Shown here piece after piece: positions 1-64,000 of a DNA stretch of 64,000 bases (the first letter of the stretch is position 1; each line of letters opens with the position of its first letter). The stretch covers positions 803-64,802 of the forward strand of contig CADAPM010000019.1 in assembly GCA_902789795.1 (NCBI GenBank), given 5' to 3'. The notes under the pieces were generated by a model. That model did no database searches. It was not told where the DNA came from and was given only the letters and a program-made list of their open reading frames with translations. The stretch is from an uncultured Eubacteriales bacterium. Its GTDB lineage: Bacteria; Bacillota; Clostridia; Christensenellales; Aristaeellaceae. The position numbers and the translations under genes were made by a program.

Positions 1-274
1 ACATTAAAACTGCTTGAATCAAACAAATACTCTGAATTCTGTGATACGACATGTATTCTGTATACAGACTTCACTAAAGCATTCCCACAATATCAGCATT
101 GTTTTCCTAGCGAATACTCCATTAACTCAATTAAGGCTTAAATACCACATTAGCTCTAGCAAGCAAATATCGGTGACATTTACACATTCACACTTCAACG
201 CTTTCTTTTCACTCTTTTTATACTAGGAAGCTGTTTTCCATTGACGAAACTTCAAAGCACCAACGAAAAACAAT

Positions 275-943
275 CTATAAATCCCAGCCCAAATGTATCA
301 TTTTTCTTTCAAGCTCAGAAATTGAACACTGTTTTTCCATTCTATAAGGAGCAATGCTTAGCTTATATCCGTAGAAATGTAAAAGAACAAATCCTATAAA
401 CTCTGAAAAAGACAATGCATCTTGAAGTGGTATTCTACATGACTCATGATTGGATAATGTTAAATGGGAAATGGCGTGCTTACATTCTATGTGATTTGAC
501 GGATCATAATCAACTCGGATGAACACTGGTACACTTTCTTCATCGGCAAACCAATCTTCATCTTCTGCATCAGCATCAATAATTTCTTTTTTTGTCCAGA
601 TTCTGTTGTGCTTTTTTAGAAATACAAGTCTTTCTTTAGCTATTTCTCCATTGTTAATTAAAAATTCTGCTTGAATAATACCCTTATCATAGAGAAGAAT
701 AGTATATTGGCGCGCCAGTAATAGCGCGTCCATTATACGAGAAGCAGATACATGCTTATCTAACATTATGGAATTAGCACTAGACTTATTGCTAAATGAT
801 ATTTCAAACAAATCTGATCTAAACTTCTTTTCGGAAATACCTGATTCATCTCTTATAAGCCCATTATGGCGCAGTTCATTTATTGTCAGATTAATATCTC
901 GTACTAGTTTTCTTACGAGTGATTCGCTTTTTTGCTTACTCAT
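275..943 (-). CDS. hypothetical protein, translationally coupled partner of the upstream SF1 helicase (possibly DUF2290-like, unverified)
   Basis: 222-aa ORF. Its ATG overlaps the helicase stop by 8 nt (936-943). I recognise no catalytic motif. It has an acidic patch DADAEDEDWFADEE and a His/Cys cluster HIECKHAISHLTLSNHESC. The codon composition is AT-rich like its neighbours. Confidence 0.6.
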   Translation of the reverse strand: MSKQKSESLVRKLVRDINLTINELRHNGLIRDESGISEKKFRSDLFEISFSNKSSANSIMLDKHVSASRIMDALLLARQYTILLYDKGIIQAEFLINNGEIAKERLVFLKKHNRIWTKKEIIDADAEDEDWFADEESVPVFIRVDYDPSNHIECKHAISHLTLSNHESCRIPLQDALSFSEFIGFVLLHFYGYKLSIAPYRMEKQCSISELERKMIHLGWDL

Positions 944-3062
944 TTTCTGACTCCTGAAGAAGTTTTAATAATTCTTCTTTGTCAGCATCAAACAATTGTT
1001 TCATCAATTGGACTTTACTCATACTCCCTTCTTGCGATAATCTGTTGATAAGCTCCTTTGTCTGATCGAAAGCTCTCTTTTCTCTGTCTTCTACATCTCG
1101 ATTATTTAAATAAATAGTTTCTTGTTCTTCTCTGGTTGGATAGTGCTCGAAATACAGCTTAAAGTCATGCTCTTTAATTCTATCAAATTCATCGCATAAG
1201 GCTTGCATGTCTTCCCCATAGCCCAAAACTCTTACCCAGCCTTTTGATCGAGTTATAGCAGTGAAAAGCGCATTTCTATCTGTCCTTCTTTGAATTGTAT
1301 TTACACATCTCTGAGCATTTATAATATAGACCATATAACTTTCATTTCCTTTTGCTCTGCGAACACTGGAATAAACTATTGAATCATCTCTGAAATAGTC
1401 TTCGGGATTGGCCGCTCCCGCTGTGTGAATGTGAAATGCAAAGGCATTCTCTCCATTGCTTTTTCTTTGTTCGTTTACAGAATTTAAATACATTATGAGT
1501 TTGTTATAATTATTTGAATAAGATAATGTGTCCATATCAATAATCATTATGTCTTTTGGCGTGAGTTGTTCTTTTGTGATATCATTAAAAATAATCGCAA
1601 AAAGCTCATCGAACATTTCCTTTGCATCACCAAATCTAGAAACCTTTATAATGTCATTCTTATCAACATTTAGGAAGTCAGGACTGGTATCTTTTGTTCT
1701 ATAAAGCGTTGCTTCTTCTCCTTCACAAATTGGTTTATCAGAAATATATCCAATAGCTGTCCAAACATCTGAAGAACCAGGAAGCTGAACCAATCCTTCT
1801 TTTCGATATAATCCCATTCCAATTGCATGTGCTGTCACAATAACAGGTCCTTGATTTCGGTAACATACTATTAAGGGAGTATCATTTTCGATGCCATGGC
1901 CAAAGATTTCTTCTGGGCTGGGCATTTGTTCCTCATTTAAAGCTTGAAGCTCATCATAGGCATATACTAATCTATTTTCAGGACCAATAATCTTAGTGCA
2001 CAGCTGAAGAAAATTTTTATCAAAGTCTTGTGCTTCGTCAATTAGAATACAATCGTATAGTTTTTTAAAATCACTTATTTCCTTAAGAAGATTCCCACAT
2101 ATTGCAGAGAACAGATTTGTATTCCTTCCATATTTTGCTTTTGCATCGTTTAGTGACAAGGGAGAGACTCCGTGCATAAGACATGTTTCATAGTATACTC
2201 CATGAGAATTTGATGAACCCCATGCTTGCATTATCTTAAGTTTTTTATTATTGTATTTTGCCCCTTCATTTTTATTTGCATAAAATCGACCAATCAGATT
2301 CTCAAGCTGCCCTTTTAATGATCTTGTCGAATAGGTAACAACAATATCCCAATCCGGATGTGCAGTATGTAGTTCTGCGGCTTTTCTAGCTAATACAATT
2401 GTTTTTCCACTACCAGCCATCCCGCGTATTCTTTGAATGCCTTCTACATCTGAGAGGATAGCCTCCATTTGACTGTTTCCATATTTCTCGACAAGTGTTG
2501 CCATTTGATTGATCGCATATGCTTTAGTTCCTTCGTTTATACCTTCACGAACCGAGTGGTTATTAATGCCATATGCTTCTTGAATCCCTGATAAAATCTT
2601 TCCATATAAATCATCAGAGTATTCTTCTGTTTCGGTATACTCTTCAACCAGTTTAATCAAGTCATCGCAAGACTTTGCCAAAAGGTATTCTTCCTGCTCA
2701 GTTATCTGCCCTTCACAATATGTTATCGTTTGAAAATTAAAAATCAACTTTTTTCGTCTGAAAAGGAAGGGCTGTTTTTTAAACTTAGATTCAACTTTTG
2801 CATAAATATCATCTTGAATAGCCCCATAATCGGTTACTGGTTTAGTGAGAATGTTAATTATGTAAACACCTCGTTTTGATATTAAAGCAATATCTACACA
2901 TACTTTACGCCTTGTTTGTTCATCATGATAAATTGGGTACCCAAGATACATTTCTCCTTCAACAGAAGGATAGCGTTCTATAAACCTTTGTGAAAATTCA
3001 GCTGCTATGCCGCGTTTAAATGAATCGGATAGTGATCCTAAAATTCTAAGCTTATTATTCAT
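936..3062 (-). CDS. superfamily-1 (UvrD/COG3972-like) helicase with an N-terminal NERD-like nuclease-fold domain
   Basis: Walker A GMAGSGKT, Walker B ILIDEAQDF, motif IV-like VCYRNQG, and motif VI-like FTAITRSKGWVRV. The N-terminal ~120 aa (VCVDIALISKRGVYIINILTK) resembles NERD/PD-(D/E)xK. The C-terminal tail is charged and coiled-coil-like. Confidence 0.8.
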   Translation of the reverse strand: MNNKLRILGSLSDSFKRGIAAEFSQRFIERYPSVEGEMYLGYPIYHDEQTRRKVCVDIALISKRGVYIINILTKPVTDYGAIQDDIYAKVESKFKKQPFLFRRKKLIFNFQTITYCEGQITEQEEYLLAKSCDDLIKLVEEYTETEEYSDDLYGKILSGIQEAYGINNHSVREGINEGTKAYAINQMATLVEKYGNSQMEAILSDVEGIQRIRGMAGSGKTIVLARKAAELHTAHPDWDIVVTYSTRSLKGQLENLIGRFYANKNEGAKYNNKKLKIMQAWGSSNSHGVYYETCLMHGVSPLSLNDAKAKYGRNTNLFSAICGNLLKEISDFKKLYDCILIDEAQDFDKNFLQLCTKIIGPENRLVYAYDELQALNEEQMPSPEEIFGHGIENDTPLIVCYRNQGPVIVTAHAIGMGLYRKEGLVQLPGSSDVWTAIGYISDKPICEGEEATLYRTKDTSPDFLNVDKNDIIKVSRFGDAKEMFDELFAIIFNDITKEQLTPKDIMIIDMDTLSYSNNYNKLIMYLNSVNEQRKSNGENAFAFHIHTAGAANPEDYFRDDSIVYSSVRRAKGNESYMVYIINAQRCVNTIQRRTDRNALFTAITRSKGWVRVLGYGEDMQALCDEFDRIKEHDFKLYFEHYPTREEQETIYLNNRDVEDREKRAFDQTKELINRLSQEGSMSKVQLMKQLFDADKEELLKLLQESENE

Positions 3063-3139
3063 CTGAATTCCTCTTTTCTTTTTATAACTGCCACTGTCAA
3101 CTACAAATACTTATTATGTTTCAATGCGTTCCTTATATA

Positions 3140-4528
3140 TCACATGATCATCTCCATAAACGTCGCCAATGACACATTTCCCATCTCTTTCCCTTTCTCC
3201 ACACATCCCTTTGTAAATCCGGACTTGGAAAAAAGAAAGAAGCATTTTTTCTGGTAGGCGAAAAGGTTACTACGTTCTATCAGCGTTTCCAGCACGCTGA
3301 GATCAACTTTTTCATTTGTCCACTTGCACTCACCAAAGAGGGCGGTATTCTTATCCTGCTCGCCCATAATGTCAATTTCTGCCTGGCGTTTATGAATGGG
3401 ATCGTTGCCCCACCAGCGGCCCAGGGAAGTGAACTCCACCGGGGATTTTCCGTTCAGCAGCAGCTTCCAGAGGTATTGCTTGCAGATTTCTTCAAACACC
3501 TTGCCCATGTAGTCGGAAAGGTGCGGCTCGATGCGCTGATATACCAGGTCCGCCGCACCGCGGGAGATCAGAGAAGCATTCTCTGGCACAAACCGATACC
3601 AAAAGCGGAACATGTTATCGTCAATATAGTAGATCGCCTTTTTAGACGCTTTCTCCCCGTAAGGCAATTCCTTCTGCACGATGCCCAGCGTGATTAGGTT
3701 TTTCAGGTATGTGGAGCAGACGTTGGTGTCTTCACCAATCTTGCTTGAAATCTCCGACATACGAGATGACCCAGTGGCAATGGCAGTAATGATGGCCGTG
3801 TAGATAGCCGGCTCTCGTACCTCCTGTTTCAGCAGATTCATTGGCTCTTCATAGAGCAAGGAATTAGGATCCAGAAAGGTGCTTTTTATATTTCCCTCAA
3901 TGCTGAGCTTGTCACTTATCTGCAAGAGATATTGCGGTGTGCCACCTACGATTCCATAGGCGAGAGCTTTATCTTCAGCAGAGAAGTTCTTGAAATAACT
4001 GCAAGTTTCTGCAAAATCAAAAGGCAGCAACTTGATCTGTGCTGTTCTTCTGCCATACAAAGGCGCTTTGTAAGCCAGCACATGATCCTCCATATAAGAC
4101 ATAGACGAGCCACATAAGATTAGCATCAGCTTTGAGCGATCCTTGTATTTATCAATCAGAAGTTGTAAGGTGGAAGCAAGACTCTTGGATGCTCGCGCCA
4201 CATAGGGATATTCATCAATCGCCAGGATCAAACGCTCTTTTTCCGACAGTTTGAATACCATCTCCAGGGCACCCTGGAAAGAGAGAAAGGATGTTTCCGC
4301 TTCAAAGCCGCTGGCATACTCAATGATGCTTTTGCTGAAGTTTTCCAGGTTCTGCTTGGCGTTGCTCTCGACACCCATGAAATAAATTGCGGGCTTGTCA
4401 TTAATAAAATGATTGATTAGGGCGGTTTTTCCCACGCGACGGCGACCGTAGAGGACGACAAACTCGAACTTATTAGAGTTATATAATCGGTTCAGGGATG
4501 TGATTTCTCTCTCTCTCCCGATAAACAT
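3140..4528 (-). CDS. AAA+ ATPase (archaeal-ATPase family) with a C-terminal DUF234 nuclease-like domain
   Basis: Walker A GRRRVGKT, Walker B LILAIDEYPY, and C-terminal EIDIMGE...GECKW typical of DUF234. I placed the start at ATG 4528 because the SD GGAGGTG lies 6 nt upstream. The ORF track extends to 4543. Confidence 0.8.
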   Translation of the reverse strand: MFIGREREITSLNRLYNSNKFEFVVLYGRRRVGKTALINHFINDKPAIYFMGVESNAKQNLENFSKSIIEYASGFEAETSFLSFQGALEMVFKLSEKERLILAIDEYPYVARASKSLASTLQLLIDKYKDRSKLMLILCGSSMSYMEDHVLAYKAPLYGRRTAQIKLLPFDFAETCSYFKNFSAEDKALAYGIVGGTPQYLLQISDKLSIEGNIKSTFLDPNSLLYEEPMNLLKQEVREPAIYTAIITAIATGSSRMSEISSKIGEDTNVCSTYLKNLITLGIVQKELPYGEKASKKAIYYIDDNMFRFWYRFVPENASLISRGAADLVYQRIEPHLSDYMGKVFEEICKQYLWKLLLNGKSPVEFTSLGRWWGNDPIHKRQAEIDIMGEQDKNTALFGECKWTNEKVDLSVLETLIERSNLFAYQKKCFFLFSKSGFTKGCVEKGKEMGNVSLATFMEMIM

Positions 4529-4697
4529 GCAAAACACCTCCATTAAAGTTGTCTATAATATATCACTCGGAAACAAATTAGTCAAGTATGATTTGGTAAA
4601 TCTAATTTGACTATTTTCAGTTTAGAGAAGGCAACACAATTATGCATATCTTTGCTTTTCTTGGAGTGTTATGATTAGTGGGCGTTTTTCAATTTTA

Positions 4698-5126
4698 TTA
4701 ACTGCCATTTAGCACACCTTGCAGTTCTTTGATCGCCTCATTGATTCTTCGCTGTGCCTGGCGCTTTGTTACATGAATCATTTGGCATATGGCTTGAACT
4801 GTTTTTCCGTCAAAGTAGCGTTCTATCAAAATCGCTGCATTCTCTGGGCGGATTTGATCCAGCAGTTTAAATGCTTCCCGTTTGCGCTGAAAAATCTCGC
4901 TTGTCTGCTGGTCAATGTCTCTCTGCATATCGGTGATAATTGCAACTGTGTCAGCCATGATTGTGATGTTTTTGGTATGCGAAACATGTACTTGATCCAA
5001 AGAAGGAGAGAGTGTAAGAAGACGGTCTTGTAAGCTTTTTATTTGTTTTATTTTCAATCTGATTCTGGATTCGGCGATCCTAAAATAATCCAGATATTCA
5101 CGAGCATCAATCATTACGTCCTCCAT
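4698..5126 (-). CDS. small sigma-70 region-4-like HTH regulator of mobile elements
   Basis: 142 aa. The C-terminal AILIERYFDGKTVQAICQMIHVTKRQAQRRINEAIKEL matches the region-4 HTH pattern. It is positioned next to the replication-initiator-like gene. Confidence 0.55.
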   Translation of the reverse strand: MEDVMIDAREYLDYFRIAESRIRLKIKQIKSLQDRLLTLSPSLDQVHVSHTKNITIMADTVAIITDMQRDIDQQTSEIFQRKREAFKLLDQIRPENAAILIERYFDGKTVQAICQMIHVTKRQAQRRINEAIKELQGVLNGS

Positions 5127-5164
5127 TTCAATTTCAGCAGAATCAAGTGTTTTGAGCGATACTG

Positions 5165-5359
5165 TTAATGTTCTATTTGATAGTTATCGTGTTCTATTGA
5201 GCTGTTTTCTTCATGTGATAAATGGTGTATAGTTCCTTTTCTTGCAATTTCATACCAAGGTGATTTGCTGTTCCCTTTTTTCAAGTATTCTTCATGTTCG
5301 ATATGTTCCAAAGCAGCACCCGCAGTGGGGTCAGGATATCCTTCGGCGTTCTTGTACAT
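5165..5359 (-). CDS. small hypothetical protein of the mobile-element module
   Basis: 64-aa ORF with the N-terminal motif YPDPTAGAAL. It is tightly packed between the two regulator/replication genes. Confidence 0.4.
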   Translation of the reverse strand: MYKNAEGYPDPTAGAALEHIEHEEYLKKGNSKSPWYEIARKGTIHHLSHEENSSIEHDNYQIEH

Positions 5360-5375
5360 GTTTTATCACCCGCTT

Positions 5376-6245
5376 TCATATTCTCATAAACTCAAGATCC
5401 CGGCGAACTGCTGCACCATAATAACTTTCACAGGTTGCCGGAGCATTGAACAATGTTGTTATCAGATATTGTTTTATGTTCCGTATGTCACTGCCGCATT
5501 TGTGCAGACATTCAAGAACGTACTCAACGATACATGCATTGATCTGGCTGTAGCGAAGTCGTACCAGGTCGGCCGGGTATTTCTTCCCGGATATTGTGAA
5601 ATGGCTGCATTGCGCTGACGCGACTTCAACCATGATTGCAAGAATATCCTCAATTTCGTCTTTATCATTTCTTTCAATCAGATCCCAGTAGTCGATTTGA
5701 TCTTTGATCTGCTGTACCAATGCGGGTAACTGCTGCCCTGTATCATGGTTGGATAGATAGGTACTTGATTGATAAGGATTTGATACATCGTTGATTATTA
5801 AATCTTTACTTGATTGTGTTGGTTTTCCCAATACAGGTTTTTCCTGCGTAGGCAAATCCAATGTTGGATTATCCAATGTTGGACTATTCAACGAGGAAAC
5901 AGTTGGAGGCTTCGAAGGCGTTGTGACAATTGCTTTTTCAGATTCTTTATCTTGTGGAAATTCATAAATCACATACTCTGTATCTGACAATTGACCTGCT
6001 TCATTTCTTTGCCTGGAACGGATAATATAACCGGCATGTACCAATTCATTCACCGCAGAGCGAATTGCGTCAACGCCTTCTTTACTGATATGAGCAAGAC
6101 CGGCAAGCGTATAGTCCCAATCTGCAGGAAGTGAAAGCATGACTGATAACAGGCCTTTTGCTTTTAGCGAAAGCTGAGTATCTCGCAAGTGATGATTGGC
6201 CATAACGGTGTAATTGCTGTTCTTTTGGACCCTCATAACAGGCAT
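5376..6245 (-). CDS. HTH replication-initiator-like protein (DUF6017-type C-terminus) of Clostridia mobile elements
   Basis: The N-terminus MRVQKNSNYTVMANHHLRDTQLSLKAKGLLSVMLSLPADWDYTLAGL and the C-terminus NIKQYLITTLFNAPAT are, from recollection, signatures of this element-borne family. The SD GGAGGAG precedes the ATG. Confidence 0.7.
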   Translation of the reverse strand: MPVMRVQKNSNYTVMANHHLRDTQLSLKAKGLLSVMLSLPADWDYTLAGLAHISKEGVDAIRSAVNELVHAGYIIRSRQRNEAGQLSDTEYVIYEFPQDKESEKAIVTTPSKPPTVSSLNSPTLDNPTLDLPTQEKPVLGKPTQSSKDLIINDVSNPYQSSTYLSNHDTGQQLPALVQQIKDQIDYWDLIERNDKDEIEDILAIMVEVASAQCSHFTISGKKYPADLVRLRYSQINACIVEYVLECLHKCGSDIRNIKQYLITTLFNAPATCESYYGAAVRRDLEFMRI

Positions 6246-6622
6246 AAGGATTCTCCTCCATTTTTTGTATTGATTCAGTTTGGCTTTTCATTTGAGGTTC
6301 TTATGACGAAAATGAGCAAAAAAACAAGCACCCAAGCACGGTATCTTGAATGCTGAAATGTTAAGCGACATAGTTAAGGATATTTTGATTTGATGCGAAT
6401 CAGACTAACTAAAGCAGCGTTTATGCTTTACTTATGAGGAACTATTATCCGGGTTGTATAGCTGATGATAGGTGTGCAAAATCTGTGTTTTGGCATGCTT
6501 TATCTTGCGGTTTGTCGGGATTGCTGATAGAATTAATGCGAATAAACTGATGCTGATGCGGACAAAATGGGTCGCTTTAGTAGTCCGTGTTTCTGGTTTG
6601 GCAACAGAAAGCCTTGCAGGTC

Positions 6623-6643
6623 TATGCCACAGTTTATGCCACA
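6623..6643. repeat. two copies of TATGCCACA spaced 12 bp apart
   Basis: Copies at 6623-6631 and 6635-6643, read directly from the sequence. Confidence 0.7.
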
Positions 6644-6650
6644 ATTGAGA

Positions 6651-6736
6651 TTGATTCTGGTTTATTCTGGTTTTTCGCCATTTACTAAAGTATTTGTGAG
6701 GTGAGATGAAATTGATTCTGATTTATTCCGGTTTAT
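6651..6736. repeat. pair of ~25-bp direct repeats
   Basis: TTGATTCTGGTTTATTCTGGTTTTT (6651-6675) versus TTGATTCTGATTTATTCCGGTTTAT (6712-6736), about 22/25 identical. Confidence 0.7.
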
Positions 6737-6817
6737 CTACAGGGACAGTTTCAAATCCTGCCACCTCGATTTTTTATTTCCCTGTTAAATCAGGGAAATT
6801 CGTCTTTTTTGGAGCGG

Positions 6818-6839
6818 TTATGCCCCAATTATGCCCCAA
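6818..6839. repeat. tandem 11-mer TTATGCCCCAA x2
   Basis: Copies at 6818-6828 and 6829-6839. The core is related to the TATGCCAC repeats at 6623-6643. Confidence 0.7.
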
Positions 6840-6865
6840 TTTTGGTATTTCGATAACACGCGCTG

Positions 6866-7040
6866 TCAAAGTGAGTCCAGAAAGGCTTGCATCCTAGCAG
6901 TACTTTCTTTCTGCATTGTTGCCGTCACATGTGCATAACGGTCTAGTGTAAAAGCCGATGAATAGTGCCCTGCACTGGTTTGAATTGTTTTTACATCATC
7001 CAGGCCCTTCCGAACCTCTGCGAAGAGCGCTAGAAGAAGC
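6866..7040 (-). pseudogene. C-terminal remnant of a tyrosine recombinase/integrase
   Basis: The minus-strand translation is YLLLLALFAEVRKGLDDVKTIQTSAGHYSSAFTLDRYAHVTATMQKESTARMQAFLDSL*. It fits the conserved C-terminal pattern (GH-S...T...YAHV). There is a stop codon immediately upstream, and no RHT box or start codon. Confidence 0.6.
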
Positions 7041-7143
7041 AAGTATTAAAATCATTGAGCATTTTACAAAATAACACAGAGAGAATACAAAATAGCGGAG
7101 TATTCTTGTAAAACCGCCGAAGCCGCACGGCTTAGGAGATGAC

Positions 7144-7797
7144 ATGCGAAAAGAGGATGTTCAACAAAACTATGAGCCATTGCCATTACCCATTGATAAA
7201 CCTTTTGAAAAACTAAGCAAGCAAGAAGCAAAACGGTATTTTGATTGGTTCATATCACATGTGGATGAGCGGTCCGACTATGTGCGCAGCAATGTCGCCG
7301 AATTCTTGGATCTCTCCTTGAATGCCCTTGATTTTTCAATGGAGTCAATAATTCCTGTATGGAAATGGTTTCTGCAGGCTGCAGAAATTCAACCTACTCC
7401 CAAATTGAGACTGAATCAATTGCGAAATGCACTGGTTGCTCGTCACAAGCCGGAGCAATTCATTGATTACATTGTTGAGGCAAATAATAAGGAATTGAGT
7501 TTACTTTCTCTTTACATGATTCGCGATATTGGAATGTACACAGGAAAATCGTTTTTAATGAATTATCCGGTCCTTAAGTGGGGATACCATACCGATACAA
7601 AGAAGGATTCTTTTGCAAATATCCCACAAATATTTGGTTTTGTTAATTATTCTTATAATCCGCCTTTTGAAATGCAGTTTGATCCTATTCATTATGCAGA
7701 AATGGCAGCAGGCAATCTGCTGGTTGGCTCAGCAACGGAGAATGATTTATATGATTTTTGCATGAGATGGGTAAAATGGGTTCCGAATAATAAATGA
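7144..7797 (+). CDS. hypothetical protein (cytosolic, immunity-protein-like flavour only)
   Basis: 217-aa ORF with SD TAGGAGA upstream. I recognise no motif. Confidence 0.55.
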   Translation: MRKEDVQQNYEPLPLPIDKPFEKLSKQEAKRYFDWFISHVDERSDYVRSNVAEFLDLSLNALDFSMESIIPVWKWFLQAAEIQPTPKLRLNQLRNALVARHKPEQFIDYIVEANNKELSLLSLYMIRDIGMYTGKSFLMNYPVLKWGYHTDTKKDSFANIPQIFGFVNYSYNPPFEMQFDPIHYAEMAAGNLLVGSATENDLYDFCMRWVKWVPNNK

Positions 7798-7960
7798 TTC
7801 AGATGAGAATGTAATAGGATTGTGTAAAGGTTGAAGCTTATGAAAAAAGATTGATAATGTTAAGAAAAGATCATCTATTCATATTGTGTATAGCCCGTAA
7901 CACTGATGAATAAGATCAACAGCATCGAAAGCTATCAAAAGAACAATATGGCTTGATTGC

Positions 7961-8329
7961 TTGAAGGAGATCTTCGTTTTGAAAAAGAAGATTACATTGA
8001 TTGCAATTGTCCTGTCGTATTTCTTTGGCGGATTGAATGTATTTGTTTACGAACTCACAAACAGAATCTATTATGGCGCTTATATAGTCGGCGGCATTTT
8101 TCTGTTGATGATACCGATATCCCTCATTGATGATCGGAATAATACGGTATCAAGCAGTGTCGCTCTTATTCTGTTGGTTTTCATTCCGACGTCATTGATG
8201 CTGTTATTGAGTGATACTGGTTTCTGGATCATGATTCTGGGTGAAGTTTTGGTTTATATTCTCTCGATCTGTGCATTTGTTTACACATACCGAAAACCCG
8301 CAAAAGGATATAAGAAGAAGGCGGAATGA
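7961..8329 (+). CDS. small integral membrane protein, hypothetical
   Basis: 122 aa with 3-4 hydrophobic helices and a basic C-terminal tail. The start may be TTG 7979, downstream of the AAGGAGA at 7964-7970. Confidence 0.5.
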   Translation: MKEIFVLKKKITLIAIVLSYFFGGLNVFVYELTNRIYYGAYIVGGIFLLMIPISLIDDRNNTVSSSVALILLVFIPTSLMLLLSDTGFWIMILGEVLVYILSICAFVYTYRKPAKGYKKKAE

Positions 8330-8626
8330 AACGCTTTCCGCAAAAGCGGGATTCATTGGACACAAAATATCATATCCATTGATGAACGCCCAGACTTCGG
8401 GCGTAGTTTATTCGCGTAAGATTAATCCGCAGGAAGAATTGTCTTGCGCTTTTTCCAAGCGCGGATTATACTGCAAGCGGCTCGGGAGGGCCTGTATCAT
8501 CCACACGACAGCTGTAGACGATGAGCAGGATCATCTGCATTCCTTATATGGGACGCTCTGCCCTTGACGGATGATCGCGGCCTAAGTGATCGGCACTCAG
8601 TGACAGCGTGACAGGAGGAACTATCC

Positions 8627-10348
8627 ATGTACATTATCGCAAAAGACGGCACCGGGGATTTTACATCGCTCCAGCAGGCGGTGGACTTTGTGCCGGGCGG
8701 CGGGCAGGCGCCGACGATCCTGCTCGTCCGGCCGGGGGTCTACGAGGAGCGCGTGGTGGTGAATAAGGACAACCTGCGCATCATCGGCGAGGACCGGGAC
8801 CGCACGGTGATCACGGCCCGGGGCTGCGCCAAGGATCTGTACCCCGACGGCACGGAGAAGGGCACCTTTCTCTCCGCGACCTTCCTGGTGGCGGGCGATA
8901 ACGTGGAGGTGGAAAACCTGACCATCCGCAACGACGCGGGGGACGGGCGTCAGGTGGGCCAGGCCGTGGCCGTGTACGCGGCGGGAGACCGGGGCGTCTG
9001 GCGGAACGTGCGCATGATCGCGCACCAGGATACGCTGTTCTGCGGCCCGGTGCAGCAGACGGTACTGGACGAGATCGCGCCGCGGCGGTGCCGGGCGGAG
9101 TTTGCGGAGGCGGTCAACGAGCCTGCCCATACCCAGGGCCGCCAGTATTTTGAGGACTGCTTTATTCAGGGCGACGTGGACTTCATCTTCGGCTCCTACC
9201 GCTGCTGGTTCGAGCGCTGCACCCTGTTCATGAACGCCCGGGGCGGCTACTATACCGCCGCCAACACGCCGGAGGACCAGCCCCACGGCTTCGTGTTCCG
9301 CAACTGCAAGCTGACGGGGGAATGTGAAGCGGGCAAGGCTCTCTTGGGCCGCCCCTGGCGCAGGTTCGCCCGCACCGTGTTCCTGGACTGCGAGATGGAT
9401 GAGTGCGTGGCGCCCCAGGGCTTCTGCGACTGGGACGACATCCGGGTGGTGACCGGGCGCATGGGTGAGTATGGCACTACCGGCGCCCGGGCGGACCAGA
9501 GCGCGCGCCATCCCGCCCAGAAGCGCATCACGGCGGAGGAAGCGGAGGGGATCACCCTGCAGGAGGTGCTGGGCGGCTGGGATCAGTGGCAGCCCGACCG
9601 GCGGGTGCCCACCTGGTTCCTCTGCGGCGACAGCACCATGGCCTATTACGCGCCGGACCGCGCGCCCATGATGGGCTGGGGGCAGAAGCTGCAGACCTGG
9701 CTGAACATGAAGGGGATCCACGAGTACGTGGAGGACTGCGCCGTGAACGGCCGCAGCAGCAAAAGCTTCATCGACGAGCAGCGCTTGGCGCACATCATCC
9801 CCTGCCTGCGGCCGGGGGACAGGATGGTGGTCTGCTTCTCCCACAACGATGAGAAGCCGGATCCCGCCCGCGGCACCACGCCCCACGGCACCTTCCCGGA
9901 ATACATGAGCATGTTCATCGACGCGGCCCTGAAGCACGGGGCGGAGCCGATTCTCTCCACGCCCATCGCCCGCCGGCACTTTAGCGACGAGGGCAGGCTG
10001 ATCCCGACCCACGGGGAGTTCCCGGACGCCATCCGGGACCTGGCTGCGCGCCGGGGCGTGCGGCTGATCGACCTGGAAAAGGCCACCATGCGTCTGGTGC
10101 AGGAGGCGGGGCCGGAGGGCTCCCGGCAGATCTACTGCCATGTGCCCGCCGGCTCGGAGCACTATCCCGACGGCCTCCAGGACAACAGCCACCTGCGGGA
10201 GGAGGGGGCCAGCCGCATCGCCCGCCTGTTCCTGGACCGCTATCTGGATTCCGCCTTCCGGGACGCGGACTTTGACGCCGCGGGGACGGACGACTGCGAC
10301 GACCTGATCGCCCGGGAGGACAGCGTTTACGACAAGGCCCAGCACTGA
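8627..10348 (+). CDS. bifunctional pectin methylesterase (CE8) / SGNH-GDSL esterase (rhamnogalacturonan acetylesterase-like, CE12)
   Basis: The N-terminal half has the pectinesterase motifs GQAVAV, HQDTLF, GDVDFIFG and LGRPW. The C-terminal half has the SGNH blocks FLCGDSTM, GWGQ, NGRSSKSF and DNSHL. SD AGGAGGA lies upstream. Confidence 0.85.
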   Translation: MYIIAKDGTGDFTSLQQAVDFVPGGGQAPTILLVRPGVYEERVVVNKDNLRIIGEDRDRTVITARGCAKDLYPDGTEKGTFLSATFLVAGDNVEVENLTIRNDAGDGRQVGQAVAVYAAGDRGVWRNVRMIAHQDTLFCGPVQQTVLDEIAPRRCRAEFAEAVNEPAHTQGRQYFEDCFIQGDVDFIFGSYRCWFERCTLFMNARGGYYTAANTPEDQPHGFVFRNCKLTGECEAGKALLGRPWRRFARTVFLDCEMDECVAPQGFCDWDDIRVVTGRMGEYGTTGARADQSARHPAQKRITAEEAEGITLQEVLGGWDQWQPDRRVPTWFLCGDSTMAYYAPDRAPMMGWGQKLQTWLNMKGIHEYVEDCAVNGRSSKSFIDEQRLAHIIPCLRPGDRMVVCFSHNDEKPDPARGTTPHGTFPEYMSMFIDAALKHGAEPILSTPIARRHFSDEGRLIPTHGEFPDAIRDLAARRGVRLIDLEKATMRLVQEAGPEGSRQIYCHVPAGSEHYPDGLQDNSHLREEGASRIARLFLDRYLDSAFRDADFDAAGTDDCDDLIAREDSVYDKAQH

Positions 10349-10362
10349 GATTAAAGCATAAC

Positions 10363-10398
10363 AGAGGAGCCGCCGGGCGGCGGCTCCTCTCTTTTCTA
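10363..10398 (+). terminator. intrinsic terminator after the pectinesterase gene
   Basis: 12-bp stem AGAGGAGCCGCC/GGCGGCTCCTCT with loop GGGC, followed by CTTTTCTATT. Confidence 0.7.
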
Positions 10399-10403
10399 TT
10401 GTT

Positions 10404-11810
10404 TCAGTTTACGGCGACGCCGTTCACATACAGGGTGTAGTCGCCCAGCACGTTGTCGATATCGCCCTCAAAGCTGGTCACGTAGGTATCGGCGGTCAGG
10501 GTCCATGTGCTGGTGTCATCCAGGGTCACATTGACGGTGCCCACCTCGGCGGAGACGCTTTCGCCCTTGGCGTTGATGATCCCGCCGCTGACAGTGCCCT
10601 CAAAGGCGCTGCCGTTTTTCAGGTTCAGCTCCAGGGTGGAGTTGCTGCCCACCAGGATCGTGCCGCTGAGCTGCTGGCTGTCGCAGTTCAGGGCGGCGAT
10701 GTTGTCGGCCCCGCTCCAGCCGTCGTCGCACACGGACAGCAGGATGTCGCTGCCCTCGTTGACGAGCTCCACGTCGGTCAGGGTGATGACGGCGTTGGTG
10801 TTGGTCACGTGGAACATGTGGCCGCTCTGGCTGGTCAGGCTGCCGCCGGTCATGGTGAAGGCGCTGGTGCCGCTGTCGGCGTCGCCGCTCATGGACTGGT
10901 AGATCATGATGGTGTCCAGGAAGGTGGCATTGCCGTTCGTTTCGGTGTTGTTGGCGGTCAGATGGCAGTCGGTCAGGGTGATGGAGTTTTTGCCCTCGAT
11001 GCACACGCCCTCGGACAGGTTGCTGATCAGGACGGCGTTGCTGACGGTGATATCCGCCGTGGAATAGATGGCGGGGGAGCCCAGGCCGTTGGTGGTGTAG
11101 GTGCCGCCGTCCACCACCACGGTGCCGCCGCCGCGGTCGGTGCGGATCGCCGCGGAGGAGCGGCCGCTGGTCTCCACGGTCAGGTCGGTGGCATAGGTGA
11201 CGCCGCCGCCGGTGGTCATGATGCCGCCGGAGCCGTCGCCGGTGGTCACGATGGTGGAATCGGAAATGTTCACGATCGTACCGTCGCCGGCTGCGCCGTT
11301 CTGGCCGCCGTTGCCGCCGTAGCTGAACACGCCGTTGGCGCCGTCCGCGTCAGAGGTGATGTTGGCTCCGGTAATGGTGGTGGTGGAGCCGCCCATCACC
11401 AGCAGGGCCGCGTTGAGGCCGTAAAAGTTGCAGTTGTCGCCGCCGTCGGAGTCGCCGGTCTTCGCCACGGTGATGTCCGAGAGGGAGACGGCCTCCGCCG
11501 TATTCACGATCAGGGCGCTGACGTCTGCTGTCGCGGAGACGTAGGCCTCGCCGCTCGCGTCCGCCGCTTCGGTGATCTCGGTGACGGCGCTGTATTCAAA
11601 GGAAGAAGTTCTGCCTCCGGGCGGGGTGCCGCCGCCGAAGCTGCCGTTCGCGCCGCCGGGAGGCGTGCCCCTGCCATCGGGCGGAGCGCCCATGCCGTCA
11701 GGTGGCGTACCCATACCATCGGGAGGCGTACCCATGCCGCCTTCGGCAAACGCCCAGACGGAAGTCAGCGCCATCGTCAGTGCGATCAGCATAGCAAGGA
11801 TCTTCTTCAT
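10404..11810 (-). CDS. secreted right-handed beta-helix repeat protein (pectate-lyase-like / carbohydrate-binding fold) with an N-terminal Pro/Gly repeat linker
   Basis: Start reset to ATG 11810 (SD GGAGGAA, signal peptide MKKILAMLIALTMALTSVWAFAEG). The body is Gly/Thr/Asp-rich with periodic I/V-x-I/V repeats (ITGANITSDADGANG, IVTTGDGSGG, VVVDGGTYTTNG). Confidence 0.6.
   Translation of the reverse strand: MKKILAMLIALTMALTSVWAFAEGGMGTPPDGMGTPPDGMGAPPDGRGTPPGGANGSFGGGTPPGGRTSSFEYSAVTEITEAADASGEAYVSATADVSALIVNTAEAVSLSDITVAKTGDSDGGDNCNFYGLNAALLVMGGSTTTITGANITSDADGANGVFSYGGNGGQNGAAGDGTIVNISDSTIVTTGDGSGGIMTTGGGVTYATDLTVETSGRSSAAIRTDRGGGTVVVDGGTYTTNGLGSPAIYSTADITVSNAVLISNLSEGVCIEGKNSITLTDCHLTANNTETNGNATFLDTIMIYQSMSGDADSGTSAFTMTGGSLTSQSGHMFHVTNTNAVITLTDVELVNEGSDILLSVCDDGWSGADNIAALNCDSQQLSGTILVGSNSTLELNLKNGSAFEGTVSGGIINAKGESVSAEVGTVNVTLDDTSTWTLTADTYVTSFEGDIDNVLGDYTLYVNGVAVN
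11655..11739 (-). repeat. in-frame 24-nt tandem repeat encoding GMGTPPDG x~3.5
   Basis: The protein segment is GMGTPPDGMGTPPDGMGAPPDGRGTPPGG. The DNA copies are visibly repeated with synonymous differences. Confidence 0.75.
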
Positions 11811-11979
11811 CGTAGTTTCCTCCTCATCCAGGGGCTTTCCTGCCCCTGTGGAGGATATTGTAGCTGTAAAGCTTAAAGGAATCTTGAAATTCCTTATTCT
11901 TTTTTTATGGGTTTTGTTATATACTGTTCCTGCAGTTTGATCTCTTTTCACTGCCATCACGTAAGACGATAGGTGGATC

Positions 11980-12756
11980 ATGAAGATCACGATTCTGACG
12001 ATTTTCCCGGAAATGTGCGAGCATGTGCTGTCGTCCAGCATCCTGGGGCGGGCTCGCCAGGCGGGGCTGATCGAGGCCCGGGCGGTGGATATCCGCCCCT
12101 ATTCCAGCCAGAAGCACAAGAATACGGACGATTACCCCTTCGGCGGCGGCCAGGGCATGCTGATGACCGCCCAGCCCATCGCCGACGCCATGAAGGACGT
12201 CTGCGGGCCGGACTTCCACGGGCTGCGCATCTTTATGGGGCCCAAGGGGGAAACGCTTAATCAGAAGCTGGTCGCGGAGCTTTCCCGCGAGCAGGAGCTG
12301 GTGATCCTCTGCGGGCATTACGAGGGCGTGGACCAGCGGGCGCTGGACCACTACATCGACCGGGAGGTCTCCATCGGGGATTACATCCTGACCGGGGGAG
12401 AGCTGGCGGCGCTGGTGCTGACGGACACGGTGGCGCGGCTGATCCCCGGCGTGCTGGGCTCCTCTTCCAGCGCCGTGGACGAGAGCTTTTCCGCCGCCGG
12501 ACTGCTGGAATACCCGCAGTACACCCGGCCCCGGGTCTTTGAGGGCGAGGAGGTGCCGCCGGTGCTGCTGAGCGGCGACCACCGGGCCATCGCCGAATGG
12601 CGGCGGCAGCAGGCGATTCTGGAGACGGCGCGCCTGCGCCCGGACCTGCTCAAGACCGCCGAGCTGACCGGGAAGGAAAAACAGTTTCTGTTAGACCGGG
12701 GCTTTGAGGACGCTGAGGAGCTCGGCAGAACGGAGCGGAATGATGAAGCTGAATGA
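11980..12756 (+). CDS. trmD: tRNA (guanine37-N1)-methyltransferase
   Basis: MKITILTIFPEM..., DDYPFGGGQGMLM, and CGHYEGVDQR...SIGDYILTGGELAA are classic TrmD signatures. Confidence 0.9.
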   Translation: MKITILTIFPEMCEHVLSSSILGRARQAGLIEARAVDIRPYSSQKHKNTDDYPFGGGQGMLMTAQPIADAMKDVCGPDFHGLRIFMGPKGETLNQKLVAELSREQELVILCGHYEGVDQRALDHYIDREVSIGDYILTGGELAALVLTDTVARLIPGVLGSSSSAVDESFSAAGLLEYPQYTRPRVFEGEEVPPVLLSGDHRAIAEWRRQQAILETARLRPDLLKTAELTGKEKQFLLDRGFEDAEELGRTERNDEAE

Positions 12757-15178
12757 CCGCTGGACGATGACCGTGGGCGGGCGGCAGTACCCCTGCCGGG
12801 TGCCCTGCTCGCTGTACGATACCCTGTACCACGCCGGGGAGATCCCGGACCCCTATTTCGGGGAGAACGAATACGCCCTCACCGCGCTCAGCGATCAGGA
12901 CGTGCTGCTGGAGCGCGGGATCGAGCTGCCAGGGGATCTGGCAGGCGCGGACAGGCTGTACCTGACCTTTGAGGGCATCGACACCCTGGGCGAGGTGCGC
13001 CTGAACGGCCAGCTGCTGGGCTGTACGGACAACATGCACCGCACCTGGGAGTATGAGATCGGCTCCCTCCTGCAGCCGGGTGTCCAGCGCCTGAGCGTGC
13101 TCCTGCGCTCGCCGAACCGCTATATTGCCGAGCGCCAGACCGAGCGCCCGTTGTGGGGCGTGGACAGCACCATGCCCGGGTACCCGCACCTGCGCAAGGC
13201 CCACTATATGTTCGGCTGGGACTGGGGTCCCAAGTTGCCCGACCTGGGCCTCTGGCGCGGCGTGCGGCTGGAGGGGTACACGGGCGGCAGGATCCGCGAT
13301 ATGCACATCCGCCAGCGCCATGAGCAGGGCCGCGTGATCCTGAGCTGCGCGGCGGACCTGGACATCTGGTCTGAGGGCCTGACCGCCTGTTGGGAGGTCA
13401 CAGCGCCGGACGGACAGAGCTGGAGCGTGCCGCTCACGAACGGCAGGGCGGAGCTCACGATCGAGCATCCCCAGCTCTGGTGGGTGCGCGGGCTGGGAGA
13501 ACAGCCCCTGTATCTGAACCGGGTGCGCCTGATGAAGGACGGCGTCGAAACCGATGCCCGGGAGCAAAGGCTGGGCCTCCGGACGCTGACGGTCCTCCAG
13601 AAAGAGGACCAGTGGGGGCACGAGTTCTGCTTTGCGGTGAACGGGGTCCGGGTCTTCGCCATGGGCGCGAACTACATCCCGGAGGACCAGATCCTGCCCC
13701 GCTGCACGGCGGAGCGCACAAAAAAGCTGCTCAGCGACTGCGAGCAGGCGAATTACAATTTCATCCGCGTCTGGGGCGGCGGCCTCTACCCCGACGACTG
13801 GTTCTATGACTGGTGCGACGAGCACGGCTTCATCGTCTGGCAGGACTTCATGTTCGCCTGCTCCGCCTACCGCCTGGCCGGCGGCTTCGGGGAGACGGTG
13901 CGGCAGGAAGTCATCGACAACGTGCGCCGGCTCAGGCACCACCCGTCCCTGGGCCTGTGGTGCGGGAACAATGAGATCGAGTCGGCCTGGGTGGGCTGGG
14001 GGCTCCCGGAGGATCCGGAGGCGAAGGCGGATTACACCCGCCTGTTCGAGGAGCTGATCCCGGAGCTTCTGGGCGTCCACGACCCGGACACCTTCTACTG
14101 GCCGTCCTCGCCCTCCTCCGGCGGCGGGTTTAAGGACCCGTCCTCCAACCTGGCCGGGGACATGCACTACTGGGCGGTCTGGCACAGCTTCAAGCCCATT
14201 GAGGCCTTCCGGGCCTTCTATTACCGCTTCTGCTCCGAGTACGGCTTTGAGAGCGTGCCCGACCTGCGCACCGTCCGCGCCTTCGCGGGCGAGGGAGACC
14301 TGGACCTGTGCAGCCCGGCCATCGAGGCGCACCAGAAGTGCACCCTGGGCAATGAAAAGATCATGTTCTACCTGGCGCAGATGGTCAACTATCCCCGGAC
14401 CTTTGAGCGCCTGATCTACTGCTCCCAGTTCGTGCAGGCGGAGAGCATCCGCTCCGACGTGGAGCACATGCGCCGCGCCCGGGGCCGCTGCATGGGCTCG
14501 GCCTACTGGCAGGTCAACGATTCCAACCCTGTGATCTCCTGGAGCAGCATCGACTACTTCGGCCGCTGGAAGGCGCTGCACTACGCCGCCCGCCGCTTCT
14601 ACGCGCCGGTGCTCCTCTCCTGCGACGATACGGACCCGCTGCATCCCGTGCTGTACATGACCAACGACACCCGGGAAACACAGCCCCTGACGGTGGTCTG
14701 CCGCCTGCGGGATAGGAGCGCCGCCGTCCTGAAGGAAGTGCGGGCCGCCTTCACCGCCGAGGCCCTGTCCGCGGCTCCCTGCCTGAATCTTGATCTTTCC
14801 TCGGACCTCAACAGCCTGGAGGACAAACGCACCAAGTACCTGGAATATGTGCTGACGGACGAAAACGGCTGCGCTCTCGGCGCGGGCACCACCCTGTTCA
14901 CCCGGGTGAAGTCCTTCCGTTTCCTGCCCGCGGAGATCCGCTGCGAGGTATCGGAAGAACCCCAGGCCTTTGCAATCACGCTCCGGGCGAATGCCTTCGT
15001 CAAGAGCCTGTGCCTGAGTTTGCGGGATGCGGACGCCGTCTTCAGCGACAACTGGTTCGACCTGCACGGCGACGAGCCCGTGACCGTCACGCTGCCGAAG
15101 GACGGCGAACTCCAGGGCATGAGCGCGGATGACGTCCGGAATCTCCTGGTATTGGAATACTATAACGACGGCAATTAA
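12740..15178 (+). CDS. GH2 beta-mannosidase
   Basis: KAHYMFGWDWGPKLPD, WQDFMFAC, CGNNEIESAW (acid/base) and FCSEYGFES (nucleophile). Length is ~810 aa. The start was moved to ATG 12740, downstream of GGAGCGGA. Confidence 0.85.
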   Translation: MMKLNDRWTMTVGGRQYPCRVPCSLYDTLYHAGEIPDPYFGENEYALTALSDQDVLLERGIELPGDLAGADRLYLTFEGIDTLGEVRLNGQLLGCTDNMHRTWEYEIGSLLQPGVQRLSVLLRSPNRYIAERQTERPLWGVDSTMPGYPHLRKAHYMFGWDWGPKLPDLGLWRGVRLEGYTGGRIRDMHIRQRHEQGRVILSCAADLDIWSEGLTACWEVTAPDGQSWSVPLTNGRAELTIEHPQLWWVRGLGEQPLYLNRVRLMKDGVETDAREQRLGLRTLTVLQKEDQWGHEFCFAVNGVRVFAMGANYIPEDQILPRCTAERTKKLLSDCEQANYNFIRVWGGGLYPDDWFYDWCDEHGFIVWQDFMFACSAYRLAGGFGETVRQEVIDNVRRLRHHPSLGLWCGNNEIESAWVGWGLPEDPEAKADYTRLFEELIPELLGVHDPDTFYWPSSPSSGGGFKDPSSNLAGDMHYWAVWHSFKPIEAFRAFYYRFCSEYGFESVPDLRTVRAFAGEGDLDLCSPAIEAHQKCTLGNEKIMFYLAQMVNYPRTFERLIYCSQFVQAESIRSDVEHMRRARGRCMGSAYWQVNDSNPVISWSSIDYFGRWKALHYAARRFYAPVLLSCDDTDPLHPVLYMTNDTRETQPLTVVCRLRDRSAAVLKEVRAAFTAEALSAAPCLNLDLSSDLNSLEDKRTKYLEYVLTDENGCALGAGTTLFTRVKSFRFLPAEIRCEVSEEPQAFAITLRANAFVKSLCLSLRDADAVFSDNWFDLHGDEPVTVTLPKDGELQGMSADDVRNLLVLEYYNDGN

Positions 15179-15193
15179 ATACTGCGGTCATGC

Positions 15194-15236
15194 AAAAACG
15201 GGACTGCCGTACAGCCTGCGGCAGTCCCGTATTTTG
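15194..15236. terminator. bidirectional intrinsic terminator between the beta-mannosidase gene and iorB
   Basis: 11-bp stem CGGGACTGCCG/CGGCAGTCCCG, flanked by an A-run and a T-run. Confidence 0.7.
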
Positions 15237-15250
15237 ATGCTATAGAATGA

Positions 15251-15823
15251 TTATTCCTGCTCGTACCCCAGCGCGAAGGCCTTCAGGTTGATCTCCAGGA
15301 ATTTGGGCGGCACGGTGGCGCGGAGGGTCTCCTCCCACTGCGCGCGGGGGATCGGTGTGTTCTTGGCCAACAGGCCGATCAGCACGACGTTCACGGCCTT
15401 GATGCTGCCGGCCTCCTTCGCCAGCGCCAGGGCGTCCACGGCGGTCACCTTGGCCTGGGCTTTCAGTGTTTCAACGATGCCCTGGGGGTATTCCGCAGCG
15501 CCGGTGATCACCGGCATGGGGTCGATCTGCTGGGTGTTGACGATGATCTGCCCGTCGGGCTTCAGGTAGGGCAGAGCGCGCAGGGCTTCCAGCAGCTCAA
15601 AGGAGAGGATGATGTCCGCGCCGCCCTTTTCGATGATGGGCGACCAGACCTTTTCCCCGAAACGGACGTAGGTGGTCACGCTGCCGCCGCGCTGGCTCAT
15701 GCCGTGCACCTCGGAGACCTTCACGTCATAGCCCGCCTGGGTCAGGGTATTGCCCAGGATGCGGCTGGCCAGCAGGGTGCCCTGGCCGCCGACGCCGACG
15801 ATCATGATGCTCGTGTTGCTCAT
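15251..15823 (-). CDS. iorB: indolepyruvate (arylpyruvate):ferredoxin oxidoreductase, beta subunit
   Basis: 190 aa with IVGVGGQGTLLASRIL and VHGMSQRGGSV. It lies directly downstream of iorA. Confidence 0.85.
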   Translation of the reverse strand: MSNTSIMIVGVGGQGTLLASRILGNTLTQAGYDVKVSEVHGMSQRGGSVTTYVRFGEKVWSPIIEKGGADIILSFELLEALRALPYLKPDGQIIVNTQQIDPMPVITGAAEYPQGIVETLKAQAKVTAVDALALAKEAGSIKAVNVVLIGLLAKNTPIPRAQWEETLRATVPPKFLEINLKAFALGYEQE

Positions 15824-15824
15824 G

Positions 15825-17564
15825 TCACTCCGCCTCCTTTGTGATGGCGTGGAAGGGGCAGACGTTCACGCACAGCCCGCAGCCGTTGCACTGGGTCGGA
15901 TCGACGACCACGCGGCCCTCGCGCACGGTCAGGGCCGGGCAGCCCAGCTTCATGCACACGCGGCAGTTGCGGCAGGCGTCCGCGTCGACCCTGCAATGGC
16001 CCGAGTATTTCACATACTTGAGCAGGGCGCAGGGGCGCTGCGCGATGATCACGGAGGGCTCGTCGGCGGCGACCTCCTCCTTCACGGCGGCCTCCATGGC
16101 CTTCACGTCGAAGGGGTCCACCACGCGCACGCGGCTGATGCCCACGGCCTTGGCCAGGAGCTCCAGGTCCACCTGCTTGGTGGCCTCGCCGCGGATGGTC
16201 TTTCCGGTGGTCGGGTTATCCTGGTGCCCGGTCATGCCGGTGATGGAGTTGTCCAGGATGATGACCGTGTTGATGCCCTTGTTGTACACCACGTCGATGA
16301 GGCCGGTGATGCCCGAATGGATGAAGGTGGAATCGCCGATCACGCTGACCAGCTTCTTGGCGAACTCCGGCCCTCGGGCCTTGGCCATGCCCAGCGCCGC
16401 GCCGATGGAAGCGCCCATGCAGACGGTGGTATCGATGGAGCTCAGGGGCGGCGCCGCGCCGAGGGTGTAGCAGCCGATGTCGCCGCACACGGTCAGGCCC
16501 AGCTTTTTGAGCACGTAGAAGGTGCCGCGGTGCGGGCAGCCCGCGCACATGACCGGCGGGCGCACCGGCACCGGAGAAGCTTTGGGGGCGGGGGCGTCGT
16601 TGACGCCCAGCACGATCGCGCGGATCATGGCGGCGGTGTATTCGCCCAGCAGGGTGAAGGCTTCCTTGCCGATCACCCGGAGGCCCAGGGCCTTCGCGTG
16701 ATCCTCGATGAAGGGATCCAGCTGCTCGATCACATAGGTGGTCTCGTGGGCCTGCACGAAGTCGCTCAGCTTCTTTTCCGGCAGCGGCCAGACCATGCCC
16801 AGCTTCAGGTAGTCCGCCTGGTCGCCCAGCGCCTCCTGGGCGTACAGGTAGGAAATGCCCGCGCAGACCACGCCGATCTTCGCGCCGCTGCCGATGACCT
16901 GGTTCAGCTCCGTCTCCTCCGCAAAGGCTTTCAGGGCCAGGGTGCGCTCCTCCACGCTCACGTGGCGGCGGATGGCGTTGGCGGGGGTCATGACGTACTT
17001 GGCGGGGTCCTTCCGGTAGTCCTTCAGCGGCGCGTCCTCCGGCTCGCTCAGCGTGACCAGGCTCTGGGAGTGGGCCACGCGGGTGGTCAGGCGCAGGAAC
17101 ACAGGCGCGTCAAAGCGCTCGCTCAGCGCATAGGCCGCCTTCGTATAGGCCAGGCACTCGGCGGAGTCCGCGGGCTCCAGCATGGGGCACTTGGCGGCCT
17201 CGGCGTAGTGGCGGCTGTCCTGCTCGTTCTGGCTGGAGTGCATGCCGGGGTCGTCCGCCACGGCGATCACCAGCCCGCCGTTGACGCCGGTGTACCCAGC
17301 GGTGAAGATGGGGTCTGCCATCACGTTGAGGCCGACGTGCTTGCAGCAGGTCATGGCCCGCGCGCCGCCGATGGAAGCGCCGATGGCGACCTCCGCGGCG
17401 ACCTTCTCATTGGGCGCCCATTCGCAGTAAATGTCCGGATACTGGACGATGCTTTCGGTGATCTCCGTGCTCGGCGTGCCGGGATAGGAGGCCACGACGC
17501 GGACGCCGGCCTCATACGCGCCGCGCGCGACGGCGGCGTTGCCGATCAAGAGCTGTGGTTTCAT
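15825..17564 (-). CDS. iorA: indolepyruvate (arylpyruvate):ferredoxin oxidoreductase, alpha subunit
   Basis: 579 aa with the TPP-binding motif GDSTFIHSG...NSITGMTG and a C-terminal 2x[4Fe-4S] motif (CRNCRVCMKLGCP, CNGCGLCVNVCP). Confidence 0.85.
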   Translation of the reverse strand: MKPQLLIGNAAVARGAYEAGVRVVASYPGTPSTEITESIVQYPDIYCEWAPNEKVAAEVAIGASIGGARAMTCCKHVGLNVMADPIFTAGYTGVNGGLVIAVADDPGMHSSQNEQDSRHYAEAAKCPMLEPADSAECLAYTKAAYALSERFDAPVFLRLTTRVAHSQSLVTLSEPEDAPLKDYRKDPAKYVMTPANAIRRHVSVEERTLALKAFAEETELNQVIGSGAKIGVVCAGISYLYAQEALGDQADYLKLGMVWPLPEKKLSDFVQAHETTYVIEQLDPFIEDHAKALGLRVIGKEAFTLLGEYTAAMIRAIVLGVNDAPAPKASPVPVRPPVMCAGCPHRGTFYVLKKLGLTVCGDIGCYTLGAAPPLSSIDTTVCMGASIGAALGMAKARGPEFAKKLVSVIGDSTFIHSGITGLIDVVYNKGINTVIILDNSITGMTGHQDNPTTGKTIRGEATKQVDLELLAKAVGISRVRVVDPFDVKAMEAAVKEEVAADEPSVIIAQRPCALLKYVKYSGHCRVDADACRNCRVCMKLGCPALTVREGRVVVDPTQCNGCGLCVNVCPFHAITKEAE

Positions 17565-19207
17565 GGCTGTACCTCGATCTCGTTTTGTTGCGCGACGACG
17601 CTCTCGCCGCAGTAGATCTCGCGGAGTTTGGGCTTTTCGATCTTGCCGGTGGCGTTGCGCGGCACGTGGGCGAAGATGATCCTGCGCGGGCGCTTGTAGC
17701 GCGGGAGGCCGGCGCAGAAGTCATTGATCTCCTCCTCGGTGGCGGTCATGCCTTCCTTGATCTCAATGATGGCGGCAGCGATCTCGCCCAGGCGCGGGTC
17801 GGGCAGGCCGATCACCGCCACGTCCTTCACCTTGCCGTGGGCGCGGATGAAGTCCTCGATCTGCACCGGGTACAGGTTCTCGCCGCCGGTAATGATGACG
17901 TCCTTCTTGCGGTCCACCAGGTAAATGAAGCCGTCCGGGTCCTGCATGGCCATATCGCCGGTATAGAGCCAGCCGTCCTTCAATACCTCGTTGGTGGCCT
18001 GCTCGTCCTTATAGTAGCAGGTCATGACGCCGGGGCCCTTCACGCAGAGCTCGCCCACGCTGCCCTGCTCCACGGGCACGCCCTGGGGGGTCACGATCTT
18101 CACCTCCCAGCCGTAGCCGGGAATGCCGATGGCGCCGACCTTGTGCGTGTTCTCCACGCCCAGGTGCACGCAGCCCGGGCCGATGGACTCGGACAGGCCG
18201 TAGTTGGTATCGTACTGATGGTGGGGGAACACGCTGAGCCAGCGCTTGATCAGGGACGGCGGCACCGGCTGCGCGCCGATGTGCATCAGCCGCCACTGGC
18301 TGAGCTGGTAGTCCTCAAGCTTTACGTCGCCGCGTTCGATGGCGTCCAGAATGTCCTGGGCCCAGGGCACCAGCAGCCACACGATGGTGCAGCGCTCGTC
18401 GCTGACGGCCTTCAGCACCCATTCGGGGCGGGTGCCCTTCAAAAGCACGGCCTTGCCGCCCATCAGGAAGCTGCCGAACCAGTGCATCTTGGCTCCTGTA
18501 TGATACAGCGGCGGGATGCACAGGAACACGTCGTCATGGGTCTGGCCGTGGTGCTTCTGCTCGACGACGGCGGCATGCATGAGCGAGCGGTGCTTATGCA
18601 GGATGGCCTTGGGGAAGCCGGTGGTGCCGGAGGAGTAGTAGACCGCGCCGTAATCGTCGTCGGTGATGGGGATCTTCGGGTCGTCGGTGGAGCAGAAGCC
18701 GATCATCTCGTTGAAGCTGTCGGCGAAGGTCGGGCAGTCCTCGCCCACGTAGAAGAGGTGGCGCACCTTGGGAATGCGGTCGCAGATCTCCTCCATGCGG
18801 CCGATGAACTCCGGCCCGAACACGAGCATGGTGCAGTCGGCCTTTTCCAGGCAGTAGCGGATCTCCTCCGCCGTATAGCGGTAGTTGAGGGGCACGGCCA
18901 CCGCGCCGGCGCGCAGAATGCCGAAGTAGGCGGGCAGCCATTCCAGCGAGTTCATCATCAGGATGGCCACCTTATCGCCCTTGTGGCAGCCGCGGGTCAG
19001 CAGCAGGTTGGCAAAGCGGTTCGCCTTCCGGTCGAAGTCCTTCCAGGTCATCTCCCGGCGGAAGGGCTGGCCCGGCTCAGGCTGCATCAGCGAATACTCG
19101 CGCCAGGTGATGCGGCTTTCCGGCTCGAAATGGGGGTTGATCTCGACCAGAGCGGTCTCCTGCCCGTAAAGCTCCGCATTGCGGCGCAGGATCTCAGTGA
19201 TTGGCAT
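17561..19207 (-). CDS. AMP-forming acyl-CoA synthetase/ligase (class I adenylate-forming enzyme)
   Basis: YYSSGTTGFPKAILHKH, YGLSE, and YTGDMA...DRKKDVIITGGENLYP. The start was set at ATG 19207 (SD AGGAGG). There is a 4-nt overlap with iorA. Confidence 0.85.
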   Translation of the reverse strand: MPITEILRRNAELYGQETALVEINPHFEPESRITWREYSLMQPEPGQPFRREMTWKDFDRKANRFANLLLTRGCHKGDKVAILMMNSLEWLPAYFGILRAGAVAVPLNYRYTAEEIRYCLEKADCTMLVFGPEFIGRMEEICDRIPKVRHLFYVGEDCPTFADSFNEMIGFCSTDDPKIPITDDDYGAVYYSSGTTGFPKAILHKHRSLMHAAVVEQKHHGQTHDDVFLCIPPLYHTGAKMHWFGSFLMGGKAVLLKGTRPEWVLKAVSDERCTIVWLLVPWAQDILDAIERGDVKLEDYQLSQWRLMHIGAQPVPPSLIKRWLSVFPHHQYDTNYGLSESIGPGCVHLGVENTHKVGAIGIPGYGWEVKIVTPQGVPVEQGSVGELCVKGPGVMTCYYKDEQATNEVLKDGWLYTGDMAMQDPDGFIYLVDRKKDVIITGGENLYPVQIEDFIRAHGKVKDVAVIGLPDPRLGEIAAAIIEIKEGMTATEEEINDFCAGLPRYKRPRRIIFAHVPRNATGKIEKPKLREIYCGESVVAQQNEIEVQP

Positions 19208-19243
19208 AGTGCTTGGACCTCCTTTTTCCTGTTGGAGAGCAAA

Positions 19244-19497
19244 TAAAAAAGCCCTCCGCAAATCGAAGAGGACGATAAGATCATTACCGCGGTACCACCT
19301 CTATTGCCGCCGGAGACCTCCGGACGGCCGCTCGCGTGCGCGTTGACGGGCGCACCCGGCGCAGCCTACACAGGATTCATCCCTTCGGTGCGCGACTCGC
19401 GGGCTGTATTCGGCCGGAACGCCCCTCCTGCCTTGCACCACCCGGCAGGTCTCTAAAAAGCGCGTCATCCGCCTACTTGTTCCCGGTCATTGTCTTT
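19244..19497 (-). promoter_or_regulatory. T-box riboswitch leader, apparent Tyr (UAC) specifier
   Basis: Minus-strand RNA elements seen:
- K-turn gacaAUGAc/cGAguc.
- AGUA box.
- AGAGA bulge.
- Distal hairpin CCUGCC-GGGUGGUGCAA-GGCAGG.
- Specifier loop GAA-UAC-A (UAC = 19406-19408).
- Stem III CCGGAG-GU-CUCCGG.
- T-box AAUAGAGGUGGUACCGCGG.
- Terminator GUCCUCU-N9-GGAGGGC followed by U6. Confidence 0.8.
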
Positions 19498-19504
19498 CAC
19501 GGGC

Positions 19505-19532
19505 ATTATACCACATTTTCCCGGTGCGTCAA
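19505..19532 (-). promoter_or_regulatory. sigma-A-type promoter for the T-box leader
   Basis: On the minus strand: TTGACG, a 16-nt spacer, then TG-n-TATAAT. It ends ~7 nt before the leader. Confidence 0.65.
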
Positions 19533-19571
19533 GACGGGCGGTTGTGCTTTCAATGTATATGTGGGATTAGC

Positions 19572-19607
19572 GGGGGAGGGGCTTTTCTGGAGAAAAGCCC
19601 CTCCCCC
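19572..19607. repeat. perfect 15-bp inverted repeat with polypurine arm (terminator-like, no U-tract)
   Basis: GGGGGAGGGGCTTTT-CTGGAG-AAAAGCCCCTCCCCC, located downstream of the thioesterase gene. Confidence 0.7.
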
Positions 19608-19629
19608 GCACCCCCCTCCGCAAAAGACT

Positions 19630-20043
19630 TTACTTTTTGGGGAGAACTTGGTCCAGCGATTCGCAGAATTCCGGGAGCTGGCGCTTGAGGCGCACGAAGG
19701 CGCCTTCCTTGTTCAGAAACACGTGCTCGGAGCGGGCGGTGCAGACGGTGGTGCCTTCGGCGTTCTTCATCTCGTAGGCGAGGGCCAGCACCACGCCGTT
19801 GAAGAACTCGGCGGTGACGGTGATGGTGATCTCATCGCCGAAGGTGGAGGTGTGGCGGTAGTCGCACTGCACGGATTTGACGGGGGAATAGACCTGGGCG
19901 GCCTCCATCCGGGTATAGGGGAAGCCCAGCTGGTCCATGAAGTCGATGCGGGCCTCCTCCATCCAGCGGATATAGTTGGAATGGTGGGTCAGGCCCATCA
20001 TGTCCGTTTCGTAGTACTGCACCTTATGGGTATAGGGGGTCAT
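19630..20043 (-). CDS. acyl-CoA thioesterase, hotdog fold (YbgC/4HBT-like)
   Basis: 137 aa with YYETDMMGLTHHSNYIRWMEEAR. There is a 4-nt overlap with the upstream phosphatase gene. Confidence 0.75.
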   Translation of the reverse strand: MTPYTHKVQYYETDMMGLTHHSNYIRWMEEARIDFMDQLGFPYTRMEAAQVYSPVKSVQCDYRHTSTFGDEITITVTAEFFNGVVLALAYEMKNAEGTTVCTARSEHVFLNKEGAFVRLKRQLPEFCESLDQVLPKK

Positions 20044-21815
20044 TGCTGCTCCTCCCTTTGGGAACCAAGGTATTTCAGGCAGAGCATCGTCAGGTCGTCG
20101 AACTGCTCCGCGTTCTTGACGAACACGTCCACGTCCTGGCGCACGTTCTTCATCAGCTGCTCGGGCCCGGCCTGGGGCTCCCGGTTCAGGGCCTCCACCA
20201 GGCGGCGCATGCCGAAGAGCTGGTGCTGGGGATCCGTGGCCTCCGGCACGCCGTCCGTATACAGGAACAGGGTCGAGCCGGGCTCGAGCTGGAGCTCATA
20301 GTTGTCGTAGCTCATGCCCGCCAGGCCGCCCAGCACGAAGCCGTGGGGATCCTGCATGATCTCGAAATGGCCGTCGGGCTGCTTGATGATGGGGAACTCG
20401 TGGCCGGCGTCGACCGCGGTCAGCTTGCCGGTGGAGATCTCAAGGATGCCGAGCCAGACGCTCACGAACATCTCCTCGGGGTTCTTGGAGCAGATCTGGT
20501 CGTTGACGCGGGCCAGCGCCCGGGCGGGATCGTGCTCATTCTTCACCGCGTTGCGGATCAGCAGCATGGACACCATCATGAACAGGGCGGCGGGCACGCC
20601 TTTGCCGGACACGTCGGCGATCAAAAGCGCCAGGTGGTCGTCATCGATCATGAAGAAATCATAGAAGTCGCCGCCCACCTCCCGGGCCGGGTCCATACTG
20701 GCGAACAGCTCGAACTCGTGACGGTCGGGGAAAGGCGGGAAGGTGCTGGGCAGGGCGCCGGCCTGGATGCGGGACGCGAGGTTCAGCTCAGTGCTCATGC
20801 GCTCCTTCTCTGAGGTGATGCTCTCGATGCGCAGCACATAGTCGTCGATGGACCGGGCCAGGCTGACCACGTCCTCGGACAGCTGGCCGATCTCGTTGCG
20901 GGAGCTGACGCGCTGGACGTCCCGGCTGTTCTTGGTGCGCTTGTACAGGCGGATGTTCTGCTGCACCTTTTTGAGCGGGCGCAGGATGAAGTGGGACAGC
21001 AGCAGCAGCGCGATGGAGAGCAGGGCCAGCAGGGAGACGAGGGACAGGAGCGTCCCGCGCTGGGTCTGCCGGAGAACCGTGTTCCTGAGGCCGCTCAAGT
21101 CGTAGGTCATGCCGATGAAAATGTCATGCCCGTCCACCATCCCGAAGGAGGCGTAGTAGTCCACATAGCTCCCGGCGTTCGCCAGGTGGGAGGAATGCTC
21201 CGCAGCGCTGTCCATGGCCAGGCGCAGGCTGTCGGTCACCTCCACGGTCTTGCCCAGCAGGTATACGTCCTTATAGTTCGGGCCGCGCACCGCGCCTTCC
21301 TCCGCGGCGCTCAGCAGGAAGAACTGCCGGTCGTGCGGCGGGTCGGACAGCACGCAGAACAGGTAATCCACGTCATAGCTGCGCTTGATCTCGTTGATGC
21401 GGGTGGTCACCCAGGAGTACACGATCTCGGCGTACAGCTTCTGATCCTCCGGGGGCAGCGCTTCGATGGCCTTCGTGTCCTCGTACTCGATCAAAAGGTC
21501 CGGGTGGTGTTCGTGCAGGGTCATGTATTTCTGCTCGGTGCGGGTGCCGTGGGCGTAGGTCGCGTCATATTCTATATCCAGATTGTCCGCGTTCTCGTAC
21601 CAGTATTTCATCAGCCAGCTGTATGTGGGGTATTCGCGGATGGCCAGGGTCATTTCCAGTGCGATCCGCTCGCCCAGGCTCTCCGTCTGCTGCTGGATGG
21701 TCTCGTTGGTGGTATAGAACTGGAAAGCGTAGCTGATCGCGCTGCTGATGAGCATGCTGATGATGAACAGCACCGCGACCTGCAGAATGATGCCGATCTG
21801 TTTGCGCTCCTTCAC
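20040..21815 (-). CDS. membrane sensor PP2C-type (SpoIIE-family) protein phosphatase with HAMP linker
   Basis: Two TM segments flank an extracytoplasmic domain, followed by a HAMP-like region. PP2C motifs are GGDFYDF and ADVSGKGVPAALFM...TDGV...DDLTML. The start is GTG, with SD GGAAGGAGG. Confidence 0.8.
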   Translation of the reverse strand: MKERKQIGIILQVAVLFIISMLISSAISYAFQFYTTNETIQQQTESLGERIALEMTLAIREYPTYSWLMKYWYENADNLDIEYDATYAHGTRTEQKYMTLHEHHPDLLIEYEDTKAIEALPPEDQKLYAEIVYSWVTTRINEIKRSYDVDYLFCVLSDPPHDRQFFLLSAAEEGAVRGPNYKDVYLLGKTVEVTDSLRLAMDSAAEHSSHLANAGSYVDYYASFGMVDGHDIFIGMTYDLSGLRNTVLRQTQRGTLLSLVSLLALLSIALLLLSHFILRPLKKVQQNIRLYKRTKNSRDVQRVSSRNEIGQLSEDVVSLARSIDDYVLRIESITSEKERMSTELNLASRIQAGALPSTFPPFPDRHEFELFASMDPAREVGGDFYDFFMIDDDHLALLIADVSGKGVPAALFMMVSMLLIRNAVKNEHDPARALARVNDQICSKNPEEMFVSVWLGILEISTGKLTAVDAGHEFPIIKQPDGHFEIMQDPHGFVLGGLAGMSYDNYELQLEPGSTLFLYTDGVPEATDPQHQLFGMRRLVEALNREPQAGPEQLMKNVRQDVDVFVKNAEQFDDLTMLCLKYLGSQREEQQ

Positions 21816-22016
21816 GGGCAGCTGCCTCCTTCCCGTACGGATGGTTCTCTTAGCATTTTAACACAGGAAATCCAAAAACACCAGTAGTTTTGAGAGGCTT
21901 TCGCTGCCGCGCCCGGCGCTCACCAGGCATGTGCGCCGGGGCGGAAGCGATCGCGGATCGCTACGCCGCAGCGGGATCGGAAGGAGCCTGAAACAGAACG
22001 GCGCTGAGCGTGCTCT

Positions 22017-22053
22017 CCCGCCCGTAAAATAACGCCCGGCGGGACATTTTTTT
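22017..22053 (+). terminator. orphan intrinsic terminator upstream of the gyrB promoter
   Basis: Stem CCCGCC/GGCGGG followed by ACATTTTTTT. No annotated plus-strand gene lies upstream. Confidence 0.45.
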
Positions 22054-22075
22054 GCGCGAAAACGATGCCAAAAGC

Positions 22076-24171
<2,096 letters not shown>

Positions 24172-24228
24172 GGTAGGTAGGAGGTAGGAGTGAGGAGTGA
24201 GGAGTTCAGGAAGAAACTCCTCGCCTCT
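24172..24228 (+). repeat. polypurine SD-like repeat array (copy E1) forming a hairpin directly after the gyrB stop
   Basis: GGTAGGTAGGAGGTAGGAGTGAGGAGTGAGGAGTT pairs with AACTCCTCGCCTC. The core GTAGGAGGTAGGAGTGAGGA closely matches 40331-40352. Confidence 0.65.
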
Positions 24229-24264
24229 GGCTCGGAGTTTCCTCGATTGCAACGAGGCATGCCT

Positions 24265-24936
24265 ATGAAGCGTTCACTTGCATTGTTATTGGTCGTATGT
24301 CTGCTGCTGCCCTGCGCGGCGCTGGCCGAGCTGAGCGAGGACGTGAAAACGCTGATGGTTGAGACGACGGAAGAGCTGACGGCGGTCATGCTGGAAAAGG
24401 GACGGTCGGCGGCCTATCTGAAGTGGTTTGGCGTGGACGGCGCGGACCCTGCGCTGCAGTCCCGCAACAATGAGATCGTCTCGTCGGACTGGAACGCCGT
24501 TTCGGGAGGGACGATCTATGTCCTGAAGGAAGGCGCGGTGGACGCGATACTTTCCGTGTGGGACATGCGCCTGAATGACTTCCCGCCCGTGGTCGTCGAC
24601 GCCGCCCGGAAAGAAGCGGCAAGTATGCTCGCCGACATCGTCATCAACCATTACTGTGTCAGTTTTCAGGACGAGCGCTTGATGGATGCGGCCAAGGTGA
24701 TGATCTCCGAGACCGCCCTGGCAGTCGATGAGGCGTTTCCGGAGCTGAGCATCGCGCTGCTTCACTCCGCGCATGACTACGACACGATCTGCACCTTCAT
24801 CCGGACGGGGGATGCCGCCTTTGCCGTTGCGATGCCCATTCCCACGGGCCGCGAAGAGATCCTGAAGCAGGCGATGGGCAAAAGCTTTTTGACGCTCAAC
24901 ACCAGCCGGCTGTATGAAGAATACGTTGTCGAGTGA
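24265..24936 (+). CDS. secreted hypothetical protein, paralog 1
   Basis: Signal peptide MKRSLALLLVVCLLLPCAALA/ELSED. It shares blocks with the next gene (GTIYVLKEGAVDAILS..LNDFP versus GTVFVLRDGAVDAYLS..LEDFP). Confidence 0.65.
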   Translation: MKRSLALLLVVCLLLPCAALAELSEDVKTLMVETTEELTAVMLEKGRSAAYLKWFGVDGADPALQSRNNEIVSSDWNAVSGGTIYVLKEGAVDAILSVWDMRLNDFPPVVVDAARKEAASMLADIVINHYCVSFQDERLMDAAKVMISETALAVDEAFPELSIALLHSAHDYDTICTFIRTGDAAFAVAMPIPTGREEILKQAMGKSFLTLNTSRLYEEYVVE

Positions 24937-24945
24937 GGACGAACG

Positions 24946-25602
24946 ATGATGAGAAAACGCCTGATTCTCCTGATCGCGGGGCTGATTCTGGCGCTGTGCC
25001 TCCCGGCGTCGGCCGAGCTGGATCCCGAGGCTCAAGCGCTCCTGCTCCAAAGGACGCGTGCCCTGACCGCGCTGATGGCCGAGTCCGCAGGCAATGAGAA
25101 TTATCTCAAGCTGTACCTGGGGCCGGGGAACGACGACGTGGCGGACACGGTCCGCAGGATCGGCGCTTCGGGCTGGGAGAAGCCGGAGGAGGGCACGGTC
25201 TTCGTGCTGCGCGATGGCGCGGTGGACGCCTATCTCTCCGCCTCGCGGCTGTCGCTTGAGGATTTCCCGGAGAGCCTGCGGGAGCGCGTCCGTCAGGCGG
25301 TCGTGGGCTCCATGCCCCAGGCGGTGGTCAATCAGGCCGGCATTGATCTGATGAGAGCGGTGTCCGTACTGCGGACCGGCGAGGTCTTTCTGGCCGATAA
25401 CGATTTCCCCGGCGGCGCGATCGTGTACCTGCGCTGCAATCCGGACTACGCCGTCCTTTGCTCCTTTGTGAAAAATGCCGACAACATCGTATCCGCCAGT
25501 CTGGTGCCCGCCCCGGCGAACTGCCTGGACAAGCTCAGGCAGATGCTGAAGGTGTTCGGACAAAACACAGCCTTGTTTGAAGAGTATCCGTTGGTCAAAT
25601 GA
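24946..25602 (+). CDS. secreted hypothetical protein, paralog 2
   Basis: Signal peptide MMRKRLILLIAGLILALCLPASA/ELD. It is clearly homologous to 24265-24936. Confidence 0.65.
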   Translation: MMRKRLILLIAGLILALCLPASAELDPEAQALLLQRTRALTALMAESAGNENYLKLYLGPGNDDVADTVRRIGASGWEKPEEGTVFVLRDGAVDAYLSASRLSLEDFPESLRERVRQAVVGSMPQAVVNQAGIDLMRAVSVLRTGEVFLADNDFPGGAIVYLRCNPDYAVLCSFVKNADNIVSASLVPAPANCLDKLRQMLKVFGQNTALFEEYPLVK

Positions 25603-25682
25603 AAACGGCCCGAATGATGCCATGAAAGGGGGCGGCGGCAACGGAACACAGAAGAACGAACGCGTGGCGGCAGTATACCGTC

Positions 25683-26750
25683 ATGCACCTGGACCGACGG
25701 GTCGCCTCCATTCGCAGCGATGGGACCTGCACGGTGTATGCGCCTAACTTCATGCCCTGGAACCTGTATCTGGAACAGGCGGCGGACATGGACGCGCGGG
25801 TGAATAACCTGAATAATTTCTATTACTGGTGCGCCTCCCGGGTGCTGACGCTGGACCGGAAATACGCCAAGGAGATCCTGAACAGCATCGGGATGAAGCA
25901 GGCGGCGACGGACCGCGAGCGGGCAGAGATCGCCCTCAGCTACCATTGCGTCACCCTGACGGACGTCTACTGGGCGAGGGGATACCGGGAGAAGCTCAGT
26001 TACGGCGAGATCAGCCTCTATGACCATTCCCTGTCCGACGCCTTCGTGGATGTGAGCCTGCGCGGCAGGGCGCTGACCGCGCAGAACGCCGAGCTGCTGC
26101 CCGTCCGGGATGCCGCCGGCGACATATCGACCCAGGGCGCGGCCCCCAAAGCCTGGATTCGCCGGGAAGGGCAGTTTCTGCTGCTCAAGGACGGAGATGC
26201 CGGGCACGTGGAGGCGGAGCTGACCGCCAGCCGGGTCGCGCGGTGCTTCGATGTGCCGCAGGTGCTGTACGAGCCTTGGGAGTATGAGGGCCAGCAAGTC
26301 AGCGTGAGCCGCCTGATGACCTCCCGGGAGCGCAGCATTGTCCCGATGGAGCACGCGGAGATCTGGGCCGCGAACCATGGGACGGATATCTACAGCTTGG
26401 CGCGCAGGATCGACCTGCGCGGCTACTGCATGATGAACATCATTGACTACCTGGTGGGCAATACAGACCGGCACTGGGGCAACTGGGGTTTCCTGATGGA
26501 TAACCGCACGAATGAGCCGATCTCCCTGTTCCCGCTGATGGATTTCAACCAGGCCTTCCAAAGCTATGACACACTTGAAGGCGCTCGGTGCCTGACCACC
26601 CCCGGCAGCATGAGCCAGCTGGACGCCGCCCGGAACGCCGTCCGCCAGATCGGCCTGAACCAAACGGCCGAGATCCGGCGCGAATGGTTCCCAGACCCCG
26701 CCCGATGGACGATGCTCCAAGACCGACTAAATGTATTGCGCACCCAATAA
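25683..26750 (+). CDS. HipA-like serine/threonine kinase domain protein
   Basis: The C-terminal catalytic-loop pattern DYLVGNTDRHWGNWGF and the following PLMDFNQAF match the HipA_C signature. Neither a HipB-like HTH gene nor a HipA N-terminal domain is evident. Confidence 0.6.
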   Translation: MHLDRRVASIRSDGTCTVYAPNFMPWNLYLEQAADMDARVNNLNNFYYWCASRVLTLDRKYAKEILNSIGMKQAATDRERAEIALSYHCVTLTDVYWARGYREKLSYGEISLYDHSLSDAFVDVSLRGRALTAQNAELLPVRDAAGDISTQGAAPKAWIRREGQFLLLKDGDAGHVEAELTASRVARCFDVPQVLYEPWEYEGQQVSVSRLMTSRERSIVPMEHAEIWAANHGTDIYSLARRIDLRGYCMMNIIDYLVGNTDRHWGNWGFLMDNRTNEPISLFPLMDFNQAFQSYDTLEGARCLTTPGSMSQLDAARNAVRQIGLNQTAEIRREWFPDPARWTMLQDRLNVLRTQ

Positions 26751-26793
26751 ACCCACCCCAAAAAGTAAAAGTCTTCTGAAAGAGGAGAGGGTG

Positions 26794-26841
26794 CAGGGAG
26801 AGGAGGAAGCTCTTCTCCAGAAGAGTTTCCTCCTCTCCCTG
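26794..26841. repeat. perfect 15-bp inverted repeat with polypurine arm and nested inner hairpin
   Basis: CAGGGAGAGGAGGAA-[GCTCTTCTCCAGAAGAGT]-TTCCTCCTCTCCCTG, located between the HipA-like gene and gyrA. Confidence 0.7.
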
Positions 26842-26870
26842 CTAAAACCCCCACATGAAAGGAAAAAACT

Positions 26871-29408
26871 ATGCCCAGTGAGATCAACGACCGCCTGCTG
26901 CCTGCCGACCTTGAAACGGAGATGAAGACCTCGTTCATCGCATACGCGATGGCGGTCATCATCAACCGCGCGCTGCCGGACGTGCGCGACGGTTTGAAGC
27001 CGGTGCACCGGCGCATCCTGTTCGACATGAACGAGCTCGGCATGACGCCGGATAAGCCCTTCCGCAAGTCCGCGCGCCTGGTGGGCGACGTGCTCGGTAA
27101 GTTCCATCCCCATGGCGACGCATCCGTGTACGACGCCATGGTCCGTCTGGCCCAGGATTTCTCTATCCGCTATCCGCTGGTGGAGGGCCAGGGCAATTTC
27201 GGCTCCGTGGACGGCGACGGCGCGGCGGCCATGCGTTATACCGAGGCGAGGATGAGCAAGATCTGCACCTATATGATGCAGGATATCGACAAGGACACCG
27301 TCGATTTCATGCCCAACTTCGACGAGACGCTGATGCAGCCCACGGTGCTGCCCTCCCGCTTCCCCAATTTGCTGGTCAACGGCAGCCAGGGCATTGCGGT
27401 CGGTATGGCGACGAACATTCCGCCCCATAACCTGCGCGAGGTCATCAACGGCGCGATCTGCCTGATCGATAACCCGGACGCGAGCCTGGACGACCTGATG
27501 GAGCACATCAAGGGCCCCGACTTCCCGACCGGTGGCGTGATCCTGGGCCTGTCCGGCGTGCGCGAAGCCTACTATACCGGCAAGGGCCATATCACGGTCC
27601 GCGCCAAGAGCGAGATCGAGGACATGGGCCACGACCGCGCGCGCATCGTCGTGACCGAGATCCCGTATATGGTCAATAAGGCGCGCCTGGTGGAAAAGAT
27701 CGGCGAGCTCGTGCGCGAGAAGCAGGTGGAGGGCATCAGCGACCTGCGCGACGAGTCCGACCGCAACGGCATGCGCATCGTCATCGAGCTCAAGAAGGAC
27801 GTGCAGCCCGCCGTCGTGATGAACTACCTGTATAAGCATACCCAGCTGCAGGACACCTTCGGCGTGAATATGCTGGCGCTGGTGGACGGCCACCCGCGCG
27901 TGCTGAGCCTGCGCGACGTGCTGTACTACTACATCCGCCACCAGGATGACGTGGTCACCCGCCGCACCCAGTATAACCTCGAGAAGGACCGCGCCCGCGC
28001 GCATATCCTCGAGGGCCTGCTGAAGGCGCTGGATAATATCGACGAGGTCGTGCATATCATCCGCACCAGCAAGGATACCGGCACCGCCAAGGAAAACCTG
28101 ATGTCCCGCTTTGACTTTTCTGACAAGCAGGCCCAGGCCATTCTCGATATGCGCCTGGCCCGCCTGACCAACCTGGAAAGCGATAAGCTGCAGGCTGAGT
28201 ACGACGAGATAGAGGCTGACATCGCGTATCTGGAGGGCTTGCTGGCCGACAAGACCAAGCTGATGGCCGTGATCAAGGACGAGCTTTCCGTGATCCGCGA
28301 CAAGTTCGGCGACGACCGCCGCACGGAGCTCTCTCCCGTGGAGGGCGAGATCGACGTGGAGGACCTGATCGCCGTGGACGACATGGTGGTCACCCTGACC
28401 CACTTCGGCTATGTCAAGCGCATTTCCAAGTCCGTGTACCGCGCCCAGAACCGCGGCGGCAAGGGCGTCAGCGGCATGACGACGCGCGACGAGGACTTCG
28501 CGGAGCAGATCTGCATCGTGAACACACACCAGGACGTGATGTTCTTCACCAACCTGGGCCGCGTGTATATGCTGCGCTGCTACCAGATCCCCGAGGCCGG
28601 GCGCACGGCCCGCGGCACGGCCATTATCAACCTGCTGCAGCTGACCACGGGCGAGAAGGTGACCACGATGCTGCCGCTGCCCAAGGAGGGTGACGGCTAC
28701 AGCCTGATCATGGCCACCAAGGGCGGCTATATCAAGAAGACGGAACTGGACGAGTTCCGTAACCTGCGCAAGATGGGCCTGTACGCCGTGACCCTGATGG
28801 AGGGCGACGAGCTGGTAGGCGTGCGCCTGTGCCGTGAGGGCGATACCCTGCTGATGGGCACCCGCGACGGCCGCGCCATCCGCTTCAGCACCGGCGACGT
28901 GCGCACCATGGGCCGCCAGGCCCGCGGCGTGCGCTCCATGCGCCTGGGCGCGGGCGACCAGGTGATCGACCTCTGCGTGATCGAAGAGGGCGGCCTGGTG
29001 CTGAACATCACCGAAAACGGCTACGGCAAGCGCACCGACCCCGAGCTCTACCGCGAGCAGAGCCGCGGCGGCATGGGCGTGAAGGCCATGGCCCTGACGG
29101 ACAAGACCGGCCCGCTGACGGCCCAGCTGATCGTGCACGAGGACGAGGATATCCTGCTCATCACCGACGACGGCACCATTATCCGCATGCCCGTCAGCAG
29201 CATCCGCGTCTGCGGCCGCGTGGCCCAGGGCGTGCGCCTGATGCGCGTGGGCGACGAGCGCCGCATCATTTCCGTCTGCCGCGCCGATCCTGAGGAACAG
29301 GAAGCAGCGGAGGAAACGGCGCTGATGGATGTGGACGAGACCGCAGCCGTGAGCGACGAAGGAATGAACGGTGAGGATACTGCAGAAGATACCACGGACA
29401 TCGAGTAA
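26871..29408 (+). CDS. gyrA: DNA gyrase subunit A
   Basis: [28 protein letters not shown] and [10 protein letters not shown] (catalytic Tyr), with C-terminal beta-pinwheel repeats and an acidic tail. Confidence 0.95.
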
Positions 29409-29476
29409 CAGCAGATAACGCCATACAGCAAGGCCCCGGAGTGATGCTCCGAGGCCTTCTTATGTGTCCTATAACG

Positions 29477-29514
29477 AAAACAGCCTTTGCCCAATTTCAG
29501 GCAAAGGCTGTTTT
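29477..29514. terminator. bidirectional intrinsic terminator between gyrA and rny
   Basis: 11-bp stem CAGCCTTTGCC/GGCAAAGGCTG, flanked by AAAA and TTTT. Confidence 0.75.
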
Positions 29515-29530
29515 GATGCTGTACGGTCAG

Positions 29531-31096
29531 TTACTTCGCGTACTCGGTGCTGCGGGTCTCGCGGATCACGTTCACGCGGATCTGGCCGGGATACTCGAGC
29601 TCCTTTTCGATGCGGCGGGCGACTTCCTTGGCCAGGATCTGGGTGCCCTCGTCGGTGACGTCCTCGGGCTTGACCATGATGCGGACCTCGCGGCCGGACT
29701 GGATGGCGAAGCACTTTTCGACGCCCTTGAAGGAGTTGGCGATCTCTTCCAGCTTCTCCAGGCGCTTGATGTAGTTCTCCAGGGATTCGCGGCGGGCGCC
29801 GGGGCGGGCGGCGGAAATGGCGTCCGCGGCCTGGACCAGCACGGCCTCGATGGTCTGGGGCTCCACGTCGTTGTGGTGCGCCAGGATGCAGTGCACGACG
29901 GCCGGGCTCTCATGATACTTGCGGGCCAGCTCGCCGCCGATGGACACGTGGGTGCCCTCCTGCTCGTGGTCCACGGCCTTGCCGATGTCGTGCAGCAGGC
30001 CGGCGCGCTTGGCCAGCTGGACGTCGGCGCCCAGCTCCGCGGCCATCATGCCGGCCAGGTGGCTGACTTCGATGGAGTGCTTGAGCACGTTCTGGCCGTA
30101 GCTGGTGCGGTAGCGCAGGCGGCCCAGCAGCTTGACCAGCTCCGGATGGATGCCGTGCTGACCGGTCTCGAAGATGGCCTGGTCGCCGGCTTCGCGGATC
30201 TGCTGGTCGATCTCCTTCTTCGCCTTCTCGACACATTCCTCGATGCGCGCGGGATGGATGCGGCCGTCCATGATCAGCTTTTCGATGGCCAGGCGCGCGG
30301 TCTCGCGGCGCACGGGATCGAAGGCGGATACGATCACGGCTTCCGGCGTGTCGTCGATGATCAGGTCGACGCCGGTGGCGGTCTCCAGGGCGCGGATGTT
30401 GCGGCCCTCGCGGCCGATGATGCGGCCCTTCATGTCGTCGTTGGGCAGGTTGATGACGGATACGGTGGTCTCGGCCACGTGGTCGGACGCGCAGCGCTGG
30501 ATGGCCAGGGCAATGATGTTGCGGGCCTTCTTTTCGCCCTCTTCCTTAGCCTTGCTCTCAATGTCGCGCACCAGCACGGCGGCGTCATGATAAGCGTCCT
30601 TCTGCACCCGATCGATGACGGTCTGACGGGCTTCGTCCTGGGTCATGGCGGCGATGCGCTCGAGCTCGCTGATCTGCTTTTTCTTGTACTCTTCCGCTTC
30701 GCTCTCCAGGGCAGCCACGCTCTCCTGCTTCTTGACCAGGGCCTTTTCGCGCTGATCCAGGGCGTCGAGCTTCTTGTCCAGCTGCTCTTCCTTCTTGTCC
30801 AGCTGCTCCTCGCGCTGCTGGGCGCGGCGCTCCGAACGCTGGATGTCCGCGCGGCGGGCGTTGATCTCCTTATCGAGCTCGGATTTCTGCTGCAGGACTT
30901 CTTCCTTGGCCTTGAGCTTCATTTCCTTGGCCTCTTCGGTGGCCCTGCGCTGGGAATCGTCCAGAAGCTTCTTGACGTACTCTTCCGTGCGGCCGATCTT
31001 GGCTTCGACCGTATTCTTGTGATATATGCAGCCGATCGCGATGCCGATGCCGAGCGCGGCAGCTATTAAAACCACAGCTAATACGATGTTCAACAA
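29531..31096 (-). CDS. rny: ribonuclease Y
   Basis: N-terminal TM helix, a coiled-coil region, a KH domain ([15 protein letters not shown]) and an HD domain ([10 protein letters not shown]...LLHDIGK). The start was placed at TTG 31096, 5 nt after SD GGGAGG. The ORF track starts at another TTG at 31138. Confidence 0.9.
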
Positions 31097-31144
31097 TTGC
31101 ACCTCCCTTTCTTTGGATTTTTCCGATTCTTTTTTCAAATACGC

Positions 31145-31170
31145 AAAAAAACGTACGACGGGCGTACGGC
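31145..31170 (-). terminator. minus-strand hairpin plus U7 just upstream of rny
   Basis: The RNA is CGUACG-CCCGU-CGUACG followed by UUUUUUU. The stem is short (6 bp). Confidence 0.45.
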
Positions 31171-31437
31171 ACGTTTATCCAATATCATTTGTTTAACCGC
31201 GCGTGGACGCGCGGGGGAGAAAGCTATCACAACAGACCCGCTTTCCGGGCGGAACTGGGCTTAGGCTTCCCTGACGTAAACTCACGATACGACGATCCCG
31301 CCAGCCCGGTCGCCCAAAGGGCTCCCGCCGGCGCAGTCTATCACATGAACATTTCATATCAAATGCAAGAATACGCTAAACAGGTGTATCAGATAAACGG
31401 CGGTATTTCATGGAAAAACCATGAAAACCTGCCGAAC
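31145..31437 (-). ncRNA. candidate ~290-nt structured noncoding transcript or rny leader (family unknown)
   Basis: It is bounded by a near-consensus promoter (31444-31472) and the hairpin/U-tract at 31145-31170. Its GC-rich core has complementary ends GCGCcggcGGGAG / CUCCCccGCGC and several local hairpins. It contains no convincing ORF. Confidence 0.3.
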
Positions 31438-31443
31438 ATCCTT

Positions 31444-31472
31444 ATTTTATATGAGATTGCAGCTTGTGTCAA
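31444..31472 (-). promoter_or_regulatory. near-consensus sigma-A promoter
   Basis: On the minus strand: TTGACA, a 17-nt spacer, then TAAAAT. Confidence 0.55.
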
Positions 31473-31833
31473 GCACAATATTCACAGATTATTCACAATT
31501 GTGCCGGTATTCTGCGGGTTTTCCCGGCCTGGAAACATGCATAAAAAAGCGCCCCGTCCAGCCCGGTTTCCCGGGTGGCCGGAACGCTGTTGACGCCGAA
31601 AGCAGCCCTCTCAGATGGGCTCACTATGCATATTTGCCTGCATACTTCCAGTCGCAGATGAGAAATTTTTCACTTTTTTGTCATGGCGCAGCGCGGAAAA
31701 AGGCTCACGCTTCCCGGTTGGTTACGATGCGCACTCAAGCAGTCGCTGCCAGTTCTCGGCCGGGGTCATAAGCTCAGCATGCGCGATCCACATCATTTAA
31801 CGCACACTGTTCAGCATTATGTTTATATCCTCG

Positions 31834-32598
31834 TTATACTCCGGCAAACTTGAATAAGCATCCAGCTCCCTCATTGCCTTTTAGATCATTCCAAATCAAA
31901 CAATCGTTATCATTCATCGAAAAAATGGCTGAGCCGTCATGATATATTTCAACAGATTCTTCTTTATCCGATGAATAATATATTTCTTTCAAGCTAAGAC
32001 TGTCTGATACGAGACAATTGTCTTCGGCATTATAGGTGCAAAAGTACTCCCAATGTATGATAACGTCATCCGTCTCTTTTCTGTCAATATAGCATCTATA
32101 AAAATCATCATAAATATAAAACTCGATCGTTGTATTACCCGATTCCCACTTGCCCTCGAAATTTCCCAGGTTTCTGAAAGTCAGACCTTTTCCCGCATTT
32201 TCTTCCTGATCAATCCAGATCAAATAACCGTCCTGAATCAAAAAAGCCGCACTGCCACCTGTATATTCATTACTTAAGTTTTCCTGGTCTGAATCTTCAT
32301 CGTAAATGTAAATGTCTTTGGCTCCGGTCCCTTCTGCAACCAGTGTTTCTTTCGCTTCGTCATAAGAACAGGAATAATTCCATGTTGTGTATTCATAACC
32401 ATGGTCGTATCTTTCAATTGATACATGGTAATCCTTATCCGATTGCCGAATAACTATATCGTTTTCTTCGTCATGCCAATGACCTATAAATGAAGATGGA
32501 GAAATGACTGCTTTTTCTGCAGCTGTTATTATGTTAAGTGCTATTATGAATAGGCAGATTAAATATAGTATTGTTTTCTTCATGTTTTTCAATACCAT
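31834..32598 (-). CDS. secreted hypothetical protein with an internal two-fold domain duplication
   Basis: Signal peptide MKKTILYLICLFIIALNIITA. There are two ~105-aa repeats (F-G-W...W-Y-C-Y...A-F...L-W-D...N-G). The gene is AT-rich. The start may be ATG 32583. Confidence 0.6.
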   Translation of the reverse strand: MVLKNMKKTILYLICLFIIALNIITAAEKAVISPSSFIGHWHDEENDIVIRQSDKDYHVSIERYDHGYEYTTWNYSCSYDEAKETLVAEGTGAKDIYIYDEDSDQENLSNEYTGGSAAFLIQDGYLIWIDQEENAGKGLTFRNLGNFEGKWESGNTTIEFYIYDDFYRCYIDRKETDDVIIHWEYFCTYNAEDNCLVSDSLSLKEIYYSSDKEESVEIYHDGSAIFSMNDNDCLIWNDLKGNEGAGCLFKFAGV

Positions 32599-32726
32599 CC
32601 ACTTTCTTAAGGTTTTCTTCTTTTAACTATAAATCTACATTAAGCAGAACAAGAAAACATCAGAGAAAAGCATCTTATATGCCATTTGAATAACCAATGA
32701 TTCTCCAAGATATATTTTCGGATCGA

Positions 32727-33047
32727 TCACAGTTTAGGCACGATGTATTTATATAATTTTGACTGATCCAACTTTTTTAGATATTGATAAAACAGCCATT
32801 CCAGAAAGACATTAAAAGCTACATAAAAGAGCACCAACAAAAACGAATACATTATATCCAACCACCACGGGTTTGACATATTTCTCAGAAAATAAAACGG
32901 TATCAATCCAATAAGGCCCACCATATACCCAAGACATGCATACTTTCTTTTCAGGCGGAAAATCATACCGCATTTATTGCATTTAATGGAATGAAATGAA
33001 CGCAAACAGCTTTCGAATTCTATTGAGTGTACACATTCCTTGGGCAT
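32727..33047 (-). CDS. small membrane protein with an N-terminal Cys-rich (zinc-ribbon-like) segment
   Basis: 106 aa with C..H...C then CNKCG, followed by two hydrophobic helices. SD AAGGAG lies upstream. Confidence 0.55.
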   Translation of the reverse strand: MPKECVHSIEFESCLRSFHSIKCNKCGMIFRLKRKYACLGYMVGLIGLIPFYFLRNMSNPWWLDIMYSFLLVLFYVAFNVFLEWLFYQYLKKLDQSKLYKYIVPKL

Positions 33048-33303
33048 ATAATTCGCTCCTTCTTTTATGACTAATTCGACTTGATCAGAAAGCTTATCTT
33101 AAACTATGCCTTATTGAGTTCTTTGCTTTAGAACATTGGTCCAGTTTTCACACATCATAGGCCCAGCAGAAAGTGTCATCTCCCATATAGCAAAATAGAA
33201 ACATCCTGATTATCATATTTTACACTCAAAAAGTCAAGATTAAGCGGACCAGGGACAACTCGATGAAATGAAGCTTTCTCTAAACAGGTTTGTCTTGTTT
33301 GGA

Positions 33304-34269
33304 TTAATCAGCCCGAAATACTGTTTTCAGATAATCGCTTTCAGGAATATCCAAAGCAAACAGCACGTCAATAAATCCTCCCCAGTCTCCATACGGAAGG
33401 TTTCTGATATCAATAATCTCTTTGTGGCAATACGTATTATTAATGTATAAATAGTCATAGTCATGCATGACTGATGTGAGAGCTTTTGCTTGATCCCACT
33501 TTGCCAAGTACCAGAGTTTTCCGTGTGATGAATATACGCCCGCTTTATATTCTTCCTGGCTGTTTTCATCTTTGTAGAATTTAATACACCATACATTTTC
33601 AGGAAGGATTCCGGGATAATGAGCCAGAGAAGAGGTAATAGTATAGCGTGATTTTACGTCTTCAGGCTCAATCGACTCCATACCCGCCACCATATTCACC
33701 GCTATGGTTTCTGCTTCGACAGAGCTGATATCATATTCGCCAGGCAGTACGCGAGCGCCAAACATATCAGGCGGGCACACAATTGACTCAATGATTTCTA
33801 TGGTATGGATCGAATTGGATCCACTGTAATGCGGAATTCCGAAGAATTCTTCCCACTGATTCAGACCGTCGAAGAGTTCCTCGTCAGTGAAAAAAAGAAT
33901 CTCCCCTGATGGTGAATCGATCATTACTGTGCCTATATGCGAACTGGGGGAATTGATGACGATTTTCTCTTTATCAAAGAAGGAAACGGCCCAGGCATAA
34001 TGAATGGCATTTTTGTGTTGAATACGGATAAAAACGCTGTTGATGGTATATCTGCCTGACACCGTATCGATCCCGGAAAAGTCCTCGTTATTCACACGAT
34101 GGTATGTGTTTTTATTATAATAATCTATTGCCAGTTTTTCCGCCTGTTCACGCTGCATATCGGCGCTGGATACGACGACTCTATTATAGGGCACTTTCTC
34201 CGCGGTGCAGCAAACAAAAGGCACCATCAGAATAACAAATAGTACAATTAAAAAGCCTTGTCTTTTCAT
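33304..34269 (-). CDS. secreted hypothetical protein
   Basis: 321 aa with signal peptide MKRQGFLIVLFVILMVPFVCCTA and SD GAGGGAG. I recognise no motif. Confidence 0.6.
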   Translation of the reverse strand: MKRQGFLIVLFVILMVPFVCCTAEKVPYNRVVVSSADMQREQAEKLAIDYYNKNTYHRVNNEDFSGIDTVSGRYTINSVFIRIQHKNAIHYAWAVSFFDKEKIVINSPSSHIGTVMIDSPSGEILFFTDEELFDGLNQWEEFFGIPHYSGSNSIHTIEIIESIVCPPDMFGARVLPGEYDISSVEAETIAVNMVAGMESIEPEDVKSRYTITSSLAHYPGILPENVWCIKFYKDENSQEEYKAGVYSSHGKLWYLAKWDQAKALTSVMHDYDYLYINNTYCHKEIIDIRNLPYGDWGGFIDVLFALDIPESDYLKTVFRAD

Positions 34270-34641
34270 AATTATCTCCCTCGCAGCGTGGCTGCGCCAT
34301 CAAAAAAGGAAAACGGAAGCTGTAAACCTGATTATCTGTTTTCAAGTGTTACACAATTGTCCAAAGTGATGCACAAAGCGCAATGTTGCTGTTTACATCT
34401 ATCCTGTCATCTGCTGAGACTTTAAAACGAATGCATAGAAACATGAAATGTCCTTTCAAGCACAATTATTGACTCCACCCATTAGTATTCAAATCATCTG
34501 CGACGATCTAAAAGAGGTTATTTTATATCATGGACGATCGTTGTCCCTTCGGGTACTTTTTCGGTTTCGTTTCTTGTCTTCTACTCAGTATGTTTCTGCA
34601 TCTAATCCATGAAACAATGCTTGCGGGTAAAGTGTATAATG

Positions 34642-35136
34642 CTAGTCAAATCGTAATGCTTTAATCCTTCTGTATAGTTGTTTAGGCTGAGTTAAAGCCT
34701 TGTTTGCAGAAATTGATACAGCATTTTCGTCAAAAGAAATGGATATAAACACATTAGCTTTTCCAGTAACAATTAACTGTTCATAAGACTGTTGCAAATA
34801 AACATCTACGTTTGTCGGATCAAGTAGACTTATCATAAAGATATTCTCCGGATCTTCGCTGATTACTTTCTCCAAAACATCCTCGAACAAAGAATCAGGT
34901 AAAACCACTGTGACTTCACAATAATTCGTAGCATGCTGCTTTACAAAGAATTTCATTCCTTGATTCTTTATATATGTCAATAATAAACAATCATTCGACA
35001 AAGAATCTATTGTCATAGCAATCCATTGGCAGTCTAAAGCATTAACCAATCTGGTGATGTTACTGGCTGTGCATTTTATTCCTGAAATCGAGATACTTAT
35101 GGGATTAAATAAAAGCAGTTTTGAAATTCTAATCAT
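34642..35136 (-). CDS. hypothetical cytosolic protein
   Basis: The start was reset to ATG 35136 (SD GGGAGG 9 nt upstream). The ORF-track N-terminus overlaps the preceding degraded reading frame. Confidence 0.5.
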   Translation of the reverse strand: MIRISKLLLFNPISISISGIKCTASNITRLVNALDCQWIAMTIDSLSNDCLLLTYIKNQGMKFFVKQHATNYCEVTVVLPDSLFEDVLEKVISEDPENIFMISLLDPTNVDVYLQQSYEQLIVTGKANVFISISFDENAVSISANKALTQPKQLYRRIKALRFD

Positions 35137-35504
35137 GAAGAATACCTCCCAAGAAGCCGGCACCCAGTGTGCCAATTGGGACATGATAATTCACAGACTT
35201 TGAAAACTGGATATTCATGTGGAATAGGCTTTCGCTAAAGTCGATATTCGTCTCCCCGATATTGGCGTAGGTGACGGTAGAAAAGTCCCAGTCCGTCAGG
35301 ATCTCGCGGGTAAAGAAGCGCGTGTCGGCAGTCGGCGCGGAAGTGTTGCGCAGGTAACATCCCGTATTGCCGATGCCGCGAGCAAGGAGGCAGCGGAAAT
35401 TACGGCATCTTCAGCGCCCACGTTGCGGCTTGTTACGCGATATCGGTTTCCGGAGAGGTGAGTGAGCGTGCAGCAAGCGGGGCTGGGGTAATGTGTTCGC
35501 TCAT
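35134..35504 (-). pseudogene. degraded or frameshifted ORF of unknown family ending in a glycine-zipper-like tail
   Basis: ATG 35504 opens a 23-codon frame ending in TAA. Coding-like sequence then continues in two other frames (..NVGAEDAVISAAS.. then ..GIGNTGCYLRNTSAPTADTRFFTREILTDWDFSTVTYANIGETNIDFSESLFHMNIQFSKSVNYHVPIGTLGAGFLGGILHD*). The stop overlaps the start of the next gene (ATGATTAG). Confidence 0.3.
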
Positions 35505-35599
35505 AGTATCGCTTCTGTTCAATTATATGTTGTTATGCATCAAATCTGGATGGTCATACGGAGGGAGAGAAAAAGAATGAAGAACAGTCACCTTATCTT

Positions 35600-35974
35600 T
35601 CATTGGACATATACTTTCGCATTGGGTACCAGTGCTGCCAGCCGTTCGCTCATGGGCGGGCGGCCATCCCGGGGCGAGGCGCCGATGACGATCGCGGTGA
35701 CCTGTTGGTTTTTCACGTAATCGGCGATGGTCTTTTCGACCTCGGTGGAGGAGATGATCTCCATCTCGGCCTCCGCCTCGCGCGCGTCGGCGTACAGCTG
35801 GTTCAGGGCGGCGGAGATATCCGTGCTGCCCATCAGGGTCTTCTGCCGCGTGCGCACGTGCAGCACCAGCAGGTCGCCGCCCTGTTCATCCGCCAGCTGG
35901 CGGCCTTTGCGGATCATCTCGCTGCAGTGGGGCTGCTCGGTCACGCAGACCAGGATCTTTGGCTGGTTCATCAT
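35600..35974 (-). CDS. universal stress protein (UspA-family) domain protein
   Basis: 124 aa with KILVCVTEQPHCSEMIRKGRQLA...LLVLHV...VTAIVIGAS. SD GGAGG lies upstream. Confidence 0.65.
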   Translation of the reverse strand: MMNQPKILVCVTEQPHCSEMIRKGRQLADEQGGDLLVLHVRTRQKTLMGSTDISAALNQLYADAREAEAEMEIISSTEVEKTIADYVKNQQVTAIVIGASPRDGRPPMSERLAALVPNAKVYVQ

Positions 35975-35986
35975 GGGGACCTCCGT

Positions 35987-36481
35987 TCAGGTATTTGAGG
36001 ACGCAGGCTCTGCTTTTGCCAGGATCTCCCAGGAGGAAACGAATTTATCGTAGCTCCGGATCAGGATGCGGTCGCCGGTTTTCCAGTCCGGCAGGGGACG
36101 CCGGGCGTCGAAGTAGAACAGGCGGTCGTCCTCCGGGTCCTGTTTTTCGCCCACGTTCAGGTAAAAGGCATAGAACATCACGTTGTTGCGCTCCACCGGC
36201 GTCTCTTCCATGCGCAGATAATAGCCCTCGGCCACCTTGCGGGCCACGCGCAGGGCGCTGCGCACGTGCTCCATATAGCCCCTCCGGGGGATCACGAACA
36301 GCTGGTGGGAAAACACCATCCACGATCCGCCCAGGATGCTCAGCAGGATGGTCAGCCATTTGATGCGGAAGATGAAAGAGACGATGGCTCCGGCCAGGAG
36401 CACCGCCGCGGGCAAAAACATCAGCAGCCGGGCGCGCTGCACCGCCCGCTGAGCGTCGTTCAAATCGTTCTCGCTGTACAT
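35987..36481 (-). CDS. hypothetical membrane protein
   Basis: The start was reset to ATG 36481 (SD GGAGGG). It has two TM helices near the N-terminus. Confidence 0.55.
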   Translation of the reverse strand: MYSENDLNDAQRAVQRARLLMFLPAAVLLAGAIVSFIFRIKWLTILLSILGGSWMVFSHQLFVIPRRGYMEHVRSALRVARKVAEGYYLRMEETPVERNNVMFYAFYLNVGEKQDPEDDRLFYFDARRPLPDWKTGDRILIRSYDKFVSSWEILAKAEPASSNT

Positions 36482-36704
36482 GACATTCCCTCCAGTTTCT
36501 TGCTTTATCCCATTATACCCGTGAAAGCGTACAAAAAAAAGGCACGAGCTTGTCAACAGAATCTGGTACAGCAACGTTTGCGCAATTCCATGTACAATCT
36601 TGCTCTTGCATTTTCTGCTGTTTCAGCGTAGAATATTCGGTAGAAAAATTTCTGATCCGACTATGCGCAAAATGTGCTGCAAACTGAAGATGGGAGCTTG
36701 ATCT

Positions 36705-38234
36705 ATGGAGTATGTCATTGGTGTGGACTTGGGCACATCCGGCACGAAGACCGTCCTGTTTGACCGCGAGGGAAGGTCGGTAGCGGCCAGCACGGTGGAA
36801 TATCCCCTGTACCAGCCCTATAACGGCTGGGCGGAACAGGAGCCTGAGGACTGGGTGAACGCGGCGTTCACCACGATCCGCGACGTACTGGAGCAGAGCA
36901 AGGTCGATCCCGCGGACATCGCGGGACTGTCCCTGTCCGGCCAGATGCACGGCCTCGTTCTGACGGACGAGTTCGGCAAGGCCCTGGGCCGCTCCATCAT
37001 CTGGTGCGACAACCGCACCATCGAGAGCTGCGACGAGTTCACCCGCCTGGTGGGCGGGCGCGAGGAGCTGATCCGCATCAGCGCGAATCCGGCCCTGACC
37101 GGCTTTACCGCCGGCAAGGTGCTGTGGACGCGGGAGCATCTGCCCGAGGTGTGGGCCAAGGCCTACCGCATCCAGCTGCCCAAGGATTATTTGCGCCTGC
37201 GCCTGACCGGCGAATACTATATGGAGATGAGCGACGCCTCCGGCACAAACCTCCTGGATGTGCCGAACCGCTGCTGGTCCAAGGAGATCGCGGAGCGCAC
37301 CGGGATCCCCATGAGCCTGCTGCCGCCGCTGCTGGAAAGCTGTGACGTGGCGGGCCACATCACCGAGGAAGCCGCCCGGATCACCGGCCTCAGGGCGGGC
37401 ATGCCCGTGGTCGCCGGCGCGGGCGATAACATGGCCGCGGCCATCGGCACCGGCGTGGTGGAGCGCGGCAAGGCCTTCACCACCATCGGCACCAGCGGCG
37501 TGGTCTTCGCGCACTCGGATACGGTGCAGATCGACCCCCAGGGCCGCGTGCATACCTTCTGCGCGGCGGTGCCGGGCTGCTATACCGTCATGAGCGCGTC
37601 CCTGGCGGCGGGCCTGAGCCTCAAATGGTGCCGGGACCGCTTCTTCCAGGCGGAGGTGCAGGCGGCGGAGGACATGGGCACGGATTCCTATGTGCTTATG
37701 AACCAGGAAGCGGCCAGGAGCCCCATCGGCGCGAACCGGCTGATCTTCCTGCCCTATCTGATGGGCGAGCGCTCCCCGCTGCTGGATCCCGAAGCCCGCG
37801 GCGCGTTCATCGGCCTCTCCGCCATGCACACGCGGCGCGACATCGTGCGCAGCGTCATGGAGGGCGTCATGTACTCCCAGTGGCAGAACCTGAACGTCCT
37901 GCGCGGCATGCACGTGGCGCCGGACGCCATGCTGGCCTGCGGCGGCGGCGCCAAGAGCCCCTTCTGGCGGCAGATGATGGCGGACATGTACGATATGCCC
38001 GTCTCCACCCTGCAGAACACCGAAGGTCCCGCCCTGGGCGCGGCGATTCTGGCGGGCGTCGGCACCGGGCTCTTCCCGGACATCCCCACGGCCTGCCACC
38101 AGCTGCTCAAGGAGAGCGACCCGGTGCTCCCGGACGCGGGACGCCACGCGCAGTACGAGAAGTTCTTTGACCTGTATCAGAAGCTTTATCCGGCTCTGAA
38201 GGTGTCCTACCACGAGCTGGCCAACATTGAGTAA
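36705..38234 (+). CDS. xylB: FGGY-family carbohydrate kinase, xylulokinase-like
   Basis: GVDLGTSGTKTVLFD, GWAEQEPEDWV, GAGDNMAAAIGTG and GGGAKSPFWRQMMAD. Confidence 0.75.
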   Translation: MEYVIGVDLGTSGTKTVLFDREGRSVAASTVEYPLYQPYNGWAEQEPEDWVNAAFTTIRDVLEQSKVDPADIAGLSLSGQMHGLVLTDEFGKALGRSIIWCDNRTIESCDEFTRLVGGREELIRISANPALTGFTAGKVLWTREHLPEVWAKAYRIQLPKDYLRLRLTGEYYMEMSDASGTNLLDVPNRCWSKEIAERTGIPMSLLPPLLESCDVAGHITEEAARITGLRAGMPVVAGAGDNMAAAIGTGVVERGKAFTTIGTSGVVFAHSDTVQIDPQGRVHTFCAAVPGCYTVMSASLAAGLSLKWCRDRFFQAEVQAAEDMGTDSYVLMNQEAARSPIGANRLIFLPYLMGERSPLLDPEARGAFIGLSAMHTRRDIVRSVMEGVMYSQWQNLNVLRGMHVAPDAMLACGGGAKSPFWRQMMADMYDMPVSTLQNTEGPALGAAILAGVGTGLFPDIPTACHQLLKESDPVLPDAGRHAQYEKFFDLYQKLYPALKVSYHELANIE

Positions 38235-38250
38235 GGAGGAAAGCTGGACT

Positions 38251-38904
38251 ATGAAGATCCTTCCTGTGACCGATCCCGCGTTCGCGCCCTACGGACGTGT
38301 GGTCGAGGGCTATCCGGTGGCCGGGCTGCTGGAGGCGCTTGAAAAGCACACCCCCTGCCCGGAAGAGGGCACGGTGTACTTCCCGAAGGTCGATGCCCTG
38401 CACGCCGCGCCGGACGCCGCGCAGATCGGCGACGACCTGTTCGGCGGCATGCCCTTTGAATTTGGCTGCTGCAACGGCCGCAACACGAAGCTCAACTGCC
38501 TGGAGTATCACCGCGACAGCGAGTTCAACCTGGGCACGGAGGACTTTATCCTGCTGCTGGCCAAGATGGACGATATCGTGGACGGCGTGCTGGACACCGC
38601 GAAGGCCAAGGCCTTCTTCGTGCCCAAGGGCGTCCTGGTCGAGGTCTACGCCACCACGCTGCATTACGCGCCCTGCCACAATGATCCTAAAAAGGGCTTC
38701 CGCGTGCTGGTGGGCCTGCCGGCTGGCACCAACACGGATTACCGCCCCGGCACCGGCAAAAACACGCTGGACAAAGCCCTCTGGGCGCGCAACAAGTGGC
38801 TGCTGGCCCATCCCGAAAGCGGCGAGGCCGCCGAAGGCGCTTACGTTGGATTAAAGGGCGTCAACCTGGACATCCGGGCGGACATCCCTTACTCAAAACA
38901 TTAA
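38251..38904 (+). CDS. DUF4867-like protein (from recollection of the family; function unknown)
   Basis: 217 aa with start ATG 38251 after AAGGAGGA. As I recall, it is conserved as a neighbour of FGGY kinases and fucose-isomerase-like genes in Clostridia. Confidence 0.5.
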   Translation: MKILPVTDPAFAPYGRVVEGYPVAGLLEALEKHTPCPEEGTVYFPKVDALHAAPDAAQIGDDLFGGMPFEFGCCNGRNTKLNCLEYHRDSEFNLGTEDFILLLAKMDDIVDGVLDTAKAKAFFVPKGVLVEVYATTLHYAPCHNDPKKGFRVLVGLPAGTNTDYRPGTGKNTLDKALWARNKWLLAHPESGEAAEGAYVGLKGVNLDIRADIPYSKH

Positions 38905-38917
38905 GGAGGAAATCGTT

Positions 38918-40310
38918 ATGCTGACCAATATCCCGGAAGTCAAACTGGGCATCATCGCCGTATCCCGTGACTGTTTCCCCATCGCGCTGAGTGAGAAGCG
39001 CCGCGCCGCCATCAAGGCTGCCTACAAGGGCGAGCTCTATGAGTGCCCCGTGACCGTCGAGAACGAGCTGGATATGTGCAAGGCCGTTCAGGACGTCAAC
39101 GCTGCCGGCTGCAACGCGCTGGTGGTCTTCCTGGGCAACTTCGGTCCCGAGACCCCCGAGACCCTGATCGCGAAGTACTTCGACGGCCCCTGCATGTTCG
39201 TGGCGGCGGCCGAGGGCGACGGCGACATGATCAACGGCCGCGGCGACGCCTACTGCGGCATGCTCAACTGCTCCTATAACCTGGGCATGCGTCACCTGAA
39301 GGGCTATATCCCCGAGTATCCCGTGGGCACTGCCGAGGACATCGCGAAGATGATCTGCGACTTCGTGCCCGTGGCCCGCGCCATCATCGGCGTCAAGAAC
39401 CTGAAGATCATCACCTTCGGCCCGCGTCCCCAGGACTTCTTCGCCTGCAACGCCCCCATCAAGGGCCTGTACGAGCTGGGCGTGGAGATCGAGGAGAACT
39501 CCGAGCTGGACCTGCTGGTGTCCTACAAGGCGCACGCGGGCGACAAGCGCATCCCCGAGGTCGCCGAGGATGGAAAAGCACAAGGGCGCCCGCAAGTATG
39601 TGGCCTTCGCCGACAAGTGCTGGCCTGCTTTCCCGGAGCAGTTCGGCTTTGAGCCCTGCTATGTCAACTCCCGTCTCGCCAGCCGCGGCATCCCGGTCTC
39701 CTGCGAGGTCGATATCTACGGCGCGCTGAGCGAATACATCGGCGCCTGCGTATCCGGCGATGCCATCACCCTGCTCGACATCAACAACAGCGTGCCGCAG
39801 TACATCTATGACGAGGACATCAAGGGCAAGTATGAGTGCGCGCTGGAGGAGACCTTCATGGGCTTCCACTGCGGCAACACCCCGTCCTGCAAGATGTGCT
39901 CCGACCGCGCCATCAAGTACCAGCTGATCCAGCACCGCCTGCTGGAGCCGGCGGGCAGCGATCCGGACTTCACCCGCGGCACCCTGGAGGGCGACATCGC
40001 GGCGGGCGACATCACCTTCTACCGCCTGCAGTGCGACAGCGAGGGCGTGCTCCGCTCCTACATCGCCCAGGGCGATATCCTGGACGTCCCGACCCGCTCC
40101 TTCGGCGGCATTGCCGTCTTCCGTATCCCGGAAATGGGCCGCTTCTACCGCCACGTGCTGATCCAGAAGCGCTATCCGCACCACGGCGCGGTGGCCTTCG
40201 GCCATGTGGGCAAGTACCTGTATGAGGTCTTCAAGTTCCTGGGCGTGCAGGACATCGCCTACAACCAGCCCAAGACCCTGCCCTATCCGACGGAGAACCC
40301 CTTCGCCTGA
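38918..40310 (+). pseudogene. L-fucose/L-arabinose isomerase-family gene split by a +1 frameshift near 39566-39570
   Basis: ORF1 (38918-39652) loses family-like sequence after ..DKRIPEVAE. ORF2 (39570-40310), in the +1 frame, resumes with MEKHKGARKYVAFADKCWPAFPEQFGFEPCYVNS.. The junction reads GAG GA|ATG GAA. Confidence 0.65.
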
Positions 40311-40330
40311 TAAGCGGCGAGCGTAGCTAA

Positions 40331-40441
40331 GTAGGAAGTAGGAGTTAGGAAGTAGGAAGTAAATAGTGTTCATCAGATGGCGCATGAAACATCGTCTGAT
40401 GGAGTAGAATTACTTCCTACTTCCTCCTTTCTACTTCCTAC
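40331..40441 (+). repeat. ~110-bp nested palindromic element (copy E2) built from polypurine SD-like repeats; probably also acts as a terminator
   Basis: The left arm is GTAGGAAGTAGGAGTTAGGAAGTAGGAAGTAA (40331-40362). The right arm is TTACTTCCTACTTCCTCCTTTCTACTTCCTAC (40410-40441), about 27/32 complementary. An inner hairpin is CATCAGA/TCTGATG. A T-rich run follows. Confidence 0.7.
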
Positions 40442-40482
40442 TTTGTTTTTTCTTCCCGTTTCTTATTTGTGAGGATAAACAC

Positions 40483-41334
40483 ATGAAAAAAGCCCTGATC
40501 CTTGAGGGCGGCGCGATGCGCGGCATGTTCACCTGCGGGGTGATCGACGTGCTGATGGAGCACGGGATCACCTTTGAAGCAGCGGCGGGGATCTCCGCGG
40601 GGGCCGTGTTCGGGTGCAATTTCAAGTCCCGGCAGATCGGGCGGCCCATCCGCTACAACAAGAAATACTGTGCGGACCCGCGCTATTGCAGTCTCAGGTC
40701 GCTGATCATGACCGGGGATCTGTACGGCGCGGATTTCTGCTACCGTGAGCTGCCGGACGTGCTGGACGTGTTCGACCGCCAGGCTTATCGGGAGAACCCG
40801 ATGCACTTTTACGCTGGGGCCACCGATCTGGAAACGGGGCAGTGCCTGTTCCGCGACTGTTTGGACGGCGGGGCGGACGATATGACCTGGTTCCGCGCCT
40901 CTGCGTCCATGCCGATGGTCTCCCGGCCGGTGGAGTTTGAGGGCAGGCGGCTGCTGGACGGCGGCATTTCGGATGCTGTGCCCTACCGGTATATGGAGGG
41001 GCTCGGCTACGACCACAACGTAATCGTGCTGACCCAGCCGAAGGGCTACCGCAAGCAGCCCGCCTTCGGCATGGGCCTGATCCGCCTCCTGTTCCGGCGC
41101 TACCCGAAGCTGATTGAGGCGATGGCCCACCGGCACGAGATGTACAACCGACAGATGGAGGAGCTCGACCAGCGGGAGGCCACCGGCCAGTCCCTGGTCG
41201 TCCGCCCGCCGGAGGCCCTGAACATCGGCCACACGGAAAAGGATCCGCAGGAGCTGGAGCGCGTCTATCAGATCGGCCGCGCGGAGTCGGAAAAACGCCT
41301 GGAGGAGATTGAGCGGTACCTCGGGAATGCCTGA
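40483..41334 (+). CDS. patatin-like phospholipase
   Basis: LEGGAMRGMFTCGV (GxGxxG-type), GISAGAV (GxSxG) and a DGG motif. Confidence 0.8.
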   Translation: MKKALILEGGAMRGMFTCGVIDVLMEHGITFEAAAGISAGAVFGCNFKSRQIGRPIRYNKKYCADPRYCSLRSLIMTGDLYGADFCYRELPDVLDVFDRQAYRENPMHFYAGATDLETGQCLFRDCLDGGADDMTWFRASASMPMVSRPVEFEGRRLLDGGISDAVPYRYMEGLGYDHNVIVLTQPKGYRKQPAFGMGLIRLLFRRYPKLIEAMAHRHEMYNRQMEELDQREATGQSLVVRPPEALNIGHTEKDPQELERVYQIGRAESEKRLEEIERYLGNA

Positions 41335-41382
41335 TCCGGGCTGACTTTTCAACATTGGGTAAGATAATACGCAAGATGGAGA

Positions 41383-41892
41383 ATGGGAATGCGCCTGACA
41401 ACACTGTGCTATATTGAGAAAGACGGCTGCTGGCTGATGATGCACCGCGTGAAGAAGCGGCAGGACGAGAACGCGGGCAAGTGGATCGGCATCGGCGGCC
41501 ATCTGGAGGAGAACGAAGCGCCGGAGGAGTGCGTGCTGCGCGAGATCCGGGAGGAGACGGGCCTCGGCGTGACGGACCTGCGCCTGCGCGGCTTGATCAC
41601 CTTCATCCTGCCGGACTGGGGGAACGAGCTGACCTTCCTGTACACCGCCCGCACGTCGGAACAGGTGCCCGCCGACCGCCTGGACGGCCCGGAGGGCGTC
41701 CTGCGCTGGGTGCCCATCCCGGAGGTGGACGGCCTGTCCCTCTGGGAGGGCGACCGCGTCTTCCTGCCCCTGCTGCGGGAGCGGGAGGACTGCTACTCCC
41801 TGAAGCTGACCTACCTCCCCGGCGGCGCGCTGGCCGGAGCGGCTCTTGACGGAGCGCCCCTGAAAGGATGGGACCCCGCTGATGCGCATTGA
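41383..41892 (+). CDS. NUDIX hydrolase (MutT-like)
   Basis: Nudix box GIGGHLEENEAPEECVLREIREETGL. Confidence 0.8.
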   Translation: MGMRLTTLCYIEKDGCWLMMHRVKKRQDENAGKWIGIGGHLEENEAPEECVLREIREETGLGVTDLRLRGLITFILPDWGNELTFLYTARTSEQVPADRLDGPEGVLRWVPIPEVDGLSLWEGDRVFLPLLREREDCYSLKLTYLPGGALAGAALDGAPLKGWDPADAH

Positions 41893-42394
41893 AACGGAAC
41901 GCCTGGTCGTCACCGACCTGACCCCGGAGATGGCCGAGGCGGTGCACCTGAACTCCCTGGATGAGGACGTCCGGCGCTTTGTGCCCGACGAGGTGTTTGA
42001 GACGCCCGAGATCGCCCGGCAGGCGGTGGATGATCTCATCAACTGCTATGCTACCGATGAGGGACCCTTCGTATACGCGGTGCTGCTGAAGCAGACCGGC
42101 GAGAACATCGGCTATGTCCAGCTCGTCGCTGTCCCGGAAGGCTGGGAGATCGGCTATCACATCGCGAAACGGTATACAGGCCAAGGATATGCGACCGAGG
42201 CATTGCGGGCATTCCTGCCTGTCATCTCCGATATGCGCAGCGCAAAAACAATCGAGGGCATCTGCCTGGCGGACAACGCCGCTTCAGCGCGGGTGCTGGA
42301 AAAGTGCGGGTTCAGGCCGATCTATCGCGGATCGGGCAGCTATCAGGGAAAGATACGGGAGATCATCCATACCCAATGGACGGCGCCGGAGTGA
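41882..42394 (+). CDS. GNAT-family N-acetyltransferase (RimJ/RimL-like)
   Basis: IETERLVV..., IGYHIAKRYTGQGYATEALRAF, and NAASARVLEKCGF. Confidence 0.75.
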   Translation: MRIETERLVVTDLTPEMAEAVHLNSLDEDVRRFVPDEVFETPEIARQAVDDLINCYATDEGPFVYAVLLKQTGENIGYVQLVAVPEGWEIGYHIAKRYTGQGYATEALRAFLPVISDMRSAKTIEGICLADNAASARVLEKCGFRPIYRGSGSYQGKIREIIHTQWTAPE

Positions 42395-42461
42395 AGAAGG
42401 AACATTTGACTGTATAAAAACGCAATTATCAATAATCAATCGACATAACACATCAGAAAAA

Positions 42462-42504
42462 CAGCCCTCATCTGCCATCGGCGGCGGATGAGGGCTGCTT
42501 TTCG
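42462..42504. terminator. bidirectional intrinsic terminator (GNAT gene / iolE)
   Basis: 11-bp stem CAGCCCTCATC/GATGAGGGCTG, flanked by an A-run and CTTTTC. Confidence 0.7.
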
Positions 42505-42531
42505 ATCAGTAATGGGAGAAGAAAGCGGCGA

Positions 42532-43428
42532 TCAGAGGCCGGTTTGCTCCCGGATATACTTTCGCGCCTTGAGGGCGTACTCGAAGGGGTTTGCCTTGGC
42601 AGGATCCTGCTCGGCTTCGACCACAACCCAGCCTTCGTAGCCGGCTTCTTCCAGGGTCCGGAATATGGGGCCGAAGTCCACGTCTCCGTCTCCGGGCACG
42701 GTGAAGACGCCGTTGCGCACCGCGGTCAGGAAGCTCCAGCCCTCGCGCCGGGCCTGGTCGCGTACCGCCAGGCGGACGTCCTTCAGGTGCACATGTTTGA
42801 TGCGGTGGACGTACTTCTTCAGGATGGGCAGCGGATCGATGCCGGCGAAGGTCAAGTGGCCGCTGTCGAAGAGCAGGAACACCTTTTCGGGGTCCACGAC
42901 GCTCATGAAGGTGTCGATCTCCTCCGCGGTCTGCACGCCGGTGCCCATGTGGTGGTGGCAGGTCAGGGTCATGCCCTTTTCCTGGGCCAGGGCGCCCATC
43001 TCGTTGTAGCCGCGGGCGATCAGTTCCCACTGCTCGGGGGTGTAGACGGGCTTCTGGTCGCCGAAGATGTTGATGTCCTTGCCCTGGATGGAGTTGCCCT
43101 GCTCGGACGCGCCGATCACCTTGGCTCCCAGGGCGTGCAGACGGTCGCGGTGGGCGATGAAGTTGCGGATGGTGACCTCATAGGGCTCGCTGGTGAAGAG
43201 GGAGGAGAACCAGGCGTTGCAGATTTGCAGCCCGCGCACGTCCAGCTTGTGCTTGAGCACCGCAACGTCCTGGGGGTACTTGTTGCCGATCTCGCTGCCC
43301 TTGAAGCCCGCCAGCGCCATCTCGCTGACGCACTGCTCAAAGGTGTTTTCCTTGCCCAGGTCGGGCATGTCGTCGTTGGTCCAGCCGATGGGCGCGATGG
43401 CCAGTTTTACTTTGTTGGGATCCAGCAT
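42532..43428 (-). CDS. iolE: myo-inosose-2 dehydratase
   Basis: Start ATG 43428 (SD GGAGGA). [18 protein letters not shown] is a typical IolE N-terminus, and the protein has a TIM-barrel xylose-isomerase-like fold. Confidence 0.85.
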
Positions 43429-43450
43429 GTTCGTTTTCCTCCGTTCGCTT

Positions 43451-45304
43451 TCAGTATTTTCTGGTTTCACCGATGTGTTTTTCCATGTCGGCATAGGCTT
43501 CCTGCACCCGGGGCTGGGTGCTGACCTCCGCAACGCCGACGCGCCACCAGCTGTCAAAGCCGGGGGTCATGGTGCCGGGGAGCACCTTGATGTCGTACAG
43601 CACGGGTTTGTCCTGCTTGAGGGCGTCTTCGAGGGCGGCTTTCAGCTCCTCCTCGGTGCGGATGGTGTAGGCTTTGAGGCCGTAGCCCTCGGCGTTCTTC
43701 GCGAAGTCCAGGGGCATGATGGGGCCGGTCAGCTCGCCGGTCTTTGGATCCCGGAAGCGGAACACGGTGCCGAAGGTGTCGTTGCCCTGGTTGTTCTGCA
43801 GGTTTTCGATGCAGCCCCAGCCGCTGTTGTCAAAGAGGCAGAAGTGCACCCGCAGGCCCTCCTGCAGGCAGGTGACCAGCTCGCTGTGGGCCATCAGGTA
43901 GGTGCCGTCGCCGAAGAAGGTGTAGACCTCCCGGTCCGGGCAGGCCAGCTTCACGCCCAGGGCGCCGTTGGTCTCGTAGCCCATGTTGGAGAAGCCGTAT
44001 TCCATGTGGTAGGTGTCCCTTTCGCCGGGACGGAACAGGCGCTGCATGTCGCCCGGCAGGCTGCCCGCGCTGCCCACGGCGATGTCTTTGGGGCCCATGA
44101 ACTCGTTGATGATGCCCAGCGCCCGGGTCTGGGGGAGACCCAGCGGGGACTGGGCGTGATAGTAATCGTCCGCGACCTTCAGCCAGTCGGCGCGGGCGGC
44201 CTGGGCTTCGTCAGCGTGGGCGTAATGGTAGCCCGCCAGCGCTTTGGTCAGCCCGTCCAGGCCCTCCCGGGCGTCGCAGAGGATGCCCTCGGCGTTCATC
44301 TTGAAGGCGTCGAAGGGGCAGATGTTCAGGGACACGAACTTCGTGTCCTCCTTGAACAGCCACTTGGAGCAGGTGGTGAAGTCGGTCAGCCGGGTGCCCA
44401 CGGCCAGCACGGCGTCGGCTTGCTGGGCCACGCGGTTGGCGGCCGCGCCGCCGGTTACGCCGATGCCGCCCAGGTTCAGCGGGTGCTGCCAGGAGACGGT
44501 ACCCTTGCCCGCCTGGGTCTCGGCCATGGGGATGCCAGTGGACTCGCAGAAGCGGATCAGGGCGTCCCCGGCCAGGGAGTAGCGCACGCCGCCGCCGCAG
44601 ATGACCAAGGGCCGCTCGGCCTTGCGCAGGATCTCCGCCGCCCGGGCGATCTGGGACGCGGTGGCGGGACGGCGGTCCAGGTGCCAGACCCGCTTTTCCA
44701 GGAAGGAGACGGGGTAGTCGTAGGCCTCGCCCTCCACGTCCTGGGGCATGGCCAGGCACACCGCGCCGGTATCTGCCGGGTCCGTCAGCACGCGCAGGGC
44801 GTGGATGGCGGCGGTCATCAGCTGCTCGGGGCGCTCGATGCGGTCAAAGTAGTGGCACACGCCCTTAAAGGCGTCGGTGACCGTCTGGCCGAAGGAGGTG
44901 AAGAACTCCGCCTGCTGGAGCACCGGGTCGGGCTGGCGGCAGGCAAAGGTATCGCCGGGCAGCAGCAGCAGCGGGATGCGGTTGGCGGTGGCGCAGCCGG
45001 CGGCGGTGACCATGTTCATGGCCCCGGGGCCGATGGAGCTGACGCAGGGGATGATCTCCAGCCGGTTCTTCTGCTTGGCAAAGGCGGTGGCGGCCAGGGC
45101 CATGTTCTGCTCGTTCTTGCCCTGCAAAAAGCGGATCTGGTGCCCGCCCTGGCTCAGGGCCTGGCCCACGCCCACCACGCAGCCGTGGCCGAACACGCCG
45201 AAAATGTTGTTGACGAATTTGTGCTCAGCGCCGTCCAGTTCCACATACTGATTGTCCAGGAAGCGGACCAGCGCCTGGGCCATGGTGAGACGAACCGTTT
45301 TCAT
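43451..45304 (-). CDS. iolD: 3D-(3,5/4)-trihydroxycyclohexane-1,2-dione acylhydrolase (TPP-dependent)
   Basis: 617 aa with the N-terminus [18 protein letters not shown] and the TPP motif GDGTYLM...NSGWGCI. Confidence 0.85.
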
Positions 45305-45327
45305 TGGTAGCTCCTCCGTCCTTCAGA

Positions 45328-46137
45328 TCATTTGGGGTCGCCCCAGTAGACGGCGTCCTTGTCCTGCACCCAGAGGTGCTCCTCAATGAACACCGGGCAC
45401 TCGGGCTGCTTGTAGGGGCAGCCCTCCAGGTGGCGGATGCCCCACAAGTACCACAGCGCGTAGCCGGGAGGCGTGCACTGGGGATGGGTGAGGCCGGGAG
45501 CGATGAGCACGGTGTCGTTGTTGTGCACCTTCACCACTTCCTCGCCCAGCTCCGCGTAGGCAAAGCCGTTTTCCGGATTGGTCTTGTAGTAGTAGATCTC
45601 CGGCTGGGGGTGATGGTGGGGCGGATAGCTGCTCCACTTGCCCGGGAAGCCGATGACCTCGCCCAGCACCAGGTTGGCGTAGGGGGCGTTGGAATAATCG
45701 AAAATGGTGCGCACGATGCGGGTGCTGCTCTCCCGCATGGTGCCCTTGCCCCGGTACTCGTCCGGGGTGTCCTCAGGCAGGTACAGGCGGGCGTCAAACT
45801 CCCGCGGGTTGTCCGTGCGCAGCACGTTGATCTCGCAGTCGCCGCTCAGGCAGGTCAGGGTCACGGCGGTCTTTTTGCTCACGTGCAGGGCCGTGGGCGG
45901 CACATCAAAGCAGTTGGCGCGGCTCTCCTCATGGGTGTGGCCCTCCCACTCAAAGCGGACGGTGCCGTACACCAGCAGGTAGGCCTTTTCCAGGGGCAGC
46001 TCGTCGGTCCAGCTCTCGCCCTCGCGCAGGCGCAGGATGCCGAAATCCATCAGCATCTCGCTGTTCTTCCCGCTCATTTCGGTCACGGGCGTGTAGCCGA
46101 AGGGCTGCTCCCTGTTTCCGCGGATATGAGGCTGCAT
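45328..46137 (-). CDS. iolB: 5-deoxy-glucuronate isomerase
   Basis: 269 aa, cupin fold, with GKWSSYPPHHHPQPEIYYYK. Confidence 0.85.
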   Translation of the reverse strand: MQPHIRGNREQPFGYTPVTEMSGKNSEMLMDFGILRLREGESWTDELPLEKAYLLVYGTVRFEWEGHTHEESRANCFDVPPTALHVSKKTAVTLTCLSGDCEINVLRTDNPREFDARLYLPEDTPDEYRGKGTMRESSTRIVRTIFDYSNAPYANLVLGEVIGFPGKWSSYPPHHHPQPEIYYYKTNPENGFAYAELGEEVVKVHNNDTVLIAPGLTHPQCTPPGYALWYLWGIRHLEGCPYKQPECPVFIEEHLWVQDKDAVYWGDPK

Positions 46138-46149
46138 GTCGTTCCCTCC

Positions 46150-47163
46150 TTACAGGATCTCGCTGATCTTGACGGGCCGGTGCTCGTCCAGGGACTTCTT
46201 GGCGGCCTTGGCCAGCACCACGCTCATGAGGCCGGCATGGATGCCCACGGGCACCTCGGTGTCATTCTGCACCGCGTCGATGAACTGGCGCATCTCCTCG
46301 ATGAAGGAGGCCATGTAGCGCTCCAGGAAGAAGAACTGGGGCTTGTCGGACAGGACGCCCTCGGCGGTGGAGAGGCGGACGGTGCTGTCGCCGTCGTTCT
46401 CACCGGCGGCCATGCCCAGGGATCCGAAAGCCTCCACCCGCTGGTCGTAGCCGTAGGCGGCGCGGCGGCTGTTGTCGATGACGCCCAGGGCGCCGTTTTC
46501 AAAGGTCAGGGTCACGATGGCGGTATCCACGTCTCCGGCCTCGCCGATGCGTTTATCCACCAGGCTGGTGCCCATGGCGTAGACCTCGGTCACGTCGCAG
46601 CCCGCCAGGAACATGGCCATATCGAAGTCATGGATCATCATGTCGATGTACAGGCCGCCGGAGGACGCTGCGTATTCGGGAGACGGGGGCTCGGGGTCGC
46701 GGGAGGTGATCTTGATGAGTTCGATATTGCCCAGCTTGCCTTCCCGGGCCAGGCGCTGCACCTTGCCGTGGTTGTGGTCGAAGCGGCGGTTGAAGCCGAT
46801 CTGCAGCTTCCTGCCGGTCTCCTCGGCCACCTGCTGGGTCTTCAGGATCTTCTCGATGGTCAGGTCCACGGGCTTCTCGCAGAACACGTGCTTGCCGGCC
46901 TGCATGGCGGCGATGGCGATATCCGCATGGGTGGGCGTGGGGCTGCAGACCAGCACCGCGTCGATCTCGGGGTCGTTGATGATGTCCATGTAGTCGGCGG
47001 ACCAGGCGGGGATGCCGTATTTTTCCGCCAGGGCCTTGGCGGCCTCCACCTTCACGTCCGTGACGCGCAGGACCTTGGCCTGGGGGATGTGGTAGGTGAT
47101 GGACTGGGCGTGCACGTTGCCGATGCGGCCCGCGCCGACGATGCCGATGTTCAGCTGCTTCAT
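46150..47163 (-). CDS. iolG: myo-inositol 2-dehydrogenase (Gfo/Idh/MocA family)
   Basis: NIGIVGAGRIGNVHA and GKHVFCEKP, supported by the operon context. Confidence 0.8.
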   Translation of the reverse strand: MKQLNIGIVGAGRIGNVHAQSITYHIPQAKVLRVTDVKVEAAKALAEKYGIPAWSADYMDIINDPEIDAVLVCSPTPTHADIAIAAMQAGKHVFCEKPVDLTIEKILKTQQVAEETGRKLQIGFNRRFDHNHGKVQRLAREGKLGNIELIKITSRDPEPPSPEYAASSGGLYIDMMIHDFDMAMFLAGCDVTEVYAMGTSLVDKRIGEAGDVDTAIVTLTFENGALGVIDNSRRAAYGYDQRVEAFGSLGMAAGENDGDSTVRLSTAEGVLSDKPQFFFLERYMASFIEEMRQFIDAVQNDTEVPVGIHAGLMSVVLAKAAKKSLDEHRPVKISEIL

Positions 47164-47199
47164 ATGCGTATCTCCTTTATCCTTTGTTTGGTGTCGGGA

Positions 47200-48711
47200 T
47201 CAGCGGCTGCCGTCCCAGGTATCCACATGGGCGTTGGTCTGCTCTTCCTCGTCGAACCACTTGACGGTGACGCACTTGCTCTCGGTGTAGAAGCGGAAGG
47301 CGTCCTTGCCGTGGCAGTGCAGGTCGCCGAAGAAGCTCAGCTTGTGCCCGCTGAAGGGGAAGACGGGGATGGGCACCGGGATGCCCACGTTCACGCCCAC
47401 CATGCCGCCGTCGGTGCGCTTGGCAAACTCCCGGGCGTAGTAGCCGCTCTGGGTGAAGATGACGGAGCCGTTGGCGAAGGGGTTGCGGTTCATCAGGGCC
47501 AGGCCCTCTTCAAAGCTCTTGACGCGCTTGATGCACAGGACGGGGCCGAAGACCTCGCGGGTGCCGATGGTCATCTCCTCGGTCACGTGGTCGAACACGG
47601 TGTGGCCGATGTAGTAGCCGTCCTCGTAGCCGGGCACCTTGATATTGCGGCCGTCCAGCACCAGCTGCGCGCCTTCCTCGATGCCCTTCTCGATCCAGTC
47701 CAGCACGAACTTCTGGTGTCCCTTGCTGCCCACAGGGCCCAGCTTGCTGGCCGGGTCATAGGCGGGGCCGACCTTCTGCTGCTTGCACAGGCGCACGATC
47801 TCCGCGATCAGCTGATCGGCGATCTCCTCCTCCACGACAACGGTGGGCAGGGCCATGCAGCGCTCGCCGGCGCAGCCGAAGGCGCTGTTGACGATGCCCG
47901 CGGCGGTGCGGGTCAGGGGCGCGTCCTTGAGGACCAGGGCGTGGTTTTTCGCTTCGCACAGGCACTGCACGCGCTTGCCGTTGGCGGCGGCGGTGGCGTA
48001 GATGTGCCGGCCCACGTCGGTGCTGCCCACGAAGGTGATGCCCTTCACATCCGGGTGGGAGAGCAGGATCTCCGCTTCGTTGCGGGAGCAGGGCACGATG
48101 TTGAACACGCCGTCCGGAATGCCGGCTTCCTTATACAATTCGGCAAACTTGAGGCAGGTCATGGGCGTGGTGGAAGCGGGCTTCAATACGAAGGTGTTGC
48201 CGCAGACGATGGCCAGGGGCGCCATCCAGCCCACGGGGATCATGGCCGGGAAGTTCCAAGGCGCGATGCCGGCAAATACGCCCAGGGGCTCGCGGTACAG
48301 GGTGGTGTCATAGCCGGAGGATGCGTCCATCAGGCTCTCGCCCATCAGCAGGGAGGGCGCGGAGCAGGCGAGCTCCGTCATGTCCAGGGCCTTGCCCACG
48401 TCGCCGGCAGCCTCGCTTAAGCACTTGCCGTTCTCCGTGGCGCAGAGCAGGGTCAGCTCTTCCATGTCCCGCTCGATCAGCTGGTGCAGTTTCATCATCA
48501 GGGCGGCGCGCTTGCGCACGGGGGTGTCGCGCCAGGCGGGATAGGCAGCCTTGGCGCAGGCGACGGCACGGTTGACCTCTTCCTGGGTGCACTGGGGCAC
48601 CTTGGCGATGGGATGGCCGGTGGAGGGGTCGTAGATGGTGGTGAACTTCTCCGAGGCGCTCTCGACGAATTCCCCGCCGATAAAGGGACGCATGACTCTC
48701 AGTTCTTCCAT
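47200..48711 (-). CDS. iolA: methylmalonate/malonate-semialdehyde dehydrogenase (CoA-acylating)
   Basis: Aldehyde dehydrogenase motifs FPFSGHK.., GERCMA and VCGNTFVLKPAS, supported by the operon context. Confidence 0.85.
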   Translation of the reverse strand: MEELRVMRPFIGGEFVESASEKFTTIYDPSTGHPIAKVPQCTQEEVNRAVACAKAAYPAWRDTPVRKRAALMMKLHQLIERDMEELTLLCATENGKCLSEAAGDVGKALDMTELACSAPSLLMGESLMDASSGYDTTLYREPLGVFAGIAPWNFPAMIPVGWMAPLAIVCGNTFVLKPASTTPMTCLKFAELYKEAGIPDGVFNIVPCSRNEAEILLSHPDVKGITFVGSTDVGRHIYATAAANGKRVQCLCEAKNHALVLKDAPLTRTAAGIVNSAFGCAGERCMALPTVVVEEEIADQLIAEIVRLCKQQKVGPAYDPASKLGPVGSKGHQKFVLDWIEKGIEEGAQLVLDGRNIKVPGYEDGYYIGHTVFDHVTEEMTIGTREVFGPVLCIKRVKSFEEGLALMNRNPFANGSVIFTQSGYYAREFAKRTDGGMVGVNVGIPVPIPVFPFSGHKLSFFGDLHCHGKDAFRFYTESKCVTVKWFDEEEQTNAHVDTWDGSR

Positions 48712-48742
48712 GTTGCTTTCTCCTTTATTAGTACTCTATACT

Positions 48743-49786
48743 TCACAGCAGTGTGACCACATCGCCGCACTGCGCTTTCTTTTCGCGGATGAAGGCCGTC
48801 AGCGCTTCCTCGTCGGGCATGTCCTTGCTGCAGGCGTGGCTGGCCACCAGCATGGCGGCGGAAGCACTGCCCATCTCCAGGGCTTCGGCCAGGGACTTGC
48901 CCGCCATCAGGCCGTGCAGGAAGGCGCTGGCGTAGCCGTCGCCGCCGCCAAAGCCCTTCATGGCGTTGACCGGGAAGGGGCGCACCAGCCAGTTCCCGCT
49001 CTCGGAATAGCAGCGGCTGCCCTCCTTGCCGTGCTTGATGACCAGGATTTGGGGCTGCAGGGCCAGCCAGTATCTGGCGGAGGCCTCATCCGTGCCGTCC
49101 AGGCCCAGCAGGCGCTCCATCAGGTCGAACTCCTCCCGGCTGCCCAGCACGATGTCCGCGCTCTGAGCTACCAGGGAGGTGTAGATGGCGATCTCGTCCT
49201 TGTTTTTCCAGGTGTAGGCCCGATAGTCCGCGTCAAAGATCACGGTGACGCCGTTTTTCCGGGCGAAGGCGAGGGCCTTCAGGGCCGCCTCGCGGGTGGG
49301 GCTGGTGCACAGGGAGGTGCCGCTGATGAGCAGCGAGCGGGAGGAGGCCACGTAGGCTTCATCCACGTCGTCCGGGTGCAGCATCAGGTCGGCGACGCCT
49401 TCCCGGTACATGAGGATGGAGCTCTGGGTGGGGCTCAGGATCTCTGTGAAGGTCAGGCCCAGCTTCTCCCCGTTTTTACAGCGGGTGATGTGGGAGCAGT
49501 CGATGCCCTCGTTCAGGAAGAAATGGGTCACGAAATCCCCGAAGCTGTCGTCGGAAACCTTGCCCAGGAAGCCCACCTTCCGCCCGTAGCGGGCCATGCC
49601 TACGGCGATGTTCGCGGGGGAGCCGCCCAGGTATTTGTTGAAGTTGGCGCTCTCGGACAGGGGACGGTTCATGTCGGTGGGGTTGAAGTCGATGGCCACC
49701 CGGCCTACGGGGATGATGTCCAGGGCCTTCCCGGCCCCTTCAAACAGGACGCTCATGGGATCGTTCTCCTCCTTCTGGTAGTTCAT
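48743..49786 (-). CDS. iolC: 5-dehydro-2-deoxygluconokinase (PfkB family)
   Basis: PfkB motifs GGSPANIAVG and GGGDGYASAFL, supported by the operon context. Confidence 0.8.
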   Translation of the reverse strand: MNYQKEENDPMSVLFEGAGKALDIIPVGRVAIDFNPTDMNRPLSESANFNKYLGGSPANIAVGMARYGRKVGFLGKVSDDSFGDFVTHFFLNEGIDCSHITRCKNGEKLGLTFTEILSPTQSSILMYREGVADLMLHPDDVDEAYVASSRSLLISGTSLCTSPTREAALKALAFARKNGVTVIFDADYRAYTWKNKDEIAIYTSLVAQSADIVLGSREEFDLMERLLGLDGTDEASARYWLALQPQILVIKHGKEGSRCYSESGNWLVRPFPVNAMKGFGGGDGYASAFLHGLMAGKSLAEALEMGSASAAMLVASHACSKDMPDEEALTAFIREKKAQCGDVVTLL

Positions 49787-50604
49787 AAGGCAAACGTGCC
49801 GAACACGCCGATGTGCCGCTTGGCTACCTGATAAGCAGCCTCCTCCATGCGGTCGCTCATGTCATAGTAGTTCCGGGCTTCCCGGGCCGCCTCAAAGGCC
49901 GCGATATGGGTGGCCGTGGCGATATTGATCTTCCGGATGCCGTTTTTCACGCAGCGGCGGAAGTCTTCATCGCTGATGCCGGTGCCGCCGTGCAGCACCA
50001 GCGGGGCCTTGGACTCCCGGCGGATGGCTTCGAGGATGTCGAAGCGCAGCTGCGGTGCGCCCACGTAGACGCCGTGGGCATTGCCGATGGCCACGGCCAG
50101 GGCGTCCACCTGGGTCTCTTTCAGGAAGCGCAGGCTCTCCTCGGGCGAAGCGCAGACGGCCGTCCGGTCCTCGCCGCTCTCCGTCTTGCCGATGACGCCG
50201 ATCTCCGCCTCCACGGTCGCGCCGCGGGGCCGGGCCAGCTCGATCACCTGCCGGGTCGCAAGCATGTTCTCCTCCATGGAGAGGGCGCTGCCATCGAACA
50301 TGACGGAGGTGAAGCCCAGGTCCAGGGCCTGCTGGATGCACTGAAAAGTGGTGCCGTGGTCCAGGTGCACCGCCACGGGCACCTTCGCCTGCCGGGCGGC
50401 CGCCAGCATGACGGGGCCGATCAGGCTGAGAGGCGCGTGGGGGAGGCGCACCTCCGCGATCTGCAGGATGACGGGCGTCTCCGTTTCCTCCGCCGCGCGC
50501 AGTACGCCGCGGATCATTTCCAGATTGGAGACGGAAAACGCGCCGACAGCCGCGCCGTGCTCCTCGGCGGCTTTCAGCAGGGGGGACATGCTGTAAAGCG
50601 GCAT
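49783..50604 (-). CDS. iolJ: class II aldolase, 6-phospho-5-dehydro-2-deoxy-D-gluconate aldolase-like
   Basis: Start ATG 50604 (SD AAGGAAGGTG). Motifs are PVAVHLDHG and LVLHGGTG. Confidence 0.75.
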   Translation of the reverse strand: MPLYSMSPLLKAAEEHGAAVGAFSVSNLEMIRGVLRAAEETETPVILQIAEVRLPHAPLSLIGPVMLAAARQAKVPVAVHLDHGTTFQCIQQALDLGFTSVMFDGSALSMEENMLATRQVIELARPRGATVEAEIGVIGKTESGEDRTAVCASPEESLRFLKETQVDALAVAIGNAHGVYVGAPQLRFDILEAIRRESKAPLVLHGGTGISDEDFRRCVKNGIRKINIATATHIAAFEAAREARNYYDMSDRMEEAAYQVAKRHIGVFGTFAL

Positions 50605-50605
50605 A

Positions 50606-51394
50606 TTACTCACCTTCCTTATTTTGATCAACCGGCTCCTCGGGCAGGATCAGCCGGACATCGTTTTCTTTGAGCAGGTTCAGGTAGTCCTCTCCCGGTT
50701 CCTCGTCGGTCACGACGGCCTCGAAGCTGCTGATGGGCGCGTAGGTCATCATGCCCGTGATGCCGAATTTGTGCCGGTCCACCAATAAAATGGACCGGTC
50801 GCTGCACTCCACGGCGGCCTGCTTGATATCGTACTCCTGGGCGGAGGAGTTGGTGGCGCCGTGCATGGACACGCCGGTGGCCGCCATGAAGGCGGTGCGG
50901 ATATTGTATTTTTTCATGGCCTTCACGCTGTCCGACCCGGTCATGGAGTTGGTCTTCCTGCGCAGGGAGCCGGGCAGCACGATCACGTGCAGGTTCTCAT
51001 AGGGCAGGGCGCGGATGACGGCCCCCAGGCTGTGGGTAATGATGGTCACGTCCCGCCTGTCCTTCAGATGGTCGATCATGCGCAGGGTGGTGGTGCCGGA
51101 ATCAATAAAGATCACATCCCCGTCGCGGACCAGCTGGGCGGCGGTGCGGCCGATGAGCTCCTTGGCCTCTCCGCCGCTCATCTGGCGCAGCTCGTAGGGG
51201 GTCAGGGTCTGGCTGGCCGGCCGGGCGCGGACGCCGCCATACACTTTTTCCGCCGCGCCGCGCTGCAGCAGTTCCGCGATGTCCCGCCGGACGGTATTGG
51301 CGGACACGTCGAACTGCCGCTGCAATTCCTCGATCGAAGCGGTGCCTTTGAGTGTGATATATTTTTCCATTTCCAGAATACGGTTGGCTTTCAT
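50606..51394 (-). CDS. iolR: DeoR-family transcriptional repressor
   Basis: Start ATG 51394 (SD GGGAGGTG). The N-terminal HTH is ASIEELQRQFDVSANTVRRDIAEL, and the C-terminal half is a DeoR sugar-binding domain. Confidence 0.8.
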   Translation of the reverse strand: MKANRILEMEKYITLKGTASIEELQRQFDVSANTVRRDIAELLQRGAAEKVYGGVRARPASQTLTPYELRQMSGGEAKELIGRTAAQLVRDGDVIFIDSGTTTLRMIDHLKDRRDVTIITHSLGAVIRALPYENLHVIVLPGSLRRKTNSMTGSDSVKAMKKYNIRTAFMAATGVSMHGATNSSAQEYDIKQAAVECSDRSILLVDRHKFGITGMMTYAPISSFEAVVTDEEPGEDYLNLLKENDVRLILPEEPVDQNKEGE

Positions 51395-51600
51395 GGATCC
51401 ACCTCCCTTTATCCCTGCCTCTATTGTACAACGAATTGAGAATTTGTAAAGATGTTTTGAGCAACTTTTGGTGAAATTCTCCATTAAATTCGGATCATTT
51501 GTACGGTATGGATTGAAATTTTCCGCATTTGATTGCTGCGTGAGCAACTTTTGCGCTTTTCTGGCAGAGTTCGAAGCCCGACTTGCGGAAGATCGGCGCA

Positions 51601-51636
51601 TAAAAATCAGCCCCGCCTGTCAGTCAGGCGGGGCTG
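51601..51636 (-). terminator. intrinsic terminator after the L,D-transpeptidase gene
   Basis: 12-bp stem CAGCCCCGCCTG/CAGGCGGGGCTG, followed on the minus strand by AUUUUUAU. Confidence 0.75.
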
Positions 51637-51660
51637 GGCATCGTTTCCGAGTATCGTTTT

Positions 51661-53205
51661 TTAATCGGTATATCCGTTTTTCAGATTCGCGTTGTAGATG
51701 GTCTCGGGCCGCTCGGGGGCGGAGCAGGAGGCGCAGGGGGTCAGCTCGCTGTAGGGGGCCAGGGTCAGTTCGCCGTACTTGAAGGGGCTCAGGGGCCAGT
51801 AGCGGCGGTTGACGGAGGGGCAGTTGGGCGTCGTGTGGTAGCGGCTGCCGCCCACGGTGTTGTAGTACAGCTGGGTCTGATCGTCGGGGTAATCGGTGTA
51901 GCGGGTGGCGTCGTCCCAGACGAACACCCGGGTATTGATCTTCAGGTGGTTCCACAGCCAGCGCATGCTCTGGCCCTGGGCGTTCTGCTTGCGCTGCACG
52001 CGGATGCAGCCATGGCTGGCCTTCTGGCCCAGCTTCGGCTCGGTGCTCGAATAGTCGTGCAGGCCGGACTCGTAGACCACGCTGGGCACCTCGTGGATCA
52101 GGCAGCCGTTGTTCAAGAGCAGGCCCATGTCGCAGTACAGGTTGCCAGCCCAGAAGCCGCCGGTCTTGCTGATGATCAGGAATTCCCCGGCGGGGGTCTC
52201 GTTCCAGGTCTGCTCCCGGTTGTTGAGGCCGGTGGAGACCAGGAGCGAGCCGATGATCTTTCCCTTTTCAAAGATGATCATGGTCTGGCTCAGCTTGTCG
52301 ATCACCAGGGCGTAATCGTCCCGGGGCGTGACCTCCTTCAGGATCTCCGCTTCCACGTAGCCCGTCAGCTTTTCCGCGGTCACGCCGTAGCCCTGGCGGC
52401 CCCGGGAGCGGCGGTAGGCGTCGCCGTAGCTGGTGTTGTAGACCTCGACCAGCGCCCAGCCGTCGTCGGTTTTGCTCAGCACGTGCACGCCCTGGGACTT
52501 GTAGGTGACCTCGCCGATCACGTTGTCTTTGGATTCGCCGTCGGGCGTGCTGCGCAGCAGGTAGGTCTGCTTGCCGGTGTGCTTGCCGTCGTCCAGGATG
52601 GTGATAGGCCGCATCATGGCTGCCCAGAGGGCCTTTTCATCGCTCAGGTCGCCCATGGTCAGGGTCCAGTAATTGCTTTCGGTCTCGCCTTCGGCCCGGA
52701 CGCCGGGGGCGGTGTCATGGCTGACAGGCCCGGCGTTCTCGTCGATGGGCACAAAGTGGCGGTAGCTGGCCGCGGGGGCGGCGTCGGGCTCCTGGTCCCA
52801 GACGGAGGGCGGGGCGTCCGCCGGATCGTTTTTCAGTGTGACGGTGATCTTTTTCGTGTCTGTGGAGGTCCCGTCCGCGTCCCGCAGGGTTACGCTCAGG
52901 ACGTAGCTGCCGTCCGGCGCTTCCATGCCCTCCTCCCAGATCTCGACGCTCAGGTCGTTGCGGCCTTCGGAGACGGGGCTTTCAAAGGCCGGGCTGCCGG
53001 AGATGGGCCAGCGGATGGTCAGGATGCCGTCACAGCTGGCGCTGACCGCGAGGTCCAGCCGGTCGTTGGCGGGCAGGGAAATGCCCACGCTGTGGCCCAG
53101 CAGGGTCAGTTTGACCTCCGGCGCTTCCTCCGCACGGACCGGCAGGAGCAGGCAGGCCAGGCAGAGGGCCGCGGCCAGGCTTCTCAACAGTTTTCCTTTC
53201 ATCAC
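51661..53205 (-). CDS. secreted L,D-transpeptidase (YkuD-domain) protein
   Basis: It has a signal peptide, an Ig-like N-terminal part, the catalytic motif ASHGCIRV, and a C-terminal Cys motif YHTTPNCPS...PCASC. Confidence 0.75.
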   Translation of the reverse strand: MMKGKLLRSLAAALCLACLLLPVRAEEAPEVKLTLLGHSVGISLPANDRLDLAVSASCDGILTIRWPISGSPAFESPVSEGRNDLSVEIWEEGMEAPDGSYVLSVTLRDADGTSTDTKKITVTLKNDPADAPPSVWDQEPDAAPAASYRHFVPIDENAGPVSHDTAPGVRAEGETESNYWTLTMGDLSDEKALWAAMMRPITILDDGKHTGKQTYLLRSTPDGESKDNVIGEVTYKSQGVHVLSKTDDGWALVEVYNTSYGDAYRRSRGRQGYGVTAEKLTGYVEAEILKEVTPRDDYALVIDKLSQTMIIFEKGKIIGSLLVSTGLNNREQTWNETPAGEFLIISKTGGFWAGNLYCDMGLLLNNGCLIHEVPSVVYESGLHDYSSTEPKLGQKASHGCIRVQRKQNAQGQSMRWLWNHLKINTRVFVWDDATRYTDYPDDQTQLYYNTVGGSRYHTTPNCPSVNRRYWPLSPFKYGELTLAPYSELTPCASCSAPERPETIYNANLKNGYTD

Positions 53206-53211
53206 AGTTCC

Positions 53212-55383
<2,172 letters not shown>

Positions 55384-55601
55384 CGGTCTGTGGATTGGGC
55401 CTGCATTAGCAGGCGATTGCGGTCTTTTGTGGGCATGTGCGGTCCTCCAGTCGTCCTGTGTTCATGTACCAGGCACATTATACGACCAAACGCCGGAAAA
55501 GGCAAACGGCAGAAACGTAAAATGTGCTCGCCGAGGGTCAGGGAACGTTGTACGCGGGCCCCGATGGTGGTATAATCGGAAAAAAACCGGCGGAGGCCCT
55601 G

Positions 55602-56660
55602 ATGATGAAACGATCCCTTTCTCTGTTTGCAGTCCTGACCCTGATCCTGGCATCCCTTTGCGCGGCGCCCGCTTGGGCGGAAGGCGCCGGGTCCTGGGGG
55701 CAGATCAACCAGTCCCTGGCCCGGTCAGAGGACTGGCAGCGCTTTGTGGCGGACACTTCCGCCTTCCAGCTGGGCGGCACGGAGCCGCTGGAGGGCAGCG
55801 AGGACCTGTCGGTGGGCGACTGGGGCAGCTACCCCTCCATGGACGGTTCGACGGTCTGCGTGCCCCTGGCCATGGAGCTGGCCCGGCAATGGCTGGACCT
55901 GCCGGAGGAGGACCTGAACGGCTTCGTCAGCTTCTCCACCACGCCCTATGCCTACGACCGGCTGTTCAACCGCCAGTCGAACCCCATGGTCACCATCGCC
56001 AGCCGCGGCATCATGATGGATGACACGCACCCGGTGGACATCGTGCTGGGCACGGGACCGAACGCGGACGAGCGCGCGGACGCCGAAAGGCTGGACGCTG
56101 AATTGGTGATGGTGCCGGTGTGCTACGACGCCTTCGTCTTCCTGGTCAACAGTGAGAACCCGGTGGAGGGCCTGACGGCGGAGCAGATCCGCAGCGTCTA
56201 CACCGGCATGACCCGGGACTGGGCCGCCCTGGGCGGCGAACCCGGCCTGATCCGCGCCTATCAGCGGCCCCACGGCTCCGGCAGCCAGACTGCCATGGAG
56301 GAGCTGGTGATGGACGGTTATCCCCTCACCGCGGAGGAAAACTATATCTCCGACGGCATGGCCGACCTGATCGCCCAGGTGGGCAATTACGACAACGGGC
56401 GCGAGTCCATCGGCTACTCCTACCTTTATTATGTGGACGCGCTGTACAAGAGCGGCAGCCTGAAGGTGCTGAGCGTGGACGGGGTCGCCCCGACGCCCGA
56501 GAACCTGCGCAGCGGCGCCTATCCCTATACGGTGTACTATTACGCCGTCTACGTGAAGGGCAATGAAAACGCCGCCCGCTTCACGGACTGGCTGACCTCG
56601 GATGAGGGCCAGCGCTGCGTGCAGCAGGCGGGTTATATCGCCCTGCGGGCGGTCGAGTGA
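55602..56660 (+). CDS. PstS-family (PBP-like_2) periplasmic substrate-binding protein, orphan
   Basis: Start ATG 55602 with signal peptide MMKRSLSLFAVLTLILASLCAAPAWA. It has RPHGSGSQTAM and GY pattern blocks. No adjacent permease or ATPase is present. Confidence 0.55.
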   Translation: MMKRSLSLFAVLTLILASLCAAPAWAEGAGSWGQINQSLARSEDWQRFVADTSAFQLGGTEPLEGSEDLSVGDWGSYPSMDGSTVCVPLAMELARQWLDLPEEDLNGFVSFSTTPYAYDRLFNRQSNPMVTIASRGIMMDDTHPVDIVLGTGPNADERADAERLDAELVMVPVCYDAFVFLVNSENPVEGLTAEQIRSVYTGMTRDWAALGGEPGLIRAYQRPHGSGSQTAMEELVMDGYPLTAEENYISDGMADLIAQVGNYDNGRESIGYSYLYYVDALYKSGSLKVLSVDGVAPTPENLRSGAYPYTVYYYAVYVKGNENAARFTDWLTSDEGQRCVQQAGYIALRAVE

Positions 56661-56661
56661 G

Positions 56662-56982
56662 CTATTCGTCGGACCCTTCTTCCAGGTTCTGCCAGCGCTC
56701 GTCGCTGTCCAGCCAGGCGTTGTAATGGGCCTGGGCCTCCTGGCTCTCCTTTTTCCTGCGCCAGGTCTCGACATCCGCGCAGATGGCCAGCATCTCGTCG
56801 ATGATCATTTCCAGGCTCGCGGGCCGGGCCTGACTCAGATAGGCGGCCATGCGGTCCATGGCCCGGGGGCTCTTGAGCTGCCGGGCCAGAAGATCGGCCA
56901 GCTCGTCGGGATAGCCCAGCGCGCGGAGGGCGGCGGCCATCCGGTCCCGGGCCCCGGCCCAGATCCTTTGATTCGATTCCAT
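56662..56982 (-). CDS. hypothetical protein
   Basis: 106-aa ORF with SD AGGAGGAG. It lies downstream of, and on the same strand as, the thioesterase gene. Confidence 0.5.
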   Translation of the reverse strand: MESNQRIWAGARDRMAAALRALGYPDELADLLARQLKSPRAMDRMAAYLSQARPASLEMIIDEMLAICADVETWRRKKESQEAQAHYNAWLDSDERWQNLEEGSDE

Positions 56983-57008
56983 CGTTCTCCTCCTGGTTAT
57001 ACGAAGCC

Positions 57009-57452
57009 TTATTTCTGCAGCCGGAGTTCGCGCCTGCGGACGGCCGCCGCATACTCCTGCCGCTCCTCCTCTGTCTCCGGTGTGAAGACCGGCACGGGGG
57101 TGGGGCGGTCTTCGTCGTCCAGGGCCACGAAGACGATGTAGGCCCGGTTGACCAGGGTGCGCGTGCCGTCCAGCTGCTCCACATGGCTGTCCACCCGCAC
57201 CTCCAGGGACGTGCGGCCCGTCCAGGTCACCTGCGCTTCCTGCACCACGGTGTCGTTCAGGTAGGCCGGGCCGATGAAGCTCAGATTCTCGATGCAGACG
57301 GTGGTGACCGCGCGGTGGGTGAAGCGGCGGGCGGCCACCGCGCCGATAATGTCGATCCAGGCCATCAGCTGGCCGCCGAACAGGCGGGGCTTGGCATAGC
57401 CGTTGCAGTGCTGGGGCAGCACGATCTGTACCGCGGTGGTGATTTCGGTCAT
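57009..57452 (-). CDS. acyl-CoA thioesterase (hotdog, YciA/BFIT-like)
   Basis: Only the last 147 codons of the 541-aa ORF look real. The start is ATG 57452 after GGAGGAA, and the motif is NGYAKPRLFGGQLMAWID. Confidence 0.7.
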   Translation of the reverse strand: MTEITTAVQIVLPQHCNGYAKPRLFGGQLMAWIDIIGAVAARRFTHRAVTTVCIENLSFIGPAYLNDTVVQEAQVTWTGRTSLEVRVDSHVEQLDGTRTLVNRAYIVFVALDDEDRPTPVPVFTPETEEERQEYAAAVRRRELRLQK

Positions 57453-57572
57453 AAGATTTATTCCTCCGACAAATACGTTTTCCATGCGCTGCTTGATCGG
57501 CTCCAGTATATCACAATCGCCGCGGGATGAAAAGCGGGAGGATTTTTCCGGAATGTGTTCAAATCGCTTGCA

Positions 57573-57586
57573 ATTCCATGTGGAAT
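57573..57586. promoter_or_regulatory. 14-bp perfect palindrome, candidate operator upstream of the ABC transporter locus
   Basis: ATTCCATGTGGAAT, about 65 bp upstream of the binding-protein start. Confidence 0.3.
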
Positions 57587-57647
57587 ATGTTATGATTATG
57601 TCCAGAAATCCGATGTGTGATGATCGGAACAAAAAATAATTGGAGGT

Positions 57648-58682
57648 ATGCAAATGAAAAAACTCTTTGCGCTTATGCTGGCACTCGTGATGCTGGCGAC
57701 GATGGCGACCAGTGCTCTGGCCGTCAACGAGGATATCGAAGGCAAGATCACCATCTACACGTCGATGTACCGTTTTGTGTATGAAGGCATGAAGGTGGAG
57801 CTCGCCAAGGAATTCCCGAACCTTGACGTGGAATTCTACTATGCCGGCACCGGCACGCTGATCAGCCAGATCGCGGGCGAAATGGGCGACGACCATACCG
57901 GCGCCCTGGGCTGCGATATGCTGCTGGTGGCGGAACCCGCCTATTCCCTGGAGCTGAAGGATTACGGCTATCTGCATCAGTTTGACCTTGGCGTGAAGGA
58001 TCAGCTGCGCTTCCCCTATGACGAGGAAGGCTACTGGTATCCCGTCCGCGTCTGCAACATGGTGCTGGCCTACAATCCCGATAAGTACACCCCCGAAGAG
58101 CTGCCCAAGACCTTTAAGGAGTTCGCGGAGGATCCGTCCCTGAAGGGCAAGATCTCCATGGGCAACCCGCTGACCTCCGGCACTGCGTTTGCCGCCGTGT
58201 CCGCCCTGACCTCCAAGTACGGCTATGAGTTCTTTGACGCCCTGCGCGCCAACAACGTCATGATCGAGTCCGGCTCCACCGCTCTGGGCAAGCTTGAGTC
58301 CGGCGAGTGCAAAGTCATCATGATCCTGGAAGAGTCCGTGCTGCAGCGCCGCAAGGAGGACGGCTCCAAGCTGGCCTGCATCTATCCGGAAGACGGCAAC
58401 ATCCTGATCCCGTCTACCTGCATGGTCGTGGCGGAAGAGAAGAGCGCGAACGCGAACCTGGAAGCCTGCGAAGCCGTGGCTGACTGGCTGTACAGCGAAG
58501 CCGGACAGAAGTTCATCGTCAGCGGCTATATGCACTCCGTGCTGAAGGACTTCCCGGAGATCCCGTATGATTCCATCCCCACCGAAAAGCTGATCGAGAG
58601 CGACATGGGCGTTGACTGGCAGCGCACCTATCACGAGCGCGATAACATCAACGACGAGTGGAACAAGCGCGTAACCCAGTAA
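57648..58682 (+). CDS. ABC transporter substrate-binding protein (family 1; Fe(III)/AfuA-like)
   Basis: Signal peptide MKKLFALMLALVMLATMATSALA, and the KITIYTSM start typical of AfuA/FbpA-like binding proteins. Confidence 0.65.
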   Translation: MQMKKLFALMLALVMLATMATSALAVNEDIEGKITIYTSMYRFVYEGMKVELAKEFPNLDVEFYYAGTGTLISQIAGEMGDDHTGALGCDMLLVAEPAYSLELKDYGYLHQFDLGVKDQLRFPYDEEGYWYPVRVCNMVLAYNPDKYTPEELPKTFKEFAEDPSLKGKISMGNPLTSGTAFAAVSALTSKYGYEFFDALRANNVMIESGSTALGKLESGECKVIMILEESVLQRRKEDGSKLACIYPEDGNILIPSTCMVVAEEKSANANLEACEAVADWLYSEAGQKFIVSGYMHSVLKDFPEIPYDSIPTEKLIESDMGVDWQRTYHERDNINDEWNKRVTQ

Positions 58683-58769
58683 TACGCCAGTTTCTCATCC
58701 TTCCCGGATGAAATTGGGGGCTGCCGGATAAAACGGACAGTCCCCTCATCCGGACCGCTTTGCGGCCAA

Positions 58770-58798
58770 CCTTCCCCCGAAACCGGGGGAAGGCTTTT
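58770..58798 (+). terminator. intrinsic terminator after the binding-protein gene
   Basis: 10-bp stem CCTTCCCCCG/CGGGGGAAGG with a 4-nt loop, followed by CTTTT. Confidence 0.7.
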
Positions 58799-59006
58799 GG
58801 AATAGTACACCCTTTTGAATTGCTGCTACATCTGAGAAATCAGACTGCGCAAGCACAAATCACGGCAAGCGCTTTTCCCCGGCCCGGGGGAAGGCGTCAG
58901 GCGAAACGGTTGAGGGCGTTCACAGGCCTGCGCGGCAGCCCTTTTCGTATTCATTGAAACAGTTTTCTGCTTCCATCCCGGAACGCCGGAAGGAGGTCCT
59001 TCTATT

Positions 59007-61472
59007 ATGCCCAGCGTGGACAAACGCGGTGAAATTGTCTGCAAAGCGACGCTGATCGTAGTTTTTTTGATCGGCGTTGCTTTGCTGCTCGGCGGTTTAT
59101 GGGGCAACAGACAGTTTGAAGCTGCAGGGTTCAATCAGGAGAACGCGTTTTCCCTGGTTCATCAGCTGACGGGGGAAACCGACCGCTTATATCAGAAAAA
59201 GATCGCTCCGGCGCTGAAAGCCTCCGGGGCGGATCTGTCTGCGGTCAGCGACGTGAGCCGGACGCTGCTCGTATCCGCCTGGAAGACCGAGGAACCCCTG
59301 AAGGCGACGCTGCAGGGGCTGAGCGGCGACGCACTGGCGGAGCGTGAACTCAAACTGCTGGCGATGACCTACGCCGTTTCCGGCCCCAAAATCAAGACGG
59401 CGCAGCGCAAGCAGCTTGCGGCGCTGCCGCAGGCGGAACAGACGGCGCTTTTGAACCAGCTGCTACTGTCCGCGACCGGGAACGAGCAGCCCCTTCCCGG
59501 CGCGGCGGAGGATCTCTGCAAAGGCCTGGAGGGCGAAGAACGCACGGCCATGCTGATGCAGATCTTCATGACGACCGCCAACCTGGACGGCGAACCGCTC
59601 TCCTCCAATACGGTGGCTGAGATCAAAAAGGCCGTGCGCACGGAGGACAAGCGGGTGACCGCTTATACCTGGGCAGTGGAAGGGCGCTTCAACTGGCTGT
59701 CGCAGCTTTTCTGCAGCGCAGGCAAGACGTTCGTGCTGATCGGCATCCTGCTGATGCTGGACGTGGCGATCCTTTTCTTCTGGCTGCTGGCGGACCGCAA
59801 CTGGCAGCTGGATTTCAAGTGGATACTGATCCTGCTGATCGTCGACTTCATGCTGGTGTTCCAGGTGCTGCCCACCGTGACCATGGTCATCAAGGCGTTC
59901 TTCCCGGACAGCCATTTCTCACTGAGCACCATCGAGCGCCTGTATACCTATGACCTGAACCTCAGCGCGCTCATGAATACCCTGATCGCCGCCTTCTGCA
60001 CCATGATCCTGGGTACGGTGATCGCTTTCCCGCTGGCCTGGCTGGTGGGCAGGACGAACCTGTACGGCAAGCGCTTCTTCCGCAGCCTCTTTGTACTGAC
60101 CTACATGGTGCCGCCCTATGTGGGCGCCATGGCGTGGCTGCGGCTCCTGAACCCGAACGTCGGCAACATCAACCTGGTGCTGCGGGCGGTATTCGGCCTG
60201 AGCGACGCGCCGGGCCCGCTGAACATCTACAGCCTGCCGGGCCTGATCTGGGTGCTGACGACCTTCTATTATCCCTACGCATTCATTACGGTTTCCCGCG
60301 CGATGGAAAAGATGGATCCCTCCCTGGAGGAGGCGAGCCGGATCTCCGGCGCTTCACCCATCACCACGGTGGCGAAGATCACCTTCCCGATGATGACGCC
60401 CTCGCTGATCGCCGGAGCGCTGCTGGTATTCGTGGCCGCGGCGAGCTGCTATGGCATCCCGTCCATCATCGGCGCCCCGGGGCGCGTGCATACCGTGACG
60501 ACGCGCATTATCGACTATGTCGGCCGCGGGTCGGAGGGCATGAACGACGCCACAGGACTCGGCGTGTTCCTGATGGTGCTGGCGATCATCATCCTGTATA
60601 TTTCGGATTTCGTGGTAGCCAAGCGCCAGTACATCACGGTGTCCGGCAAGAGCACGAGGCCGAACATCGTGGATCTCGGGAAATGGCGGACGCCGGTCAC
60701 GGTGCTGGTATCTCTGTTTGCCTGCATCGTCATCCTGATCCCCTTCGCGGTGATCCTGATTACGTCGTTCAAGGTCGACCTGGGGAAATCCCTGCTGGAT
60801 CAGGGAAATTTCACGCTGAAACAGTGGAGCACGATCTTCTCCTGGGACGAAATGCTGGACTGCCTCAAGAATTCCTTTATCTTTGCCATCGTCACCGCCA
60901 CCATCGGCATAGTGGTGGCCTGCACCATGAGCTACCTGCTGCAGCGCACGCGCATCCGCGGCCGCAAGCTGCCGGACTTCCTCATCACGCTGGGCTCCGG
61001 CACGCCTTCAGTGGTCATCGCGCTGAGCCTGATCCTGTCCATGCGCGGCGATTTCGGCATCAATATCTACAAGACGGCCTATATCATGATCATCGCGTAC
61101 CTGATCAAGTACCTGATGATGGGCATGAGGACCGTGGTGTCCGCCATGAGCCAGATTCACGTGTCCCTGGAGGAGTGCTCGCAGATCTCCGGTGCTTCCT
61201 GGCTGAAAACCATGTTCAGGATCACCGGGCCGCTGATCTTCCCGTCCATCGCAGCCGGCTGGTTCCTGATCTTCATCCCCAGCTTCTATGAGCTTTCCAT
61301 GACCACGCTGCTGTACGGCAACGGCACCAAGACCATCGGCTTCGAGCTCTACGAATACTGGACATTTACCAGCCAGCCCATGGCCTGCGCTATCGCGTTC
61401 GCCATCCTGATGGTGGTCGTGATCCTTAACTATGTGCTCAACAAGCTGACCAAGGGCGAATTCTCGATCTGA
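59007..61472 (+). CDS. ABC transporter permease (duplicated FbpB/ThiP-type membrane domain) with a ~280-aa N-terminal extension
   Basis: The C-terminal ~540 aa contain two permease repeats with EAA-like loops (LEEASRISGASP, LEECSQISGASW). The N-terminal part has one TM segment plus a soluble Ala/Leu-rich domain not typical of this family. Confidence 0.75.
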   Translation: MPSVDKRGEIVCKATLIVVFLIGVALLLGGLWGNRQFEAAGFNQENAFSLVHQLTGETDRLYQKKIAPALKASGADLSAVSDVSRTLLVSAWKTEEPLKATLQGLSGDALAERELKLLAMTYAVSGPKIKTAQRKQLAALPQAEQTALLNQLLLSATGNEQPLPGAAEDLCKGLEGEERTAMLMQIFMTTANLDGEPLSSNTVAEIKKAVRTEDKRVTAYTWAVEGRFNWLSQLFCSAGKTFVLIGILLMLDVAILFFWLLADRNWQLDFKWILILLIVDFMLVFQVLPTVTMVIKAFFPDSHFSLSTIERLYTYDLNLSALMNTLIAAFCTMILGTVIAFPLAWLVGRTNLYGKRFFRSLFVLTYMVPPYVGAMAWLRLLNPNVGNINLVLRAVFGLSDAPGPLNIYSLPGLIWVLTTFYYPYAFITVSRAMEKMDPSLEEASRISGASPITTVAKITFPMMTPSLIAGALLVFVAAASCYGIPSIIGAPGRVHTVTTRIIDYVGRGSEGMNDATGLGVFLMVLAIIILYISDFVVAKRQYITVSGKSTRPNIVDLGKWRTPVTVLVSLFACIVILIPFAVILITSFKVDLGKSLLDQGNFTLKQWSTIFSWDEMLDCLKNSFIFAIVTATIGIVVACTMSYLLQRTRIRGRKLPDFLITLGSGTPSVVIALSLILSMRGDFGINIYKTAYIMIIAYLIKYLMMGMRTVVSAMSQIHVSLEECSQISGASWLKTMFRITGPLIFPSIAAGWFLIFIPSFYELSMTTLLYGNGTKTIGFELYEYWTFTSQPMACAIAFAILMVVVILNYVLNKLTKGEFSI

Positions 61473-61514
61473 TCAGCATAAAAGCATATCAGCATACAGA
61501 AGGAGTGAACCGGA

Positions 61515-62588
61515 ATGTCGACCGTATCCATCCGCAATGTAACAAAAGCCTTCGGCGACAACGTGGTGCTGAAGGAGTTCAACGAGACCTTCGGCGATGG
61601 GGAATTCATCACGCTGCTGGGGCCGTCCGGCTGCGGCAAGACCACCATGCTGCGCATGATCGCCGGCTTTGAGAAGCCGACCTCCGGCGAGATCTATATC
61701 GACGACCAGCTGGTGTCCGGCGGCAACACCTTCGTGCCGCCCGAAAAGCGCTCCATCGGCATGGTGTTCCAGAGCTACGCCGTGTGGCCGCACATGAACG
61801 TCTACGATAACGTGGCCTATCCGCTGACCATCAAGAAGACGCCGAAGGGCGAGATCCAGGAGCGGGTCGGCAAGGTGCTGGATATCGTGCACCTGACCCA
61901 GTACGCCAAGCGCTTCCCCAACCAGCTCTCCGGCGGGCAGCAGCAGCGCGTCGCTCTGGCTCGCGCGCTGGTGGCCGCGCCGAAGCTCCTGCTGCTGGAC
62001 GAGCCGCTCTCCAACCTGGACGCCAAGCTGCGCGAGTCCATGCGCTTCGAGATCAAGGAGATCCAGCGCAAGCTGGGCATCACCGTGGTTTACGTCACCC
62101 ACGACCAGACCGAGGCCATGGCCATGAGCGACCGCATCTTCCTGATCAACCGGGGTGTGGTGCAGCAGTCCGGCACGCCGAGGCAGATCTACAACGAGCC
62201 GGAGAACCAGTTCGTGGCGGATTTCCTGGGCAAGGTGGACTTTTTCAAGGGCGAGGTCCGGGACGGCCGCATCTTCTTCCCGGCCATGGGCGGACAGAGC
62301 ATTCCTTATGACGGCCCGCGCACCGGCAATGTGGACGTGGCCATCCGGCCCGAAAACATTTTCTTCTCCCCGGACGGGCCGCTGAAGGGCAGGCTGGAGT
62401 CCCAGTATTACCTGGGCGACGTGGACGACTGCCGTGTGCGCGTGGGGGATGCCCTGGTGCGCGTCATTGCCAGCGGATACGAGTTTGACGAGCTGCGCGA
62501 CGGCCAGGAAATCAGCCTGGACATCCGCAGCGTCATGGTATTCGAGGACGACGGCCTGCTGGAGAGCATGCTGGAGATCAAGACCTGA
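61515..62588 (+). CDS. ABC transporter ATP-binding protein (FbpC/PotA-like)
   Basis: Walker A GPSGCGKTT, signature LSGGQQQRVALARAL and Walker B LLLLDEPLS, with a C-terminal TOBE-like domain. Confidence 0.9.
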   Translation: MSTVSIRNVTKAFGDNVVLKEFNETFGDGEFITLLGPSGCGKTTMLRMIAGFEKPTSGEIYIDDQLVSGGNTFVPPEKRSIGMVFQSYAVWPHMNVYDNVAYPLTIKKTPKGEIQERVGKVLDIVHLTQYAKRFPNQLSGGQQQRVALARALVAAPKLLLLDEPLSNLDAKLRESMRFEIKEIQRKLGITVVYVTHDQTEAMAMSDRIFLINRGVVQQSGTPRQIYNEPENQFVADFLGKVDFFKGEVRDGRIFFPAMGGQSIPYDGPRTGNVDVAIRPENIFFSPDGPLKGRLESQYYLGDVDDCRVRVGDALVRVIASGYEFDELRDGQEISLDIRSVMVFEDDGLLESMLEIKT

Positions 62589-63121
62589 TGAAGGAGAAGA
62601 CGATGCAGGACAGAATCAGACGCCTGTTTTACGCGATGATAGACTTTGACCGGGGGCAGCCTGACCTGATCCAGCACTTTACCAAGGTGCACAGCTACGC
62701 CAGCCTTATCGCCGCCACGGAGGAGATCGACCCGCATACTGCGGAGGTGCTGGAGGCTGCCGCGCTGGTGCACGATATCGGTATCCCCCTGTGCAACCGG
62801 AAATACGGCTCCCATTCCGGCCCGCTCCAGGAAAAGGAGGGCCCGCCCCTGGCACGGCAGCTGCTGACGGAAGTTGGCGGCTTCACCGAAGCGGAAATCG
62901 TCCGCGTCTGCACGCTGGTAGGGGAGCACCATACCCTGAGCCCCGTCGACGGCATCGACCACCAGATCCTGCTGGAGGCGGATTTCCTCGTCAACTGCTT
63001 TGCGCACGGCCATGACCATGACACGCTGATGCATACCTGGAAGCACGTGTTCGCCACCGCGTCGGGAAAGCGGGTCTTCGGCATGATGTTCGGGCTGGAG
63101 GAGCCGGAGACGGGGAACTGA
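62588..63121 (+). CDS. HD-domain phosphohydrolase
   Basis: HFTKVHSYA...AALVHDIGI...GEHHT. The start may be ATG 62603, downstream of AAGGAGA. Confidence 0.7.
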   Translation: MKEKTMQDRIRRLFYAMIDFDRGQPDLIQHFTKVHSYASLIAATEEIDPHTAEVLEAAALVHDIGIPLCNRKYGSHSGPLQEKEGPPLARQLLTEVGGFTEAEIVRVCTLVGEHHTLSPVDGIDHQILLEADFLVNCFAHGHDHDTLMHTWKHVFATASGKRVFGMMFGLEEPETGN

Positions 63122-63434
63122 GGAAGAGCGGAATTTGGAGAGTTGAGAGTGGAGTGAATTGTGAAGTGAAGCATGTGGCAGCGCGTAGCGGCGGCGCTTG
63201 CGCCGCCATACCCACGGCATAATGATTCAAGCAGATATACTTCGGGTCTTGTGCGATATTAAGGCAGTCTTTAAGCCACGAAGGCGGCAGTTGTATCGCG
63301 CGCGCACCGCGCACGGGATGTGCAGGCGCTGTCGCAACATCTATATTGAATATTTTTGAACAGCGGCCGGTGAAAAGTTTTTTGTCCTGGCGCTGTTTTT
63401 TTATTGAACTTTGAGCAAAATTGTCACGATCATC

Positions 63435-63463
63435 TTGACTTTGCTTTGATAAAGTGATAAAGT
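63435..63463 (+). promoter_or_regulatory. putative sigma-A promoter
   Basis: TTGACT, a 17-nt spacer, then TAAAGT. It lies ~55 bp upstream of the next gene. Confidence 0.45.
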
Positions 63464-63519
63464 GATGAAGCGGTTCGAGAGAGCCTGAAACGCCAATGCT
63501 GAGAAAGGTGGAAATGATC

Positions 63520-64000
63520 ATGATGAAAAAATGGATGTGCCTGATCCTGACGGCCGTGCTGGCGCTGAGCGCGGTTGGCACTTTTGCCGCTGAAGTGGAT
63601 GCCGATGTGGCATATGTGCAGGAAAAGGGCGTGCTGGTGGTCGGCATCACGGACTTCGCGCCGATGGATTACCTGGACAACGGCGAGTGGATCGGCTTTG
63701 ACGCCGACATGGCGAAGGCCTTCGCCGCTTCCCTGGGCCTGAAGGTGGAATTCATCGAGATCGACTGGGACAACAAGCTCCTGGAGCTGGACAACAAGTC
63801 CATCGACTGCATCTGGAACGGCATGACCCTGACGGAAGAGATCATGGGCGCGACCTCCTGCTCTAAGCCCTACGCCAACAACGCGCAGGTCATCGTGGTG
63901 CCGAAGGACGTGGCGGACCAGTACCAGACCGCGGAAGCGGCGGCTGAGCTGCAGTTCGCGGTGGAAGCGGGCAGCGCCGGCCAGAGCCAGGCCGAGGCCT
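63520..64000 (+). CDS. amino-acid ABC transporter substrate-binding protein (family 3), 5' partial at the window edge
   Basis: The reading frame runs off the window. It has signal peptide MMKKWMCLILTAVLALSAVGTFA, then GVLVVGITDFAPMDY...GFDADMAKAFA...IDCIWNGMT. Confidence 0.7.
   Translation, partial: MMKKWMCLILTAVLALSAVGTFAAEVDADVAYVQEKGVLVVGITDFAPMDYLDNGEWIGFDADMAKAFAASLGLKVEFIEIDWDNKLLELDNKSIDCIWNGMTLTEEIMGATSCSKPYANNAQVIVVPKDVADQYQTAEAAAELQFAVEAGSAGQSQAEA

What the first reader, a model, noticed from the sequence alone, without database searches (positions are those of the whole stretch)
275..4543. Three-gene NTPase/nuclease cassette in an AT-rich island: candidate anti-phage defence operon
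Three consecutive minus-strand genes form the cassette:
- An AAA+ ATPase fused to a DUF234 nuclease-like domain (GRRRVGKT, DEYPY, EIDIMGE..GECKW).
- An SF1 helicase (GMAGSGKT, LIDEAQDF, CYRN, TRSKG) with a NERD-like N-terminal domain.
- A 222-aa orphan whose ATG overlaps the helicase stop by 8 nt.

The ATPase-helicase gap is 77 bp and has no visible hairpin or U-tract, so co-transcription is plausible. The cassette is cargo of a degraded mobile element in a GC-rich genome, which is the typical setting of defence islands.

As I recall, a helicase+DUF2290 pair is listed among validated anti-phage systems (Rst_HelicaseDUF2290 in DefenseFinder). I cannot confirm from sequence alone that the 222-aa protein is DUF2290. 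If it is not, or if the ATPase-DUF234 gene is an obligatory third component, this would be an undescribed architecture.
Basis: partly seen in the sequence, partly recalled or inferred. Interest (0 to 1): 0.8.

Follow-up and report, generated by a model that had tools for sequence, protein, structure and literature searches.

The report
Known helicase–DUF2290 defence pair plus neighbour
The three genes are real, but they are two separate units: a new copy of the already described helicase+DUF2290 anti-phage pair, and next to it a common stand-alone ATPase-nuclease gene that is only a candidate defence gene, so this is not a new three-gene system.

Summary
The three minus-strand genes exist as described, in a 34-48% GC island inside a ~65% GC genome.

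The 222-aa "orphan" is a clear DUF2290 protein. The 708-aa helicase matches the PADLOC helicase model of the Helicase+DUF2290 system over its full length (E 1.9e-171). This pair is the known Rst_HelicaseDUF2290 system (Rousset 2022). The ATPase_2+DUF234 gene matches a different entry, the unvalidated single-gene candidate PDC-S27.

Neighbourhood tests separate the two units:
- In 30 species-level genome loci with a helicase relative, DUF2290 follows directly in 26 of the 28 that can be judged. An ATPase-DUF234 relative is present in none.
- Relatives of the ATPase (85-92% aa) occur alone, or upstream of other cargo.
- DNA homology breakpoints and GC content (45% vs 35%) also split the cassette into two modules.

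The trio does recur as a block in one close sub-lineage with a different downstream flank. The pair module there carries no recognisable promoter, so co-transcription from the ATPase promoter is likely.

The NERD label is not supported by Pfam. DUF2290 gives a confident model with no solved structural relative, so the mechanism remains unknown.

Verdict: an ordinary new member of a known kind, stacked beside a candidate gene. Low interest.

The parts
275..943 (-). DUF2290 gene (222 aa), second gene of the Helicase+DUF2290 pair
   Evidence: Pfam PF10053 70.7 bits, cut-off 25. PADLOC DUF2290 models 4.1e-26 and 2.3e-24. It lies directly downstream of the helicase in 26 of 28 evaluable species loci. 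AF2 model pLDDT 91.9, with no PDB or BFVD structural relative.
936..3062 (-). SF1 UvrD-like helicase (708 aa) with an N-terminal ~165-residue domain of weakly restriction-endonuclease-like fold; first gene of the pair
   Evidence: PADLOC PDLC03002 'Helicase' 1.9e-171, profile positions 11-702 of 707. Pfam UvrD_C_2 and UvrD-helicase. Walker A, Walker B and motif VI are invariant. N-terminal model and Foldseek.
193..3097 (-). Extent of the mobile helicase+DUF2290 module, defined by DNA homology breakpoints
   Evidence: Homology at 93.8% nt to L059/L060 starts at window 3097, 35 nt upstream of the ATG. It ends at window 193 in all six close loci.
3063..3139 (-). 77-bp spacer between the ATPase and the helicase; RBS AAGAGGA at 3075-3069; no terminator-like site and no acceptable promoter
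   Evidence: Sequence read and scan. The spacer is 85.7% conserved in L055/L056. No upstream conservation apart from the RBS in more distant loci.
3140..4528 (-). ATPase_2 + DUF234 gene (462 aa from ATG 4528; longest ORF from 4543) = PADLOC candidate PDC-S27, an independent single-gene unit
   Evidence: Pfam PF01637 99.1 bits and PF03008 100.7 bits. PDLC04984 PDC-S27 1.2e-67. Stand-alone or differently partnered relatives.
4557..4585 (-). Promoter-like site TTGACT-17-TATATT with an extended -10 TG; likely promoter of the ATPase gene and, by read-through, of the pair
   Evidence: 10 of 12 matches, TG present. It lies inside the stretch 4602/4617..3167 that travels with the ATPase gene in other contexts. 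This is a consensus match only.
4698..5126 (-). Sigma-70 region 4 / DUF1492 protein of the mobile-element backbone
   Evidence: Pfam DUF1492 3e-6, Sigma70_r4_2 3.2e-5.
5376..6245 (-). HTH_36 + DUF6017 protein of the mobile-element backbone
   Evidence: Pfam DUF6017 1e-23, HTH_36 7e-8. A DUF6017 gene and TnpV also flank a 91%-identical ATPase in L067.
1..8560 (.). Low-GC island (33-48% GC) in a ~65% GC genome; it continues ~640 bp beyond the window's left end
   Evidence: Composition. The identical contig L001 shows GC rising again about 640 bp left of window position 1. No integrase, tRNA or flanking repeats.

Best explanation
Window 193-4602 holds two independent units stacked in the cargo end of a small, integrase-less mobile-element remnant.

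Unit 1 (193-3097) is a member of the known two-gene Helicase+DUF2290 anti-phage system (Rst_HelicaseDUF2290). It consists of an SF1 UvrD-like helicase with an N-terminal nuclease-like-fold domain, and a translationally coupled DUF2290 protein with an 8-nt overlap.

Unit 2 (3140-4602) is an ATPase_2+DUF234 gene with its own promoter. DUF234 is a PD-(D/E)xK-type nuclease domain. The gene corresponds to the unvalidated single-gene PADLOC candidate PDC-S27.

Shown here: family membership of all three proteins; conserved pairing of the helicase with DUF2290; no conserved link to the ATPase; different module boundaries and GC content.

Inferred: in this island the pair has no promoter of its own and is read through from the ATPase promoter. 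The three genes would then form one transcript without being one machine.

Inferred mechanism, not shown for any member of the family: the helicase and DUF2290 form a stoichiometric complex. The ATP-driven SF1 motor surveys or loads on phage DNA ends or replication intermediates. DUF2290 acts as the partner, either regulator or effector, that turns this recognition into a block of phage replication. DUF2290 presents an invariant polar cluster on adjacent beta-strands: Q91, E93, K103, R105, R143, D145, H156, H160, N165, C169, R170.

The ATPase-DUF234 protein would act separately as an NTP-dependent nuclease.
For: Family assignment:
- Pfam DUF2290 70.7 bits.
- PADLOC DUF2290 4.1e-26, Helicase PDLC03002 1.9e-171 over its full length, PDC-S27 1.2e-67.

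Pairing:
- 30 species-level genome loci hold a helicase relative of 43-70% identity.
- 26 have DUF2290 directly downstream, 2 are cut by a contig end, and 2 lack it.
- The same 8-nt overlap occurs in 79-80%-identical relatives that lie beside BREX, RnlAB and DarTG.
- An E. coli IncI plasmid and an Acinetobacter plasmid carry the annotated pair at 33-35% identity.

No third gene:
- No ATPase-DUF234 relative in the 30 loci, even at phmmer E<=1. 25 of the 30 have at least 1.5 kb of upstream sequence.
- No Pfam family occurs in more than 3 of the 91 upstream ORFs scanned.

ATPase independence:
- An 85%-identical relative lies between aroQ and bacA.
- 91-92%-identical relatives lie at the edge of a TnpV/DUF6017 element with no cargo, before a 336-338-aa gene, or before a Druantia-like block.

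Module boundaries:
- ATPase homology spans window 4602/4617 to 3167/3174.
- Pair homology spans 3097 to 193.
- GC is about 45% for the ATPase gene and about 35% for the pair.
- Divergence from L055 is discordant: 85.5% nt for the ATPase, 94-96% for the pair.

Experimental basis for the family:
- A helicase+DUF2290 system from a P4 hotspot specifically inhibits T7 (PMC9122126).
- Deleting the system in P. aeruginosa MPAO1 gave phage-specific effects (bioRxiv 10.64898/2026.09.16.752016).
- DUF234 is listed in the PD-(D/E)XK superfamily (PMC3424549).
Against: The trio does recur. Contigs L055-L058 carry ATPase, the 77-bp gap, helicase and DUF2290 with a different downstream flank. Linkage has therefore persisted over 6-15% nucleotide divergence. 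The pair module lacks a recognisable promoter, so some functional dependence on the ATPase gene in this sub-lineage is not excluded.

No anti-phage activity has been shown for this copy. A lactococcal DUF2290/helicase homologue gave no protection against the phages tested (PMC11381338).

PDC-S27 has never been validated (PMC12988326).

The mechanism is inference only. The role of the helicase in this system was 'not explored' (PMC10952713). DUF2290 has no structural relative in PDB or BFVD. The N-terminal domain lacks a canonical (D/E)xK on its third strand.
Confidence: 0.8

Rival explanations
1. The three genes form one functional three-component defence system. The ATPase-DUF234 protein acts as sensor or nuclease together with the helicase and DUF2290. 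This would be an undescribed architecture.
For: All three genes are on the same strand. The 77-bp gap has no terminator-like site. The pair module starts only 35 nt upstream of the helicase ATG and carries no promoter. The same ATPase-gap-helicase-DUF2290 block occurs in a second context, L055-L058.
Against: None of 30 species-level loci and neither of the 2 annotated plasmids has the ATPase. A 94%-identical pair exists without it (L059/L060). Close ATPase relatives occur alone or with unrelated cargo. GC content and divergence are discordant between the two units. The validated system is described as two genes (PMC9122126).
Confidence: 0.07
2. The helicase+DUF2290 pair in this element does not defend against phage. 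It serves the mobile element itself, for example in replication, stability or exclusion of competing plasmids and elements.
For: Relatives sit on small plasmids beside replication, stability and toxin-antitoxin genes. The lactococcal homologue gave no protection against the phages tested (PMC11381338). Only one viral contig and no GenBank phage carries a relative.
Against: There is experimental anti-T7 activity for the family (PMC9122126). Deletion in PAO1 gave phage-specific effects. The closest relatives lie among BREX, RnlAB, DarTG, PLD-helicase and type I RM genes, which is a defence-island setting.
Confidence: 0.08
3. The ATPase-DUF234 gene is not a defence gene at all. It is a general DNA-processing or mobile-element gene that happens to lie upstream and lends its promoter to the pair.
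For: PDC-S27 rests on embedding in defence regions and has no experimental validation (PMC12988326). The family is very large: all 8000 scored candidates pass E 1e-10. An 85%-identical copy lies between shikimate-pathway genes and bacA. Another lies at the edge of a TnpV/DUF6017 element with no defence genes downstream.
Against: Several close copies lie next to defence genes: a Druantia-like block, DUF87+SIR2_2, T5orf172, a type I RM S subunit, and Helicase+DUF2290. The Walker A, Walker B and D..ExK motifs are intact, as expected for an active NTP-dependent nuclease.
Confidence: 0.25

Closest known systems
Rst_HelicaseDUF2290 (Helicase+DUF2290 system; Rousset et al. 2022, PMC9122126)
   Same: Two co-directional genes: an SF1 UvrD-like helicase of about 700 aa followed by a DUF2290 protein of about 220 aa. 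Both match the PADLOC profiles for this system, the helicase over its full length. The pair is carried on a mobile element or defence island.
   Different: Helicase identity is only 33-35% to the proteobacterial plasmid copies examined. The host is a GC-rich genome carrying a low-GC, Clostridia-type element rather than a P4 satellite. This copy lacks its own promoter region and abuts an ATPase-DUF234 gene. It is untested experimentally.
PDC-S27 (PADLOC phage-defence candidate, single gene)
   Same: ATPase_2 (PF01637) + DUF234 (PF03008) architecture. Match to PDLC04984 at 1.2e-67 over profile positions 3-440 of 474. Relatives occur as a stand-alone gene.
   Different: Here and in L055-L058 the gene lies directly upstream of another defence pair and is probably co-transcribed with it. 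The candidate itself has no validated function.
Gabija (GajA OLD-family nuclease + GajB UvrD-like helicase)
   Same: A UvrD-like SF1 helicase paired with a second protein. There are weak GajB profile hits (2.6e-6 to 1.9e-4). It is a plausible analogy for helicase sensing of DNA ends (PMC10952713).
   Different: There is no GajA/OLD/TOPRIM partner. The GajB hits are partial and about 165 orders of magnitude weaker than the hit to the Helicase+DUF2290 model. The N-terminal domain differs.
Hachiman (HamA nuclease + HamB helicase; PMC12278908)
   Same: A two-gene helicase-plus-partner logic, in which the helicase restrains or licenses an effector. This serves as a working model for the mechanism.
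   Different: HamB is an SF2 helicase and HamA a DUF1837 nuclease. DUF2290 shows no structural similarity to any solved nuclease. No sequence relationship was found.
NERD+UvrD candidate (PADLOC C3a187) and the NERD domain PF08378
   Same: The helicase core matches C3a187 at 3.4e-17. The N-terminal model has a weak resemblance to PD-(D/E)xK nucleases.
   Different: The C3a187 match covers residues 197-610 only, not the N-terminal domain. There is no Pfam NERD hit at E<=10. The third-strand (D/E)xK position reads N70-I-L72.

Membership tests
Rst_HelicaseDUF2290 | Helicase matching the system's helicase profile | tested here: met
   PADLOC PDLC03002 1.9e-171, 569.8 bits, residues 17-700 on profile 11-702 of 707.
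Rst_HelicaseDUF2290 | Partner protein with a DUF2290 (PF10053) domain | tested here: met
   Pfam 70.7 bits against a gathering cut-off of 25. PADLOC DUF2290 models 4.1e-26 and 2.3e-24.
Rst_HelicaseDUF2290 | The two genes are adjacent and co-directional | tested here: met
   8-nt overlap at 936-943. The same arrangement occurs in 26 of 28 evaluable species loci and in close relatives.
Rst_HelicaseDUF2290 | Intact NTPase/helicase motifs | tested here: met
   GMAGSGKT, LIDEAQDF, CYRN and TRSKG are present and invariant in the alignment.
Rst_HelicaseDUF2290 | Protection against phage (T7 in the original report) | not testable with these tools
   This needs cloning and phage challenge. Literature basis: PMC9122126. 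A negative result exists for a lactococcal homologue.
PDC-S27 (PADLOC candidate) | Match to the PDC-S27 profile with ATPase_2 + DUF234 architecture | tested here: met
   PDLC04984 1.2e-67, residues 6-434 on profile 3-440 of 474. PF01637 99.1 bits and PF03008 100.7 bits.
PDC-S27 (PADLOC candidate) | Functions as a single-gene unit | tested here: inconclusive
   Close relatives occur alone or with unrelated neighbours, which fits a self-contained gene. Function as such has never been shown.
NERD domain (PF08378) at the helicase N-terminus | Match to the Pfam NERD profile | tested here: not met
   Residues 1-200 give no Pfam family even at E<=10. No NERD hit for the whole protein either.
NERD domain (PF08378) at the helicase N-terminus | PD-(D/E)xK fold with catalytic D ... 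(D/E)xK | tested here: inconclusive
   The AF2 model has pLDDT 82. The best Foldseek hits are mostly PD-(D/E)xK nucleases (Bax1, R.BspD6I, MunI, Can2/Card1). However, no hit reaches E<=0.001 (best 4.4e-3) and TM is at most 0.42. D57 is invariant, but the third-strand position is N70-I-L72.
Gabija | GajA (OLD/TOPRIM nuclease) partner next to the UvrD-like helicase | tested here: not met
   No GajA hit for any neighbouring protein. Only weak partial GajB hits for the helicase.
   None of 30 species loci has the ATPase, nor do the 2 plasmids, L040-L044 or L059/L060. The trio is seen only in the window's own element (L001, L002) and in one close sub-lineage, L055-L058.

The most novel reading that the evidence does not exclude
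In a sub-lineage of gut or rumen Clostridia-type elements, the ATPase-DUF234 (PDC-S27-like) gene is more than a neighbour. It would be the conserved, promoter-bearing head of a cargo slot into which different promoter-less defence modules are swapped, just at its 3' end. The modules seen so far are Helicase+DUF2290, a Druantia-like block and a 336-338-aa gene. The ATPase-nuclease might act as a common upstream sensor or regulator for them. This would make it a modular 'driver plus interchangeable effector' arrangement, and the trio would then be functionally three-component in this lineage.
Probability: 0.1. Interest if true: 0.55.

Novelty: new member of a known kind. Interest (0 to 1): 0.18.

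Why it matters
The 222-aa protein is DUF2290, so the pair is a described defence system. The ATPase-DUF234 gene is a separate, already catalogued candidate rather than a third subunit.

The remaining value is modest:
- The window adds a divergent Firmicutes-type member of Helicase+DUF2290, a system whose mechanism is still unknown.
- DUF2290 folds confidently into something with no solved relative.
- The window gives a natural case of two defence (or candidate) units sharing one promoter.

None of this would surprise a specialist in defence islands.

Tried and rejected
1. NERD assignment. I ran Pfam on helicase residues 1-200 at E<=10 and found nothing. The structure route gave only weak, sub-threshold resemblance to PD-(D/E)xK nucleases. 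I therefore call the domain nuclease-like in fold at most, not NERD.

2. DUF2290 as a PD-(D/E)xK nuclease, suggested by 'D..ECK' at residues 145-155. Rejected. K155 is not conserved. The confident model has no PDB or BFVD match at E<0.1 and TM is at most 0.32. The profile against PDB sequences found nothing.

3. Own promoter for the helicase. TTGACA at 3100-3095 has no acceptable -10 at 16-18 nt. No upstream conservation in 8 other loci. An internal promoter-like site at 3375-3347 overlaps the conserved EIDIMGE codons and may be a coincidence.

4. att sites, tRNA or integrase to delimit the island. None found in L001.

5. Metagenome scan for the ATPase-helicase junction with a 17-mer. All 120 stretches returned were chance matches with no homology to the cassette.

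6. Phage origin. There was no tblastn hit in 50,697 GenBank phage records and only one IMG/VR contig.

7. A solved structure for the helicase family. The profile search of PDB sequences found nothing at E<=0.001. For the ATPase, only a distant Walker-type ATPase, 2qen, at 1.4e-8.

Full report
**1. Observation**

The ORF list shows three consecutive minus-strand ORFs:
- 275-943, 222 aa.
- 936-3062, 708 aa.
- 3140-4543, 467 aa.

The ATG of the 222-aa gene overlaps the helicase stop by 8 nt. The ATPase-helicase gap is 77 bp.

GC is 33-48% across window 1-8500 and 57-69% from 8500 to 16000. The consensus scan reports no terminator-like site on the minus strand in the gap. It does report a strong promoter-like site upstream of the ATPase gene: TTGACT-17-TATATT with a TG, at 4585-4557.

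One correction concerns the ATPase start. A GGAGG at 4541-4537 precedes a second ATG at 4528. Gene callers on identical metagenome contigs give 462 aa. The ATPase therefore most likely starts at 4528.

**2. What the three proteins are**

- The 222-aa protein is DUF2290. Pfam gives 70.7 bits against a cut-off of 25.
- The 708-aa protein has UvrD-type helicase domains.
- The 462-aa protein is ATPase_2 plus DUF234.

PADLOC sharpens this:
- The helicase matches the 'Helicase' model PDLC03002 at 1.9e-171 over 11-702 of 707 profile positions.
- The 222-aa protein matches both DUF2290 models (4.1e-26, 2.3e-24).
- The ATPase matches a different entry, PDC-S27 (1.2e-67).

NCBIfam adds only a sub-threshold relation of the helicase to the STM2767 helicase family.

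The literature in the library says the following:
- Helicase+DUF2290 was found in the P4 satellite hotspot and specifically inhibits T7 (PMC9122126).
- The role of its helicase 'was not explored' (PMC10952713).
- DefenseFinder lists the system as 'Rst Helicase+DUF2290' (PMC12278908).
- A lactococcal homologue gave no protection against the phages tested (PMC11381338).
- Deletion in P. aeruginosa MPAO1 gave phage-specific effects (bioRxiv 10.64898/2026.09.16.752016).
- PDC-S27 is a common single-gene candidate that awaits validation (PMC12988326).
- DUF234 is classed in the PD-(D/E)XK superfamily (PMC3424549).

**3. Is the ATPase a third component?**

I ran three independent tests.

(a) Starting from the helicase.
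- The helicase family is large: 3896 hits at E<=1e-10 among the 8000 candidates scored.
- A scan of one genome per species returned 30 true relatives at 43-70% identity. They come from Lachnospiraceae, other Clostridia, Erysipelotrichaceae, Bacilli, a Bacillus and a Treponema MAG.
- Six-frame ORFs searched with phmmer show DUF2290 directly downstream in 26 loci. Two more are cut by a contig end, and two lack it.
- No ATPase-DUF234 relative was found in any of the 30, even at E<=1. 25 of them have at least 1.5 kb of upstream sequence.
- A Pfam scan of 91 upstream ORFs found no family in more than three of them.
- Relatives at 79-80% identity carry the same 8-nt overlap with DUF2290. They lie next to BREX, RnlAB and DarTG genes, without the ATPase.
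- Plasmids from E. coli and Acinetobacter carry the annotated pair alone, at 33-35% identity.

(b) Starting from the ATPase.
- This family is even larger: all 8000 scored candidates pass 1e-10.
- An 85%-identical copy sits between aroQ and bacA.
- 91-92%-identical copies occur in three other settings:
  - At the edge of a TnpV/DUF6017 element, followed by host glycosidase genes.
  - Before a 336-338-aa gene, in a region with DUF87+SIR2_2, T5orf172 and a type I RM S subunit.
  - Before a 519/921/336/1748-aa block. Its last gene has DEAD/Helicase_C/MZB domains and its 336-aa gene weakly matches DruD, so the block is Druantia-like.

(c) DNA breakpoints.
- The ATPase homology runs from window 4602/4617 to 3167/3174. 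It includes the promoter-like site and decays within the last 30 nt of the ORF.
- The pair's homology runs from 3097 to 193.
- GC is about 45% in the ATPase gene and about 35% in the pair.

**4. A complication**

The helicases more than 90% identical to the window's copy tell a more nuanced story.
- Contigs L055-L058 carry an ATPase fragment, the same 77-bp gap, the helicase and DUF2290. Their downstream flank differs from the window's: a PLDc_2/DEAD/DUF3427 protein, SLFN_AlbA_2 and HsdR.
- The trio has therefore moved or persisted as a block in at least two contexts.
- Divergence from the window is discordant: ATPase 85.5% nt, gap 85.7%, helicase 94.1%, DUF2290 96.2%. The L055 ATPase is closer in protein sequence to the copy that precedes the Druantia-like block (95%) than to the window's copy (91%).
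- Contigs L059/L060 carry the same pair at 93.8%. Their homology begins 35 nt upstream of the ATG, and the upstream neighbour is an HTH transposase-like gene instead of the ATPase.

From this I conclude three things. The pair module carries only its RBS and no promoter. In the window it is most likely transcribed from the ATPase promoter. The linkage is local and dispensable.

**5. Structure and mechanism**

DUF2290:
- It gives a confident AF2 model: pLDDT 91.9, pTM 0.89, built from 55 sequences.
- The model has no match in PDB or BFVD. The best E-values are 0.12 and 0.56, and TM is at most 0.32.
- A profile search of PDB sequences finds nothing.
- The invariant residues are D62, Q91, E93, K103, R105, R143, D145, H156, H160, T162, N165, C169, R170 and P172. 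K155 of the apparent 'ECK' is not conserved. A canonical PD-(D/E)xK site is therefore unlikely.

Helicase N-terminus (residues 1-165):
- It models as an alpha/beta domain with pLDDT 82.
- Its best Foldseek hits are mostly restriction-endonuclease-fold proteins such as Bax1, R.BspD6I, MunI and Can2/Card1. All are below the usual significance level: best E 4.4e-3, TM at most 0.42.
- D57 is invariant, but the third strand reads N70-I-L72 where (D/E)xK would be expected.
- Pfam NERD does not match.

The mechanism I commit to is inference. It draws on the conserved translational coupling, on the helicase motifs, and on analogy with Gabija and Hachiman. The proposal has three steps:
1. The helicase and DUF2290 form a complex.
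2. The SF1 motor recognises phage DNA ends or replication intermediates.
3. DUF2290 acts as regulator or effector.

The ATPase-DUF234 protein would act separately as an NTP-dependent nuclease, if it is a defence protein at all.

**6. Setting**

- The island also holds a sigma-70 region 4/DUF1492 gene and an HTH_36+DUF6017 gene, plus two ORFs with no family hit.
- The identical contig L001 shows that the island continues about 640 bp left of the window. That stretch holds a convergent gene for a 223-242-aa two-TM protein, whose last 141 nt are window 1-141.
- I found no integrase, tRNA or flanking repeats. This is consistent with a degraded element.

**7. Verdict**

It is defence-related, and the recalled Helicase+DUF2290 identity is correct, but it is not a three-gene system.
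- It is a new member of a known kind, placed next to a catalogued candidate gene.
- Interest is low.

The most novel reading not excluded is that this ATPase-DUF234 sub-lineage heads a cargo slot for interchangeable, promoter-less defence modules and cooperates with them. I put that at about 0.1.

Noticed in passing
L018:8529-12034 and L019:8519-12043: These are the two helicase relatives (53-54% identity) that lack a DUF2290 gene. Each instead has a PIN_8 (PIN-like) protein directly upstream of the helicase: 470 aa in L019, and split into 164+295 aa in L018. This may be a variant in which a PIN-like protein replaces DUF2290 as partner.
   Followed up: partly
L045, L047-L050, L062-L066, L067-L071 (ATPase gene at about 7001-8401 in each): ATPase-DUF234 copies 91-92% identical in protein to the window's are followed by different things: a 336-338-aa gene, a Druantia-like 519/921/336/1748-aa block, or nothing. 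Homology breaks within the last ~30 nt of the ATPase ORF. This looks like a cargo-swapping hotspot at the 3' end of this gene.
   Followed up: partly
window 6646-6676 and 6707-6737: Two 31-nt direct repeats, 87% identical, lie 61 bp apart in the intergenic region upstream of the HTH_36/DUF6017 gene. They could be iteron- or operator-like sites of the mobile element.
   Followed up: no
window 1-141 (+ strand); full gene in L001:12922-13650 (-): This is the 3' end of a convergent gene for a 223-242-aa protein with two predicted N-terminal membrane helices. It has no PADLOC hit and its function is unknown. It belongs to the low-GC island.
   Followed up: partly
window 275-943: DUF2290 gives a high-confidence model (pLDDT 91.9) with no structural relative in PDB or BFVD. 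A cluster of invariant D, H, C and R residues (145-172) suggests a metal or active site of an unclassified kind.
   Followed up: partly
L059:984-2107 versus window 3097: In a 94%-identical copy of the pair, an HTH transposase-like gene (337 aa) plus a 36-aa ORF abut the helicase. Homology to the window starts 35 nt upstream of the ATG. A DDE transposase lies downstream, so IS activity appears to have remodelled this locus.
   Followed up: partly
window 3347-3375 (- strand): A promoter-like site, TTGACA-17-AAGAAT (10 of 12), lies inside the ATPase ORF about 285 nt upstream of the helicase ATG. Its -35 hexamer overlaps the codons of the conserved EIDIMGE nuclease motif. It could be an internal promoter for the pair or a coincidence.
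   Followed up: no
window 7144-7797 (+) and 7961-8329 (+): Two island ORFs, of 217 aa and of 122 aa (hydrophobic), have no Pfam, NCBIfam or PADLOC match.
   Followed up: partly
window 8627-10348 (+): The first high-GC host gene beside the island encodes a pectinesterase + GDSL-lipase fusion (Pfam annotation on the identical contig L001). The neighbouring genes are glycoside hydrolases and trmD, which suggests a polysaccharide-degrading host.
   Followed up: no

Follow-up and report, generated by a model that had tools for sequence, protein, structure and literature searches.

The locus described here raises the question of why a leader that senses tRNA charging should precede the genes of an acyl-CoA ligase and of a ferredoxin-dependent 2-oxoacid oxidoreductase. 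On the minus strand of the window (the whole 64-kb stretch of DNA that was analysed) the genes lie in the order ligase, iorA, iorB, behind a T-box leader and closed by a strong terminator. A T-box switches its genes on in response to uncharged cognate tRNA. Annotation and modelling of gut and rumen genomes routinely treat the Ior genes as a catabolic source of arylacetates.

The leader is the only match to any Rfam family in the whole 64-kb window. RF00230 aligns over its full length (model positions 1-219 of 219) to 19265-19499 on the minus strand, at 113.2 bits and E 3e-24, where the gathering score is 93, as had been predicted in a preliminary description of this DNA, which recognised here a T-box with the canonical elements. 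A sigma-70-type promoter precedes it (19505..19532, minus strand), with TTGACG, a 16-nt spacer and an extended -10 element TGxTATAAT, the hexamers matching at 11 of 12 positions and the TG being present. The full-model match and covariation delineate Stem I, Stem II, IIA/B, Stem III and the antiterminator, and the UGA/GAG kink-turn, AGUA/GAA S-turn and AGAGA bulge of Stem I can be read directly from the sequence. Folding of the whole leader to its minimum free energy gives a z of only -0.16, and the structure was judged instead by sub-domain folds and by covariation in 21 aligned homologous leaders (20 genome-derived plus the window’s own), in which compensatory changes are seen at 41 of 47 pairs. 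The Rfam alignment, sequence, fold and leader alignment place the tyrosine codon UAC at 19406..19408 (minus strand), on the 3′ side of the specifier loop beside the lower stem, where it is flanked 5′ by the GAA of the S-turn (19411-19409) and 3′ by the conserved purine A19405. This GAA-UAC-A arrangement is the one originally proposed, and the fold and covariation put UAC in the loop itself: AAUAC is invariant in all 21 leaders while the flanking stems vary, with compensatory changes in 5/5 and 6/6 pairs on either side.

The regulatory half of the leader is equally well defined. The antiterminator (19267..19302, minus strand) consists of AGAGG...CCUCU enclosing GCGGUAA...UUAUCGU, as seen in the fold of 19262-19305 and in covariation helices 9 and 10, and its bulge carries the UGGU (19294..19297, minus strand; Rfam match and sequence) that pairs with the N73-CCA 3′ end of tRNA. 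The surrounding GGUGGUA is invariant in the alignment of homologous leaders (A2). The U of this bulge implies an A73 discriminator, as the preliminary description also had it; the UGGU is borne out by sequence and Rfam match, and A73 is presumably the discriminator of tRNA-Tyr, there being no tRNA gene in the 64-kb window. Downstream, a GUCCUCU/GGAGGGC stem with a U6 tract forms the leader terminator (19245..19273, minus strand; sequence and fold), its 7 bp pairing 19273-19267 with 19257-19251 before UUUUUUAUUU. The CCUCU strand is common to the 3′ arm of the antiterminator and the 5′ arm of the terminator, so that the UGGN bulge sits in a structure that excludes the downstream intrinsic terminator (AGGUGGUACCGCG). 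The leader is thus a canonical T-box riboswitch of the transcription-attenuation type with specificity for tRNA-Tyr, read-through itself being predicted from its structure.

The genes under its control are those first named, an AMP-forming ligase, iorA and iorB, as domain and NCBIfam matches confirm. The ligase (17561..19207, minus strand; family ‘c0’) is a FadD/4CL-like protein of 548 aa whose ATG at 19207, preceded by a GGAGG ribosome-binding site at 19222-19218, is the real start, in agreement with the MPITEIL N-terminus of homologues; a TTG at 19261 was rejected as it lies inside the leader terminator. IorA (15825..17564, minus strand), the TPP-binding alpha subunit of indolepyruvate/arylpyruvate:ferredoxin oxidoreductase with 2x[4Fe-4S], scores 708.3 bits against the TIGR03336 cut-off of 650.9, and the beta subunit IorB (15251..15823, minus strand) 291.1 bits against the NF005325 cut-off of 230. 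Both therefore exceed the NCBIfam equivalog cut-offs for indolepyruvate:ferredoxin oxidoreductase, and between them they carry the POR_N, TPP_enzyme_C, Fer4 and POR domains, including those for TPP and both [4Fe-4S] clusters. From family membership and regulatory logic we infer that IorAB acts on arylpyruvates and arylacetyl-CoA, and in which direction it would run in vivo. The stop/start overlaps thought to join all three genes exist only between ligase and iorA (ATGA), which are translationally coupled in the window; iorA and iorB are separated by a 1-nt spacer, TGA-c-ATG.

The operon ends in a GC-rich hairpin of 14 bp with a T-run behind it (15198..15230, minus strand; read from sequence). 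This terminator faces a convergent GH2 gene and may be bidirectional. At the other end an 18-bp GC-rich hairpin (19570..19609, minus strand) between the T-box promoter and an upstream thioesterase gene is a probable terminator or insulator, recognised in the sequence, that would make the T-box operon a separate transcription unit. The YbgC-type thioesterase gene (19630-20043) was considered as an operon member and rejected, as this large hairpin and the promoter intervene; it is also absent among the conserved neighbours in the gene-cluster map. The window’s own operon contains neither an aminotransferase nor a transporter gene, and there are no aromatic amino acid genes elsewhere in the 64 kb.

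Orthologous operons, which the preliminary description had proposed to survey for T-boxes and their codons, were examined in 80 species-level genomes or loci carrying this ligase, whose hosts are rumen and gut anaerobes. A T-box stands ahead of the operon in 20 of the 80 species (94-126 bits), lying immediately 5′ of the ligase gene or else of an SSF transporter gene that the ligase then follows, and the specifier is UAC in all 20. A few leaders have a non-canonical register (L020, L072, L108 and L113, GAAA-UAC-A/G), and that of the human-gut lineage, GAAUUACUC, could also be read as UUA. In about 60 species the ligase has no T-box; a custom model (R1) found no further T-boxes in the 80 loci, and Rfam at gathering threshold, applied to 11 loci with the full operon and no T-box, yielded nothing but tRNAs and a single small-RNA motif at a large distance from the operon. 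Many Clostridia of the gut and rumen share this link of T-box and ligase. The iorAB pair comes immediately after the ligase gene in 47 of the 80 loci; among the 20 T-box operons this holds for 15. The ligase lacks adjacent iorAB in the other 33 species, including Ruminococcus flavefaciens and Ruminococcus albus, strain KH2T6 of the latter (L065), the only named cultured carrier of the ligase, also having no T-box, and in five T-box loci its neighbours are only a transporter gene or contig ends.

Further genes associate with these operons. A transporter is present in 12 of the 20 T-box operons: 11 belong to the SSF family (PF00474; similar to PutP, PanF and the monocarboxylate transporter MctC, with the proline and pantothenate symporters most similar), and the single MFS protein is of lactate and oxalate/formate type, all of which fits uptake of a carboxylic acid. 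A class I/II aminotransferase gene follows iorB in L035, L054 and L055, all three without a T-box. Many T-box(Tyr) operons run on into genes for a PaaK-like ligase, which in these relatives is encoded separately and scores 545 bits where the cut-off is 646, and for an ACT-domain protein; in some operons (L128, L133, L137, L140) the PaaK paralogue occupies the position of the present ligase. On metagenome contigs, T-boxes that belong to this lineage of leaders but have a Phe specifier (UUC) lie directly 5′ of PaaK-like ligase and ACT operons in L093, L101, L106 and L135. They differ from the Tyr leaders by one specifier base, UAC to UUC, and no Trp-specifier counterpart occurs in 160 loci. As these Phe T-boxes precede genes for PaaK-like phenylacetate-CoA ligases, the amino acid sensed tracks the type of arylacetate ligase. 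We consider it an evenly balanced proposition that gut and rumen Firmicutes possess T-box-gated modules for arylacetate salvage, forming a family related by a one-base specifier switch, Tyr (UAC) with a FadD/4CL-like 4-hydroxyphenylacetate-CoA ligase and Phe (UUC) with PaaK.

The window ligase belongs to the ANL (class I adenylate-forming) ligases, with PF00501 (4.8e-76), PF13193, and the SSGTTGxPK, TGD and catalytic C-terminal Lys signatures (S192-K200, T416-D418 and G521-K522, invariant in 11 homologues). It is not a PaaK, a family of about 430 aa defined by TIGR02155 and PF14535 (AMP-binding_C_2), and the PaaK model is absent among the best 25 of the 108 NCBIfam families matching the window ligase. 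The best NCBIfam model is that of a long-chain fatty-acid-CoA ligase subfamily (PRK06187, NF004837), which it matches below the cut-off (418.6 bits against 476), and among solved structures it comes closest to FadD13, feruloyl-CoA synthetase, FadD5 and 4-coumarate-CoA ligase. Neither solved structures nor NCBIfam allowed a substrate to be assigned, as the relatives span a range that includes fatty-acyl, feruloyl, coumaroyl and malonyl substrates. The ligase family has as yet no characterised member. With such relatives, and an NCBIfam match below cut-off, the sequence does not point to arylacetates; we propose a 4-hydroxyphenylacetate-CoA ligase from context, namely the Tyr T-box, the coupling to iorA and the parallel of Phe T-box and PaaK.

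We therefore favour, as the probable function of the operon, a salvage route induced by tyrosine starvation in which the T-box-gated ligase, IorA and IorB take 4-hydroxyphenylacetate through its CoA ester to 4-hydroxyphenylpyruvate and hence tyrosine. With tRNA-Tyr(GUA) largely uncharged, its anticodon would pair with the specifier-loop UAC and its free ACCA end with the UGGU of the T-box bulge, and this pairing would stabilise the antiterminator and allow RNA polymerase to read through into the operon. The ligase would activate 4-hydroxyphenylacetate to the CoA thioester (ATP to AMP and PPi), IorAB, working reductively on CO2 and reduced ferredoxin, would carboxylate the thioester to 4-hydroxyphenylpyruvate, and an aminotransferase, encoded elsewhere, would yield tyrosine; in relatives the transporter of the same T-box operon would import the acid. 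A T-box that is on with uncharged tRNA, together with an AMP-forming ligase favouring the thioester, supports the biosynthetic direction, and the same argument has been made for the Ior of Bacteroides (PMC13285125). Starvation-induced salvage of arylacetate was also the initial interpretation of the locus, and it gains support from the transporters in the T-box operons, the aminotransferase after iorB in three operons and the Phe T-boxes before PaaK.

The Ior enzymes that have been characterised take phenyl-, hydroxyphenyl- and indolepyruvate as substrates (PMC13285125); with all three arylpyruvates accepted, specificity for tyrosine comes from the T-box only. A broad-range ligase and Ior could then recycle phenylacetate, 4-hydroxyphenylacetate and indoleacetate to Phe, Tyr and Trp, tRNA-Tyr charging being a proxy for aromatic shortage, and in those T-box(Tyr) operons that include the PaaK-like ligase and ACT protein the Tyr signal does also turn on a probable phenylacetate ligase. 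Such general salvage is nevertheless unlikely: UAC is found in all 20 genome-derived leaders and in the window’s, with no Phe or Trp codon, the separate Phe T-boxes for PaaK alone argue for ligases matched to the amino acid, and the window operon has the FadD-like ligase only.

Less probable again, and in our view rather improbable, is that the ligase acts on another acid, such as a hydroxycinnamate, 3-(4-hydroxyphenyl)propionate or a fatty acid, with a looser pairing to Ior and a transporter that may import tyrosine. The identity of the closest solved relatives, the 33 species without iorAB next to the ligase, the five T-box loci with a transporter or contig ends only and the similarity of the SSF protein to proline and pantothenate symporters would all be in keeping with this. 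Against it stand the translational coupling of ligase to iorA in the window, the iorAB genes directly after the ligase in most species and T-box operons, and the PaaK paralogue that takes the ligase’s place in four loci. Moreover, by the established enzymology of the 2-oxoacid:ferredoxin oxidoreductases, only an arylacetyl-CoA, among acids derived from tyrosine, suits Ior-type carboxylation. A catabolic role, in which IorAB oxidises arylpyruvates to arylacetyl-CoA and the T-box is a relic or has another regulatory meaning, is highly improbable even though annotations and many studies treat Ior as catabolic and each step is reversible (PMC13285125), as inducing tyrosine breakdown with uncharged tRNA-Tyr would be counter-productive, such clusters conserve ATP by phosphotransacylase and kinase or an ADP-forming ligase and not an AMP-forming one, and the leader, under purifying selection across 21 species, is by its invariant codon and compensatory stem changes not a relic.

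Salvage of 4-hydroxyphenylacetate to tyrosine, if correct, has implications beyond this operon. A T-box active only with uncharged tRNA-Tyr suggests, as natural regulatory evidence, that Ior runs toward synthesis in these Clostridia. Labelled arylacetates reportedly enter Phe, Tyr and Trp in the rumen and gut habitat, an observation said to go back to Allison 1965 and Kristensen 1974. The route from phenylacetate to Phe is restated in PMC7356843. For the old rumen observation of arylacetates becoming aromatic amino acids, which lacked a genetic basis, there are now candidate genes: those of the new ligase family, of the SSF transporter and of a 230-aa membrane protein that has no annotation. 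Were the matched-ligase modules real, they would provide the first gene-level and regulatory account of an arylacetate reductive carboxylation known physiologically for decades, and these Clostridia would be regulated sinks for 4-hydroxyphenylacetate and phenylacetate, pools that feed the host-relevant p-cresol and phenylacetylglutamine, which would affect their treatment in metabolic models. The paired Tyr and Phe leaders are in addition a natural test case for T-box specificity shifting with the target enzyme.

The regulatory link is not known to have been described, and ‘T-box’ and ‘indolepyruvate’ occur together in none of some 8.3 million full texts. A mention may still exist in TBDB, in RegPrecise, in Vitreschak et al. 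2008, reportedly on T-box comparative genomics, or in Porat et al. 2004, reportedly on Methanococcus Ior. The leader closely resembles the B. subtilis tyrS T-box, the RF00230 prototype, sharing the Stem I kink-turn, S-turn, UAC with its purine, AG bulge and distal loop, Stem II, IIA/B, Stem III, the UGGU bulge and the competing antiterminator and terminator, with the same logic of codon and discriminator. The targets differ. Tyr T-boxes are described before tyrS, an NhaC-family transporter gene and, in the B. cereus group, a Tyr biosynthesis operon and the phenylalanine-4-hydroxylase gene (PMC2494555), whereas the T-box here controls no aminoacyl-tRNA synthetase, de novo biosynthesis gene or amino acid transporter but a 2-oxoacid:ferredoxin oxidoreductase together with an acyl-CoA ligase. 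The natural sister lineage with UUC in place of UAC parallels the specifier-switch experiment of Grundy and Henkin described in PMC2494555.

Among enzyme systems one of the closest is the IorAB and PaaK-type ligase of Bacteroides and methanogenic archaea, which likewise places a two-subunit Ior (TIGR03336 and IOR beta) by an AMP-forming ligase, and whose iorAB-paaK-ACT module also occurs in relatives of the window operon. A biosynthetic, reductive role of Ior has been suggested for Bacteroides (PMC13285125), and that paper cites an earlier proposal of reverse, biosynthetic IOR/VOR in a methanogen. The idea of a biosynthetic Ior with an AMP-forming ligase is thus already known, and it appears that the T-box link alone is undescribed. 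The present operon differs in a ligase from another adenylate-forming branch, with PF13193 in place of PF14535 and 548 aa, and in its predicted gating by a tRNA-Tyr T-box, unreported for those systems. The oxidative Stickland pathway of Clostridium scatologenes (HpdDEFG, HpdJ and HpdK; PMC13285125) passes through the same 4-hydroxyphenylpyruvate, 4-hydroxyphenylacetyl-CoA and 4-hydroxyphenylacetate and likewise uses a ferredoxin-dependent 2-oxoacid oxidoreductase. That pathway is however catabolic, with a VOR-like four-subunit enzyme, conservation of ATP via phosphotransacylase and kinase, and genes induced during growth on tyrosine (PMC13285125), whereas the operon described here has a ligase that spends ATP, and its predicted inducing condition is tyrosine starvation.

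The sole Rfam family in the 64-kb window is a T-box leader on the minus strand (19265-19499), matched over the whole model (positions 1-219 of 219) at 113.2 bits (gathering score 93, E 3e-24), which confirms the canonical T-box elements claimed in the preliminary description. A near-consensus promoter (TTGACG, 16-nt spacer, TG-TATAAT; 19532-19505, minus strand), recognised by minus-strand reading and a pattern scan, precedes Stem I, which has a basal UGA/GAG kink-turn, an AGAGA bulge and a distal loop. Stem II, the IIA/B element and Stem III come next, likewise read from the minus strand, and after them the T-box sequence AGGUGGUACCGCG, whose UGGU lies at 19297-19294. Fold and pattern scan place the antiterminator at 19302-19267, and its CCUCU strand is contested by the leader terminator, in which 19273-19267 pairs with 19257-19251 and UUUUUUAUUU comes next. 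The specifier loop (G19411 to A19405, minus strand), with a 5' side ending AGUA and a 3' side reading GAA-UAC-A, is recovered with GAAUACAG unpaired when Stem I is folded by itself; the specifier fold was taken from Stem I alone, whole-leader folding being uninformative. Every testable defining feature of a T-box is present, and the leader is an ordinary member of the family.

Three minus-strand genes follow. The first encodes a 548 residue class I adenylate-forming ligase (17561-19207; PF00501 and PF13193), whose start we place at ATG 19207, 10 nt behind a ribosome-binding GGAGG site, because the product, like its homologues, then begins MPITEIL; the TTG at 19261 listed as the start of the open reading frame lies within the terminator and was rejected. 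IorA (15825-17564; TIGR03336, 708 bits vs 651), with TPP and two-[4Fe-4S] domains, and IorB (15251-15823; NF005325, 291 vs 230) are typical of their families. The stop and start codons, all previously described as overlapping, do so at the ligase/iorA junction (ATGA), but one base separates iorA from iorB (TGA-c-ATG). The operon ends in a 14-bp GC-rich hairpin followed by a T-run (15198-15230), opposite the convergent GH2 gene (12704-15178), and an 18-bp hairpin stands between the T-box promoter and an upstream YbgC-type thioesterase gene (19630-20043), so these hairpins bound a separate three-gene unit. No gene for a transaminase, a transporter or the aromatic pathway occurs in the 64-kb window. 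The top NCBIfam match of the ligase, the long-chain fatty-acid ligase subfamily PRK06187, was rejected as its score (418) is under the model cut-off of 476, and assignment as PaaK was rejected as the protein fails the family tests. Its nearest solved structures are FadD13, a feruloyl-CoA synthetase, FadD5 and 4-coumarate-CoA ligases, and neither the NCBIfam nor the structural comparison gives a pointer to its substrate; judged by sequence, it is a member of an uncharacterised family of the ANL superfamily.

Elsewhere in the window, a myo-inositol catabolism cluster (43451-51601) comprises an IolD-like TPP enzyme, KduI/IolB, GFO/IDH, an aldehyde dehydrogenase, a PfkB kinase, a class II aldolase and a DeoR regulator, and this cluster, a pectinesterase (8627-10348) and the GH2 gene mark the host as a plant-fibre degrader. 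Two islands of low GC (1-8000 and ~31500-35500; 35-45% vs 60-66% background) were probably acquired horizontally and are perhaps defence or mobile elements, the first carrying a DUF2290 protein (275-943), a UvrD-like helicase/NTPase (936-3062) and an ATPase_2+DUF234 protein (3140-4543). Two genes are inserted between gyrB (22108-24171) and gyrA (26871-29408), one without a Pfam match (24286-25641, minus strand) and one with a weak HipA_C match (25683-26750).

Protein searches indicate a very large ligase family among uncultured Clostridia of gut and rumen. Scanning one genome per species gave at least 595 carriers, of which the best 80 (69-94% identity; loci L001 onwards) were used. These are mainly Clostridia MAGs labelled Acutalibacteraceae, Oscillospiraceae, Lachnospiraceae or Ruminococcus, the closest being a goat-omasum MAG (L001, 94%), with a few labelled Thermoguttaceae, Lentisphaerae, Victivallales or Bacteroidaceae. 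Among these best 80, 47 loci have iorA and iorB immediately after the ligase, and a T-box heads the operon in 20 species (94-126 bits), with UAC throughout; the count is the same by motif search, by two Rfam runs and by a custom covariance model derived from the hits, and the custom model finds no additional T-box in the 80 loci at E <= 1. Eleven of the 20 leaders lie immediately 5' of the ligase and nine immediately 5' of an SSF transporter gene that the ligase follows. T-box carriers are dispersed across several clades of the ligase tree. The other three quarters of the species lack a T-box, and in 11 full-operon loci Rfam detected no other known RNA element upstream; in R. albus and R. flavefaciens the ligase stands alone, and protein searches found no cultured carrier of the T-box version. 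In the MAGs labelled Thermoguttaceae, Lentisphaerae, Victivallales or Bacteroidaceae (L027, L036, L047, L056, L062, L077) the ligase is 71-73% identical, which points to horizontal transfer among members of gut and rumen communities or to contigs that were mis-binned. One gut Clostridia MAG has an OLE (ornate large extremophilic) RNA (487 bits, L031:11974-12609) a few kb downstream of its T-box operon.

Alignment of 21 leaders (mean column identity 54%) shows AAUAC unchanged in all 21 and the following base A in 20. Seventeen have the canonical GAA-UAC-A, L020 and L072 have an extra A (GAAA-UAC-A), L011 reads GAA-UAC-C and L029 CAA-UAC-A. The specifier proposed from the window is borne out both by the Stem I fold and by the flanking helices, which show compensatory changes in 5/5 and 6/6 pairs. 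Across the entire structure, double changes occur in 41 of 47 pairs; 90.8% of cells are paired, vs 38-50% with partners slid 1 to 3 columns, and none of 500 shuffles attains the observed figures. GGUGGUA is invariant, therefore the bulge is always UGGU, as had been noted for the window, and fits an A73 tRNA. A73 for tRNA-Tyr is general background, the window containing no tRNA gene. The leader is almost certainly Tyr-specific. These analyses show a transcription-attenuation T-box, specific for tyrosine, controlling an AMP-forming ligase and IorAB, a link that is under selection.

Neighbour clustering reveals a recurrent longer operon of SSF transporter, ligase, iorA, iorB, PaaK-like ligase and ACT-pair protein; three loci, all lacking a T-box, have a class I/II aminotransferase after iorB. 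In the 20 T-box operons iorA, with or without iorB, occurs in 15 and a transporter in 12, of which 11 are SSF proteins (PF00474; NCBIfam likeness to PutP, PanF and the monocarboxylate transporter MctC, all under cut-offs) and one an MFS protein of the lactate and oxalate/formate type. In L014, L019, L051 and L072, which lack adjacent iorAB, the T-box still controls ligase and transporter, so the ligase is the constant regulon member. A conserved membrane protein of ~230 residues encoded within the T-box operon between iorB and paaK (L009:10033-10731, L020:9970-10653, L090:6310-6984 and ~25 other metagenome loci, a prevalent human-gut lineage among them), without Pfam or NCBIfam match, may be an unrecognised arylacetate transporter. 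An NhaC-family transporter (PF03553) adjoins the ligase in several Ruminococcus and Lachnospiraceae loci (L019:3682-5403, L048, L052, L073); its orthologues in Bacilli are the predicted tyrosine transporters under T-box(Tyr) control (PMC2494555), a further, indirect link of the ligase to tyrosine. Four loci (L128, L133, L137, L140; e.g. L133:1343-8746) have SSF, a PaaK paralogue, iorA, iorB, PaaK and ACT and no T-box; the paralogue, ~50% identical to the first PaaK, takes the place of the FadD-like ligase, which suggests several ligases of differing arylacetate specificity.

Tyrosine shortage would leave uncharged tRNA-Tyr to stabilise the antiterminator; the ligase would form 4-hydroxyphenylacetyl-CoA, IorAB would use reduced ferredoxin and CO2 to carboxylate this reductively to 4-hydroxyphenylpyruvate, and a transaminase would yield tyrosine. 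Such salvage, put forward in the preliminary description, is supported by every available computational test, and we consider the full mechanism, Tyr-starvation-induced arylacetate salvage via the predicted ligase and Ior, on balance probable. The argument is that a T-box activates its genes when its amino acid is short, that the ligase is tightly coupled to iorA, that the Ior substrate can only be arylacetyl-CoA, that carboxylate-type transporters occupy the same operons and that, in the parallel of Phe with PaaK, the ligase step tracks the sensed amino acid. That AMP-forming ligases favour thioester synthesis has been argued independently for Bacteroides Ior (PMC13285125). Arylacetates are abundant in the habitat of the hosts. 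Allison in 1965 and Kristensen in 1974 reportedly traced labelled arylacetates into Phe, Tyr and Trp in the rumen. The phenylacetate-to-Phe route is restated in PMC7356843.

A biosynthetic role of Ior itself has already been proposed and is not new; the new element is the regulon assignment, a solid, conserved and apparently undescribed regulatory link. Full-text searches found no paper that combines 'T-box' with 'indolepyruvate', in keeping with the earlier impression that the link was undescribed, and 'T-box' with 'acyl-CoA' or with 'phenylacetate' returned nothing relevant. Surveyed Tyr T-box targets are tyrS, an NhaC-family transporter and, in the B. cereus group, a Tyr biosynthesis operon and the phenylalanine-4-hydroxylase gene (PMC2494555). 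For a pathway long known from physiology, the T-box link provides evidence of direction and names candidate genes.

Searching metagenomes with the PaaK-like ligase added 80 loci, in which the custom model finds 26 T-boxes, most heading ligase, iorAB and paaK operons, with or without an SSF gene, and with the codon UAC. L108 and L113, like L020 and L072, read GAAA-UAC-A/G, with an additional base between S-turn and codon. Some 18 near-identical human-gut contigs, whose operon holds the 230 residue membrane protein in the iorB-paaK gap, form a lineage (L087, L089-L091, L094, L096, L098, L099, L102, L105, L109, L110, L134, L143, L145, L148, L150; T-box ~2030-2277) with a non-canonical specifier loop, GAAUUACUC, which is ambiguous between UAC shifted one base and followed by U, and UUA (Leu). 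Four leaders carry instead a UUC (Phe) specifier, GAG-UUC-A or GAA-UUC-A, immediately 5' of a paaK-ACT operon (L093:210-453, L101:6688-6930, L106:3356-3592, L135:451-688). The three run against Rfam (L093, L106, L135) all pass its threshold (95-106 bits), and that of L101, which differs little from L093 over the stretches compared, scores 161.5 bits with the custom model. The Phe leaders resemble the Tyr set (59-60% mean identity) as closely as the Tyr leaders resemble one another (62% for the window's), vs only 44-47% for unrelated T-boxes of the same loci. On these identities the simplest reading is that Tyr and Phe leaders would be one lineage, in which a one-base change from UAC to UUC accompanies the change of ligase. 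This natural pair of leaders resembles the specifier-switch experiment on tyrS (PMC2494555).
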